A stretch of DNA of 63,953 bases, filler included, from Bipalium vagum (Eukaryota): NCBI GenBank assembly GCA_037834085.1. It is 3 parts of 3 records of this genome, joined end to end, with 100 filler letters (N's around TTAATTAATTAA, not from the genome) between each part and the next. Parts side by side here need not be neighbours in the genome. Positions count along the whole stretch, not along the records: positions 20,136 to 46,906 come from JBBMKC010130755.1; 2 more parts are not named here. One strand, written 5' to 3'. The position numbers and the translations under genes are program-made. Under the pieces are notes generated by a model. The model saw only the letters and a list, made by a program, of their open reading frames with translations. It searched no databases and was not told the origin of the DNA. Below are positions 1-63,953 of the stretch, piece after piece. Each line of letters begins with the position of its first letter. Position 1 is the first letter of the stretch.

Positions 1-24
1 TAATAATAATAATAATAATAATAA

Positions 25-76
<52 letters not shown>

Positions 77-77
77 T
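1..77. repeat. (AAT)n microsatellite in a menin intron
   Basis: Near-perfect taa/aat run. Similar tracts occur at 47007-47090, 54650-54707 and 61425-61482. Confidence 0.95.
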
Positions 78-213
78 AGAATCAGTATAGAATTAATGAA
101 TAAAATTTAATAAAATAATGAATAAAATTCTAACGAATAAATAAAATTCATAACTATAATGCTAATTATTTGATAACAATATCCAATAGAATTAATACAC
201 CAATCATACATAC

Positions 214-3200
214 TTGCTAATAACATTGGCTGCCATTCGCCAACACGTCAAAGCTCGTTGGAAATCACTGTCTTTGTAAAAGTAATTCGCCATCGATAAA
301 TATGGATATACATGGCTATTGTTATAATGCTTGACATTGACATCGATCGCCTCTTTATACATATTCAATAATCCAGTGCAATCACCATTTTTGTCGATAG
401 TGTTTTTCGGATAATTCATCTCCAAATCAGCTAAATTGATCAAAGCCAATGGATATTTCTCTAACAAGTTCATATTATATGCTATCCACAACAGATCTCG
501 TTTCAAAAAAGCCAACTAAGTGAAAAAAATAATATTATAAAAAATCAATAATTATTTGAATTTTACTTAATGATAATGATAATGATCACAATGATAATAA
601 TAACCAATCACAAATAAATTTTCTAAGAAAATTACAATTTCAGAAAAATAAATCAGAAGATGGCTTTTTTCTGATTGTTGTAAAATCTAGAGGGAGGGAA
701 TCGCTTTTTAATTCCCAATTTTCTTAAATTTGCAAGCCTAATAAAATGCATGCAAAAGTCAATAATTTCACCTCGTTTCTCAATGTATGTCATTATTAAA
801 TAGTTTTATATTTTAAAGATAACTTGTTATTATTCTTTCTCCGAAAAAACGTAATAAGACAAAAATTCAGTAAAAGGTTAATTTTAAAATAACTAAAAAA
901 TCGAAAATATGTTTAGATTTTAATATAAATCTTTTGTACTACATTTTTTGACAGACATTTAGTAAAAACGGTTATTTTATTTTGATTGATTATGACTAAA
1001 TCTGATTATGATTATTAATTATTATTAATATTATTATTAAAGGAATCTTAATAGAAAGGCAATTTAAATTACAGAAAATAAATGAATAATTAAAAAAATT
1101 ATTCAAATGTAACTAAGATTTTAAAATATCTTTAAATTACACAACGAAAATCAATAATTTTAATTTCAAAGTAAAATAAAATCCTAAAAATTATCAATGA
1201 AAATTGAAATTTTAAATAAATTGGAAAAATCAATATTAAATTTTTCAAGAAAAACAAGTCAAATTATGGTTAAGAAAAAACTTTTGATTAATTACTTATC
1301 GTTTTCAAATTTATAAGTAACTTCGCTCAAGAATTTTTATTGATTTTAAAATTTATTAATAAAACCACTGAGTTTTTTATTGAAAGTTTAGCCCTTTCTT
1401 CAAAAAATAACAAACTATTTATTTTGAAAATTAAAATTATTAATTAATAATCAAAAATTATTATCATAATTTTATTATTATTAATTAGTATATAATTAAA
1501 TAATTAATTTATTACTTTAAAAATAATTTCTCTAATGCCTAAAAAAGAAAGTTTTTAAAAATGCCAATATAAAATTTTAATTTTAATCATTAATGAATTA
1601 ATAATTCATTAGTGATAATTATTTATATAATAATTTCAAAGAAAATGAACTGTCTTAGAAAATTAATTCCATTCAGCCGAATACAAAAACATATGTCAAT
1701 TTCATTATTCAAATAACTAAGATTCCTATCATTAAAATAGAAAATAATAAATAATTTATATTAGATTTTCAACAAAACAAAATAATAAGATCAATAAAAG
1801 AATTATTATTTTGATTTCATTAATTTTATGAAAATTGATTTTATTTAAACTTAATTTAATTAAAAATAAAAAAAATTAACTTAAAAATTTTCAATTTTTT
1901 ATGTACACATCTTAATAATAAAATATTTTAAAATATTTAATCAATAAAAATCATAAAATTTTAAAAATTATAATTATTAATTAATTGAATCAATTAAATT
2001 ATTTACTAAATGTGAAATAATTTTTTGGAATATAATTTTAAAAATACATTAAAAAATTTTTTTAATTTATTGATTTTGCAAATTTTTTTTAGTTTTTTTG
2101 AAAAATTCCAAAATAATAAATAACAAAACATTAATAATACTTTGAAAAAATATAAATCGATAATACATTTTTAATTTTCCGTAATCAATTTTCTTTAATT
2201 ATAAAAAATGACACTGCCAGAAAAATCATCATTGATAATAGTAAAAAAACTGGTTATTAAATATTTTGTCCGCGTATAAAATAATTCCACTTTGAAAATC
2301 AATAATTAAAAAATAACAATAAATAGTACTAATGCGTTTTTTAAAATCAAGTTGAATAATATAAATGATATTTTAAAAATGTAAAAATGTCTCTTTAATT
2401 CTATAGTTGAAAACAATTAACAACAGTTATCCCCTGTTACCATTGGATTTTTAAATTGTATGAAGAATCATATAGATTTATACACGTAAAAATCATCTAT
2501 TTTAACAATATCTTTATTGTACTTTTACTTTTTCACAAATATTTTAATTTTTAAATAGCTTTTTAAAAAGTTATAATCATAAATTTCTAAGTTAAATAAA
2601 ATTAATTAAAAATAATAAGAAATTATAATAAATAATCATAATAATATTTATATTAATTATTTATTTATTTAATAAATGAATATTTAATAAATAATATATT
2701 AACAAATTAATTATTAAGTATTACATATAATAATAAAGTATATATTAAAAATTAAATAATCACCAGAAATAATAACAACAATTGATAAATATTATTCCTA
2801 GTTTTAAAAAAATTTTTAAAAAATTGATTTTTATAAAAAAAATGATATTGTGCTAAATTGATGTTATAAATTAATAAATTTAAATCAATGTAATTTAAAC
2901 AAAATAATGAAAAAATGCGCAAAAACACAGTAAATAATATAATTACAAAAAATATTCAAAAAATTTGAAGGGCATCAATGATGGTTCGACAGTAATTATA
3001 ATTTAAAAAATAAAATTTTTTTTAAAAATAAGACAATAATCGTTAAAATAAATAATATTAATATTCAAAATAAAAATTAAACTAGGTACAAATGTAATAA
3101 TAATAATAAATTATTATAAATAAATAAAATTATTAATAAAAAAGAAATTAAAAATAATCATGAAATTACATTGAGGATTATGATAAATAAAAAATTAAAT

Positions 3201-4478
3201 TAAATAATGATAGAAATAATTTTTTCATCATATTTTTTTGTATAATTTATAACTAATCGAAAATAATCTATCAAATGTTCTTTTTTTCAAAATCGATACA
3301 TTTAAAAATTAATTAGAATAATGAAAAAATAATAAAAATTAGCAATAACATTTCTGATTTTTTTTGAATAATGAAATTGATAAAAACCAAATGGCCCATG
3401 GAAAACATTATTTTTGTAAATACAATTTTAATCAAAAGATTTTGTAACGTTAAAAACGGAAGAAAAAAATGAAAAAAAAATCAGCAATTTTTAAAAATTT
3501 AATAAATTTTGATGAATAGAAAATTAATGATCGATAAAAATCAATGAAAGTATTACTTCAGAACTGTGACACGACGTAATTATTTGGTTTCGGTTGCTAT
3601 AACCGTTCAGCGACAAACTGTGACTGCCTTTCACGGGGTTGATTGTGGTGATGGCCGCGGACGCTGCGATTCTGTTGTTTGTGCAAACCACAGAATTCCC
3701 ACCCAAATACAATCGGGATCGCTCCAGAATTCCGAAATCAATCGAACCACAACGCTTGTCTTCATGATTTTTTCCACTCCACGCAACATCGGCCGTCAGC
3801 TTGTGAATAGGATTAGATTTGGTGCTGGCTTTGTTATTGTTGTTAATATCCTCCACCTCGTATTCCAACCAAGCATGGTCTTCAGACAGAGATAACCAAA
3901 CGTTTCGGTACCCTAATTGCTGAGTGATTGACAGTATGGTAAATGACAATCCGAAGCTGTCCAGTGAATTATCTATCAATTATGTAATTTTAAAACCCAT
4001 GATATCATTAAGAATATTCACCTTGGATAAAGGAATAAATACTTTGGCTGTGACAATTCTCTTTGTATTTACCAACACTTAACTTCTGGAAAACGGAATC
4101 TGTGATTATTCTCAAAGTGTGAATGTCCAGAAATTTATTATTTTCTTCAGTTTTGAGTGATTTACATGAAATGATGTCTGATATTATGTTTTGAAATTTT
4201 TTATACAACACCATGACATCATTGAATTGTATATATATAATCTTTACTGACCCATAATGGTCATTTGTCCCAAAGATGTTTTCACATTGGTTTTCTTCTT
4301 CCTCTCCACTATGTGTTAACTTATATTCAATTAATCCAAGTAAAATAGATATAAATGCTAAATTAGGATCATAGCAGCTATCTGACTTTGACGTTGTTAA
4401 TAAATCTTCAAAAAGTTTTAAAATATCATTAATGTTGGTTAGAGGAAAATATTTTTTCCACTTATTTAATGAAAACAT
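214..4478 (-). CDS. MEN1: Menin homolog, 5' part. Exons 4478-4022, 3972-3557, 515-214; continues beyond the window start
   Basis: Motifs FPL..I.D...LF, PNLAFISILLGLIE, LDSFG, LSLSEDHAW, TADVAWSGKNHEDKR, LEKYPLALINLADLE and HVYPYLSMA match menin. GT-AG introns at 4021-3973 (49 nt) and 3556-516 (3041 nt) keep the frame; donor AA|gtatgt at 213. Confidence 0.93.
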
Positions 4479-4789
4479 GCGAATAAAAAAAGCAAAATGG
4501 CAACAATTAATAACCACAATTACATAAAATTAAAAAATGAGACATAGATTTTTATTAATTACAAAGGAAAAACAAAAGTTTTATGTTTAAACATTAAAAA
4601 TTATTTTGGTTTCTTTTAAAATTTATGACTGAAATGATAATTTATATTATTTTTAAATGAATTCATAAAATCACAAAAAAAATTTTAACTTTTAAAATAT
4701 TTTTGAACAATATTTTTTGGGCATTATTTTTTTATCTTTAACCTTTTTTAAATTTCATTTAACTTTTATTGTATTTGTATTGAATTTGC

Positions 4790-5109
4790 TTTTAATAATA
4801 CATTATTCTATTTTGTTTAACTTGACGTTTTATTGTATTAATTTTTACAGATATCTGATCAATTTTGTTTCAGTGATTTTTCAGGCATTTGATTCTTTGG
4901 TTAGACAATTGATAGGGATTCTGTTAATGATTTTTATAACCATTGAATTTTAATAAATTTTATTGTAATCGTTTTGATTCAATTGGGGTGCGAATAAGGT
5001 TTTATTGTAGGAGTTTTGATTCAATTGAGTTTAAATTTGTGCAGCTGTAATAGTAAAACTAACACAACATTAAAATGTGAGGAGTTATTGATTTCAAGCG
5101 AAAGTTACA
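4790..5109 (+). mobile_element. 3' part of an LTR family 1 copy
   Basis: 4950-5109 aligns by eye to 36430-36590 (gtgcgaataa.g..ttattgt, gattcaa.ttgagtttaa.tttgtgca) and ends GTTACA. Confidence 0.7.
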
Positions 5110-6829
5110 TGTTTCAGTTAAGGAAAATACTAACATTTAATTCAGTCAACTGCATTCGGGTTGATCTTTCCGTATGTCTCTCGGTGCTCTATTAGTGAAT
5201 TGAAAGTAAAGTAAGGAGAGAATTGGTTAAAGAGAGATGAAAGAAAGAAAATTAATTCTTTATATCAATCAAATGCGGTCCAGTTGAGCTCTCCCTGGTG
5301 TTTGCCAGTTAGTAGTTGCCATTCGGAGTGTCGATTGACTAGTAGAGAACTCTAAGAACTCCTATTTGTTGCGTATTGCGTGTAGTGATGTTGAGACTAG
5401 TAGAGTACCAGGGAGTCCACAGTGGGGGGGGTTGTTTGGTACGCTAAGCCATTGATTTTGTGACTTGCGTCGGTGTCAGTGTGTGTCGAATAATTGGAAG
5501 AATTATTATTTGATTGATATTTGTCAGAAAATCAAGATCGTGAGTGTTTCTGTTTATGACTAGGTGTGTTTAATATTTTTTGACTTAGTCGAAAGTCTTT
5601 TAATCATTCATTAGTGGAAGAAAGCAATAGAAATATACTTACTTGACAGTATATATTATCGATCGAAACAATAAATCATCGCCGTTGTTCTTGCATTTAA
5701 GAAATAAACTTAATGGAAATATTGATGTACAATGTTTTAATACCTAACTGCAATATTGTATGTCAATTATACACATTGGGCGATGAGCAGATTATTTTTC
5801 ACACATTGCAAAAATTAAACTAAAAAATTAAATAAGGATTATTTTATTGCACATATTATATTATAATTCAATATGCGCAACTAACACAATGAAATTATAA
5901 ACCTAACGACTGGAAATTAAATATGGTGTATTCAATAATGGTTCTCAACTCTGCGATATCATTAAATATGTTGATATAAGGAGGTTATTTATTGATTCAT
6001 ATGTTAAGTTTCTAAAATGTGAGTGATTGATTATTGATTTTAGATCGGTTAAAAAGATCGAAATTTGACTTTAACTTTATTAAGATTACTGGTTTAAGAA
6101 TATCGATACTGGACTTTCTAGAAACTTAACTTAAACTATATGTAAATTCAGAAAGATTTAGTGCGCGTATATTCAGAGTTAAAGTGACAAAAAATATTGA
6201 TTACGAAACGTTGAACTTTTTTAACTTATAAAACGGTAAAATGGATTAACATATATTGAGTGTATAACGATAAACAATAAAGTTTTCAAAACTTTTTAAA
6301 ATATCAACTGAGTTTAAAGATTGTTTTAACAATTATATTAATATTAAAAAAAATTAAAATTAAGCCGGGAACTATGACAAAAGTGAATAGATTCAAAGTG
6401 ATATTATTGTGAAGTAATTTTTCTTTTTTGGTGAATAAATTGATTCGAACGAATCATTTTTTCGGAATTAAGAGTCAAAATTAAATTCAGTTTGGTTAAT
6501 ATTTATTTGAATATTAATATATTTAATGGAGCAGCAAGGTTCTCATATTCAAAAACTAAGTAAGCCAATTTTTTAGAAGAATCAAAAGTGTAATAACGAA
6601 CTTTCCGTAAAGTAAATTAAGAATTAATCCAAATTGAAAAAATATGTTGAGTTTAAATCATCCTATCAGAAAAGAATTTGAGCTAGGTATTGAAACGATT
6701 CGATTTGATATGAAATTGAATTGTAACGATCAGAGATGTGGACTTAACGGTGACGGTTGCTTTAAAATCACTGAAATAAAAATTTTAATTTTTCAAAATT
6801 ATATTTTTATTAAAAATAGTTATTTCTAC

Positions 6830-7076
6830 AAAACCCTTTGATAATCGTCCTTGATGGATAATAATTTAAGGCTTTTTATTTTTTTGGGTTTTAAAAATCC
6901 TCTCGCGCTTAGGCTCAGTGGTCCTAAGTTAAGAAAAAATTTAACTCACTGCCATACTTAAGTTGTGAATTAAAAACAAAAAAGAAAAAATTGGAATGTG
7001 AAAAAATTACTTGATCCTCAAGTCCTGGCTTGAGTATTTACTTAATAGGTTAAAGATTAACTATGTTCTGACAACA
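6830..7076 (+). mobile_element. 3' part of an LTR family 2 copy
   Basis: aaaaatcctctcgc...ctcaagtcctggcttgagtattta aligns to 15757-15915. Confidence 0.7.
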
Positions 7077-7202
7077 AAACAAGTTTTATCTTAAAATTTT
7101 TAAAGGGATATTTATTATTTATTGAATAAATTGCGACTTTGTTTTGTTTTTAAAACAAATCCTAGTTAGATCAGAATTAATATCTAAACCTTTATTATTA
7201 TT

Positions 7203-8062
7203 ATAGTATAAAACATCTAATCCGGATAAAATTTTCGATCCAAAATTAATTGATCATTAAACTCCTATAAATTATATTGTCTAATCCGGTTTTTTTATAA
7301 TCCGGAATTTCCTCAATACCGGATAAGATTTCGGGTCCTATTTACAAAAAAATTCCTATTCCGGATTTCCTATTTAATTTATGACAAATATGGTTTGTTT
7401 AAATATTCTAAAATAGTTTTAACATTAAAAAATTTAAATTAAAAGTAATTTAATAAGCTAAATATAAAATTTAAAATTATTATTTAGACTGCAACAAAGC
7501 GATTAAGATGTGAAATTAATGAGAAAAATTGCTTTTAAGATCAAAATAAGATACTTAAAAATATCGATATTGTTAAGCAATTTAATATTAAGCCACAAAA
7601 ACTCTGTAACATTTTCAAAAATAAATCAAAAATTAAAGTAATCTTCAAAAAGGACTTAATAACCGGTAATTTTAAAAAAGATTAAAAGTACAAAATATGA
7701 ACAAACAGCCAAATCATTTATACAATGGTTTACTGGAATGCGAGCAAATCAGCCTGAATTACCATTGAGTGGAGAAATGATCAGACAGAAATCAACTAAT
7801 TATGCAAGGTTGTTAGGTGAGTTAGACACAAACGAAGAAATTAACATGAATTAGATAAGCAGATGGAAGAAGCAGAACAAAATATCTTCCAAAAAGATGT
7901 ATGGTGAAAATGCGTCTGTATCAGATGAATCAGCTCGACACTGGAAGAACATTCTTGTCAAAGATATCATGACAAAATATTCATCAGATAATATACTTAA
8001 CTGTGATGAATATGGATTATAATGTATAATGACACCAGATACAACTCACGGTTTCAAGGATT
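7203..8062 (+). mobile_element. Decayed pogo/Tigger DNA transposon (CENP-B-type HTH plus start of the DDE domain)
   Basis: Repeated subterminal tccgga motifs. Translation fragments QWFTGMRANQPELPLSGEMIRQKS, RWKKQNKISSKKMYGENAS and NILNCDEYGL, with stops. Confidence 0.8.
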
Positions 8063-9262
8063 AAAATTATGGAATCCAAACTGTTATTTTTAAGACAAGT
8101 TTCGTTATTATTTATATACTTACTTCGTTAACAACAATACGTGCGGACATAAACAAAATTGATACAATGCTTTTGAGTCTGGCTTGATGAGTCCGTTAAT
8201 CGAGAAGTGATAATATTGATTGTCCAAATTTAATGTTAAAAACGTCTGGTTACGAATCTACGTATAACTTTTTTTCGATATCTTTTATAGTAATCATTAG
8301 TCGGCTTGATAAGAAAATTTGGTGTCACTTTTGGGTGTATCCCCTTTATGTTGACGTCGAGTAACATATCCATTGTCCTTTATGATAATGATTTATAAAT
8401 ATAATTTTTTTGTGTATCAATTTAATTTTTGGGACTTTTATAGCAATTGCACTTGCTATAAAAATTATTACTTACTATTTCTATATTATTTAATTTTTTG
8501 CAATCTTTTTCTTCATGTTTAGTAATTTACTTTGCCCTGAACTATATTTTTTGAATATTTCACAAATTAACTAATTCCCAGACAATAAAGTTAATGTTGT
8601 AATTTAGGTGAGAATACAAAAAAAGAACTAATTTTTAATCAACGAATTTAATCAGTTTTAATTTTGTAAAATTATTGTGAGCGGTTGCGCACAAAATTTT
8701 TTAATTTTACTTTGTGTCAATCGCATACGTTTTATAGTAAATTCTTCGTTGTATTTTAAATTGTTAACCTTCAGATGTTTATTTGATAACAGAAGACACC
8801 TACTTTAATTTTGTTTCTCTAATTAATAACGTTTTTCGTTATTTGACTTAAATATAGAACTAACATCCTGATTTATAAAATTATTTAATTTACCAAAATT
8901 ATACTTAATCTTAATCAAAAACAAAATATATTTAATGTTTAATTGTATTTGAATTGGACCTGACTCAAAGTTTAGAGGAATCGTTATTAACTGGATAGAA
9001 TTACAGCAATCGAATTATTAAAACATCTCTATACTTTTCTTTAGGTACATGTATTGAATGTGAGATTTAATTAACAAGGCAATGTTATTTTTACACAAAC
9101 GCTTATTTCCTTTGAATTTCAAGCAATGGGGGAATATGAATTCAATAAATTTTAAATTTATATGCAACAAATTAATACGAAACAATATTGAACAGTTTTA
9201 TCCAATCAAAAATAACTAATTTGCATTGTGATAATGATAATCAAAATTCGACCTAAACTCAT

Positions 9263-12200
9263 CTACCCGATATTTTTCTTAATGACCGCCATTAGCACAA
9301 TAGAAGGACAGAAACCTGAAAATCAATATGTAAATATAAAAATATATCAATAATAAATCGTTTTCAAAACCAAAAACACAACCGAGTTCATTGACGGATT
9401 TATCCATACTCTCTTTACTGTAGAGTTTTGGTGGCATTGTCGTTCGGAACTCTACCTCATGAGCACGGCACAGAGACGACTTTTCGGAAAATAGGGTGGC
9501 CACTTGAAACAACGAACCATCAGCTGGAAATGTATCCAAGACTACTGTGCCATTGGAATGTCGGATTTGAATTCGACAGTTTTCGTATTTTGGTTTCGAG
9601 GAAGTACTGCTGCAGCAAGAAGATAGAATAGTTTTCGCTTGGGCTTTAATTTGGGACGAATTTATTGATTGATTTTTATCGGCAGAATAAAGAGGCACTG
9701 GATTGGGGACCTCCTTATGAGAAATGTTATTTTCAATGATTAAAGGAACTCCAGACAACAACCACATACACGTGTATAATATTAAAGTAAAATTGTGAGG
9801 AGCATAAGTCTTACCTGATGACTGTAATGGTGCTGATCCTCCTGCTGATGTTGTGATTGTTGCTGTTTGCGAGATTCCCGGTCGCTTGCAATTTGGAGTT
9901 TCAGTCGCTCTCTAAATTTACGGGAAAATGTGTTAAACAAATAAATAGGGGTAAAAAGATAAAATACAGATTTAAAGTCAGTACATGGGTGAGAACAGGG
10001 AAAATAGAATCGAGATAACACAGATTCATAGAGATTAAGATCAAGTATAAAGAAATTGGAAAAAGTGATGCTGAGATTGATTGTACATGAAACAGAAATA
10101 TTAGTAGAGAATAATGCAGAAGAAAAAGTGAATGATATGGAGGTTAAATGTTTTAAACGGAGAATTGGGAAAGAAAAGATTAAGAAATATGAACGGAGAT
10201 TGATAATATATGAACCAAAGAAATAAGACAAGAGACAGATTCTTCCTATTTTAGAAAATAATTTTCACATAACTAAATTTATATAAAAAACGTATGACAA
10301 TTAAAAATCCGGACAATATACCAGATAAAGAACTAAGTTTTTTCAGTTGTTTAAATTTGTTGGCCCTTGGGATTCTCATTTATTTACCGATTTAAATTTT
10401 CTTTGTTTTAGTTTGCTGCTTAAACATGTGAGTTTCAAACTTACTGTATAATTAATGTTATTAACCATTATACTCTTGAATAAGTGCTCCAAAAGAAACC
10501 AAAATGATCCTTCTCTCGACCGGATAGTCACTTGCGATGAAAAGTGGATCTATTATGTCAGCATAACCAGACGACGATCGTGGTCGTTAAAAGGGGAGCC
10601 TCTGAAAAAAAATTGAAAAAACGCAACCTTACACGAAACAAGGTTTTTATGCATTTGGTGGGATTCTCGTGGAATTATTTATCAGGAGTTTCTCAAATCC
10701 GGGGAAACCATTAATTCTGATATCTATCGTGACCTGCTAAGAAGAGTTCATGCAATTATGAAGGAAAAACGGGACACTATGATAAACCGAAAACAAGTGA
10801 ATTTTCACCAAGAAAATTTCAAGCCTCACAAATCAATGAAGAGATTGAAGGTTATTCAGGAATTGAATTGGACTCTAATGGAACATCCACCATACGATAC
10901 TTTGTCTTTTAAAATCTTCCAGAAATCTTCAATTTGGCAATATTCAGGAACGTCGCGAGGATTATTGTTCTTTCCAAAAAAATTGAATTATGTTCTCTCA
11001 TGAAGGATACTGTAGCTAAGTGTTTCGCTTACATCATCTGAATAAAATCCACAATTTTATTAATGCAGTTGGATAAAGAAAAATAGGACTTGTCGTCGAG
11101 GATCCAATTCAAGTTATTGAAATCTTTATACAAATAACTGCACCTGCTTTTAATAATTGATCGTTGTTTGTCTGTACGTGGTTGGATGGTTATTCTTTTT
11201 CCATATTTGATACTGCTTTTCTTTTTCAATGCCTTTGATATAAGTTGTAGGTTGCAGTTACATTTTTTTGGCGAGCATACGTTGAAATATTCCCATCTTG
11301 TTGTTAACAGACCTCTTTAACAGCTACATTTTCCTATTTGACATTTTAACCGGCTTACGCCCGCTTCCAACTTTTCGCAAAGGTCAAAATTTTTCTGCAA
11401 GATAGTATTGTCATAAATAGTTGACTAAATACAGGAGACATTCTATTTATACCACCAAATCAAGTGGTCGAAATCTAGAGATTTGTACATAAAGAAATCA
11501 TCAAGACGTGTGATACGTATGTTACTTTATTAGTATAAATTAAAAATATTTTATATTAACATATTTCAATCTAAGTTTTGGGCGAATTCACTTTAACAAC
11601 CCAAAATCCGGATCAATTAAATATCACAACACCGCCACACAACCAGTTAAATCTGACAACCCCATTAGACAACCGATAATTAATTAAATTAAGAACATAT
11701 ATTCATTGATTTTTATTTTTCTAAATTTTGTATTGTAGCTGCTTTAAAAGAAGTGTCAACAATGGTTAAAACTCATGTTGGTACAATTGACATTCTTCCT
11801 CTGTGAACTTTGACATTGTGATTTATTTTTGTTTCATCAGATCGCACTGTTTGACCAGGGCCACCTAATCTTAATGGATTGGTTAACCAATATTTTTTGA
11901 TATTTGAAATTAGAAATTTTCTAAGTCTAATGTAGACTGGGACTGATACCCTTCATTCTTGTTTAATTTCAGTAAGCTATTTTCACATGCCCACAAAGTT
12001 TTTAATCAAATTACCAAAACTTATTAAATTTTTTAATGAAATTATCCAGAAACATGGTAATCACAAGTTAAAGGACCAAATGTAGAAGTGGTACAAATCA
12101 GAGGTTAGACTGTAGTAATAGAAATGAGTGACAATAATAATTATCGATTTTATTTTTCTAATCTAATAGAATACCTGTACAATCGATCTTCCTCCTTTTC

Positions 12201-14454
12201 TCTGCGTTTTTGTTCTGCCAATCGCTTGATTTCCTCCTCCTCGAATTTAGTTTTGGCATCGATAATAGTTTTTCCTTGTTTCCGGCGAAACCGCTCCCGT
12301 TCCAGACTCTCCTTAGCTTCTTGAGCCTCTCTTTCCAAACGTTTCTGCTTTAAACGTTCCTGAATTTTATATCGTCCAAGTAAAGAGAACTTTCAAAACA
12401 ATCACGGGGACGTACTTGCAGTTTTTCCAATTGGGCTTTTTTTTCCTCTTCAGTCAACGGTTTAATTTCTTCGACACTCTCACTGAAATTTGAATGACCA
12501 AAACGGCTGGCATGAAATTGAATCTCATTTTCTTTCAATAATTTACCGCAACTATGGTGAAATAAATAGATAAGTCGAAAAAATTGGTTTTAATCGATTT
12601 TTATTTTTCGTTATTTTGACAATGGCACAATTATTAATAAGAACAAATTTTTAGAACATTGAAAATCAATAATTATTAGATTGGTGCAACTTATTGGTAA
12701 TACAATTATTAAGCTCAACAAAATGTATTTAAAAAAATAACAAATATAACTGCTCACTCTAAAGTATATTCTACACCACCATTTATGAGAGCTTAACATA
12801 TACAAATTTCACGAATTCCTTTTTCAAATAATTCAAATGTATTTGATGAAAAGTAGTCTACCAACCATTTTTTTACCTAACCTTGATTTTTAAAATTATT
12901 TTCAAAGACAAGTTGCTTCATCGACCGAAATAAATAATATTCTGATGGGGCCAGGTCATGGGTGTAAGGCGGATGAGGAAGTAGTTCCAGCCCCAAAATC
13001 CTTTATCTTTTTCATCGACGTCTTTGCGACACGATGTCTCGCATTATCATGAAGAAATTCTATGGTAGTTGAAAATCAATTAGTTTTGTAGAGCTCGGTT
13101 AACTCTTAAAATATTTACAATAAACAATAAAAAAGATCCATGTCTCATCTGACGTCAGAATTGATTCCCAGAAATCAAGATGCAAATGTCTGGTGATGTT
13201 TGAATATTCGACCGTTAATGTTGGATCTTATTCGATCAATTTCAAAATATCCTCATCATTCAATTCCTGTGGACGACCTTCACGATTTTCGTCATTAAAA
13301 TCTTCATTCCCTTCTTTAAACTTTTGTACATTTAGAATAGTGTAAGACATCATCACCACTATTTTTATTTACCTTTGCTGCTTCGCCAAACTTAAATTCA
13401 TATAGAAGAGATGCACGAATTATTAATTTTCGATCTGTCATAACTAAAATCAAGTTATTAAAATTAAGATCAATGAAGACTACTATTACATAATTTTATA
13501 AAAAACTACTAGTTTTCATAAAGAAATACTTCTGACCATAAAAAGTAAAGCTGATTGTATTAAACTTTTGTACCAACCTAATATTAGTTTTTCTCGATTA
13601 ATATCGTTATTTAAATCGATTTTAACAAACTTAAATTAATTTATATTTAAAGATTTTTAGATTAATAGTTTAAAAAAATTGTATTTCAAAAATATTAATA
13701 GTTTAATAAATTCTAATTTAATATATATTGAATAATATTTTAAAAAATAGAGTAAATTTCAAACTATTTTTGATCAGAAATATCAAAAACTATGAGAAAC
13801 CTACAATAGAAAATAATTATTGCAAAGTTTTGTATTTTGAAATCAGTAATTAGTTTTATCGATTTCAAATATTTTATAACAATTTCATTAAATTGATTAT
13901 TAATAATCGATAATTCTTAAAAAAATATTAAATGAAATAGATGTAATTTAAAATTTAACCAATATTAATATAAATTGACCTAAGAATAAATCCATATTTA
14001 AATTTTTATCGATGGATTAAATTAAAATTAGATTAAATAAATTATTATTCATTAAAATAAAAATTAGAGTCAGAAAGCAAAGAAATTAATAAACTAACTC
14101 TTCGCATTTTAACGACTTTGCCACTGTTGAACTGTTGTCACCTTCAAGGTTGTTGTCATCGGCGATTTCGTTCTTTTTCGTCGTTGTTGCTGTACAGTTT
14201 TCTTCTACATTATTATCAATGCAATCTTCGTCATCCATTTCATGAGATATTAACCTAAATTTAGGACATTAACTTTATTTTTATTATAAACTTAAAAGTT
14301 ACCAATCGATAGCCGATTGCAGACCTTCGTTGTTCGTGGATTTGATAGCTTTTTCTCTAGAACAAAATTCCAAATAAAATTCAATCGTACTAATTCAGTC
14401 GATTTACACTTTTAATTTTCCAAATCCCATTTCAATTAACTGATCATAAATCAT
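9263..14454 (-). CDS. UBXN1: UBXN1/SAKS1-like p97 adaptor (UBA - Zn-finger-like - coiled coil - UBX), about 8 exons
   Basis: Exons join in frame through GT-AG introns: MIYDQLIEMGFGKLKV-EKAIKSTNNEGLQSAIDW-LISHE...KSLKCED-CGKLLKENEIQFHASRFGHSNFSESVEEIKPLTEEEKKAQ, a coiled coil, then UBX CRIQIRHSNG...TTMPPK...ELG-FCPSIVL. Stop at 9263. Confidence 0.88.
10480..10900 (+). mobile_element. mariner transposase fragment in a UBXN1 intron
   Basis: DRIVTCDEKWIYY, LCIWWDSRGIIYQEFL, TINSDIY, MEHPPY; frameshifted. Confidence 0.9.
11020..11430 (-). mobile_element. Tc1-like transposase fragment
   Basis: RKVGSGRKP HTH linker and WILDDKSYF first catalytic motif. Confidence 0.7.
11610..12110 (-). mobile_element. 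Merlin (IS1595/ISXO2-like) transposon fragment
   Basis: PLRLGGPGQTVRSDETKINHNVKVHRGR..VLTIVDTS; GGATC terminus near 11610. Confidence 0.8.
12676..13582 (-). mobile_element. Internally deleted mariner with both TIRs
   Basis: ta-ttagattggtgcaac at the left end and gtaccaacctaa-ta at the right end. HTH (RASLLYEFKFG...NREGRP) and ELLPHPPYTHDLAP motifs. Confidence 0.85.
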
Positions 14455-15149
14455 TGTTGTATTTTGGTATAAATCTTGATTGATAAAATAGTTTAACTTG
14501 TTATCAGCTTTCAAATATGAACATTATTTAAACAATCGAAGGTTAATTTTTAACTAAGATTTTTTTAAAATTACTTTCTTCTTATTCTTTTTCTTTCTTT
14601 CAACTAGTTGATTGGAATTCATGGAACTTAATTTGTTATTTCTAGCATTGTGAAATCAAAGTTTTATTATTGTATTTTAAATTAATACGGTTCAGTTTAG
14701 ATTTTGCAGTCAAATCCAAAAAACTTTTAAATTAAACATAAAATTACTTTTTCACAACTCTTATTGCTGATTATCTTTAAAAATCTGCTACTACCTTTTT
14801 ATTCAATATAATTTCGTTACTTTCAATATATAAAGTTTCAATACAACATTATTTGTTTTTTTATTTTTCTTCTTTTCTATTTGATTTCTATTATCTTTTT
14901 ATGAGGTCTCTAAAGTCATAACTTGGTCTTTTCGAATTGTTTTAAGTATAATTTTTGACTATTTTGATACTGAAATATTTCAGTATTTACATTATTTTAT
15001 TTTTGTATTTTCTGAATTTAGTAACTTAGTGTTTTGTTTTTGTAAAAATTTTTTTACTATAGATCTATTTTTAGTAACTAAAATTAACATTTTAGCTTAT
15101 AATTATAATTAGTAATCATATGTTACTAATTTATTTCTTTCAGAAAATA

Positions 15150-15260
15150 TCAAGATAGAAGATTTTTCTAATTCAGGATTTTGCTGGAAAAGTCAAAACG
15201 TCGCCATTTTTATGGAGATTCAAAGACTCTCACCCTCAATTCAAGAAATAACATCGATAA
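15150..15260 (+). mobile_element. Possible PIF1/Helitron helicase relic
   Basis: Frameshifted FAGKV..VAIF.GD...LSP resembles helicase motif FGG..V..GDF.QL.P. Short and weak. Confidence 0.3.
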
Positions 15261-15409
15261 ACTTGAGTTTTGGAGCAAGAAATACATGTACTTTATCTGT
15301 AATTTCCTACTTGTTGACAGAGACAGAATATTTTCTGCTACTGTTGTTGCTCCAGCTTATAGAAGAGATTGAACTCGCAAATAAAAAACATTTGAGGTAT
15401 CGTAAATTT

Positions 15410-16860
15410 GATGAGTCCTTGGGTCGTTCTATGAGTGTTTTTCAGGTCACCTATGGATTGCCAAACTCGTTGGGTCCCTTGATAAATCTGTTTGTATCGT
15501 CGTCATAAATGTAAATATGTTAAGATCCTAAAAGGTGGATAGATGTTAAAAAGTGGAGCTTACTGTGTTTAGGTCTTACCGTTTATTTATTTATTTACTT
15601 AATAACCTGTTTGTTAATATTATGTAAAGTGATTGAGAGAACGATTTGATTTTTTTATAACTTATATTTTTATTAAAATAAAGTATAAATTTACAAACGA
15701 GTGATATCGTCCCTGATTAATTGAAAAAGAAGTTATTAATTATATTTATTGTTATGAAAAATCCTCTCGCTCTTAGACTCAGAGGTCCTCGATAAAGAAG
15801 AAAAATTTATCTCATCGCCCTACTTAGCGTGTGAAATAACAAAAGAAAAATAAAAAGGTAAAAGGAACTGAGATGAAAAAATTATATAATTCTCAGGTTC
15901 TGACCTGAGTATTTATTTATTTATTTTAAATAATCTGTGCGTTGTCTAACAAGAAACACTTGTATTAATTAAAATCAAACGATATAAAATAGCTTTTACG
16001 ATCAAATCTATAAATTTACTTAATTATTATTATTTAATATGAATCGAATCTATAAATTTACTAATATATTATTATCAAGGGACTAGTCTTGACAACTCTT
16101 GGTTTCAAGCTAGTATAAATTAATGATATAAAAAGTTAGTGAAGTCTGATAAGGATACTAAAATAATATTATAGATTAATAGTGTAAATAAAGTTTGTTA
16201 TACAAGTGCAACAAGTTGAGAATAAAAAAATAATAAAATTTACTATATTTAATTCAAAAGCATAAGCTGAAATAAAGCATGAACTGTTTATTTATGAAAT
16301 TTTTGTGATTTTCTTTTCTGCTTTATATATTTGGTACGACTTTGATTTTTGACTCTGATGTGGGCCTGTGACTCTGATTGTTGAATTCGTTTTAACTCTC
16401 TGGTGTGGACCTTTAGTTGAGTAGGTTGGATGCTGTAATTTTTGGTCAGTTGGAATGTTCGTCTGTAGGTATTGATTGATAATTTTCAATCCGTTGGAGT
16501 GTTTAAACTTGTTTTTGTAAGTAGCATCTGAACATAACTCTGTCTTTAGTCAACTTTCCTTTTCTTCTGACTGCTTATGCTTTTCTTTTCTTTTTATATT
16601 AAATCACCAATCACTACGCTTTGAGACGGCTATTTCCCTTAATATTCTGACATTAATCATAACTTTATCTCCACGCCGAGATAGTTAGTTAAAAATTAAA
16701 GAAAAACAAAATAATTTATTATCCCGACGACGGGACATATCTCTTAGCAAAAAATCTAATTAAGCAATATATCATTATCTCGACGACCAGTTTTTGATGT
16801 ATTGCTTTTTAGAATATTTAAAAAATTTCGACTTTTTAAATTAATATTAATATTATTACA
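15410..16860 (-). mobile_element. Fragmented LTR family 1 copy (5' end at 16860, structured core at 15412-15489) interrupted by a family 2 LTR
   Basis: 16600-16860 matches 27520-27699 and the reverse complement of 35690-35790. 15412-15489 matches 27165-27243. Confidence 0.7.
15518..15951 (+). mobile_element. Solo LTR, family 2
   Basis: Termini TGTTAAGA...TCTAACA. The 5' part recurs at 63818 and the 3' part at 6830-7076. No clear TSD. Confidence 0.7.
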
Positions 16861-17269
16861 AATATGTCATTATTTATTTATTTTTATATTATTATATATA
16901 AATATTATAATTATTATTGATTTATCGTGCTCTTCTGGGACGATTTCTAAAATTTCTTATTTCATGCTATAAAGTTTAACATTTTTGTAGATGTATTCAT
17001 ATAAATATTTGTATTATATATTAATAAATTTAAAACTTTTGAATTGGAAACAACTTCTGTAGATAAATTTTGGAGTAATTATTATCAAAAATGGGGTAAA
17101 ATTAATAAATTTATTGAAAAGCTTTAAAGTCAAGGACTGAAAAACCAAAAAATGATAAAAATATAGAAAAAACTATACAGACTAATTTTAATTATCCAAG
17201 AACACCAAAGCAAATATACAACACTACAATATGAAATCAAAACAAGTATTTATCATGACATTTACCTCA

Positions 17270-18200
17270 GGAATCAGTCTTCAAAATATAATCCGTTGTT
17301 TTTAATTTGTCTTTAACTATATCCCAGTTAATTCTTTTATCCAATTCATGTACTACTCTTTTGGCTTTGATACAAAGAAATCAGTGATACCGGTTCTCAC
17401 TTCTTCCACATTCTGAAAACTTTTCCTTTGCAGGTAATGAGCTATGGGACAAAAGAGGTAATAATCTTACGGTACAAGGTCCGGACTATATGCTAGATGT
17501 GGTATTATCTGAACCCATTTTACTTACCTTATTATATTTTTGGTTTGACAAGCAACATGTGGACGAGTATTGTCCTGCTGTAACAATGCATGTTTCCTGT
17601 TTATTAGAACTGGGTACTTGGCCGCAAAAATGTCATTCATATGTTTTATTGGGCTCTCGTAATTCCACCAGACGCAGAACAAAGCCTTGTGTTCAAATCG
17701 CTGTCGCTTGGAAACTGGTGTGGGAGTCTAATTAGAACTTCACCACTGATTTCGCAAGTCTGAATTCAGGAAGTAGACCCATTTCTCATCGCAAGTAACG
17801 ATGGTTTTTAAATTTCGTTTATCATTTGGGTAGAGAAGGAGTTTTTAAACATATATCATGCGGTACAACTTTGCACCTCCTATTGCTCTACTATGAGACA
17901 GAAGTTTGCAGTGTACTGAAGATTTCTGAATTTGAACTTTATCTGAAAGTCTCCTGACACTGGTACAGGGATTTTGATCCAAAGAATGCATAATTACTTG
18001 GGAAATAACTGTTGAGGGTCTTCCAGAACGTGACTCACCATTAAGATCCGTATTGCCCAAATTGAATCTTTTAAACCATTTGATAGCTGCGCTTTTACTG
18101 ACGAATTTGTCTCCTCCAGCTTCACATATTTCAACTGCAGTATTTCTGGCACAGAATTCTTATTTTCCAATAATGGAGTAAAAGGATATATATATTGTTT
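17270..18200 (-). mobile_element. mariner transposase pseudogene
   Basis: DLNGESRSGRPS, TIVTCDEKWVY, YSPDLVP.DYYLF. Confidence 0.9.
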
Positions 18201-18344
18201 TATCAACTTTCATATTATTCTGTAATACTAAAAAATATTAGAACAATATAGTTTATTTCTAGCATATTACTTGTTATGTCTTTTCAAAATAACAATAAAT
18301 AATTTTTATTTGTTAGGCTATTTAAACAATTTAACTTTAAATAT

Positions 18345-18770
18345 TGCAATTTCAAAAAGTGATCACGAACTTTGGACACCTTCATATATACAGTACCCTC
18401 CAACAAGATATGGTACCTCTACATAGAGCTATGAACACGTATAAATACTTTAAAAGTAAAAATATTGATATGCTAGATTGGCTAGAAAATTCTCCGAATG
18501 TCAACCCAATCGAAAATATTTGGGGATACCTTAAGGATGCAATGCAACATGTTCCATGCTATTCCAAAGAACAATTGTGGTATTCTTTGGATAGAAAATA
18601 TTGTCAAAATCTCAAAGTCAAAGTTCTCAATATGAAAGGGCATCCAACTAAGAATTAGAATGTAATTGTGGTGAATATTTGATAAATAAATGTATATCTT
18701 GATTTACATTCGTTTTTATTTATTTTGATATTAAATGAACAAATTTTTCTTTATATTTTTTGGAGTACTG
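18345..18770 (+). mobile_element. Tc1 3' fragment with right TIR
   Basis: LQQDMVPLH...LDWLENSPNVNPIENIWG; ends ttttggagtactg-TA. Confidence 0.85.
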
Positions 18771-18772
18771 TA

Positions 18773-19370
18773 TACACTCAGAAAAGTCATGACGTATTTT
18801 GGCGGCAGTTGATTATTGTTCATTTCAGAAGGAATATAAATAATTTAATGTGTAATATTATTATGAGATTTTATTTTATCACTTCATAAGACAGTTTTAA
18901 AATTTTTTTTATTGATTATTTTAAATTTTTTAGCCTTACAACAATTTTAAGATGGAAGATCAAAATATGTATTTTCACCGGGTTTTTCTCTTTTACTTCC
19001 GTAAAGGAAAAAATGCTCGTAAAGCATGTGAAATGTTACGTTTAATTTATGGTGACAATATCGTACAAGAACATCAGTGCCAATGATGGTTTACAGAATT
19101 CCGGGAGGGGAACTTTGACATAAAGAATGCTCCTCAATCTGAAAGGCCTTTCGAGGTTAATGAAGACAAAATACAGTAATTAACTCAATTAAACCCGCCT
19201 AGCACCACTAGAGAGATTTCCGAAATATTAATATCACTCAACCGTTCATGACCACTTGAATAATATGGGATACGTGAGCAAATTCGATATTTGGATTCCT
19301 CATACTCTTGAGAAAGTTCATTAACTGGCACGCATAAACATCTGCGATATGCTCATCAAACGTGGGGAAA
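18773..19370 (+). mobile_element. mariner 5' fragment
   Basis: FLFYFRKGKNARKACEML, WFTEFREGNFD, KFDIWIPH. Confidence 0.85.
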
Positions 19371-19539
19371 TAAAAAAATAATACAAATTAAAAAAACGAA
19401 AAAAAATTAATAATAAGTAAATATTTTAATTTTTTTATAAAATATCTGTTATTTAATATTCATTTGTTTTAATGATATACATTTAAGCGCGCATATCAAT
19501 AGTAAGTAATTTTCCAAAATTATTTTATGAGCCTTCTCA

Positions 19540-19960
19540 TGTCTTTTCAGTAGCACAATTATCAATGTTTGAAACCGGACTGACAGTCCGTGATGTTTCA
19601 GAAAAATGAAATTATCAACCAGAACAGTCCAAAAATAGTGGTCATATTTTATAAATGACATTGTGAACTTGCAAAGTGGATCTGGTAGACCAAGAAAAAC
19701 AAAAGCACACCAAGATGCTCATTTAGTATTAAATCAAATCGTTATTGGAGATGGAAAATCTTCGCCCACGACCATCTTTATTTTGAATGTCTTCATCTCC
19801 ATCCTTAAATCTCTGGAACCAGCGTTGAGCGCTACGTTAGCTAGCGGTACCTTCTTAAAAAATGCGATTGATATTTCGAGCGGTTTGTGCAGCATTTCCA
19901 CCTATTTTGAATTCATATAAGAAAACTGCTCTAATTTGGGAGTTGTCAATGATTATTGAA
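19540..19960. mobile_element. Tc1 HTH fragment (+, 19540-19720) abutting a mariner HTH fragment (-, 19750-19950)
   Basis: 19565-19650 is nearly identical to the reverse complement of 63620-63700. Minus strand reads IRAVFLYEFKIG...AQRWFQRFKDGDED. Confidence 0.8.
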
Positions 19961-20035
19961 ATGCCTACAAAATTATAGATATTAATTATTTATTAAATTT
20001 TTTTGTTGAAATACCTTTTTTAAAATTTACGCTTC

Positions 20036-20135
20036 NNNNNNNNNNNNNNNNNNNNNNNNNNNNNNNNNNNNNNNNNNNNTTAATTAATTAANNNNNNNNN
20101 NNNNNNNNNNNNNNNNNNNNNNNNNNNNNNNNNNN
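20036..20135. other. Artificial contig-joining spacer
   Basis: Exactly N44-TTAATTAATTAA-N44, with stops in all six frames; identical to 46907-47006. Confidence 0.97.
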
Positions 20136-20454
20136 TAAATTAATAATAGATGCATATAATGTCATTCAAAACGACATCGAAAAAAAACGGCACGAATTTA
20201 TTAGACAACCTAATATATTGAAAAGAATGGTGTCTGTCTTTTTTTGGTGTCTTTTCCTATTTTTTGAAGTAATTGTAATTCTACTGGGGAATTCACTCTA
20301 TGGAATCGTAAAAAATGTTTCACTTCTTCGATATTGTCAATTGGCGTTTCTCCTGTAATCCGTTTTTTGCTATTTCATTAGCATTTCTCACTTCTATGAC
20401 TTTGTCGAAAATAATGGTGATATAATTTGATGTTTCTTGTTCAGGTTCACCTAG

Positions 20455-21630
20455 TCATTCTACTTTTGCGTATTCTTCCCTAGGCAGTGACTCTAAACTT
20501 TCAATGTGTAACATGCGTTTTTCATTTGTAGCGTTATTTTCCTCATTATCATTTATAATATTTATTTTAGGCGTTAGTGATGGACAACTTTTCTGTAAGT
20601 GTCCAAATTTTCCGCAAATAAAACATTTAACCTTTCCCTCAATATTCACTTGTTGACGTTGGGATAGATTAAAATTTATACTTCTGCAAACATCTTTTAC
20701 ATGTCTTCTTTTTCCGCATTGAAAACATTGCAAATTGTGCGCTCTACATTCGTTTGCGGTATGGTTTCGTCGTGCACATTTGGTACATTGTTTATTATTA
20801 TTATTAAAATCGAATTGCTTATTTCCATTATTATATTCAAATGGTTTATTTCAATTATTATAATTATTCCTATTTTGGTAGTAATTCATTGGTGCTCTCA
20901 TTTGGTTACGTTGGTTACTTCCATTTAAAACATTATAAAGTTTAGTGGAGTATTCGTTATATAGACCTCTTTTATCTACCAGACATTCTCGGGCTCCATG
21001 ATCCATTTTATTACACTTATAAAATTGTATTGGATTATTATTATTTACTTTAATTGGTGATTTTGACCTTAATCCGGAGGACTGTTTTATTATTATTAAT
21101 GTTTTCATTGCAACAGCAGTTTAGGCTAATTTTGCCTTCTCCAATTATTTGCTCAAACGCTTCATGTCTATATAGCATGACAGCTGCTTTAATTTCATAT
21201 CTTAATCCTGACCACCCTTGATCTTTTACTATAACTTTAGTATTTTCTTCCCATTTATCTTGTAAACCAAAAGCTCTCTGGGCTATTGTTCTTAAATTAA
21301 GTGTATAATCTGATATTGTTTCATATATTTTTTGATTTAAGCTATGAAATTGTTACCTGAATAAATGGCCTTTGTCACCTGTGAAAATCTGTTCCTCTAA
21401 CGCGGCTTTAACTGATGCCCAATTATCATCTTTCTCTTTGGCTACTATATCTAAATATGCGTCTCTTGCTACACCTTTTAAGTAAATGGGAAGTCGGTTC
21501 ATTATTACTTTTTCATTAAAACCATATGCGCGCATTTTTATTTAATAATTTGATAAAAAATCGGGTAACTCAGCTGGGTTTCTATTATATGTATCCATTT
21601 TAATATAACCGGTTTACGTGTTACCATTGT
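20455..21630 (-). mobile_element. Ty3/Gypsy gag pseudogene
   Basis: Capsid-like LPIYLKGVARDAY...W..VK.AL and QKIYETISDY; zinc knuckles CFQCGKRRHVKDVC and CFICGKFGHLQKSC plus a degenerate third; in-frame stops. Confidence 0.85.
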
Positions 21631-21883
21631 CATTATGCTAACTTTCAGTCATTTTAGTTAATTTATTTTTATTAATATTTTCAGTAAAGCGAGGACAAGT
21701 TTGGGAACGAGTTATTATAGGTATTTCAACTATTAAACTTTGTTTTTTAGTCTTTTTCACTTAAACTTTTTCGATTTGGCTGTCAGATTGAGACTCAGAA
21801 TTAATGGTTGTTACGTTTGAAAAGTTATTATTATCTTCAGAATCGAAATTATTATTATTATCAATATCAAGATTATTATTATT

Positions 21884-22076
21884 NNNNNNNNNNNNNNNNN
21901 NNNNNNNNNNNNNNNNNNNNNNNNNNNNNNNNNNNNNNNNNNNNNNNNNNNNNNNNNNNNNNNNNNNNNNNNNNNNNNNNNNNNNNNNNNNNNNNNNNNN
22001 NNNNNNNNNNNNNNNNNNNNNNNNNNNNNNNNNNNNNNNNNNNNNNNNNNNNNNNNNNNNNNNNNNNNNNNNNNNN
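21884..22076. other. Assembly gap (193 N)
   Basis: Run of N. Confidence 0.99.
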
Positions 22077-22761
22077 CTCCGAACGTTTATAACGTCCGGC
22101 TCACCAAATGTTAAGTCTGGATTTACTGGTTTTTTAATTTTCTTGTTCTAACTCTTGTAATAGGTGCAGCAGCTAATATAGACTCCTCATTTTTCAAATT
22201 TTCACCAATCGCTCAAAGACCTATATTCTTTTTTAATTTTCTATCAAAATAACATTTCAGCTCAGCGTGAGTCGATTTCTTAAACGTTTTCCGGTATTGT
22301 ATTATTTCGTCTATTTGGATTAAACTTCAATGTATTCCTATGTAGAAGATTAATTCAAAAAAAATTTATTAAATGAAAATTAAGAGCCATTAAATAACAA
22401 TTTTATAAACGTTTTTAGAAATAAAAAAATTGATCAAAAACTCATAACATTCTTAAAAATTTACGCGTATTAGTTGGCGATTAATCTATGATATAATTTG
22501 GAAAAAGCAAAAAAATATAAAATTCTGCGGAGGCAGCTGTATTTCATTTATAATAAAAATGATTAGCAAACACAATTATAAGACTAGAACCCAAACCTGT
22601 TTTTCGGATTTACTTAACAAAAATATTAAGCACGTTAATTAATAAAATGTCAAAACTAATACTATTCTAGATATAACAAAGGTATGTGAAATTCTATAAT
22701 AAAACAAAGATAATTTTCATAAAATTTTATTTCATGTATAATGACTTTAAAATCTTTTGCT

Positions 22762-23001
22762 CTAGCAATAACATTGATTGCATTTTGGTTTACCTTTAGG
22801 AATTAAATTATAAATTTGACACTGAACTGTTCTATCATTATTTGCTCCAGGCTTGCAAGAATTTCTTATGGGAACTGGAATAGGAGAATTTGGAGATGTG
22901 AATGTATATGTACCAGGTTGGATATTTTCACTTCCATTATACTGAGGATCAGGACAACAAAGTCTCATATCTGGTGTAGCATGGCAACATCTTCTATTCA
23001 T
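22762..23001 (-). CDS. Small Cys/Pro-rich orphan protein (about 79 aa from ATG MNRRCC)
   Basis: Open, compositionally coding-like frame with CC, CC, C, C, CxxCxC in very AT-rich flanks. No family recognised. Confidence 0.5.
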   Translation of the reverse strand: MNRRCCHATPDMRLCCPDPQYNGSENIQPGTYTFTSPNSPIPVPIRNSCKPGANNDRTVQCQIYNLIPKGKPKCNQCYC

Positions 23002-23229
23002 TGTTAATGAAGTTTGAAAATATAAATTCAAAATTATTGACAAATTAATAAGTTGAAAAATCAATTTAATCAATAATTATAATAACATCCTGTACTAAAT
23101 AATACAATGGAAATTTTTTTTGTAAATAAACAATGAGTATAAATTATTACAATGAATAAAAAATAATAAAAATCGTAATAAATTAATATTTTTTGATAAT
23201 CTGTACATTTTTAAATTATCAACATTTTA

Positions 23230-26200
23230 TTTATAAAACAAATTTGACGTACACAAGGCTTCTAAATTAAATTAACAAGCACAAGTGTCATAGATAACCA
23301 GCATGGCTTTCTGATAAATTTCATTCAGCGGAATAATTGGTTTTCTTCAGTCTATATAAAATTAACCAAATATCCAGTAGCATGGAAGTTCCAAATCTTC
23401 GCCGATTGCTCAATATTTGATATTGCACATGATTTTAGAAGTACACTTGATTTCCTTTTTGATTATTATGTCTATTGTTACATAGTAATGTATCGTCCCA
23501 AGAGATCCAATAATCAGCGTCTTCAGTTGGATATTATAATCAGGTTTTATCAGTTTAATTTTTTTCTTCAAGTCCGAATACTTTACGATATTTTTATTTT
23601 CACTTATATCAAAGTTTCGTAAAGAGTCAATTAGACATTTTAAATCAACTAAGTAAATAATCTTTTTCTCTACGTTTGTAATGATTAAATCTATTCTCTC
23701 TTTTGAGTCTAGAATATCTTGATATTGCATATTTTTCTGAACAATCAGTTCTGGTCTTTGAAGTTCCTCGAAGATTTTTTCCATGAAAATATCATGTCTT
23801 TGTCCAATGAAGGAAAGATTTCTCTTGCAAACCTGCAGCACATGACTCATTGATTCCTTCTCAGAATCAAAATGTCTGTGTAGGCGTGACTGATCTTCCT
23901 TAATGGCTTTGGGAACAAATCTGAAGCTAAAACTTCCCAGTACTCCGGGAAAAAATGCTCTTGTTTGTTGATGGACATAGATTATAGATCCTTGCAAAGA
24001 AATTACTCCATCCAATGTTTTCCCACTTTACTACATAAGCATCATAAATGGATTGATACAATATGTGAAATACCCCATTACGATTATTAGGCAGGATTAG
24101 GTAGGTGCCACGAATGTTGTGAGTTACTCGCAGGCAAATTTCTTCTTTTATCACTTCAAAACTACAAGTGTTTTGATGACGTGTGGAAAGAAATTTAATA
24201 GCGCTTCTGATTTGGATGCACCATATTTTTTCGATTCTTGGTTGTTTTCTATCTTTTTTCCATTTAGCCATTCTAAGCAATCAGCTGTTGTCGGATTATC
24301 TATTCTCAGTCTTTGTCTACGCACATAAGATAATGAATCACGAATAATTCCATCTGTAAAATTGCAGAAAGAATTCAAAAGTCGAAATCTTTGAACTAAT
24401 GACTGAATCGAATATTTGTCGTGCAGATCAGTGAAACCGGCACCTCTATATGAAATTGACGAATAATGATGACATTTTTCAAAATTTCTAGGCAATTGTA
24501 GTATTTTTCTCAAGTATTATCTTAATTTACTACTATTATTATCATTATAGATTTTATTGTTGACAGGATTTCCAGTAGCTTTGATTTTTATTTCTCTGGT
24601 TCAAAATGCGAATGGGATCCTGGAATGTAAAAAAACTTTATATGCTTTTATCATTTGCCAATTAGCAAGATCCATGTTTACTAGTGTCAATAATTAATTT
24701 GCTTAGCAACTCGTAGATCGTTTTTATCACCTACAGGAACTCCTAGATATTGATAAAATTCCTTGCCCCTTATCTTTTTAATCTTGGAATTTTAGATGTC
24801 AATTTCAATACCATCGTCATTTTGTGGCAAGCTCAAAAGTGAACATTTTTCTAGTCTAAATTCTAATCCAATCCAATCAGTTATTTCAATTGCCTTTTTG
24901 ATAAGATTTTAAAGGTTCTCGTCATTGTCCGAAATCAATGCTATCTCATCCGCGTAAGGAAGGACTTTTACTTCTGATTGACCGATTAAGAAGCCTGAAG
25001 GTGGTAAGGAGTGTACAAATTCCAAGACTGGATTGATTGCAATTGAGAATGGTGACATCGATAACGGACACCCTTGAAGAACCACTTTGAGCATTGGAAT
25101 ATTTGGGGTAACGATGTTGCCACAAGTATAGATTAGAATTGCAGATTTACTTTCAAGGCTTTCTAAAAAGAATTTTTCCAGCTATTTTGAAATTGTAGTT
25201 TTCAACTGATATGATATTTTTATAAATTCTTTGCTTATCTCCGAAGCCACCAAAATTTGCTAATTTAACATTTTTGTTTTGCAAATTCATAGCTTTCTCT
25301 CTGATTTGGTGTATAAATTCTACTTTAAAAGAGTTATGTTATTTATTATTGATTTGTTTAAATAAATACTTTTCACTTTCACGTGTTATATTTTATACTG
25401 TTATGAAGAACGAATTAACTAAAAGAAAAGGATTTATCAGTAGCCTGCCGCGTGATAAATATACTGTTTACACGCAGATGAAGGGTCCATAGTCGTAATT
25501 GTTACCTTGACGTATAATATCTGGATATGGAGAAACACACATCAGGCAGTTCATATTGAATATTTTGTTAACATTAAAATTTAGAGTTTTTGTAAATTTG
25601 AGAACTATGTCCGATTTAAAATGCTCCATGTGGAACGACTGTTTGGCATCTTTATGATAGATAAATAGAACCATATGTTAGTTGATAATGTTGAAAGGAA
25701 AATATATATTGTTTTGGCTGAGTGAGCTTCAGGTGAGAGTTTGAGATTGTCACATTGATCAGTTGAGGCCAGAAAAAAACAGTAACCGGATTTAGATCAT
25801 AATGATTTTCACAATTTAAGAATGTGGCCAAAAACCAATGAATATCTGAGTCAGTGAACCAAGATTGATGATGTACAAAAATCAAGTCAACAATTTGTCT
25901 TCGTAAAATTTGCTGCTCGAGTACGACTCGAAATAGTATTATTAGGTTTCAAGATATGATTTTTTGTGAGATTCCTCATACACTACTTTCAAAGGTCAGT
26001 ATTTTCATCGTTCATATTATCAGTTCTTCTAAATTTTTTGTTGTTGCATAATGTACATATTTCATATTTACTGAGCTTCTCAACTTCTTTTATATACTTT
26101 TGCCAAATTTCTATGGCTCAGCTGATTGGCTCCTATGTTGCTTAATAGAGGCTGCTGATTCCGGAGTTTAGAACTGATTGTCATGAAGATCCTCAGGTAA

Positions 26201-26270
26201 AGTCAAGTGTTTTAGTTTGGACATTGTAACAATGCTAATTAAAAATTTTCAATGCATAAAATCTTTGATT
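23230..26270 (-). mobile_element. NeSL-like non-LTR retrotransposon (Ulp1-type protease + RT + zinc knuckle + restriction-like endonuclease), decayed
   Basis: WFTDSDI, FPFNI..HM.L, RQGNNYDYGPFI (C48 protease); VLQGCPLS, VLPYADEI (RT); ESMSHVLQVC, RHD, RIDLII...LVDLK, KY (RLE); AATAAA near 23232. Further Zn-finger-like relics up to about 26855. Confidence 0.88.
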
Positions 26271-26670
26271 TCACTTGATATAAAATTTTGACTTTTGTGA
26301 TCTACCCACAGCCCATAAATGTAATAAATGGACACATTTATTTAGATGTATTTTGAATTTCTCAAGAAAAGAATTTTCTTCTAATAGAAAAATATCTATT
26401 GTAATTTATGCAATTTTTCGTGTAGCACCGCCATAAAACACAACCTGTTTCTTTTTGATGTGCATTCCTTGAATATCGTTCCACAATCATCGCATTTATC
26501 TACAATCATTAATATTATTATAAATTACCTAATAGGAATAACAGACTGTTTTCTTTTAAAAACATAATTGCATCGGATGGAACACCCATCGCTTTGCTGT
26601 TAATTAATTTAATGTTCATATTTTTGTTATCAACATGGAAAAATTGATATCGGTCAAAAAAAACATGATC
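26270..26670 (-). mobile_element. Merlin 5' fragment nested in the NeSL-like element
   Basis: Near-identical to 33855-34200; CDDCG...WRC..KNC...FSIR zinc ribbon; TIR GATCATGTTTTTTTGAC. Confidence 0.85.
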
Positions 26671-26856
26671 TGAAATTTTTATTAAATGTTCTTTAATTTG
26701 GAAGGCTTGCTTCGGGGAACGCAGTTCCTTTTTTCATTTGTATCAGTCGATTTTTTATTGATGTTGTTTTTTTCTTTGTTTTCGTCGCTTTCGTTGTTTA
26801 TTTTTTCCTATTTTATTAAATCTTCATGATGACTTAGTTTTATTAGAAATATTTTT

Positions 26857-27699
26857 TCACAAAATTCACAATAATACTTTATCCGTACTCTAAGCGGTCA
26901 AAGCAATCACAATAAAACTTTAAATAAATCAAATAAATACAACACAGGTCAGTTCAATATGGAGGAGGATCAAATATCTTAAAAGTTATTATGACCAAAT
27001 TAATCAAAGGTCTGCACAATTATGATAAAAATGTCGAATCAAATAATATATTGTTAAAATCAAAATACACTAAATAAATGTTAATGTCGAACTTTAATGA
27101 ATTATTATCAAACAAGAAAACAAAAAACACAAAAAATTAATAATACTCTCACCGGGAGCGACAAGGGGTCCCCGGGTCGTCCACTAGGCCCTTTTCAGGT
27201 AACCTGGGGATTCCCAAATTTGCTGGGTACCCTTGTATAATCCTGCTGCTTGGTCTTTATCAAAGAAAGTAAAATTTACTTGAAACAATAAATCCGCAAC
27301 AATACTTCGCCGGTAGTAGCATTTCTTCGGCAAGTATAGATCCTCCACGTAAGTCTTCCGCAATAATTTTTTCTGACGTAAGTCTTCAACGATATTTTCT
27401 TTAACTCGCTCTGTGCAAATTTCTGGGAATAGGCATCTCTTTATATAGTCCTGTCGATTGGTCTACGATCACCAATCCCTATGCTTCTAGACGACTATGT
27501 CCATCAATATCCCATAAATCCCAACTTTATCTCCACGCCGAGATGAAGTTAGGGAAAAATTTGGAGTAATTAAAATTAATTATCCCCACGACGGGATAGA
27601 TTTCAACTTTTAATTATAAAAATTTTAAATTTCATTTTCTTTATCATTTAATATTGTTGTTATTATTATTAAAAATTCAATATTATTAATATTATTACA
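26857..27699 (-). mobile_element. LTR family 1 copy (3'-truncated)
   Basis: Starts TGTAAT; TATATAAAG box near 27440-27448; structured core 27146-27243 followed by GGTGAG; colinear with 35562-36500. Confidence 0.8.
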
Positions 27700-27738
27700 A
27701 ACATCATGGTTTGTGCCTTTGGCAAACCTAACAATTTT
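27700..27738. repeat. 21-nt hairpin GGTTTGTGCCTTTGGCAAACC with conserved flank
   Basis: Inverted copy at 35523-35561. Confidence 0.9.
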
Positions 27739-30441
27739 AAATTTATTTCTTTGCAAAATTATAGATACAAACATAATATAATTATACGTTTTCTTTTATA
27801 TATTTGTTTGTCTATTTCATATATTATTTCTATAATAGAGCAGTAACTACTGTAGTTAAAAAATATAAAATAAATTAAGTAGATACTGTATTGAAATACA
27901 TATAATAACCATAGTATCTTTCTGAGGTTACTTTTTTACTAAAAATATTTAAATATATAGTTTTATTTATTAGTTTAATATTGTAACATTATTATTAGAA
28001 AATTTTATAATTATCATAAGAAAAATATTATATTAAAAAGCAAAGCTAAGGATATATTTTTCTGAAACGTAATAAAACATTGATTTTTTAAATTAATATT
28101 AGCATTATTTATATTAATATATATCAAATTTAAGCTAACTTAATGAAAATAATCATTTTAACTACTGGAATTTTTAAAACTTTATATCAATTAAATCAAA
28201 ATTGGTAGTTGAATTAATTCAATATTTACAGAAAAAATCTATGGGTGGATTTATTTTCTTAATTTTAAATCCAAACATTTTTACTAAAAAATTTTAAAAA
28301 TGATATTTGGGAATATTCTGATGTTTGAAGAAATTTTATACTTTCGGTAAAATATGTACTTTGTGAAAATTATTTTTTTAATTTGTTTCGGAAGTTCTGC
28401 TTTTAAAAACAGAACTTACAGTTTGAAGGACTTTAACTATATCAAAATGTAACCATTGACTTGTTCAATTTTTATTTTATTTTTACATAGCTTTTGTAAC
28501 AGTTCCTTTAATTTTTTCTTTCTGATTTTTGTAAACTTATATTCTAAACTGTTTAAAATTGTCTTTTAATCATTTTCCAAAATAAGGGTCATAATAAAGT
28601 TCAGTTTTAATTACCACCTATGAAATTCTTTGTTTTAAATTTTAAACTTTCATTTCTTTTTTTATTTTTTTTCGTTCTCAACATTATTTTTTTGAGTTTA
28701 TTTTGATTTTTTGTACATTTATTGCAAAATCTCTATGTACTACACCACTTGCACCTAAACTAGCAAAATTTCCTTTAGGAATTGGAAATGGTAAAAGTCT
28801 ATGTTCTTTTTAAATCTTGAATTTCTTGTACTATTTTTAATCTGGTTTATAACTATTTTAGTTAAATAATATTTTTCACCGTTAAAATACGTTACTTTTG
28901 ATCTTTCTAGTTTCATTATAATTTTTTAATTTTTCCTTTGTTATTTTATTCATTTTTTAATATATAAAACATTGTATTATTTTAAAATTTATATACGTAT
29001 TTTGAAATAAAATTATTTTAGATTTATTGTTATATTTATTATTTTATATATTTTCAAAGTACCTTTATTAAAATTTTATATTTTGTAAAATTAATCTTTT
29101 AATTTATAATGCATTTATTTTAAAAAAATAATTTTAGTGGACTACTGTTTTTTTTGTAAATATATAACTTAATATAATATATAACTTAAAATATTTAATA
29201 AAAGTTAAAGTTAAATTAAAACAAAAATGATTGCCAATTTGGCAATAATAATTTACAATAAAAAACTGGATGAATATTCATTTCTTTAGGATTTTTATTA
29301 TTCTCTTTTGTACTGTGTAAAAATATATTCATGTACCTCCATGTCTTCCTTTATTAGATTCTTAAAACAAATGATTTTTTGATAAAAATTGCAAAAATTT
29401 TTTGTTTCATTTTTTAAAAATAAATATTCATATTTATATTAACAATTTTTTCATTCTTAGTTTATTGATTAATGTTTTTTCAGAATTTTTATTCATTCCG
29501 TTTTTAAAGAAAATTCTCATTTCTCCTATCATGACTTATTTTTTAGAACTATTTTTCACAAAATTCAGAAGACCAGTATTCTACCTTTTTTAAATTTTGA
29601 TTCTTTATAAAATATTATGACCAAAGCGAACGAAAAATAAAATTTTTTAAAAAACCAGATGTCTTCCTCCTAGTATTTATATCCTAATACTTTAGAATGA
29701 TTTATTTTTGATTTTATATTTGTCATATAATATTATTCTTAATAGACTATCTTGAATCCATCGTATTATACTAGTGTTTATTATTGACAATTATAAATTG
29801 AGTGCTACAATTAATAAAGATTAAAATGTAGTTAACGGACACAACCGAATTAGATTTGAAGTCAGATATTTAGCGAGCTTGGTTAATAAAAATATTTATA
29901 ATGATTCTGTTCAAACCTTAAGATTAATTAATTATTTTTCAGATCACCTGGAAATTATAAATCCCAAAATTTGTTAATGTTTTTATTTATTATTTTTAGG
30001 CAACTTTACGTCGTAGAGTCTGCGTACTTATGATAATATATGTAGAAAATGTTTGTCTCTAAAATAATTCAAGTGAGATGAATTTGGGTGGTTGCAGAAT
30101 TTAACTGATATCATGACCATTAAAATCCTATTGTGGTGAAAATCTTTAAATGTAAAAAATTTCAAAAAGGATCAAATTGCAACCAATATATAAACACTAA
30201 AGATAACAGAATCCATCCTGATTTCATACCTAATCTTAAGATAACCCTTAAATGCAAATTCGAAAACATAAGAATATGAAAAATTTATAAATAACAAAAT
30301 TCTTTTACCATTTAAACTAAAGTTCTGCTGAAAATAACAGAAAATAAATTTGACAAGTAAAGAGGATAATCAAAGAATAAAGAAAGTTTAAAATTCAAGT
30401 GACACTCAAATATCCTGATTCGATGCATTTTTATTTTAGTA

Positions 30442-33400
30442 CTATTCGGTTTTATGTGATTTCAAGTCTAAAACAGTCATTTCTTTTTCATTGAGACCTA
30501 TTTCTTGATAGTCTTCCTCTAAAACCTTCATATTAAAGCGTGATTCTCCGAACTCAAACTCTTCCATTCCTTCTTGTATGAACCAGTGAATGAATGCTCT
30601 CTTGTGAAAAAGTAAATCAAATTTCCTGCCCAGTCTCACCCATACGTCCCTTATTGCAGTAGTATTACAAATCATTGTTACACCTTTATTTGAAAAAGCA
30701 ACTTCCGAATCGGGGACAATTATAGGACATTGTGGATTTATATTTATCTTATAACCAGTAGGACACCATTCTACAAAATTCGATGTCTTAGCTTTTTGCT
30801 TGTTTACTGCTTCGGCTACTTCTCTTGTACTAAGAGATCCTCTGTAATTAAGAATTATTGCCATGTACCTTCCACGAAGGGTATCACATTTAACGGACTG
30901 GTGAGTTTTAGAAAATACCATTTTTGTTATTTGATCAGCAGTATAATTAGAATATATTGTGCGAGATTTATGGTCTAATGGAGCATGACTGACCATTGGA
31001 AAATGAATTCTTGGATAAGGTATTAAATTTGTTCTGATTTCTTTAAGGGATGTACTTGCAGTGGCCTCGTAACGCAAGGAGCATGTTATTGAGCTTATCA
31101 TTAGAGCCAAAAGTCTATTGAGATCATTATATTGTGGGGAATGGATCAAAAGTAACTTTGAGCAAATATCGTATAATGCTTCGTTATCAAATAAAACAGC
31201 TAAATCACCAGTGTCTACAGAAGTATGAACATGAAATATTGTGTTATATGGTTCAACTATAGCAGTATTCATCACTGGACCGGAAAATAAAGGTATTTGA
31301 ATTCTAGTTACTTTTAAAAAATCCAAAGCAAGTTGCTGCAATAAAAGAGATCCAATACCTGATCCAGATCCACCCCCTGCACTGTTCAGAATTAGGAAAC
31401 TTTCTAAGTTATTTGTCTGTTCTAAAATTTTTCTTATTTGAGCTTTTATTTTTTTCAACAGAGAAACTCCAGAATAAAAGCTACCCCTTGCAAAATTATT
31501 AGCAGCATCTTCTTGCCCACTTATTAGTTGATCTGGATGAAATAGATTTTTGTAAACTCCACTACGAATTTCTTCTATAAAAGACACTTTTAACTTGATT
31601 ATTATGGTTTTAAATGATTATCACCTATGACTGTGGGTTCAGAATCTAAAAATATAACTCGAGGACAATACTTTCCATCTTTAACTTCTTGGAAAAATGT
31701 TTTCATCAAAATGTCATCTTCCTTTAAAAAATTTTCCCCGTCTGGACCAATTCCATGTTCAACACAAAATAGTTCCCATATTGCATTTCCAATTTGAATA
31801 CCGCATTGACCAATATGGATAACAAATATTTCTGTAGACTTAATGACAGTAAAATTAGGTTTATTAAATATAAATAAATAAATAAATATTTGATTAGTAA
31901 ATAAAATTTGTAATATATAAGATTAATATATAAAAACTAAAATAAGAGACTCGTGACGGTTAAGGGCCTGTTAGCTTTAAAGAATGAGGAAGTGAGATAA
32001 ATTAAAATTAGTCTGGGGATGTATCTCAGCGGTCAGAGCAGTCCATTCGCAATTTCTTCAAAATTGTGGGTGGAGGAAGACTCGATCTGCAATCAAACAA
32101 ATGCAGTCCAGACACAAGATCACTGTCAAATTCGAGCGCAATGAAAAGGGAATATGTCTAAAATTCTTTCAACATTTGGACCCAAGTTATGAAAATGAAG
32201 CAATTGTGAAGCCAATTGATGCAAAAGTTGTTTCGAAAAAGCTTTGAAATCACAGTTGGAACAACCAAGCAAGTGCAGGTCGCTTTGCAACGGCAATTGG
32301 CCAATCAAAATAATCAACTACTCCAATTTTCAACGGTGCAATATCAATTGCAGCTTGGTATATCATTCATCGAGCTAAGTCATATTCAATTCAGATCAAT
32401 GCTCGCCATGGCTTAAAATTCCGTAGATGCCGAAGATCCAATGAGCAAGAAGAGACATTGCCTCATGTTCTTGTTGATTGCATTCCATCAAAATATTTCA
32501 AAACTCCCGGCATAATTCTATCCAAGACTATCTGGCCAAACAAATTAAAGAGAATTCAAAGGCCAAATAAAGTCAACTTTTCAACTAATATATATATGAC
32601 CAGATCTGTTTTTGCTGAATATCAATTATAAAATAATAATTTATTTAATTATTTGTGTAACTAATTATTTATTTTTATGGCATTAACTGGAAATCTCCTA
32701 AGAATATAAAACTAATTAAAATTAATGTTACGATAGATGTCGCTTAATTATATAATTTCCATTTGATTCCACAGTCGTTGACCATCACTCCGTCAAACTT
32801 TTAAAATATTGAAAAGTTTTAAATGTTTTTCACCAAAGAACTGTTCTAGTTCCGATTTCATTTGATTCATATCCAAGAATTTTTTCGTGGATAATAACCT
32901 AGATAAATAATAATCAGGTAGGTCACAGTCGTGAGAATACGGAAGATGTTCAAGAATTTCTTTTCATTTTTAAAAAATTTTTTATTACCTTTTTGTCAGT
33001 GAAATGTCACCCACTCTCTGTTTATTAATGTTGGTCTACCTACTTTAACAACAACTGTCAAACGACTTGATTGTTCGTAGTTCATATATGCATTAATAGT
33101 CTTATCAATCTTTAACATTTTCAAATTAGTTATTCCAATTTAGTTCCACCAAATACATAATAATTCCTTCTTTGCTTATAAACTTGGATTGAGATTATGT
33201 TTTAGTAAAACTGGTGATAATTTAATGATATTAAAGTTTTATTAATACTTATTTAATAATTTATTAGTTTAGTTTCAAATTTTTAATCTTTTATGTTATC
33301 AAAAGTTCTACAGGTAAAATAAATTATTAATTTCTCAACATCTGTATTTCATTCGGAGTTCTCCATTAAAAAATTATAATTATATATTTGTTAATTATTA

Positions 33401-36400
33401 TTTTATTTATTCTTGGTTATACTGCAATATTCTAGTCTCATATTGAAATAATCATACACTGATCAGAGAATATTTTGTTTCTCTTACTTCTAATAGGTAG
33501 TAGACTTGATATTATGAACAGCTCTACTAGATATCTTACTTCGTCCACCCACCCGACTCCCCAACCGTTCATCTATTTTAGATAAAGTTGGCCTGATTCA
33601 TGGCCTGACATTTCATTTTCTTCTGCAAGTTATTTTCCTATTTATTTGAGGTTCTTTGTGATTCTTACAAAATCTTACGTCTGATCAGTTTCTCTGAAAC
33701 TTTCTTTGGTATCTTTTAAATTATCTTTTTTTGTATCCTTGGTTGAGTTTTTCGTGTTGATTTATTATAACTAAAGCACTAAATTTTATCCATATGACAA
33801 TGCCATTTCCAATCAGTAACAGAATTTGTTCAAAAATAAGAGTATTTTCAAAGTTTTTTTTTGACCGGTCTCAATTTTTCATGTTGATAATAAAGAAATG
33901 AATATTAAATTCATAAACAGCATATTGATGGGTGTTCTATCCAATGCAATTATTGTTTTATAGGAATAACAGTCTGTTATTCCTATCATATAATTTATAA
34001 TAATATTAATGATTTTAGATAAATGCGATGATTGTGGAGCGATATTCAAGGAATGCACATCAAAAAGAAACACGCTGCTACACGAAAAATTGCATAAATT
34101 ACAATAGATATTTTTCTATTAGAAGAAAATTCTTTTCTTGAGAAATTCAAAATACATCTAAATAAATGTCTCCATTTATTACATCTATGGGTCCTGTGTA
34201 AATCAAAAAACTGAGTTACTAAAGACACGAGCGTTTCAAAATCATTCATTATTAATTTCTGAAAAGAAATGAGGAAAAATGTGAGATTTTTTTCTTGAAA
34301 AATCCAATAAAAATGGGCGGACCCATCTTCGTTCTCCAAGGATGTGTTCCTGATTATGAGTTATCGATTTTTGGTAAGGTTGATGACTCCAAGAATGCAA
34401 ACATATTTTTGAAGTTATTAATGAGTGATGAAGTTATAATGAGTTATAATGAAGTTATAATGATTGAAGTTATAATGAGTGATGAATGGAGAGCCTATTC
34501 TCAACTGTCTAAAGATGAAAATTATGTTCATCAAACTGTCAACCACAAGACGAATTTTGTTGACAGGAAGACTTGTGCTGACACACAAATAATTGAATCG
34601 ATTTGTGGGAAACTGTAAACAAAGATCGTGTCAATGAAAGGCGTCTATGATGAGCTCTTAGAATTATATCTAAATGAATCAACGTAGCGCAAAAATATTC
34701 AATGAAGAAACTGCGAATAAATTTTTTATTTAATAAATTTATAAATAGAAAATTATTTGTTTGTCATTTTTTTGTGATTCGTTTCAAGTATCTTTTTCGA
34801 CTGAGTCCGTCAAAAAAACATGATCAGTTTTTTTAAAACATAAGAAGGAAAAGGTGACTTTTTGTGAATAAATCGTTCTTGAATACCAAATTTTTATTCG
34901 TTTAAATAAGCACATTAAAACAAATCTATTAGGCAATATTATTTCTGATTTCCCAAAATTGGAATTTGAAAAAACAACCTTATTATTGATTCATTACTTA
35001 AATTTTTCGATCATCTTTTTGAAAATTTTTTTTGAAAATTTGATAAATTTAATTTCACTCATTTAAAATTAAGAGAAAAAAATCGACATCATCTGCTATA
35101 TCAATTTAATTCTTGAATATTTACAATCAAACGATGAATCTATGAAATCTGTAAGCTTGAGATTATGAACAGCACATGTAAAAGGCTGTTGCGCAATAAA
35201 CAACTCAAGCTATAAAAATGTTTTTTCAGATTTTTAGTGAGCTTGGTTGATATAAATATTAACAATTTTATTTTATATTTGTTCACAAGTAGATAAGAAA
35301 ACCAGTTTACGAGATCAATATTATTTTTAAAAATAATTTTGAGCGACTGTTGGAACCGGACCAAAATCCTTGAAAAATGAATTTAAAAATTCCACATACG
35401 CAATAACAACAGTAAGTATATCAACCCAAAAACTGCAAATACTATTCAATCTGAATAAAAATTTCTTTGTCACCCAATAAACTACTTTTCAATTTTCTTG
35501 AACTACCTACAAACTTTTTAACAAAATTGTTTGGTTTGCCAAAGGCACAAACCGTGATGATTGTAATATTAATATTAATATTAATTTAAAAAAATAAAAT
35601 TCTTATTTTATAAAAAAATTAATTAAACCTTTTAAATTGAAGATTAAAATAATTCTAAAAAGCAATTATTAATTCTAAATTATTGTTGCAAGATACATCC
35701 CAACGTGAGGACTGATTTTGATTAATTTTATCAAACTCTCTCGGTGTAGAGATAGAAGGAAATAGCCGTCTCGAGCGTAGAGATTGGTGATCGAAGACTA
35801 ATCTCTACGACTATGTGAAGAGAAGGCTATTCCAAGAAATGGGCCCAGAAAAGAGATTCGATTATTTAATCTTTTTGGATTTTTGGACTGAAGAGTTATA
35901 AGATTTGAGAACCATTGGAAACCGAAAGATTTCTGCGACTGACGAATTCAAAGGATCAGTGTTAGGTGAAAATTAATTGGAGATACCAGGATTCGAACCC
36001 AGGACCTTCACATGCGCATGCACTGCTCTGACCGCTGAGCTAAATCCCCCGACTAATTTTCAATTTATCTCACAATCAGGACTTTGTAAAAGGATTTTAC
36101 AAGGGGACCCAGCGAATTTTGGAATCCATGGATGATCTGAAAAGCCCATAGTGAACGACCCGGGTACCTCTTGTCACTCTTGGTGAGGCTATTTATCTAT
36201 TGCTTTTGTGATAATTAATTTAAAGTTATAATATTTTTCTTTAATTGTAAATTTTCTTTGGTAATTATTTCGATTGGCGATAATTAATATTTTAATTTTG
36301 AACTTTTATTCGATTACATATTTTATTTTTATTCATTTTTTGACATTTTGAGGATAGTTGAACACTTTGACGTTGTGCTTATTATATATTTGACTAATAC

Positions 36401-38030
36401 TAATTCTGTGGGTGATTGGGATTTTTGAGTGTCAATAAAATTTATTGTGATTGTCTTTGATTTAATTAGAGTGCGAATAAAGTATTATTGTGAGGTTTTT
36501 GATTCAAGTTGAGTTTAACTTTGTGCATCTACAATAGGAAAACGAGCACAACATTGTTAAATGATGAGTTATTGATTAAGAGCGAGTTACTTTGATATGG
36601 TATAATAGTAACAAAATATTCTCTATTTGAAGACAGATTTTGAAGAAACTGATTTTAGCATATCCCATAACTTTTTAAAGATAACTTAAGGGCTTCTTTA
36701 GTCAGATTTTTATTTTTCAAAAGTTTATTAATCATGATTTATATTTTGATTCACTTTAAATATTGTTTTCATTCATGATATTAATTCATTATTAATAAAA
36801 TTTATTATAATTATAATTATTGGGCTTTCATCAGATAATAATCATAATATTGTTAAAAAATAATTACAAATTTAATAATAATTAATCAGTAATAATAATA
36901 ACATAAAATATTTTTTTCAATTAAGTTCTCTTCTTCTTGGTGGGATTATTTTCCTCAAGCAGAAGATTATTTTTGCCCTAATGGGTTTTCGGGAATGGCA
37001 AAATTTTCAGGTATGTTACCGGTTTATCCTACGTGAGAAATCTCTAGAACTACGTATTAGATGTTGCAATAGAGAGATTCTATTAGTCGGTTACAGCCCG
37101 ACAAAGAGCTCGTAAAGCTGGAAAAACAGAGAGAGAAGTTTAAAATCATTTTAGTTGAAAACTGCATTGACTTATTCAAAAGCTGAACATTATCTGGTTT
37201 TTCAAAAATTACAAGGTATGAGGTTCGATGTTTTATACAGATTTCTTATACTGATCGGACTCCGAGACCAAATGACAAAAAGTGGAACTATTAGTTGGTC
37301 AAAAAACTGAGTCTCATTTTCAAATTATTGAGTAGTACAGCCTTCTTATTTGTTTTTTTTGTTATTTTAACATTTTAATTATTGTGATGTTATTCTATTT
37401 AATGAAATTTTATTGAATTATTCAAAATTAACTGTGATAGATTTTCTTAGTAATTTCCGTTGTATTTATTATCTTTTCTTATTTTATTGTGATTAATTGA
37501 TTAAGTAGTGTGGCATAGTTAAAGCGGCATTGAATTCCTCAAACACTTCCAAAACTTAAAAACTAATAAATTGTAAAATTATACATAGCATAAAAAATTA
37601 ATGCTTTTAAAACTTTAATTTTTATATATTTTCTAATTTAAAACCAATCTGTAAATTTAGACTCAGATGTCTTCACTTCACTTCAATTAACAATAAAAAC
37701 GCTAGAAAATTATCATCAAATTCTTGCTATATACAAAGACAGCTTGAAAGAAGTTACCATAACATAAGAATGTGTACTGAAATCATTAGACGGATAATAT
37801 TTAATAAAACATAATTTGTAAATTAGTTTAATGAAAATATAGATAAATTACAATACAAATGAGCTTAATTATTTTTACATGATTGCAAAATATACATTTT
37901 AATTAACTTATACGATCAAATAATTTGTTCTGGTTTTTATATACATAAATTAAAGCTAAATAATTATAAAAATAAAAGAAAATTTATAAAAATAAAACAT
38001 AAAATTAATAACAAAATGTAAGCTTACCAT
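30442..38030 (-). CDS. Divergent alpha-tubulin. Exons 31838-31625 and 31574-30442; ATG-only first exon probably at 38030-38028 (alternative at 37760)
   Basis: IHIGQCGIQIGNAIWELFCVEHGI, FHPDQLISGQEDAANNFARG, VEPYN, TNLIPYPRIHFP, FVEWCPTG, KRAFIHW..EGMEE. 50-nt intron at 31575-31624. No in-frame ATG next to acceptor ttaag|TCT; ATG|gtaagc at 38030 is inferred. Confidence 0.85.
32015..32051 (+). pseudogene. 5' half (nt 1-37) of a tRNA-Ala(CGC)-derived sequence
   Basis: GGGGATGTATCTCAGCGGTCAGAGCAGTCCATTCGCA; shares its upstream flank gtgagataaatt.aaattagtc with the 35978-36049 copy. Confidence 0.8.
32052..32580 (+). mobile_element. Second NeSL-like RLE retrotransposon fragment (RT C-terminal region to zinc knuckle)
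   Basis: WRKTRSAIKQMQSRHKITVKFE..KGICL aligns to WCIQIRSAIKFLSTRHQNTCSFE..EEICL of the 23-26 kb element; CRRSNEQEETLPHVLVDC followed by RHNSIQ. Confidence 0.8.
32740..33200 (-). mobile_element. mariner 3' fragment
   Basis: LCIWWN.IGI, EILEHLPYSHDCDLPDYYL. Confidence 0.75.
33848..34825 (+). mobile_element. Merlin transposon, decayed, both ends present
   Basis: NPIKMGGP, IMSDEWRAYSQL..YVHQTVNH..NFVD..T..TQ.IES; TIR-like tttttttgacc / gtcaaaaaaacatgatc; internal slippage repeat of gaagttataatga at 34410-34485. Confidence 0.88.
35562..36591 (+). mobile_element. Full-length solo LTR, family 1 (about 1030 bp)
   Basis: TGTAAT...GAGTTAC(t) flanked by ATGAT/TTGAT (5-bp TSD, 1 mismatch); homologous to three other loci in the window. 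Confidence 0.8.
35978..36049 (-). pseudogene. tRNA-Ala(CGC)-derived Pol III cassette (pseudo-tRNA) inside the LTR
   Basis: GGGGATTTAGCTCAGCGGTCAGAGC...CGCATGTGAAGGTCCTGGGTTCGAATCCTGGTATCTCCA. G3:U70 Ala identity pair, A and B boxes and a downstream TTTT are present; the anticodon stem does not pair. Confidence 0.85.
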
Positions 38031-38946
38031 AATTGAAAATTAATTGATATTAAAATCAATAAAATTTTAATTAGACATCTTTATTAATAAATAATATATA
38101 CAAACATTTAAACTGACATACACAATTATCTAGAGAAAATAAAGAGCAGCAGGGATAAAATTAAATTATTGAAAGCAATAATAAAATTTTCCAACAATAT
38201 TGAAATTTTACAAATATTAATAATAATAAAAAATACAAATATCAATAAATTATTATGATCACACTGAGAAGACTTGAAACAATGAGCTCAGCTTTACAAG
38301 CCATTGTGTTAGATAAGATAGTTCAGAAATGCAACACATGTAATTGAGAAAAGGCCACGGAATAACAATAAATATGAAAACATGCTAACATAAACACAGC
38401 CTGTACATGCATTTACAATAATAACCTTGAGACCAGGAACAATGTCCCACTGAACCAGTCCCAATAAATGGGCGCGACCCCCTTTCTTTAAGGTAAATAA
38501 ATTAATAAATACACAACCATCACTGATGGAAATATGTGTCAGATTGACAAGCGACACTAAGTAAAGTAAACAAATAAATATTGCTAAACAAACAAACAAA
38601 CACACACATTCGCACAAAAACACAACCGTTTAAAAACTGGAATCATTTATTGGAAAATGATTTTACTTTATATTCATATATTACTATTATAAATCAATAA
38701 CGACAAATAATCAATTTTCCCATAGACAAAACACAATAAATCTTTTATTTATTTCAAGATTTACTTTAATTCAACACAGAAAAAAATTCGATGAATTGAA
38801 ACAAAATTTGATAAGCGATATTTTGCAATGATATTGTGCGACGTTTTAGAGGCTGCCTGTTGAGAAATGCTATCTGCAAAACACATGACCGATAAAAGCG
38901 GAGATTTCAACCAATCATCATTCATTACCACATTAATACAATTTTC

Positions 38947-41900
38947 CTACAGTTTCACATGTTTTCCCCCACTGCTTTCGTCGCACAGTGCGACTTCGTG
39001 TTCCGATTTTCGCTTCGTAAATTTCATCGACATCAGCGTACTCGATGGAATACTGAACAAGAAAGAGTTTATTATTTTTATGATCACCCTATTTAAAAAA
39101 TCAATACAAATAACCTTGAGAAACTACAAATTATTATTTATTTATTAATATTAATGAAAACTCGTTTACAGTTCGTAATAAATTTTTTTGCCATTTTATA
39201 TGGTGAACTTTAAGGGTAGAAAAATACATATCTTCGTTTTGATATAATGAGTGCCTGTCACAAATTATTAATGAAAAATGTCAAATGTAAATTGGCAATT
39301 TAACAAGTTTTTTTTATTGTAATCATATTTTCTTACCTTCTTTATAATTGCATTTTTATGTTTAACTTAGTTTGAAAGTTAAAGTAAAAATCGATTATTT
39401 GCCATAAAGAATGTATCAAAACTTATTTAAGCTGAATATTAAAATAAAAATTAATGTTGTTGAGAAATATTTCTATAAGTCAGCAAAATAACAGAAAATA
39501 ATATTGATATCGATTTTTATTTAGTTGCAGATAATTTATGTTATTGTATTTATATTTTTTCTGAAATCAATTGTTAGGACATTGTTTTGCCAAAATCTAA
39601 CAACTTTCAAAAATAATCACAACAAAGACGACTATTATTACTTTTTTGACAAGACAATTTTTTTTCATTTTATTCGTACAAATCAATATCAAGAGAAACA
39701 ATAAAAAAGTTGTCAGAAAAATTCAATATCATTTCTCCAAATAAAATGTTTAAGCATTCATTTAAGAGCTTCGATAACTCCCACGACTCTATTGTGTAAC
39801 TTGAAAGGAGGAGATATTGGGAGATTCTATATAGAGAAATATCAATATTTATGACATCAAATTAATGGCAGGAAACAATGGAAATAAATATATTTACATA
39901 ATGGTAAAAAAACCAGAAAAATTCACATTTTTGTCCCTTGTCAATAGAGAAATTGACTTCACATTGTTGCATTATCTGATTTATAAATAAATAGAATTCA
40001 TAGCCCATTAGCTTAAAATTGTGAAACGTTTCACACGAAACGCTTTCCCTTTGCAACTATAAACATTAATAAATTTCAACAAATTTCTGTCTTGTAAATT
40101 TTAAGAGAAAAAATTATTTAACCTGAAAATCGATAATTATGATAAAATAACAAATTAAGACAATTAAAATAGTATATTTGTTGGAAAAAATGTGCAAAAT
40201 CGATGTTAATTATTAACTTTTTCCCCTGACGATTATTTTCTGCTTATCGTTTGTCATAATCCCAACAAAACATGGGGGAAAGAAAATCAATAGAATTTTT
40301 AATTTTGAAAATTTGCAATAGCCAACAGAACAATAATAATAGCGATAACCATGGTGAAAATTATCGTTACTACCTGATAATAATAAATATTTATTATACG
40401 ACAGTGAAAAACCAATAACAACAGTATTTTTTGTTATCGATTGATAAATACACATTAAAAATAGTAATCTATTGACGCATGAAATTAGAGTTAAAAATTT
40501 GATTTTCAAAGTACCGAAAAATACAAATCAATCTTATCAATATTGATTTGAAAAACTGAAAATGATTTGTTGGGAAAAAAAACAAATCATTGAAGCACAT
40601 TTAATTTTATTATTATATTCAAAGGCGGTAAAATTAAACAATTGATAGCACATGTCAATCAAGGTGCAGTCAACAGGAATAACAAGGGAAACGTTGAAAA
40701 AAGAAGAACAGCAAAACAACTGTATCTCATACGATATGGGAGACGAGGTGAAGAAAGAAAATCTTATCAGACACTCATGCACGTGACTTGATTTCATTGT
40801 CAATATTTGGCACTAGCAGTCACACAATTTGAATTTCTATGATGAGTCAAACGGTATTTTGCCAATCAAGGAAAACATTTCCCAACAAAGTTTTTCTGGA
40901 GAGGAATAGAGAAAAACGAGAAAGAAAGAAAATTTTTATTAATTAATCACGTTTTACTTCAGAAAAATTCTGAATCAAAGCCAATATATCAATCAATAGA
41001 GAAATATCTGGAAGAAATAATTCACAATCGAAATATATTTCAAAATGATAATGATTTTATCAATATTATTTATAATGGTCATGTTGAATTTTAATCAAAT
41101 AATTATGGACGAACCTGAGTTTAAAATAAAAATTCAAATATAGATAATTATACTTATTGGCACAGGCACATTGAAAAAAATATATACATATGCAACGACT
41201 ATTCCGTTGTCATGGCCAAGTTGACAGACAAAGCCATGATATATACACAAACTACCAAAGATCAATAGAGATAAATATTTCATAGTGAATTGATTAACAC
41301 AATGAAAAAATTCCGATTGTTGCTTAGCAATTCATGATAATTGTTAATTGAGAAATGTCAAATCGAAAAATCTCTAAATCGTTGAAAGGCAGAGAAAATA
41401 GAGATAAAAAATAACAGAAAACCTCAGTGCGCGCCATCCCCATTGATTAATAGTGTAATCAATTTTGTTTATGAACAGAGTGAGAGAGAGATAGAGAGAT
41501 GTCATCATATGATCATCATCTTCGCGTCGTCACGTCGCATTAATAAAGCGATTCGTAATCAATTGACTAATGAGTATGCGCATTGAAAATACCTGTACGC
41601 ATACACACACACTGACACGTAACATAGAGGATTCGTGTGTGCCCGTATGTGCGACTTTTATGCGGAATTGAATAATTTCGATGATTCTGAATCGATCGAG
41701 ATGATAACAGAGATGGTTAGAAATTATTGTACAAATGTTTATGTTTCTCTCTCTCGAATTGTGCAACAATAATAATAATAAATGTTTAATTGAATTTACA
41801 CAATTTTGTTTGCTTTACGTAACTGATTATCGATTTCTTAAGTCAATAAAATGGAAAACAGTTTAGTAAAATCCCATTTTGTCAAACGAAATAAAACCAG

Positions 41901-44900
41901 TGGAAAAAAGAAATAACACAATATTATCATTAAAACAAAATAGAAATATATATTCGAAAATAATTTTTTATAACCGAATCGATCACTATTGATTATTAAT
42001 TGATTATAATTACTAATTGATTATAATTATTGATTATTATTATTAATATTTTAAAAACAATTAAAATTTACAGTTTCAATAAAAAAAATAATATTGAAAA
42101 ATCAATCGATATAAAAAAATCTTCCTATTTAAATAAAATTATTGTGAAAAAGGGACGCAAAAACATGAATCACAAACAGCTTTTCAACGATGTCCTCATG
42201 ATCCACAAAGCCCGAATGAAGACAATTGGAGAAAAGGAGACGAGGTTTTCGAGAAATAAACTTACAAATGAAATTTTTTTCTTTGGACAAAGCTTGAGAT
42301 TTAATGACAAAGGATGGAAAGAGACAGAGAAAGAAAGGATGACGGGAAATTTGAGTAATTTCAGTGGCGCGCGTTAATGAGAAATTTACTGAGGCCTAGG
42401 AATTTGTTTCCCAAGCAATTCTCTAACCTCTGAAAGAGAAGCTACAGTTAAAACGGTGAGTGAAAGAGAGACGCGGACAGTCAATGTTTTGGTAATTCCA
42501 ATTTCTTTAATAATTGATAAGTCTCTTTGTTTTTCGCAGAAGCCATGAAATCAATAGTTTTACAAATACATACCATCGGAAAACTGGCTTCTTGTTGATA
42601 AAAATAGCACCGAAAAAATCGATATAACAAATTTGATAAGATTCTTCCAACGGTGACGAAAAAATATCGACTCAAATTCAACAAAAAATTCAAAAATGAG
42701 AATCGATTTACGTAAGGTAAAAGTAATGGAATGTTGTCAATCAATAATGAACAGAATTTGTTATCCGATAGAAAAACCATCGATCAGCGATCGCCACAAA
42801 ATTTTAACGGTTTTCTTATTGGAGGGACAGAGGAGGAAGACAGAAAAGACATCCTGGAAAGGAAAGTGCATCCTCAAATATTAACAATTTTCTAACAGAA
42901 AATCTTTTAGCTAGATTAGTCGATGAGGCCAGGAAATTTTATCAAAATGAAAGGCGATGAGATATTATTAATCGATAAATAAATTTATTTTAACACTATT
43001 CAACCGAGCATGGAATTAGGTTTGTTATGACAAACCAAATCGATAGAAAAGGTAGAAGAAAAATCGATTTTAAAAAATGTCAAGCTTGAACGGGTTTTGT
43101 TTGAGAGATGAATACATAAATATCAATAATCAACAATTAACCGGAACACAGCAATGATAGTAATAATGATAACAATAAAAATCAAAAATCATGATAGATC
43201 TTGAAATCTATGATGATGTTGTTCCATTGAAAGCGTTCTTACAAAGTTCAGCGGGGCTGAGAACAACAATGAAATATAATATTGTCATAGGACAGTGCAA
43301 CAATGATTTAACAGAGTCAATCAGAACAAAGCATGTCAATAAAAATATCAATAAGCGCAACAAAAATTAACATTAACGATAGCAAATATCAATATCTCAC
43401 TTGTTAAACACGGCAGACGTGTGAGGGGACGACGGTGGTACCTGAGTATTTGGTGGCACTACTACTTCCCCGGTAGCGTTAACGATAAGTGCCTTGACGA
43501 CCTCGTTCAGTTTATTGATCAACTGAATCTTGGATGAGGACATGTAACTCCTTTCCGGGAAATAGTACTCCTTTTCTTCCCGAGTACACGTGTGGTAACG
43601 ACTGAGCCAAGTTGGCAATATCTCAATCAACTTCAGAGCACCTTTAAGAATGAGCTTGACTGGAGGGATATTGTGCGCCAGATTCCTTTCCAGTTTGTGC
43701 AAAATGTACTCTGCTACAAACCAGTGCAACTTCTCGAAATATGGGAACAGAAATCGATCTTCCGTTTGGAGCAACCTTTCTATTTTGTAAATTCTGGAAA
43801 TAAAACAACATCCGTTTTTTGTTCCGTACCAAATTCAATGAATTGATCACAAATGACCTACTTGAGCTGCAATGGAATGCTGAGAGAATGTAAAAAGTTC
43901 CCACCGAAAACCAAACTGTCTTCCACCGTGTGTACGGCATGAATCCAACCGGCGGGCAATAGAATTGTGTCGCCAGCTTTGATTTCCAGTTTATAGACTT
44001 CCGCTATATCTGGAGATGACGATGACAGCTTTTTAATTTGGTCAGGAAAGAAAATCATTCGGTTGTTATATTCGCACATCCAATTTGTGTACGCTTTTAT
44101 GTACCGTTTCCTTGGTGGGATCAGATAAAATACCTTGTGACCCTAAATTTAAAATCCATTGATATTTATTGTGTTTAGATAACCAGTATTTTTATAAATC
44201 AATTGTTGAAAAAATTCATCAAATAATCCATTAACCCAACAAAATTCACATAAACAATAAAAACACACCGAAAACACATGATACCAAACAGAAGAACCAC
44301 CGAAATCGATATGAAAATCAGTCCAGCTGTCTTTCATGCTCATGAGACAATATTTTTGAACAGAAGGCTTATTATGCATTTTGTGGATGTCATCACAAGG
44401 CCATAACTTTTCAACAATACTCATTTCTTTTATAACGTATGGTGGTTCTACCAGATGTGCTATTCTAAAATTTTAAAAAAGTAATTTAAACTTTATTTTC
44501 CTAGGAAAAAAATCCTTGCTTTGCGTGGGATATTTCCAAACTCAAAACATTTAGAATTCTCGTTCGTGGTATTCCCCGAAAGTAATTCAAAAAGTCTTCG
44601 AATCTCATTTTAAATTGATCTTGTTTCGCAACATCAATAACATCTAACATGTAATCCTTTCCTAAACTTCTTCCAACATCTTCAATTGTAAACGATGCTT
44701 CAGGTACAATTATTCGTAAACCTTTCTTTTTGTGAATAATTATGGGTTTAGTGAAGCCATTTTTGATAAAATAATCCTCAGTAACTTCTGTACCACGCAT
44801 TTCTTTTATTTGATCACCAATTCTAAAATCCTTGTGATTAAATAGAAAGTACAACATCGAATTAGCTTACGATAAGCAAGGTTTCGATAATAAAAAATCT

Positions 44901-44929
44901 AAAAATTCCTTTGTTCCTGATAATGGCAT
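38947..44929 (-). CDS. KDM7/PHF8-family JmjC histone demethylase. Exons 44929-44871, 44822-44520, 44464-44269, 44142-43862, 43793-43401, probable last exon 39052-38947
   Basis: [77 protein letters not shown]. Fe(II) ligands HxD...H are intact and splice phases are consistent. Confidence 0.92.
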
Positions 44930-45777
44930 TTTATCAGTTTTTAATTGATTGCAAATTAGAATAAAATAATAATTTTCTAAAATAATTCCAAAATATAGCT
45001 AATGTTCTATTTGACTAAAATAAAAAAACAATTCAAAATTTAAATAATAATTACAAATTAATAAGTTTAAAAATTATTTTTTTATGTATATTAATAAAAC
45101 AAACATGTATCAATATTTATACATTTGTAATATGTATATTAAAAAAACTATTGTTTTATTATCAAATTCAGATTTGTCACATTCTAATAATTTAAAAAAT
45201 GAAAAATTAAATGCATCCTATCTATTTTCAGTGATTTTTGTGATTTTATAGATTCTAAAAGCTTTTTTTAAAATTATCATTATTGAGTTATTATGGTTAT
45301 ATTTTGGTTATTGACTAAAAAGACAGTGACACGTTACAGTAATACTCAACCTTCAATTAAAATATGTTATTAGGCTCGGATCTCTGCTAGGTTTTAAGGA
45401 TTGACTGGTGCTCTTCTAAACCCGGGCAACTGAAACTGAAATTGGCTTAATAATTTTGAAATTTTTCTTACATTTTCAATTTAAAGTAATCGAAGTAATA
45501 TTTTTCTTCTTTATTGCTTTATTTTATTTAGATTCGATTATTAAGTAAGATTATAGAATGACCTTTATACATTTGCGTGAAATTGTGATATCAGGTTAGG
45601 GAATATTTCGTGAGCGTTTTTAAAATAACTTTATTTGAATACAAAAAAGGAATAGTATTTATTATTGACGAAATTACAATAAATTAGTCAACAATACGAG
45701 AACTTGTCAAGAATTTTCGCGAAGAAGCTGATTTAAATTTAAAACATTTAACTGTTCAAAAGAATTTATCAAAAAAT

Positions 45778-46354
45778 TGTTACGATATTAACTCACTATG
45801 AACCCTGTCGTAACACTAGCTCGCAAAATTACTGACCCCTTCACTTAGCCTATACGTGTACGGAAATAAATGAATCAAACAATTATGAACAACACTTTAT
45901 TGTAAAATAACAATACAAACGAAACGTTTCAAATAATCAGTCAATGTCTGGAATCAAGTGTTTTTACACAAAAGAAAAATCAAATGATAATAATTAATTA
46001 AATAATTAAATGTCAATATCAATTAAGTATCTGTACGTAAAAATTAATTTAAAAAAAAGAATAAAAATGTAGATACTCTCACCACTTGTGACTACAGGTC
46101 CAAAGGGTGGTTAGCTGAGCTCAATCCGGTCCGCTCAGAAACCCCCTAACCGCACAGGACCCATCGTGTGCTCTTGTCGCATAGAGGGCATAGATATGAA
46201 TTTACAATTTGGAATCCTTTAAATCTTCGGACAATAGCAACAAATTTTGGGTCTTCCGACCAAATAAAATCAAATGTTCTCGATCTCTCTTCTGAAAACG
46301 AAAAATAATAATTCTCGATCTATCTTCTGACAACCAAAAAAGTATTATGTAACA
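45778..46354 (-). mobile_element. Solo LTR-like element, family 3
   Basis: TGTTAC...GTAACA termini, an internal GC-rich stem-loop block followed by GGTGAGAGTAT as in family 1, and a direct repeat at 46278-46340. No TSD seen. Confidence 0.55.
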
Positions 46355-46906
46355 CCAGAGTTTCATATTTCTATTTCAGTGATAGTTAACATGATTGTGC
46401 TCTTTTCAATTTTATTTTAATCAACACTTTTTGTGCTAATTTGTGCACCTCATTTTTCACCTACCACCCACAACCAAACACTTTGAAGATATAAAAAATC
46501 TGATTTCACAGATCGATTCAGCATAGTCGAAAAAATCTACAATCAAACCTTGAAAATTTCAACAAAACCTTCATCAGAGACGTTTAAGGGTTTAAAAAGG
46601 CTTTATACAATGAGAAATTTTATTCAACATTCAATTTGCAATATCTTTTGAACCAATTTTTCAAATTTAATGGTTTATACATTAAATTAAAGCTTTTATC
46701 TTCCACTATTTGTTAAGCATATATAGTGCTTTCTTATAAAGGTCTAAGACCCTTCAAGATATTCAACCCTTTATAACTTTTGTGGGGACTCCCAGGCACA
46801 AGCAAAAGATCATCGACTTCTAAGCAAAGGGTCAGCAGAGAAGAAGGACAATGATAACAATATTAATGATCCAAATTGTGTGCATGCGAATTACATTTTT
46901 ATTTAT

Positions 46907-47006
46907 NNNNNNNNNNNNNNNNNNNNNNNNNNNNNNNNNNNNNNNNNNNNTTAATTAATTAANNNNNNNNNNNNNNNNNNNNNNNNNNNNNNNNNNNNNN
47001 NNNNNN
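46907..47006. other. Artificial contig-joining spacer
   Basis: N44-TTAATTAATTAA-N44. Confidence 0.97.
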
Positions 47007-47046
<40 letters not shown>

Positions 47047-47405
47047 CATTATTATTATTATTATCATTATTATTATCATTATTGTCATTATTACAACGTC
47101 ACAAATCAAAATAGGACTAGGAGCAAGAGAAGGGAGGGCGTTAGAGAGAGGACAGAACGAGAAAGAACGAGAAAAAAGAGAGTGAGAAAGAGAACAAGAG
47201 GATAAATCGAAAAACTTTTATCAATACACAACAAAAACACAATCGATGTTTATTAATTTCATAAATGTAAAATATTTACAACAATCAATAATCAATAGCA
47301 CACCGCACAAGCGCGCGTCCCCTCAAAATAACAAAAGAACAATATATATGTCAATAATAACAAAATAAAATGCAATTTCGATCGGGGCTTCCACAACAAT
47401 AATCT

Positions 47406-48765
47406 CTAATCGTCTCGTGTGTCCACACTGCTCGAATCGTCGTCGGCGCCCGTGGAACACGATTGGGACCAGGCCGAATCGTTGACTTGTGATGAGGAAA
47501 TGTTGTTGTTGTTGTTATTGTTGTTGCTGTTCATGTTATTGATGTTCCCGTTGCCGTTACCGTTGCCGTTTCCGTTACCGTTGCCCGAGTTCTCAACGGT
47601 TCCCCCGGACCCAGCCCCGCCTCCGGAATTATCTGAGCTCGGTCGTAACTCCTTTGTCAACGATCCGCCAGGAACGTCCGATAGTCCGATCCACATCGTC
47701 GTTCCGGCCGGTAGCATTCGACGGCTCTGTCTGGTCTGGCATTGGCGTTTTTCGTGGGACAGCAAGCTGTGCTTCTGGCGAAACCCCTTGCCGCACTTTT
47801 CGCACTGGTGGGGTTTCTCGTCCGTGTGGCTGCGCAGATGCTGCACCACATGACACTGCTGCCGGAACAGCTTGCCGCAGATCTTGCAACCGAACGGACG
47901 CTCGCCGCTGTGGACGCGTTCGTGGGTCTGGAGTTGGGCCTTGAGCTTGAATGCCCGTCCGCACAGGTGGCATTCGTACGGTCGCTCACCCGTGTGCAAC
48001 TTCAAATGGGCCTCTAGCCCGTTGCGCTGAGCAAAGGCTCGGTCACACTGGTTGCATTTGAAGGGGCGTCTGCTGGCATCGACATGCATGTCGAAATTGT
48101 TGGTGAGTTTGGAATTGTCGTTGTCGGATTTGATTGTCGGAACCATGAAGCTGGATGAGAAGTGACTGATTTCTGGCAATTGCGTCTCCAGTCTAAAAAC
48201 AGGGAAACGATCAATAATATGTCCGCGTCGTTGGTCCGCATCGCGTGCGTTACTTGATGTCTCCGTTGAGAAAGCTGAAATTGGAAATGCGATCGTTTTG
48301 ATTGATTGGCAACGATGAAAAAGAGAACGGTTTCCAGTTCAAATCGCTGGAACCCGTGTCGAATGAGGTAAGAAACATGTTGGAGTTGTTTGCGTCGATG
48401 GTGTTGTTGTTGTTGATGTTGTTCAGATTTGTGGAACCGGAGAGAAATGTATTGTTTGATGAATATGTCTCGTCGTTGTGACCGTTGGTGACCACTGAAC
48501 CGTGTTTACCGTCGAAAATCTGAGCTATGGTATTCAATTTACCGACAGATGATTTCAAAAAATCATTGAAATATTTCAATTGCTCTTGGCGCGTCTTCAG
48601 CTCGAACATTTGCATGGAAACCGTACTGATGAGCTTTTCCATGGCCGTTTTCTGATCGTGCACTGAAAAGAATTCGTCGGCCTTAAGACATTTCAAATCA
48701 TCGGGCTCGGAAACGTTGGGAAATTTATCGTTCCACGATTTTAAAAAGTTATTATAAAAATTCAT
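47406..48765 (-). CDS. C2H2 zinc-finger transcription factor (4 fingers). Exons 48765-48254 and 48192-47406
   Basis: Tandem CxxC..H..H fingers with TGERPY/SGERPF/TDEKPH linkers; 61-nt GT-AG intron in frame; N-terminal coiled coil; C-terminal NG repeat and poly-N. Confidence 0.93.
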
Positions 48766-49249
48766 TTAAATTACAAATACTGAAACAGAATTCCTAAAGT
48801 AACCTTGAACGTTTGATTTCGTACCGATTATTTAGTAGAATTAGTTCATTTAAACGACAAATAATTGTTAATACATAATTTCTTCGTTTCACTTATAAAG
48901 GAAACTCTGTTCACAAATTTAAGGACTTTATTCAATATTTTTGAGTTTGGCTTTAATTTTTATGATAATTGTTATGTAATTGGGAATTTTTTACATGTTT
49001 ATCATTCTATATCATTCATCATGAGATTAAAGTGATTTGTAATGTGTTTTGGGAACTATTTTTCTAAACAAAGACCTTGGAAGTAAGTAAACATATCTTT
49101 TTATATAAATTCTTTTCTTTATCATATTTTAATATATACTGCTTAGGTTTTATCCTTAGTTTATCACAGATTTTCTATGAAGGCACTATAAATATACGAA
49201 GACACTCGTATATATTTAACATTCGATGTATTTACTGTAGAGGAAGGTT

Positions 49250-51450
49250 AAAATGAATTTAATAAGCTTACTATGATAAATGTTTGGTTGTTTAAGTGTT
49301 CTTGAGGCTCCAGTTTTGTATAACCATTGCTTTTTCGTCTGCTACTCTCATAAAGGATGCAATTTTGATAGAAAGCAATGATGTATCAAAAAAATAGAAT
49401 ATTGTGTTGAATCTTCAGTCAATTCTAGTTGTCTATCTTTATGGATTTATAGTCAATTCATATCGAACCAGTGTTCAGTAACTTTACCCTTTCCAATATT
49501 TTTGATATACAGTGCGGTGCACATTAATTGGAACAGACAATATTCCGCGTATATAATGAAGAAACTTAAATCTAAGCGTATCAAATTTACTTGAACTTAA
49601 TTTTATCTTTAAAAAGTTTTATCAATTATTTTTTATGTTACTACGAAAGCTTTTGGAAAAACTTATTTTGTTACTAATAAAATTATTATTGTTACTGTTG
49701 TGGATATTACGCCAAAAAAGAGTGCTAAATTTTAGCTTTTAATGTCAACACAGACATTAATATCAGAGAGACTGTTAATTCAGTTTGTCGCCAAATCCAC
49801 AGTTTCTTGCTTGCTTGGTGTATATAAAGCTGAAGGTTCTGTCCCACCTAGGCGAAAAGGTTGATGTGGCCGAAAAGGAATTACTACTGTTAGGATTGAT
49901 CAATTTCATCTCAGACAAAGTAAAAAAGATCCTCAGAAGAGTAGTTCATATCACCAGATGTATATTTCTTATGCTGGTGTGGTGATTAATTCTTTAAATG
50001 TGTGACGAAGGTTATTGGAAGTTAGCAAGAAACACAATACCTATAAAGAAATAATTATTAACGATTACCATGAAGAAAAGACAACTATGGGCCAAAGAAC
50101 ACAAAATATGGTGCTAAGAGTTGGAAATAAGCTTTTTTTCAGACGACACTTTAAGTACAAGGCTGTCAAGCTTTATGCGACGAAAATTAATAAGCCATTA
50201 TTTTATGTAAAATTTTGACTGTCTGACAGCACTGTATATCTGTCGAGATCACCCAAGAAAAAGTAATATAAGCAATACAGAGAGAACTTAGTATCGTCGA
50301 ATTCAAATATTCAATACTAAAAACAGATTTTGAGGATCATATTTCAAGATAATCTTACATCCTGATTTACCACCAATCCCAAGCTAAACTCATTAATCAA
50401 AGCTTCAATATTCTAATATCAACATCCAGAACATCTGTATCAATTGCAACAAAATACAGACAGCAAGGAATACATTTTGAACAGAGTTTATGTATTTACA
50501 TTACTACATTATCTTTATTATAATAGTAAGGGCATAACCAAAATTTATCAAAAATTGATAAACCAGTGACTTCAACCTGGTTGATCTATGGGAATATCGA
50601 ATTTATTTGTCTATCCTTCAGAGTAGATGTATTAAAATCAATCAAAGTATTTTCCATCCTTAAAAATGGCTTACTCTCAGAAATCTGGTAACATAGGTAT
50701 TCCGCGAAGATAAAATGATTTTTCTTTAAAATGAATTCAATTGAGCACCCAGTTTTAAAAACATCATACAAATTGAATTGCATATCTTCCAGAGAATGTT
50801 CCATTAACCTGAATAAATGAAAATCTGTTTAACCTAAATCTGAAAAGTACATTGGATGCAGAAGAATCTCCCATAGTAGGTTTAACAGTGTTTTCTGGAC
50901 GATTGAAGAAGAATGTGGTCTCATATTGTCAGGTAAAAAATGTTTTTGAATTGATTGTTGGTTATAGTAGGTCTCGTTTTAATTAATTCCCAGCTTAGCG
51001 GTGGATATGATGCCTGTAAGACCATGATTTCTTTCTTTTAGGATTATAGAAAAAAATCATTTTCATCGCCCGTAACATTTCGCTCCTAAAAACTCTCTTC
51101 TCTACCTGGTGCGTAAAGATGTGGCTATACTTGAAAGATTACAGGTAGCACATTTATTATGGATCCATTTTTCATTCTTTTGAATTTTTACTAGCACATA
51201 TGGAAACTGCTGAGCTGTGTATTAAGAGTCATAACCAACTGTTTCTGTGATTGAGTGGGGTTGTAATTCAACAAATCTTACAATACACTATCTTAAAATA
51301 TTTTGGCTCACCTTATTTTTCATTGTTATTCAAATCGAAGTCGCTTGATTTAAATCTGTTAAATCAGAATTTGCATTTTTCAGAATCAGCTTTCTTAATA
51401 CATTTGATACGCTTCCGCATTTTGAATAAAAACATTAGTACATGTTCGAA
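49250..51450 (-). mobile_element. Highly decayed Penelope-like retroelement, split by a Tc1 insertion
   Basis: Relics IKKAD, LNYNPT, PHLYA, IEFILKKNHFIF..YQIS (PLE RT) and VTEHW...QWLYK (GIY-YIG tail); many stops and frameshifts. Confidence 0.55.
49510..50220 (+). mobile_element. Tc1 5' fragment with left TIR
   Basis: TA-CAGTGCGGTGCACATTAATTGGAACA; GRKRNY linker; QWAKEHKIW. Confidence 0.75.
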
Positions 51451-51949
51451 ATATAATTTAACCTATTCATTTATTGCGGCAAGTAGTAATCCTAAACCTA
51501 TATAAACTTACATTAGATATTCCAATATTTGAAATAAATTGTTATTTTGACTTTATTACAAATATAACTAACGTTTTTGCTTATTTTAATCTTATTCTTC
51601 TGGTACCATTAAACGCACACATCCATCATAAAGAGTTCATATTACAATATCATTATCGAGTCGAACCAGGCTATTTAAATTATGTATTTTATTAAATTTA
51701 ACTTTATGTATCACAACCCTATCGGTTGTTGATCAAGTTCTTTTAATTTCTATATTCTCGAACCCTAAAAAATAAATAAATTCAGATTTTTGTATTTTTT
51801 CCTGTTTTAAATTATTTTCTGATGTCTCTTTCGATCAACATGGTTTCATATACAAATTAATTAATTAAGATAAAATTGAAACAATAGTTTTTATTTTAAC
51901 TGAAGTACTGTAAGCCTAGCCTATACGATATTCTTTTACGTTATTACAC

Positions 51950-52200
51950 AGATGGGCCGAGCCATTTTATGCAATGGCATTTACTCATTTTTGATGATGC
52001 ATTTGTATTCACGAAATAATAAACATCTAAAAGAGATTTCAAGAGAATTCAAGTCTAGAATTGAAGAGACCCATTGTTCAGGACTAATGAACTCAATGTT
52101 TTGTATAAGAAATTATTCTTCAGTAGTCGTAACAGGTGAAGACTCCTGATGAAACACTTAAAGCTTATTTTTGAAAATTGTTGAATTTGGAAATATAACT
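51950..52200 (-). mobile_element. Tc1/maT catalytic fragment
   Basis: VFHQESSP and FISPEQWVSSILDLNSLE correspond to FQQDGAP and WPxxSPDLNPLD. Confidence 0.6.
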
Positions 52201-53172
52201 AAATTTTTCAGAATGCAGTATTGGTATACTTTAGTCTAAATTTAATCTTTTTTGTAAAGACCTACCTCAGTTGGGGCAAGTAAGACCCACTTAAACATGC
52301 ATGAAAAGTGAGCTCTGGCAACCTATTCACAAGCTATACTCTATCATATTGCTTTTTTCAATACAGCAACATGTGATTATGTCTGTTGTCAGCGTTTTGC
52401 TACAAGAACTATTTCAGTTTTCATGTTTGGTTTTATCAGGCGTTGATTGAGTCTTTAAACTTCTTTTCATCGATAGACAATCATCCTTTTATAGAATTCA
52501 ATCAATATGTTCATTTTTTTCTTTCTGATCTTAACTACTTTACTGACTGCTCGAGTCTTAGTGAAACATGGTCTATAGATCTTAGTATGGCTTATTATTA
52601 TTAAATCTGAATGTATCTATATTAGTAGTGAAATAAACAAACTTCTGTGTAATCTTAAGATCCTTATTGTTTGTGAGTGTTTGTACTTCTGTAAAGCCAA
52701 AACTGAAAAACAGTTATCTGTGATTTCCCTCTCTATATTTACAAAAACAATGATTTTTTAAATTCAACCAACAGAAAATTTAAAATAAATACAGATTTTA
52801 TCTTTTTCTGAAACTTTTAGATTACGATTTTAGGTCTAAAGTTGTTGATAGAACTTCTGACAAGGTTTTGTTCCGCCATTTTTCAAATCTTTAAAACAAC
52901 CGTTTACATGGCGAACAAAAACTGAAAATAATGACAGCTCCATTTTTGAATTTTGACCTCAATTGTATTTAATTTTCAAAATTATATTTCATTTATCAAA
53001 AATTATTTTTAAATAACCTAATAATTAGTTATAAATAATAATTACGTGCGATTATTTAAAATGGTAGCTTTTAATATTTATTATTTTAACAAAATTGCAT
53101 TTAAAATTTGCATTTTTTGGCGAAAATATTTCAAAATAATGCAAAAAATTCATTTCGTTGCCCTTATTATTA

Positions 53173-54651
53173 CATTAGAGTTAGGCTAATCCGGATCACT
53201 GATGACTGAAGAATTTTCTACGGAATACGTGAATACCGGATTAGCTGAACTTTGCGATTAAGCAATATCTCAGTATTACGCAACAAGCAACTCATAAACC
53301 TTAATATAAATGAGTTTTTTAAATCAATATTACAATATAAAAACTCTTTTAAAAAACACCAATATTTTTTTAAATATGAAGTTATCTTTGAATGCCAATG
53401 TTCTTTGACAATATTCTTTTCAACTTCAATCATCAGATCATTAAATTATTTCAGGTATTCCTCCTTTACACTTTCACAAGAATTTTATTAATCCATTTAG
53501 TTTGAGGTGCAATTACAACGTCCTTATTAGTTAGTACTTTTCTCTCAAGAATGTCGTTATCTTGTGTAGTTTTTTTTTCATCTTAACTTTTACATTTAGC
53601 ATGGAAACCATATTAAATTTGTTGATTTCACAACTGTTAGAAATATCTGAATCAAAATTAACAAAATCTTCAAAATGATCATTATAATTTAAAATCTCTT
53701 AGCTTTTGAAACGAATAATCATTTTTTTTGGTTTCTTGTGAATTCGGGAAATTATCCAAACCCAAAATGTTTAAGACATTTTTAATAGTTGGTGTTTGTA
53801 CAGCTTCTCGGGTGATTTTAACATATAAAGAGCATCTAGTAAATTAAAATTGAATTCGATCTCACTTTGGTAACACAATTCAATACATTTTAACGATAAA
53901 AGCACTAATTCTTTCTTTTAATATTTTTTACTAAAATAGTTTTATGTTAAACTACACATTAATCGAAATTTAAAATATTTTCTTGTTCGTATTTTGATAA
54001 AAGTTATCGCTACTTTCTCCACAAAGCTTTTCGATGATATTTAACTGTGCTTTCCATCGATTAATCCAATTACGTCAATTTTTTTCCTTTAAACTCTATT
54101 AAAATCGATTTTCTTTGACCATTAACATTTCATTATTTACACTTAGGCCTGGTCAAGAACTCCTCATCTCAGAAAACCATTGATAAAGTCTTTGTTATTT
54201 AATTCATATTGAGATTATATGACCCTTTTATGAAAGCATACAAGCCTTCAATGTTGACATCATATCTAATTTTTATGCTATTTTTTGGCTTCAATATATC
54301 ACTTAAAGTAGTTGGTTTGACATTACATTTTTCAGAAATTTCTCTATAGATAATTTTCTTGTTGTTAATTTCCAAATTTCTACATACAAAATAACTTTTA
54401 TTAATTTTTTGTTTTTGAATAATTGTTATTTTTTAAATTATTTAAATTTTTATATAATTTAAACAAATTTTATTTAGATTAGGAAAACTGATTTATATAA
54501 CTTTTGAATTTTTGTACGGATTGGCCGAAATTTAGATTGACCAAATTCGGATAAGCCAAACATATGGTATATGAATTTTCTCTATAAAATTTTTTGGAAA
54601 ATGTTCAGTTTAGTGACTAAAGTCGAATATACGAATTAACCGAACTCTATT
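53173..54651 (-). mobile_element. pogo/Tigger element with both TIRs
   Basis: ta-cattagagttaggctaatcc matches the reverse complement ta-aatagagttcggttaattcg; VKPTTLSDILK, LYQWFSEMR and W.NRWK HTH relics. Confidence 0.8.
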
Positions 54652-54659
54652 TATTATTA

Positions 54660-54708
<49 letters not shown>

Positions 54709-54838
54709 ATTATAAAAATTAAAAAATTTATTTGTAGACAACATGTAATTTGTCAGATAAATGATCCATCAACAAGTATTTATAAATTTCATGAAAAACC
54801 GTTCATTCTTTTATCAGTTTCAGAATGAATGACTTCAT

Positions 54839-57121
54839 TTAAACATAAATATAAAATAGTAAAAATATAAAAATCGGAATCATTAGAGAAGAATTTTTGT
54901 AAGATGATGTTGTCTCATTACAATAGTCAGTGTCACAATAGCAATCCAGAGTTTTGGAATTGGATCCGATTTTTTGAAAGCAACCATTTCCAAATGAGGT
55001 TTTAGCGCAATCTCTAGCGACAATAGTAACTACTAGAAAATATCAAAGCTCATTTTATTTTTATAATCATTATTATTATTACTTTTATAAATATGGTGTT
55101 CCAATAAAAACTACGAAAGCTTTATCTTAAATAAAAAATGTTTAAATAATGAAAGAACAGAAGAAATTGTTTTAAAGTACTATTCAATTTAAGGTCAATG
55201 TACAAGTCGTATGGTTGGCAGCCCAAACTCGTTTTACAGTGTCATCTTTTTATCAGATTTATTAACATTTTTCTGCATAATTTTCTAAGAATCTTGTTAA
55301 GAATGATGATAATATTACAAATGAGTTTATCAAGGGTTTGTGGATTTTTCGTATTTTCTGTTTTTTGTTAATCAAAACCAGTATAACTTTTTTCTTAATT
55401 AGTTCTCACCGAAAAAAATGTTTATAATTTGATATTAAAAATTTGACATGACCTTTTATAACGCAATGATTCATATCTAAAGGTGAAATGACTTAATAAT
55501 TAGCTTATTACAACAAAACTGATATGAATAGTAGGTTGAAATTCGATATCACTACATGTCTTTTATTAAGGTTAATTTATTATTTAGTTTATAAGAAATT
55601 TTTAGAATCCAGGAATAGAGTGATTTTTATAATTAGCGGAGCGTTTTATGAGAGCATAGCGACCTTAATAGTGACCACTTTCGTTAAATTTAATTAACAT
55701 AATATATATTTACAGAAGTAAAGCTAAAATTCAATATTTCTTTAAGGTTAAAGTAATCACTTGAAACAAAAACTAAATGATGCAACTTTATCGAATAAAA
55801 TTCAATTAGTATGCTTAATAAGTACTAAGAACAAAATAGAACCTTACTTTTTGTTAATTCTTTAATACCTGATAGCGTGTTGTTTTAATTGATCAAATTA
55901 TTTTTTAATAATTTACCCATAGTTATGAATTCAATTCTGATACAGTTGAATATCGATGGTTTAATAAGATTTAATTTTTGCTTTCGAGAAATGGTTAAAC
56001 AAAAAATATCATTTAAAATTAAAAAATGGTCGTGGAGTTAACTCTTCTTCTCTAGCAAAATATAAATTATTGGACTGTTTTTTTAAGCTGGAAGAATATC
56101 TGTTTTAGATAAAGAAAAATTATTAGATTTTATCGAAAATCACAAGAAAAGAATCCAACCAATAATGCAAATAACAGTTCGAAAATTATCAACTAGGTTA
56201 AATGTAAGCGAAAGAACTTAATCTCATATCATTCTATTGGTTGGAACGCCTCAACTATCTTCCTTATACTATTGTAGATTTAATCTCTTCATATGACTTC
56301 TACTTGTTTAATCATTTAATGAGATATCTTAAAAGTGGTAATTTAATAACAAGGAAAACATAAATGACAATATGGAAATTTTCTTAATGAATCAACAACC
56401 AACCGCTTTTAATAAACTTGTTAAACATAAATAATAGAAAAGTGCGTTGAGAATTAATAATGACGAATAATTCGCGTTATATTATAATGATCTTTATTTC
56501 TTGTTTGTAATTGTGTGTTGAGAGATACTGTCATTTTACTGGTTAATAAATATTGTACCTACTGTATAGGAACACATTTCAGAAAAACTTTCCGTATTCC
56601 TTATTATACATAATTATTATGCTTAACTTTTATAAAAATAATTACTAGTTGCCAACATTTCTTCTTTTACTTAAAAAAATATCATTAAAAAGTTGTTATT
56701 AATTTTTTGTTATATAATATAATTAACTATCAAAACTAAGTAAAATACATCAAGTCTTACATTTCGCATACAACCCCCATGCATCGGGAGTATTGGTATA
56801 CCTATCAAATACAGTTTTCATACAGGAATTATACTCTTCGAGATCACATTCTACCTTATACTGTTCCAAATTTTCTTCTGTGTCCGAATCACTGCAACCT
56901 TCAGTTGACTTTTTACTTTGATCTAGCATAGCATAATTGTCACAAACAATACATTTCATTTTCCCATCCACTGTTATAAAATAATACATCATTATAATAA
57001 TTGTAAACATATTTATTGTATAACCTCTTCCAGTGATGAAAATGATAGAGACAACAATGCAAAACGAGCGTTGAAACATAAAACAACTAAAATTGTGAAA
57101 AATATGATAATGAAGCTTCAT
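54839..57121 (-). CDS. quiver/sleepless-like Ly6 three-finger protein, probably GPI-anchored
   Basis: Hydrophobic N-terminus, then KCIVC...C...C...CMK (exon to 56761) spliced to IVARDC...C...DCYCDTDYCN and a hydrophobic tail (55032-54839). Confidence 0.85.
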
Positions 57122-57261
57122 CGTTTTGATACAATGGACATAAAAATAAACAACGATCTATTTATACAGACTCAATAATTGGTGCACAAAATATTTCGAC
57201 GTTCTCGGATTTCATAGACAGCTTAATTGAAAAAGGCACACACGAAATAATTTAATTAATC

Positions 57262-57292
<31 letters not shown>

Positions 57293-57404
57293 ATTATTAT
57301 TATTATTATTTATACTAATTTTGAAAAATTGTTGAAAAATCAAAAATTTCTGATTAAAAATCATTGGAAGAGACAAATAAAAAAAATGATTTTTTTTTCA
57401 ATTT

Positions 57405-58826
57405 TCATTTCTTTTTTTGGTTTTTGCCTGATGAAGACTTGTCAGATTTGTTTTTTTTACTTTTTTTAATCGATTTGTGTTCATTTTCATTGGAATTGTA
57501 CAAATGAAGAGATTTTATACAATCTAGGGTTTGATCGATTTGATTGTGCAAAGGGTTAACTGATGATTGGTGATTGATGGTATCACGGTTGGATATCAGT
57601 TTACTAATGGATTCTTGTAACGATGCTAATTTCTGATTCAAATGATGCAATTCCAAATGATTTATTGATTCGTGCTTTCTCGGCCCAGATTCCTTCACGG
57701 AAATCATTCTGCCGGACAATGAGTCGATATTTATATTCAATTCGCATTCATTGCCATTGACAATTGTTTTCGGTGACGTTTGATTCCTATGACCAGGAGA
57801 CTGAGAAAACCCATATTTATCTCGAAAAAAATCCACTCTGTTGCACAGGGGTCGGAATTTTCTTGACGATTGTACGGGCTCCCTTAGATTCCATTTACAG
57901 ATTTTAAGATTCTGGTCTAACAGTGAAAAGTTGTTTGTTTCCAATGAAAGTTCCTTACAATTTTGGGGAAAGGTTGTCCTGTTCATTGAACTGTAATTGT
58001 ATATTTTTGTTGTATTGTTATAATTACGGAGACTTTGTTGCCAGTAGTTTATGTTTGTTTCCAAATTGAATTGTTTTTCCGGTTTTGTATTCTTCAGAGA
58101 CTTTATCGAAGATTCGTGGTGAAATGGAGACGATCGATTATTTGTATAATTTATTGCTGGCAATACTCCACATTTGACCTTTTCAGCTCGTGAAGTTTGC
58201 GAATGGTTATTTTCACACAGTTCCAAGGATTCAAAAAACGTGCAAAGAGCGAAAATTTCCCTCTCAATCAAACAGAATATACTCCACAATTTCTCATGTG
58301 GTGGTAAGTCAGACTGTGAACCATGGAATCGGTCTTGGCTATCTTCATTATCTAAAGACTCCATCTCAGTTTTCGTGCAGTTTATGCACTGAAGCATTTT
58401 GTTGAATCCTTTGCTGTGTTGTGGTATATAATTCGAGTACTCCTGACCTAATACTTTCAAGACATCATTGATCAACATGTTGTGTAAGTTCCGTAATGTC
58501 TCATATATGGAAAGTTGCAGTTCGATATTTTTGAAGTCTTTATTTTCAAGAAATATTTTAGTTCCAACTGATAATGGGTTACTTTTAAGCAAATTCATTC
58601 TGATCAGATCCTTTATTTTTGTCAGATTTTTATGGTAACATTTATAGAAGTACTGGTTAATATGTTTATAAGTGCTATTGAAACTGTCGAACTGGCCTTC
58701 CAACTGAGTTCCAATGAGTTCCGCTGTGTCATGGATGAGTTGAATTCGATTCCAAAGCTTTTCAGAGTCTCTGAATCTCACAGAACGCTGCATTTTCTGA
58801 CACTTGGACTGATACTTCGTATCCAT
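57405..58826 (-). CDS. Intronless 473-aa orphan protein with coiled coils and a Lys-rich C-terminus
   Basis: 1422-nt ATG-to-TGA ORF, far too long for chance in this AT-rich DNA. No domain recognised. Confidence 0.75.
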   Translation of the reverse strand: MDTKYQSKCQKMQRSVRFRDSEKLWNRIQLIHDTAELIGTQLEGQFDSFNSTYKHINQYFYKCYHKNLTKIKDLIRMNLLKSNPLSVGTKIFLENKDFKNIELQLSIYETLRNLHNMLINDVLKVLGQEYSNYIPQHSKGFNKMLQCINCTKTEMESLDNEDSQDRFHGSQSDLPPHEKLWSIFCLIEREIFALCTFFESLELCENNHSQTSRAEKVKCGVLPAINYTNNRSSPFHHESSIKSLKNTKPEKQFNLETNINYWQQSLRNYNNTTKIYNYSSMNRTTFPQNCKELSLETNNFSLLDQNLKICKWNLREPVQSSRKFRPLCNRVDFFRDKYGFSQSPGHRNQTSPKTIVNGNECELNINIDSLSGRMISVKESGPRKHESINHLELHHLNQKLASLQESISKLISNRDTINHQSSVNPLHNQIDQTLDCIKSLHLYNSNENEHKSIKKSKKNKSDKSSSGKNQKKK

Positions 58827-59229
58827 CTATTGGAAACTCATTTGATTAAAGTCTACTTAGGACACCTAAATAAATTTAAAAGTTGATTTATAATTAATTA
58901 ATTAATAATAAATTTAAATATTAATTTGAATTAATTTTTTTAGGAAAAATTAAAGAAGAATCATAACTGCTTTGTCATGAAAAACTGAAGTTATTAAGGT
59001 CTATCATTTAAAGCAAGCAAAATAATGAAAAATGCAGATTTCCTGAATTTTATCAAAGAAATTTTTAATTGAAATAAATTTTTTCAGACATGAGGATTGT
59101 TTGAAAACCAATAAGAACACATTTGGCAAGATTTAATAATACATAACATAATTAAAACATCTGTTAAATTTGTTCAAAGTAATCTTCAGCAGTATTTATA
59201 CAATTTGTTAAATATTTTCATTGCTCAGA

Positions 59230-60130
59230 GCAACAAACTATGATTTTTTAAGATGTGTTTCATATACTGGTATATATCAATGTTCCAAGCTGTATTCGAC
59301 TTTCATATCTATTCCCACGAAGGTAATCTTTCAGTTACCAAGCAACCGATGATCACATGGGTCTATGCCAGGACTGTAAGGTAATGTAGCATCAACATTA
59401 TTCCTTTATATTTCAATAAATTCATCACAACGTGTGATTTATGAGTCGACACATTATCATGATCGTTTGAATACTTATCGGAAGAAATATCTTTCACATG
59501 AGGCAGATTAGTATTTCAATACTAATTAACACTGAGTGTTTTCTTCAAAGAAGTTTAAATTTGTGCAAGAGAAACCTAAATGTTAAAGACAATTGAAATC
59601 ATAACCTTTTCCTGTATTTTAGGACATTTCTCACTAATCCAGACCATGTTTTGATGCTTTTTGAATTTAATATGTGCATCTCCATCACCCGTGACGATTC
59701 GAAGAAATGCGTTTTTGCTCATACATCAGAAACGACTGACTAATGATTGACATGTTTTCACTCGACTTTCCCTTTGTGACTCAGTGAGAAAATATGGTAC
59801 TCACCAGGAAAGTCTTTCTCAGTAGTGACTGACTGTCTAAGATTTCATTGGTGCTTAAAATTCCAACGTCAGTTATGTCTTCAGTATCACGGTGGTAATA
59901 AAAGGATCCCACCGGTAGTTTGTCCTGACATTTTCAGACATTAATAAAGTGAAAGAACGACGATCTGGACGCAAGCTGTGTTTAATCTAGAAAGCGCTTA
60001 GTCATAAAATGATTGTGACATGATGGGACACTATCCCCACTTTTAGAAAACAAATCTTCATAAATGTCTCTTACTGGCTAATAAAGAAGACGATCTTTGA
60101 TGTAGCTTCGCAGCTCAATTTCTCATGAAA
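59230..60130 (-). mobile_element. mariner pseudogene
   Basis: RIVTGD, EKVMISI, DNVSTH, PYSPGIDPCD. Confidence 0.75.
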
Positions 60131-62193
60131 TTGGCATTTTCAATCAGTTAACCAAAACAGATAATCTAGAACATTCTTAACAAATCAATTTTACAAGAGA
60201 CAACCCTCGATAATATTTCAAGACTATAAATAGGTTAGGAGTGATTTGAAATATTGGTTTCAATGATTTTTTTAAATAGAGACCTTATTTATAATAAAGT
60301 ATGTTTAACTTCCTAAATTAAGATTTTTAATTTGATATTAAAATGTTACAAATTTGATTTTTAAATTAAAGCTTCTAAAGATTATTAAATTCTTTAATTT
60401 AATAATTTTTGTAAGTAATAATAAATATCACAGTGATGTAGCCATTTAAAAAAGGATTTGTTTAAATAGTTTTTTTTAGAGTCATTGGAGAAAATCAAAT
60501 AATGTCAACAGCAGAATATATTGAAAAAAAATTACTCATAATTTTAAAAAAATAAAATAATTTTTCAAATATTTTGGTTATAATTGTGTCGTAAATAATT
60601 ATAATTATTTAGTAAAATAAATAATCAAAAAATATATAATTTTTAGTATTTTTATATTTTTCTGAGGATAGTTTAAATTGTCTTAGGTTTTGAAATAAAA
60701 CAATGACAGATATATATACGTTTCCAGAACAATACATTTTTTTATCAAATTGTAACATATGACGAGAAATAGATACAGTACTATAATATTCCATATGAGC
60801 TCATTGGCGAGAATCTTAATTAAATTACAAAACTATACTGAAAATATTCACTTAACAAAAATCTTTTGAACTCAAATTTTTATTTTAATATTTTTATTTT
60901 TTAAAAAATTTAATTTTTCATTTCATGTAAGAAATCATTATTTAAATGACAATGAGTATTTTGTGATCAATAGAAACAATCGAAATTGTCAGCATATTAT
61001 AACCTAGAGTCTTAAGAATACTTATGGATCCCTTTGAAACATGATAATCTATAGTTTGTTTTATTGAAAAAGAATCATTTTGTTAATTAAAATTTTTATC
61101 ATAAAGAGTCCTCGAGTTGAAATACTTAAATAACAGATAATAATTTAATACTTATTAAAATAAACAATTAAAAACATTTTGGTCCTTCAAATAAAAAAAT
61201 TACTGTCTTTTTTCAAAAAAGACTTTCACTCAAAATTTACATCTACTTTGAAATGTTTTCTTGCTATCAATTAAAACTCAGATCCACTTCGAGTTGAGAT
61301 TTATAAAATTTTTAATATATTAATTAATAAATTTAAATTAAAAAAAAGATTTGTTCTCGTGATGAATTTCGATGAAGTCAGTTGAACATTTACTGCTTAT
61401 ATTTAATTATTTAATTAAACGTAAAAATAATAATAATAATAATCATCATAATCATAATAATAAAAATAATAATAATAATAATGAAATTCTTTTTAAACAT
61501 TTAATTTATCTAAATAAAAAAATTGTATGAAATATTATTTCTATTTTAAGAATTAAAATATTTAGGAATACTGGAGAAATTGAAAATCATTAATGAAACT
61601 AATAATTAATTATTGAAAAATATAAACAAGATAAAAACATACGAATATTTCATCTTTCATTGTCAACAAAATACTGAAATGAATAAATGAGCGTCAAATG
61701 TCATAAATATAGGTAATAGTAATATTTGCTATACGGTTTAAGATTTAGTTATGAAAAATAAATATCAGTGAAATATGAAATGTGCTTATCAAAAATGTGC
61801 AGTTCTTTACAATATTAAAATTTGACATTTTACACTCAATGTGCTTGTTAGGGTAAAGTGATAAAGAATATTGTCGAAAATAATTGCCTATTTTATTTTA
61901 TATATAATGTGTGATTCGATTAAAAGATATTTTTTGAAAAATATTCATTTTTAAAATTAAAAAGTCATTTTACTCACTTAATCTAAATAATAATTATTAT
62001 TATTAAATCAGTATTGATTAATTAGTTATTGATTAATTAATTAATTTTATTTCACTATAATTATTGATTTTATTTATTGATTAAAATTAGAGTTTTAAAT
62101 TTTAATTAATCTTTAATTTTTTAATTTTCCAATTATTCTCATAAGTTAAAATGAAACATAAATCAAACATTTACGAAATTTTTTAATGCATAT

Positions 62194-62638
62194 ATGAATG
62201 ATAATATTTATAAACCTGGTTTTTTAATAGATCACGATCAGATTGACAGAGACAATATAACAATGATAAAAGAAAGAATTGTTTTACCTACAGGTATCTG
62301 AACATTGTTGTAAATAGATCAATCGGTTGGACATTGACATTGTTTTCAGCTATTTTCAACGGGTGGCAGTCTCAAAACAAAAAACAGTTTGGTATTAATG
62401 TGCTTAAAACATACGAAAATGTATGGTTAGTATACGACTTTTTGTTTGGACTCAGAATTATCTGGACAATAAAGATGTCAAAACAATAAAAGTAACGTTG
62501 ATCGATTCAGTAATGAAACATATAATACCATTGATATATAATCATGTTTGTGACCAAGGTCTTGTTTGATCTAATTCTATTACTGAAGTACGGATGACGC
62601 CATTCATTTGATTTATTAGTTCATGAAAAAGGATCTGG
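62194..62638 (+). CDS. Candidate multi-exon gene of unknown product, 5' part
   Basis: ATG 62194, G|gtatct..ttttcag| (62294-62349), |gtatgg..ctcag| (62421-62455) and a third GT-AG intron give an open MNDNIYKPGFLIDHDQ...IFNGWQSQ...HVCDQVHEKGS. No homolog recognised. Confidence 0.35.
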
Positions 62639-62829
62639 GTATGGTTTTAGAAAAATAAAACTCTTAATTAATTGATTATTTTTACAATAAATTTCTCTGA
62701 CCAAATTTTGTTATTTATATTATTACTTAATAATTATATGATGAATGGATAATGGTATTTTCATTGGATCGGTAAATTGATTTTTTTCACTGATTCCACT
62801 ATTTTTCTATATAAGATCATTTCATGTCC

Positions 62830-63710
62830 ATTAAGAGTCCACAAAAATGTTTCGAGTTTTACTTGTATTACTTTGCAGTTGTAGTTGCTGGTTGCTCGTA
62901 CATTGTTGTTATACGTCGACCAAGTTGATCACACGCATGTTCGATGGGAGATATATCAGGTGAGCGTGCAGGCAATGGAAGAAGTGATACATTTCGGGCA
63001 TTCAAAACATCACCCACTATTTTGGCAGTTTGCGGCTTTGAATTACTGTGTTGCATCATAAGATGATGCTGTTCAGTATTTGGAATGATGTGCTGGTTGA
63101 TAATTTCCTTCAATAAACGTGCAGCATTTAATGTAACATCAATAGTAACTGCAGCTGTTATACCATTCCACCATACAAAATAACATAATACTTGCATCCC
63201 ATACCTATCAATCTGCTCTATTTACCAATCTGCATATCTCTAGGTTTTCTAGCGTCTGACCCTTATCCAACCATCATTGAAGTCCAGTGAAAATCTGGAT
63301 TCATCTATCTATAATTTAGACTTCCATTTATTGCTGTTGCAATTTAGATGTTCTTTTGTCTAGTTCAGACATCTATTGCTTTGCATATATAAAGAATATT
63401 CTCACAGCTTCAAGATCTGATTCATATCCTGCACCTAATACCCTGCGTCTAGCTGTCTCCATTGAACATTTTAAATTATTATCTGTGATTTACTCTTTAC
63501 CAATAAGTGACATTGATTTGAATCTTTTTCCTTTATTTTTAGTAATAAATGAGCATTCTGTTGAGTACTTGTTTTTCTTGGTCTGCCATATTCACTATAT
63601 TTTCCTTCTTTTTTAAATTGTGACCATCATTTTTGGACTGTTCCGGTTGATAATTTCATTTTTTCTGAAACATCACGAACAAGTCAGTCCGGCTTCAAGC
63701 ATGTCTTTAA
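62830..63710 (-). mobile_element. Tc1 transposase pseudogene
   Basis: DESRFSL, MQHSNSKPQTA, LPLPARSPDISPIEHACD. Confidence 0.9.
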
Positions 63711-63817
63711 AAAGCTTGATGTTCTCTTTCGTTTTTAATAAGAATTCGCTAAGAGTTTATCTTTAGTTTCTTTCTCTTATTTTATGTTAAGCAGGAAAAA
63801 TAAATATTTTAAAGTAA

Positions 63818-63953
63818 TGTTAAGATCCTGGAGTTGATGGATAAAAAGGATGTTAAAGTTCGGAGCCTAAATACCCCTCAGGTCTCAACGGTTGAAGGTT
63901 GCGTTTATGCGTGTTCGATTATTTGAAAACTGAAGGTTGCGTTCAAAATTAAA
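63818..63953 (+). mobile_element. 5' start of an LTR family 2 copy
   Basis: TGTTAAGATCCT..ggat..gatgttaaa..ggagc..aggtct matches 15518-15582. Confidence 0.65.

Follow-up and report, generated by a model that had tools for sequence, protein, structure and literature searches.

A tRNA-bearing element nested in a larger repeat of Bipalium vagum is probably the solo LTR of a Helenus-type miniature retrotransposon

Within the window (the whole 63,953-nucleotide stretch of Bipalium vagum DNA analysed here, filler included), positions 35960-36074 are best explained as the solo LTR of a miniature non-autonomous retrotransposon of the Helenus type (TRIMp3) that inserted into an older and larger LTR, a reading to which we assign a probability of about three in four (0.77). 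If it is correct, in a full element Pol III would start from the A and B boxes of the 5' LTR and would sometimes read through a run of four T, the RNA would be packaged and reverse-transcribed by a helper LTR retrotransposon, and the integrase of that helper would make the 5-bp duplication. Recombination from LTR to LTR would then leave a single LTR between the duplicated bases, and the position inside the larger LTR would be that of an ordinary nested insertion. Retention of the tRNA part as a putative promoter would account for intact boxes together with a dead anticodon arm.

Results

Ends, duplication and second copy of the element

On the window strand the segment reads ATCAG, a TG from 35960, 115 bases in all to the CA at 36074, and ATCAG again (Table 1). 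Identical 5-mers at the spacing of the element occur at 234 of 63,122 window positions (0.37%), and such a repeat combined with TG...CA ends comes to about 1 in 100,000 position-spacing pairs. A shorter duplication of 4 bp (TCAG) was considered and dropped, since it would break the TG...CA end. Read in the direction of its tRNA part, the element has a fixed CA as its 3' end (at 35960), with the duplication directly next to it and no A-rich or simple-repeat tail, and 25 nt preceding the start of the tRNA are common to the family and stop at a fixed TG.

The sequence-only reading of this DNA had placed the unit at 35968-36073; these limits are here corrected to 35960-36074, which gives the unit TG...CA ends and a 5-bp direct repeat of its own. 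That reading had also noted that about 23 nt upstream of the tRNA are shared with a copy near 32015, and these bases are indeed spanned by the match between 31992-32051 and 36013-36073 (90% over 61 columns, E 4e-18), beyond which the second copy has one mismatch at 31991, the end position of the element. Because the similarity of the second copy stops at the same end, and the element has TG...CA ends of its own, the supposed 23-nt flank belongs to the 5' part of the element itself. The shared bases do mean movement in an LTR-type element, as had been proposed, but the mobile unit is the 115-bp piece and not the host LTR; the copy near 32015 lies outside any host repeat.

Table 1. Positions of the tRNA-bearing element, its parts and associated features in the window
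Feature	Position	Strand	Evidence or remark
tRNA-bearing element, TG...CA ends, read as solo Helenus-type TRIM LTR	35960..36074	-	ends, length, depth and loose-end borders
Target-site duplication, left copy ATCAG	35955..35959	+	direct repeat
Target-site duplication, right copy ATCAG	36075..36079	+	direct repeat
25-nt U3-like 5' part of element	36050..36074	-	match to second copy; depth
tRNA-Ala(CGC)-like core	35978..36049	-	Rfam match, boxes, stem pairing
A box	36042-36032	-	inside tRNA-like core
B box	35998-35989	-	inside tRNA-like core
G3:U70 pair	36047:35981	-	inside tRNA-like core
CGC at anticodon place	36016-36014	-	inside tRNA-like core
TTTT within element, Pol III terminator-like, part of 11-bp inverted repeat with 5' part	35969..35972	-	
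Second copy, first 61 bp of element, cut after anticodon	31991..32051	+	sequence match
GC-rich piece (46% versus 7% upstream), assigned to longer forms of element	31945..31990	+	recurring motif, TGTTAG, purines
Recurring 20-bp motif	31945-31964	+	matched in another contig
TGTTAG	31969	+	candidate start of 137-bp LTR
Purine-rich tract, PPT-like or U3 of longer LTR	31979-31990	+	11/12 purines
Host repeat, likely larger solo LTR, TGTT...TAACA ends, 4-bp AAAT direct repeat	35528..36613	.	homology limits
Sister of host repeat without tRNA element	26857..27738	-	alignment, 76-82% in four blocks
5'-truncated decayed non-LTR retrotransposon piece, CCHC knuckle and start of restriction-like endonuclease	32052..32670 (right end approximate)	+	tblastn

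A tRNA-like core with a broken anticodon arm

A search of the entire window against Rfam gave one match, RF00005 (tRNA), on the minus strand at 35978-36049 (38.8 bits against a gathering threshold of 29, E 1.2e-4), in which the anticodon arm was left unaligned; ARAGORN called 0 tRNA genes in the window. Pairing is retained in the acceptor stem (6 of 7 pairs), the D stem (4 of 4) and the T stem (5 of 5, two of them G-U), the discriminator A is present, and the run of four T starts five bases past the tRNA body. In the anticodon stem only 1 of 5 pairs forms, and position 33 is G instead of U, so that the core lacks the intact cloverleaf, the paired anticodon stem and the U33 of a functional tRNA-Ala gene. 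A G3:U70 pair is the mark of alanine tRNAs. All of what had earlier been noticed here, namely that the A box, B box, G3:U70 pair and TTTT are kept and the anticodon stem is broken, was thus seen again. Folded alone, the 115-bp unit gives no sign of selected structure (z -0.72).

Abundance and dispersal

Depth and flanks were taken from the assembled contigs of one public sequencing run (X1), which may be the window's own sample and therefore shows breadth over the genome rather than giving independent support; summed contig depth, moreover, is not copy number. The fine depth profile and the variant counts are based on the 3,201 contigs matched to 35943-36092. Depth rises on the left from 23.5 at 35943-52 to 3,055 at 35958-62, reaches 348,093 at 36028-32, lies between 125,082 and 254,128 across 36053-36072 in the U3-like part (125,082 at 36068-72), and falls on the right to 778 at 36078-82 and 38-66 further out. 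The host repeat has depths of 965-1,691 at 36110-36379 and 119-257 at 35840-35947, so that the peak of the element stands about 200-fold over the host bins of 965-1,691. As rough ratios to single-copy depth, the peak comes to about 15,000, the 5' end to 5,300, the region near the 3' end to 680 and the host to 5-70; genuine tRNA-Ala genes may add to the depth of the core, but not to that of the 5' part.

Contigs leave the element at its two ends. Loose ends, counted in the best-supported 6 of 139 rows, number 64 contigs at 35960 and 380 (194, 74 and 112) at 36074-36076, and their agreement of 0.40-0.45 at both borders is low, which argues that most flanks of the copies are unrelated. Six of the eight long pieces among those listed start at 35960, and the window's own two junctions are spanned by contigs without differences at single-copy depth (35637-36008 at 23.5 and 36050-36232 at 26.9). 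A further 192 contigs, in the same best-supported 6 of 139 rows, break at 36005/36007, where the window copy seems to be one base shorter, and the 3' half therefore owes its lower depth at least in part to an artefact.

Only five places vary in at least 5% of the matched contigs. None of them lies in the A box or in U3; one is in the B box (5%) and one in the anticodon stem (31%), and at 35988, 36001 and 36043 the window copy departs from most other copies. The family looks homogeneous, and the broken anticodon stem looks family-wide. The proposal that the boxes should be better conserved than their flanks gained nothing from these counts: among the matched contigs the U3 flank is conserved as well as the boxes, and the comparison does not discriminate. 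A scan of metagenomes for the 5'-end pattern of the element gave 0 matches.

Signs of sequence beyond the short LTR

At 31945, 46 bp ahead of the second copy, GC content steps from 7% to 46%, and since this 46-bp GC-rich piece recurs elsewhere with the element, longer forms exist. One line of evidence is the majority sequence of the 194 loose ends behind 36074, which has 12 of 15 letters, all four C among them, in common with 31976-31990 read on the reverse strand; this agreement has a probability of about 6e-6 by composition, was noticed post hoc in the best-supported 6 of 139 loose-end rows, and came to 11 of 15 in another pass over the contigs. For C to win columns among AT-rich flanks, roughly a fifth of the loose-end contigs must share the stretch. 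In one contig, moreover, the 38 letters between two element pieces match 31945-31964 at 19 of 20 positions. The window contains a single instance of this 20-bp motif, and 0 of 100 shuffles contain it; a metagenome scan found it twice, both times in contigs of 49-55% GC without other similarity, and we treated these matches as chance.

The GC-rich piece can be parsed in either of two ways. The LTR may start at 31991, in which case 31979-31990 would be a polypurine tract: 12-mers as purine-rich as this make up 0.3% of the window, and purines fill 11 of the 12 positions in the window copy and 8 of 12 in the majority sequence (best-supported 6 of 139 loose-end rows). Or a 137-bp LTR may start at the TGTTAG of 31969 and the purine tract would belong to U3; all 6 bp of TGTTAG match the 3' end of the element in inverted orientation, which in 50 bp has a chance probability of 0.9%. 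An attempt to read 31935-31975 as a decayed copy of the element's A box was rejected, 593 of 2,000 shuffles having scored as well. Direct double copies of the element were present in 3 of the 3,201 contigs, a number that dense dispersal could also yield, and no intact two-LTR element was seen in the window or in the contigs of the run. The 64 loose ends before 35960 (best-supported 6 of 139 rows) carry no shared signal of a primer-binding site and have an AT-rich majority, at an end that is under-sampled owing to the 192 contigs breaking at 36005/36007 and in data in which collapsed repeats are under-counted.

The host repeat and its sister

Homology between the host repeat and its sister begins at 35523-35528, the left end being shared with the sister at 27733, and the right end of the host at 36613 is where homology with a third piece (4943-5135) ends; a 4-mer repeat at the host's spacing is found at 0.9% of window positions. 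The placement of the unit inside a solo LTR is reasonable given the ends and the AAAT repeat, although the limits of that LTR are wider than proposed, likely 35528-36613, and the antisense orientation given for the unit is putative. Likewise, the sister, which had been given as 26857-27699, does lack the unit, but its homology reaches 27733-27738 and it offers no clean empty allele, a role that we ruled out as it is too diverged and poorly alignable around the insertion site.

A terminal 8-mer, TGTTAGGT, is common to the end of the host family, as seen in the sister, and to the 3' end of the element (35528-35535, 27726-27733 and 35960-35967). This 8-mer marks both ends as LTR-type termini, and its sharing hints at a possible relation between the integrases. 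The duplications differ, at 4 bp for the host and 5 bp for the element (one site each).

The host repeat also contains a GC-rich block at 35749-35849 with a long inverted repeat seen by eye. Depth within it reaches 19,321 in the bin 35786-35839, more than ten times that of the rest of the host, and 8,707 was found at 36488-36541; these high-depth bins are motifs that a wider group of LTRs has in common. The host family has other fragments at 4943-5135, 15415-15503 and 16602-16858.

Alternative origins

Of the other explanations, the one that survives best, improbable as we consider it, is a MITE, that is, an inverted-repeat DNA transposon with a tRNA-derived core, moved for example by a Ginger-type integrase-like transposase. 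Such transposases give TG...CA ends and duplications of 4-5 bp. The ends, the fixed length and the 5-bp duplication of the element would suit this origin, as would the inverted repeat of 11 bp around the core (11 of 14 bases match), the hairpin of -31.7 kcal/mol into which the whole unit folds, and the lack of a primer-binding-site signal in the loose ends before 35960 (best-supported 6 of 139 rows). The inverted repeat is subterminal, however, with only three terminal bases inverted in the short form (six in the longer parse), and the family sequence continues on one side only, which fits an LTR with an internal part or a longer LTR. The layout, moreover, matches that of Helenus LTRs, and a literature search for Ginger elements or MITEs with a tRNA, covering titles and abstract openings among the matches listed, returned no such element.

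Still less probable is that the unit is an ordinary SINE or processed pseudogene derived from tRNA-Ala, for all that high abundance, dispersal and Pol III boxes are what a SINE would show and that tRNA-derived SINEs exist in flatworms (from tRNA-Gln in Schistosoma mansoni, according to the part of PMC2770079 drawn on here). Against it stand the 25 nt ahead of the tRNA start, present throughout the family up to a fixed TG, the fixed CA 3' end without an A or simple-repeat tail, and the shortness of the 5-bp duplication. Dispersal of copies without regard to the host LTR, each with a duplication and a tail of its own, had been named beforehand as the mark of an ordinary SINE: the dispersal and one duplication are present, but the tail is absent, and the view that the unit is no ordinary SINE holds on account of its fixed upstream part and missing tail.

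Capture of a tRNA gene by a subfamily of the large LTR, which then spread it as an insulator, antisense-RNA source or primer/decoy, was the sequence-only reading's own proposal and is now barely credible, for although the unit does lie in a likely solo LTR whose sister lacks it, it has its own duplication scar, sharp depth ends and single-copy junction contigs, its depth exceeds that of the best bins of the roughly 1-kb host LTR about 200-fold with mostly unrelated flanks, its copy near 32015 is outside the host repeat, and the suggested roles found no support in the analysis.

Discussion

The solo-LTR reading draws on the resemblance of the element to Helenus, a tRNA-containing TRIM for which the class TRIMp3 has been proposed (Kojima, 2024; PMC10886601). 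In the sections of that paper drawn on here, Helenus LTRs are described as 104-323 bp long, with TG...CA ends, a tRNA-like core in sense orientation, conserved boxes and mostly non-functional tRNAs; of the 8 animal LTR ends examined, 7 have a run of 4-6 T between the tRNA core and the terminal CA, and solo LTRs with TSDs are described. The element has the same short TG...CA layout (at 115 bp it falls within the range), a sense tRNA core, retained A and B boxes and a T run, and it likewise would be a solo LTR with a TSD. In contrast, its TSD is 5 bp at the one site, within the general 4-6 bp, as against 4 bp in each of the 113 animal families of Helenus for which a value is given (two more being undetermined) and 5 bp in fungal and plant families, and its host is a flatworm, of which there is none in Table 1 or S1 of the paper (PMC10886601). 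Two short internal motifs of the element gave 0 matches in the portion of the Helenus supplement used. Going by this layout, the element likely works like Helenus, and membership in Helenus is likely as well.

Other TRIMs share some of these traits. Ajax and Cassandra also have a Pol III promoter inside the LTR, and Ajax, a TRIMp3 of animals, has 5-bp TSDs, but their promoter comes from 5S rRNA, unlike the tRNA-derived core of the element (PMC10886601, same sections). Among flatworms, ta-TRIM of taeniid cestodes is a non-autonomous LTR element of which there are numerous solo LTRs, one of them embedded in a larger repeat; the excerpts of PMC4558846 drawn on here contain no mention of "polymerase III" and no tRNA-derived core. 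Its TSDs in E. multilocularis are 4 bp in 52 of 57 cases and 5 bp in the remaining 5 of 57, and in Taenia 5 bp in 10 of 10 (PMC4558846). Since a family with 4-bp duplications thus has 5 of 57 at 5 bp, a single site cannot fix the TSD length of the family to which the element belongs.

No flatworm Helenus or other flatworm tRNA-bearing TRIM was found in the literature searched, outside which lie Repbase, bioRxiv supplements and subscription journals that may hold one; the portions used of PMC7962491, PMC13570524, PMC12859917, PMC2770079 and bioRxiv 10.64898/2025.12.11.693146 contain no flatworm Helenus. If our reading is right, Helenus-type elements would extend to a host group absent from Kojima (2024; PMC10886601, as far as its sections drawn on here go), and the thousands of tRNA-Ala-like matches in the genome would be transposon ends and not genes. 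The window adds the nested insertion with a clean scar, the contrast in abundance to the host LTR and the first indications that family sequence extends past the short LTR. The abundance of the element may exceed that of LTR-11_DR, at 5,575 LTRs the largest Helenus family given in those sections. Pol III transcription from a TRIMp3 LTR is there described as shown only for Cassandra, and a homogeneous and very abundant family would be well suited to answering the question left open in the paper, whether the LTRs are real Pol III promoters (PMC10886601). The same family could show how transcripts get past the T run of the first LTR, and its thousands of A- and B-box pairs could putatively bind TFIIIC.

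A more far-reaching version of the solo-LTR reading strikes us as rather unlikely in its entirety. It would make the element an animal (probably flatworm) tRNA-bearing TRIM whose TSDs are 5 bp family-wide, which, if true, would point to a different helper and hence to another integrase lineage (Bel/Pao, Copia or 5-bp Gypsy) than in all described animal Helenus. Such a family would have about ten thousand LTRs in short and long forms, and its decoy tRNA genes would now be hit by a tRNA-targeting retrotransposon of the R5/LIN type.

Non-LTR retrotransposons and other features of the window

The non-LTR retrotransposon piece at 32052 begins directly after the anticodon of the second element copy. 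Its tblastn match to P0121, an element with RT and Ulp1 protease, is weak (E 8e-5, 21% over 151 aa), and the 3' half of the tRNA unit was not found downstream of the piece, whose 3' end is missing. In planarians, LIN15_SM and LIN25_SM, of the R5/LIN lineage in the NeSL clade, target tRNA genes (Arg and Glu; PMC4640811, in the part drawn on here), and this makes tRNA targeting by the family of the 32052 piece plausible. The piece is of the same broad type and adjoins tRNA-like sequence; that part of PMC4640811 names no tRNA-Ala target. At 23358-25876 on the minus strand lies a decayed NeSL/R5-like element with an Ulp1-like protease, RT and restriction-like endonuclease, whose RT and endonuclease parts are 39-57% identical to P0121; Rfam found no tRNA-like neighbour of it in the window.

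The window has a GC content of 28% and is AT-rich animal DNA with menin, tubulin, jumonji and zinc-finger pieces. These include menin exons at 3524-4529, gag-type zinc knuckles at 20455-20850, an exon of the jumonji helical domain at 43397-43834, and a divergent, stop-free alpha-tubulin frame of 391 aa at 30442-31617 (minus strand), which is 39-50% identical to tubulins across eukaryotes among the matches listed and 65% to P0016. Pieces of a mariner-type transposase (10617-11003) and an ISXO2-like transposase (34256-34618) are present as well. Two pairs of inverted repeats join 26293-26663 with 33855-34210 (87% identical) and 19565-19733 with 63538-63702 (79%), and a dispersed pair at 6763-7044 and 15625-15919 is 72% identical, with a GC-richer conserved core, a small hairpin and no Rfam match. 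On the minus strand at 57405-58826, an open frame of 473 aa has neither a Pfam family nor an atlas match.
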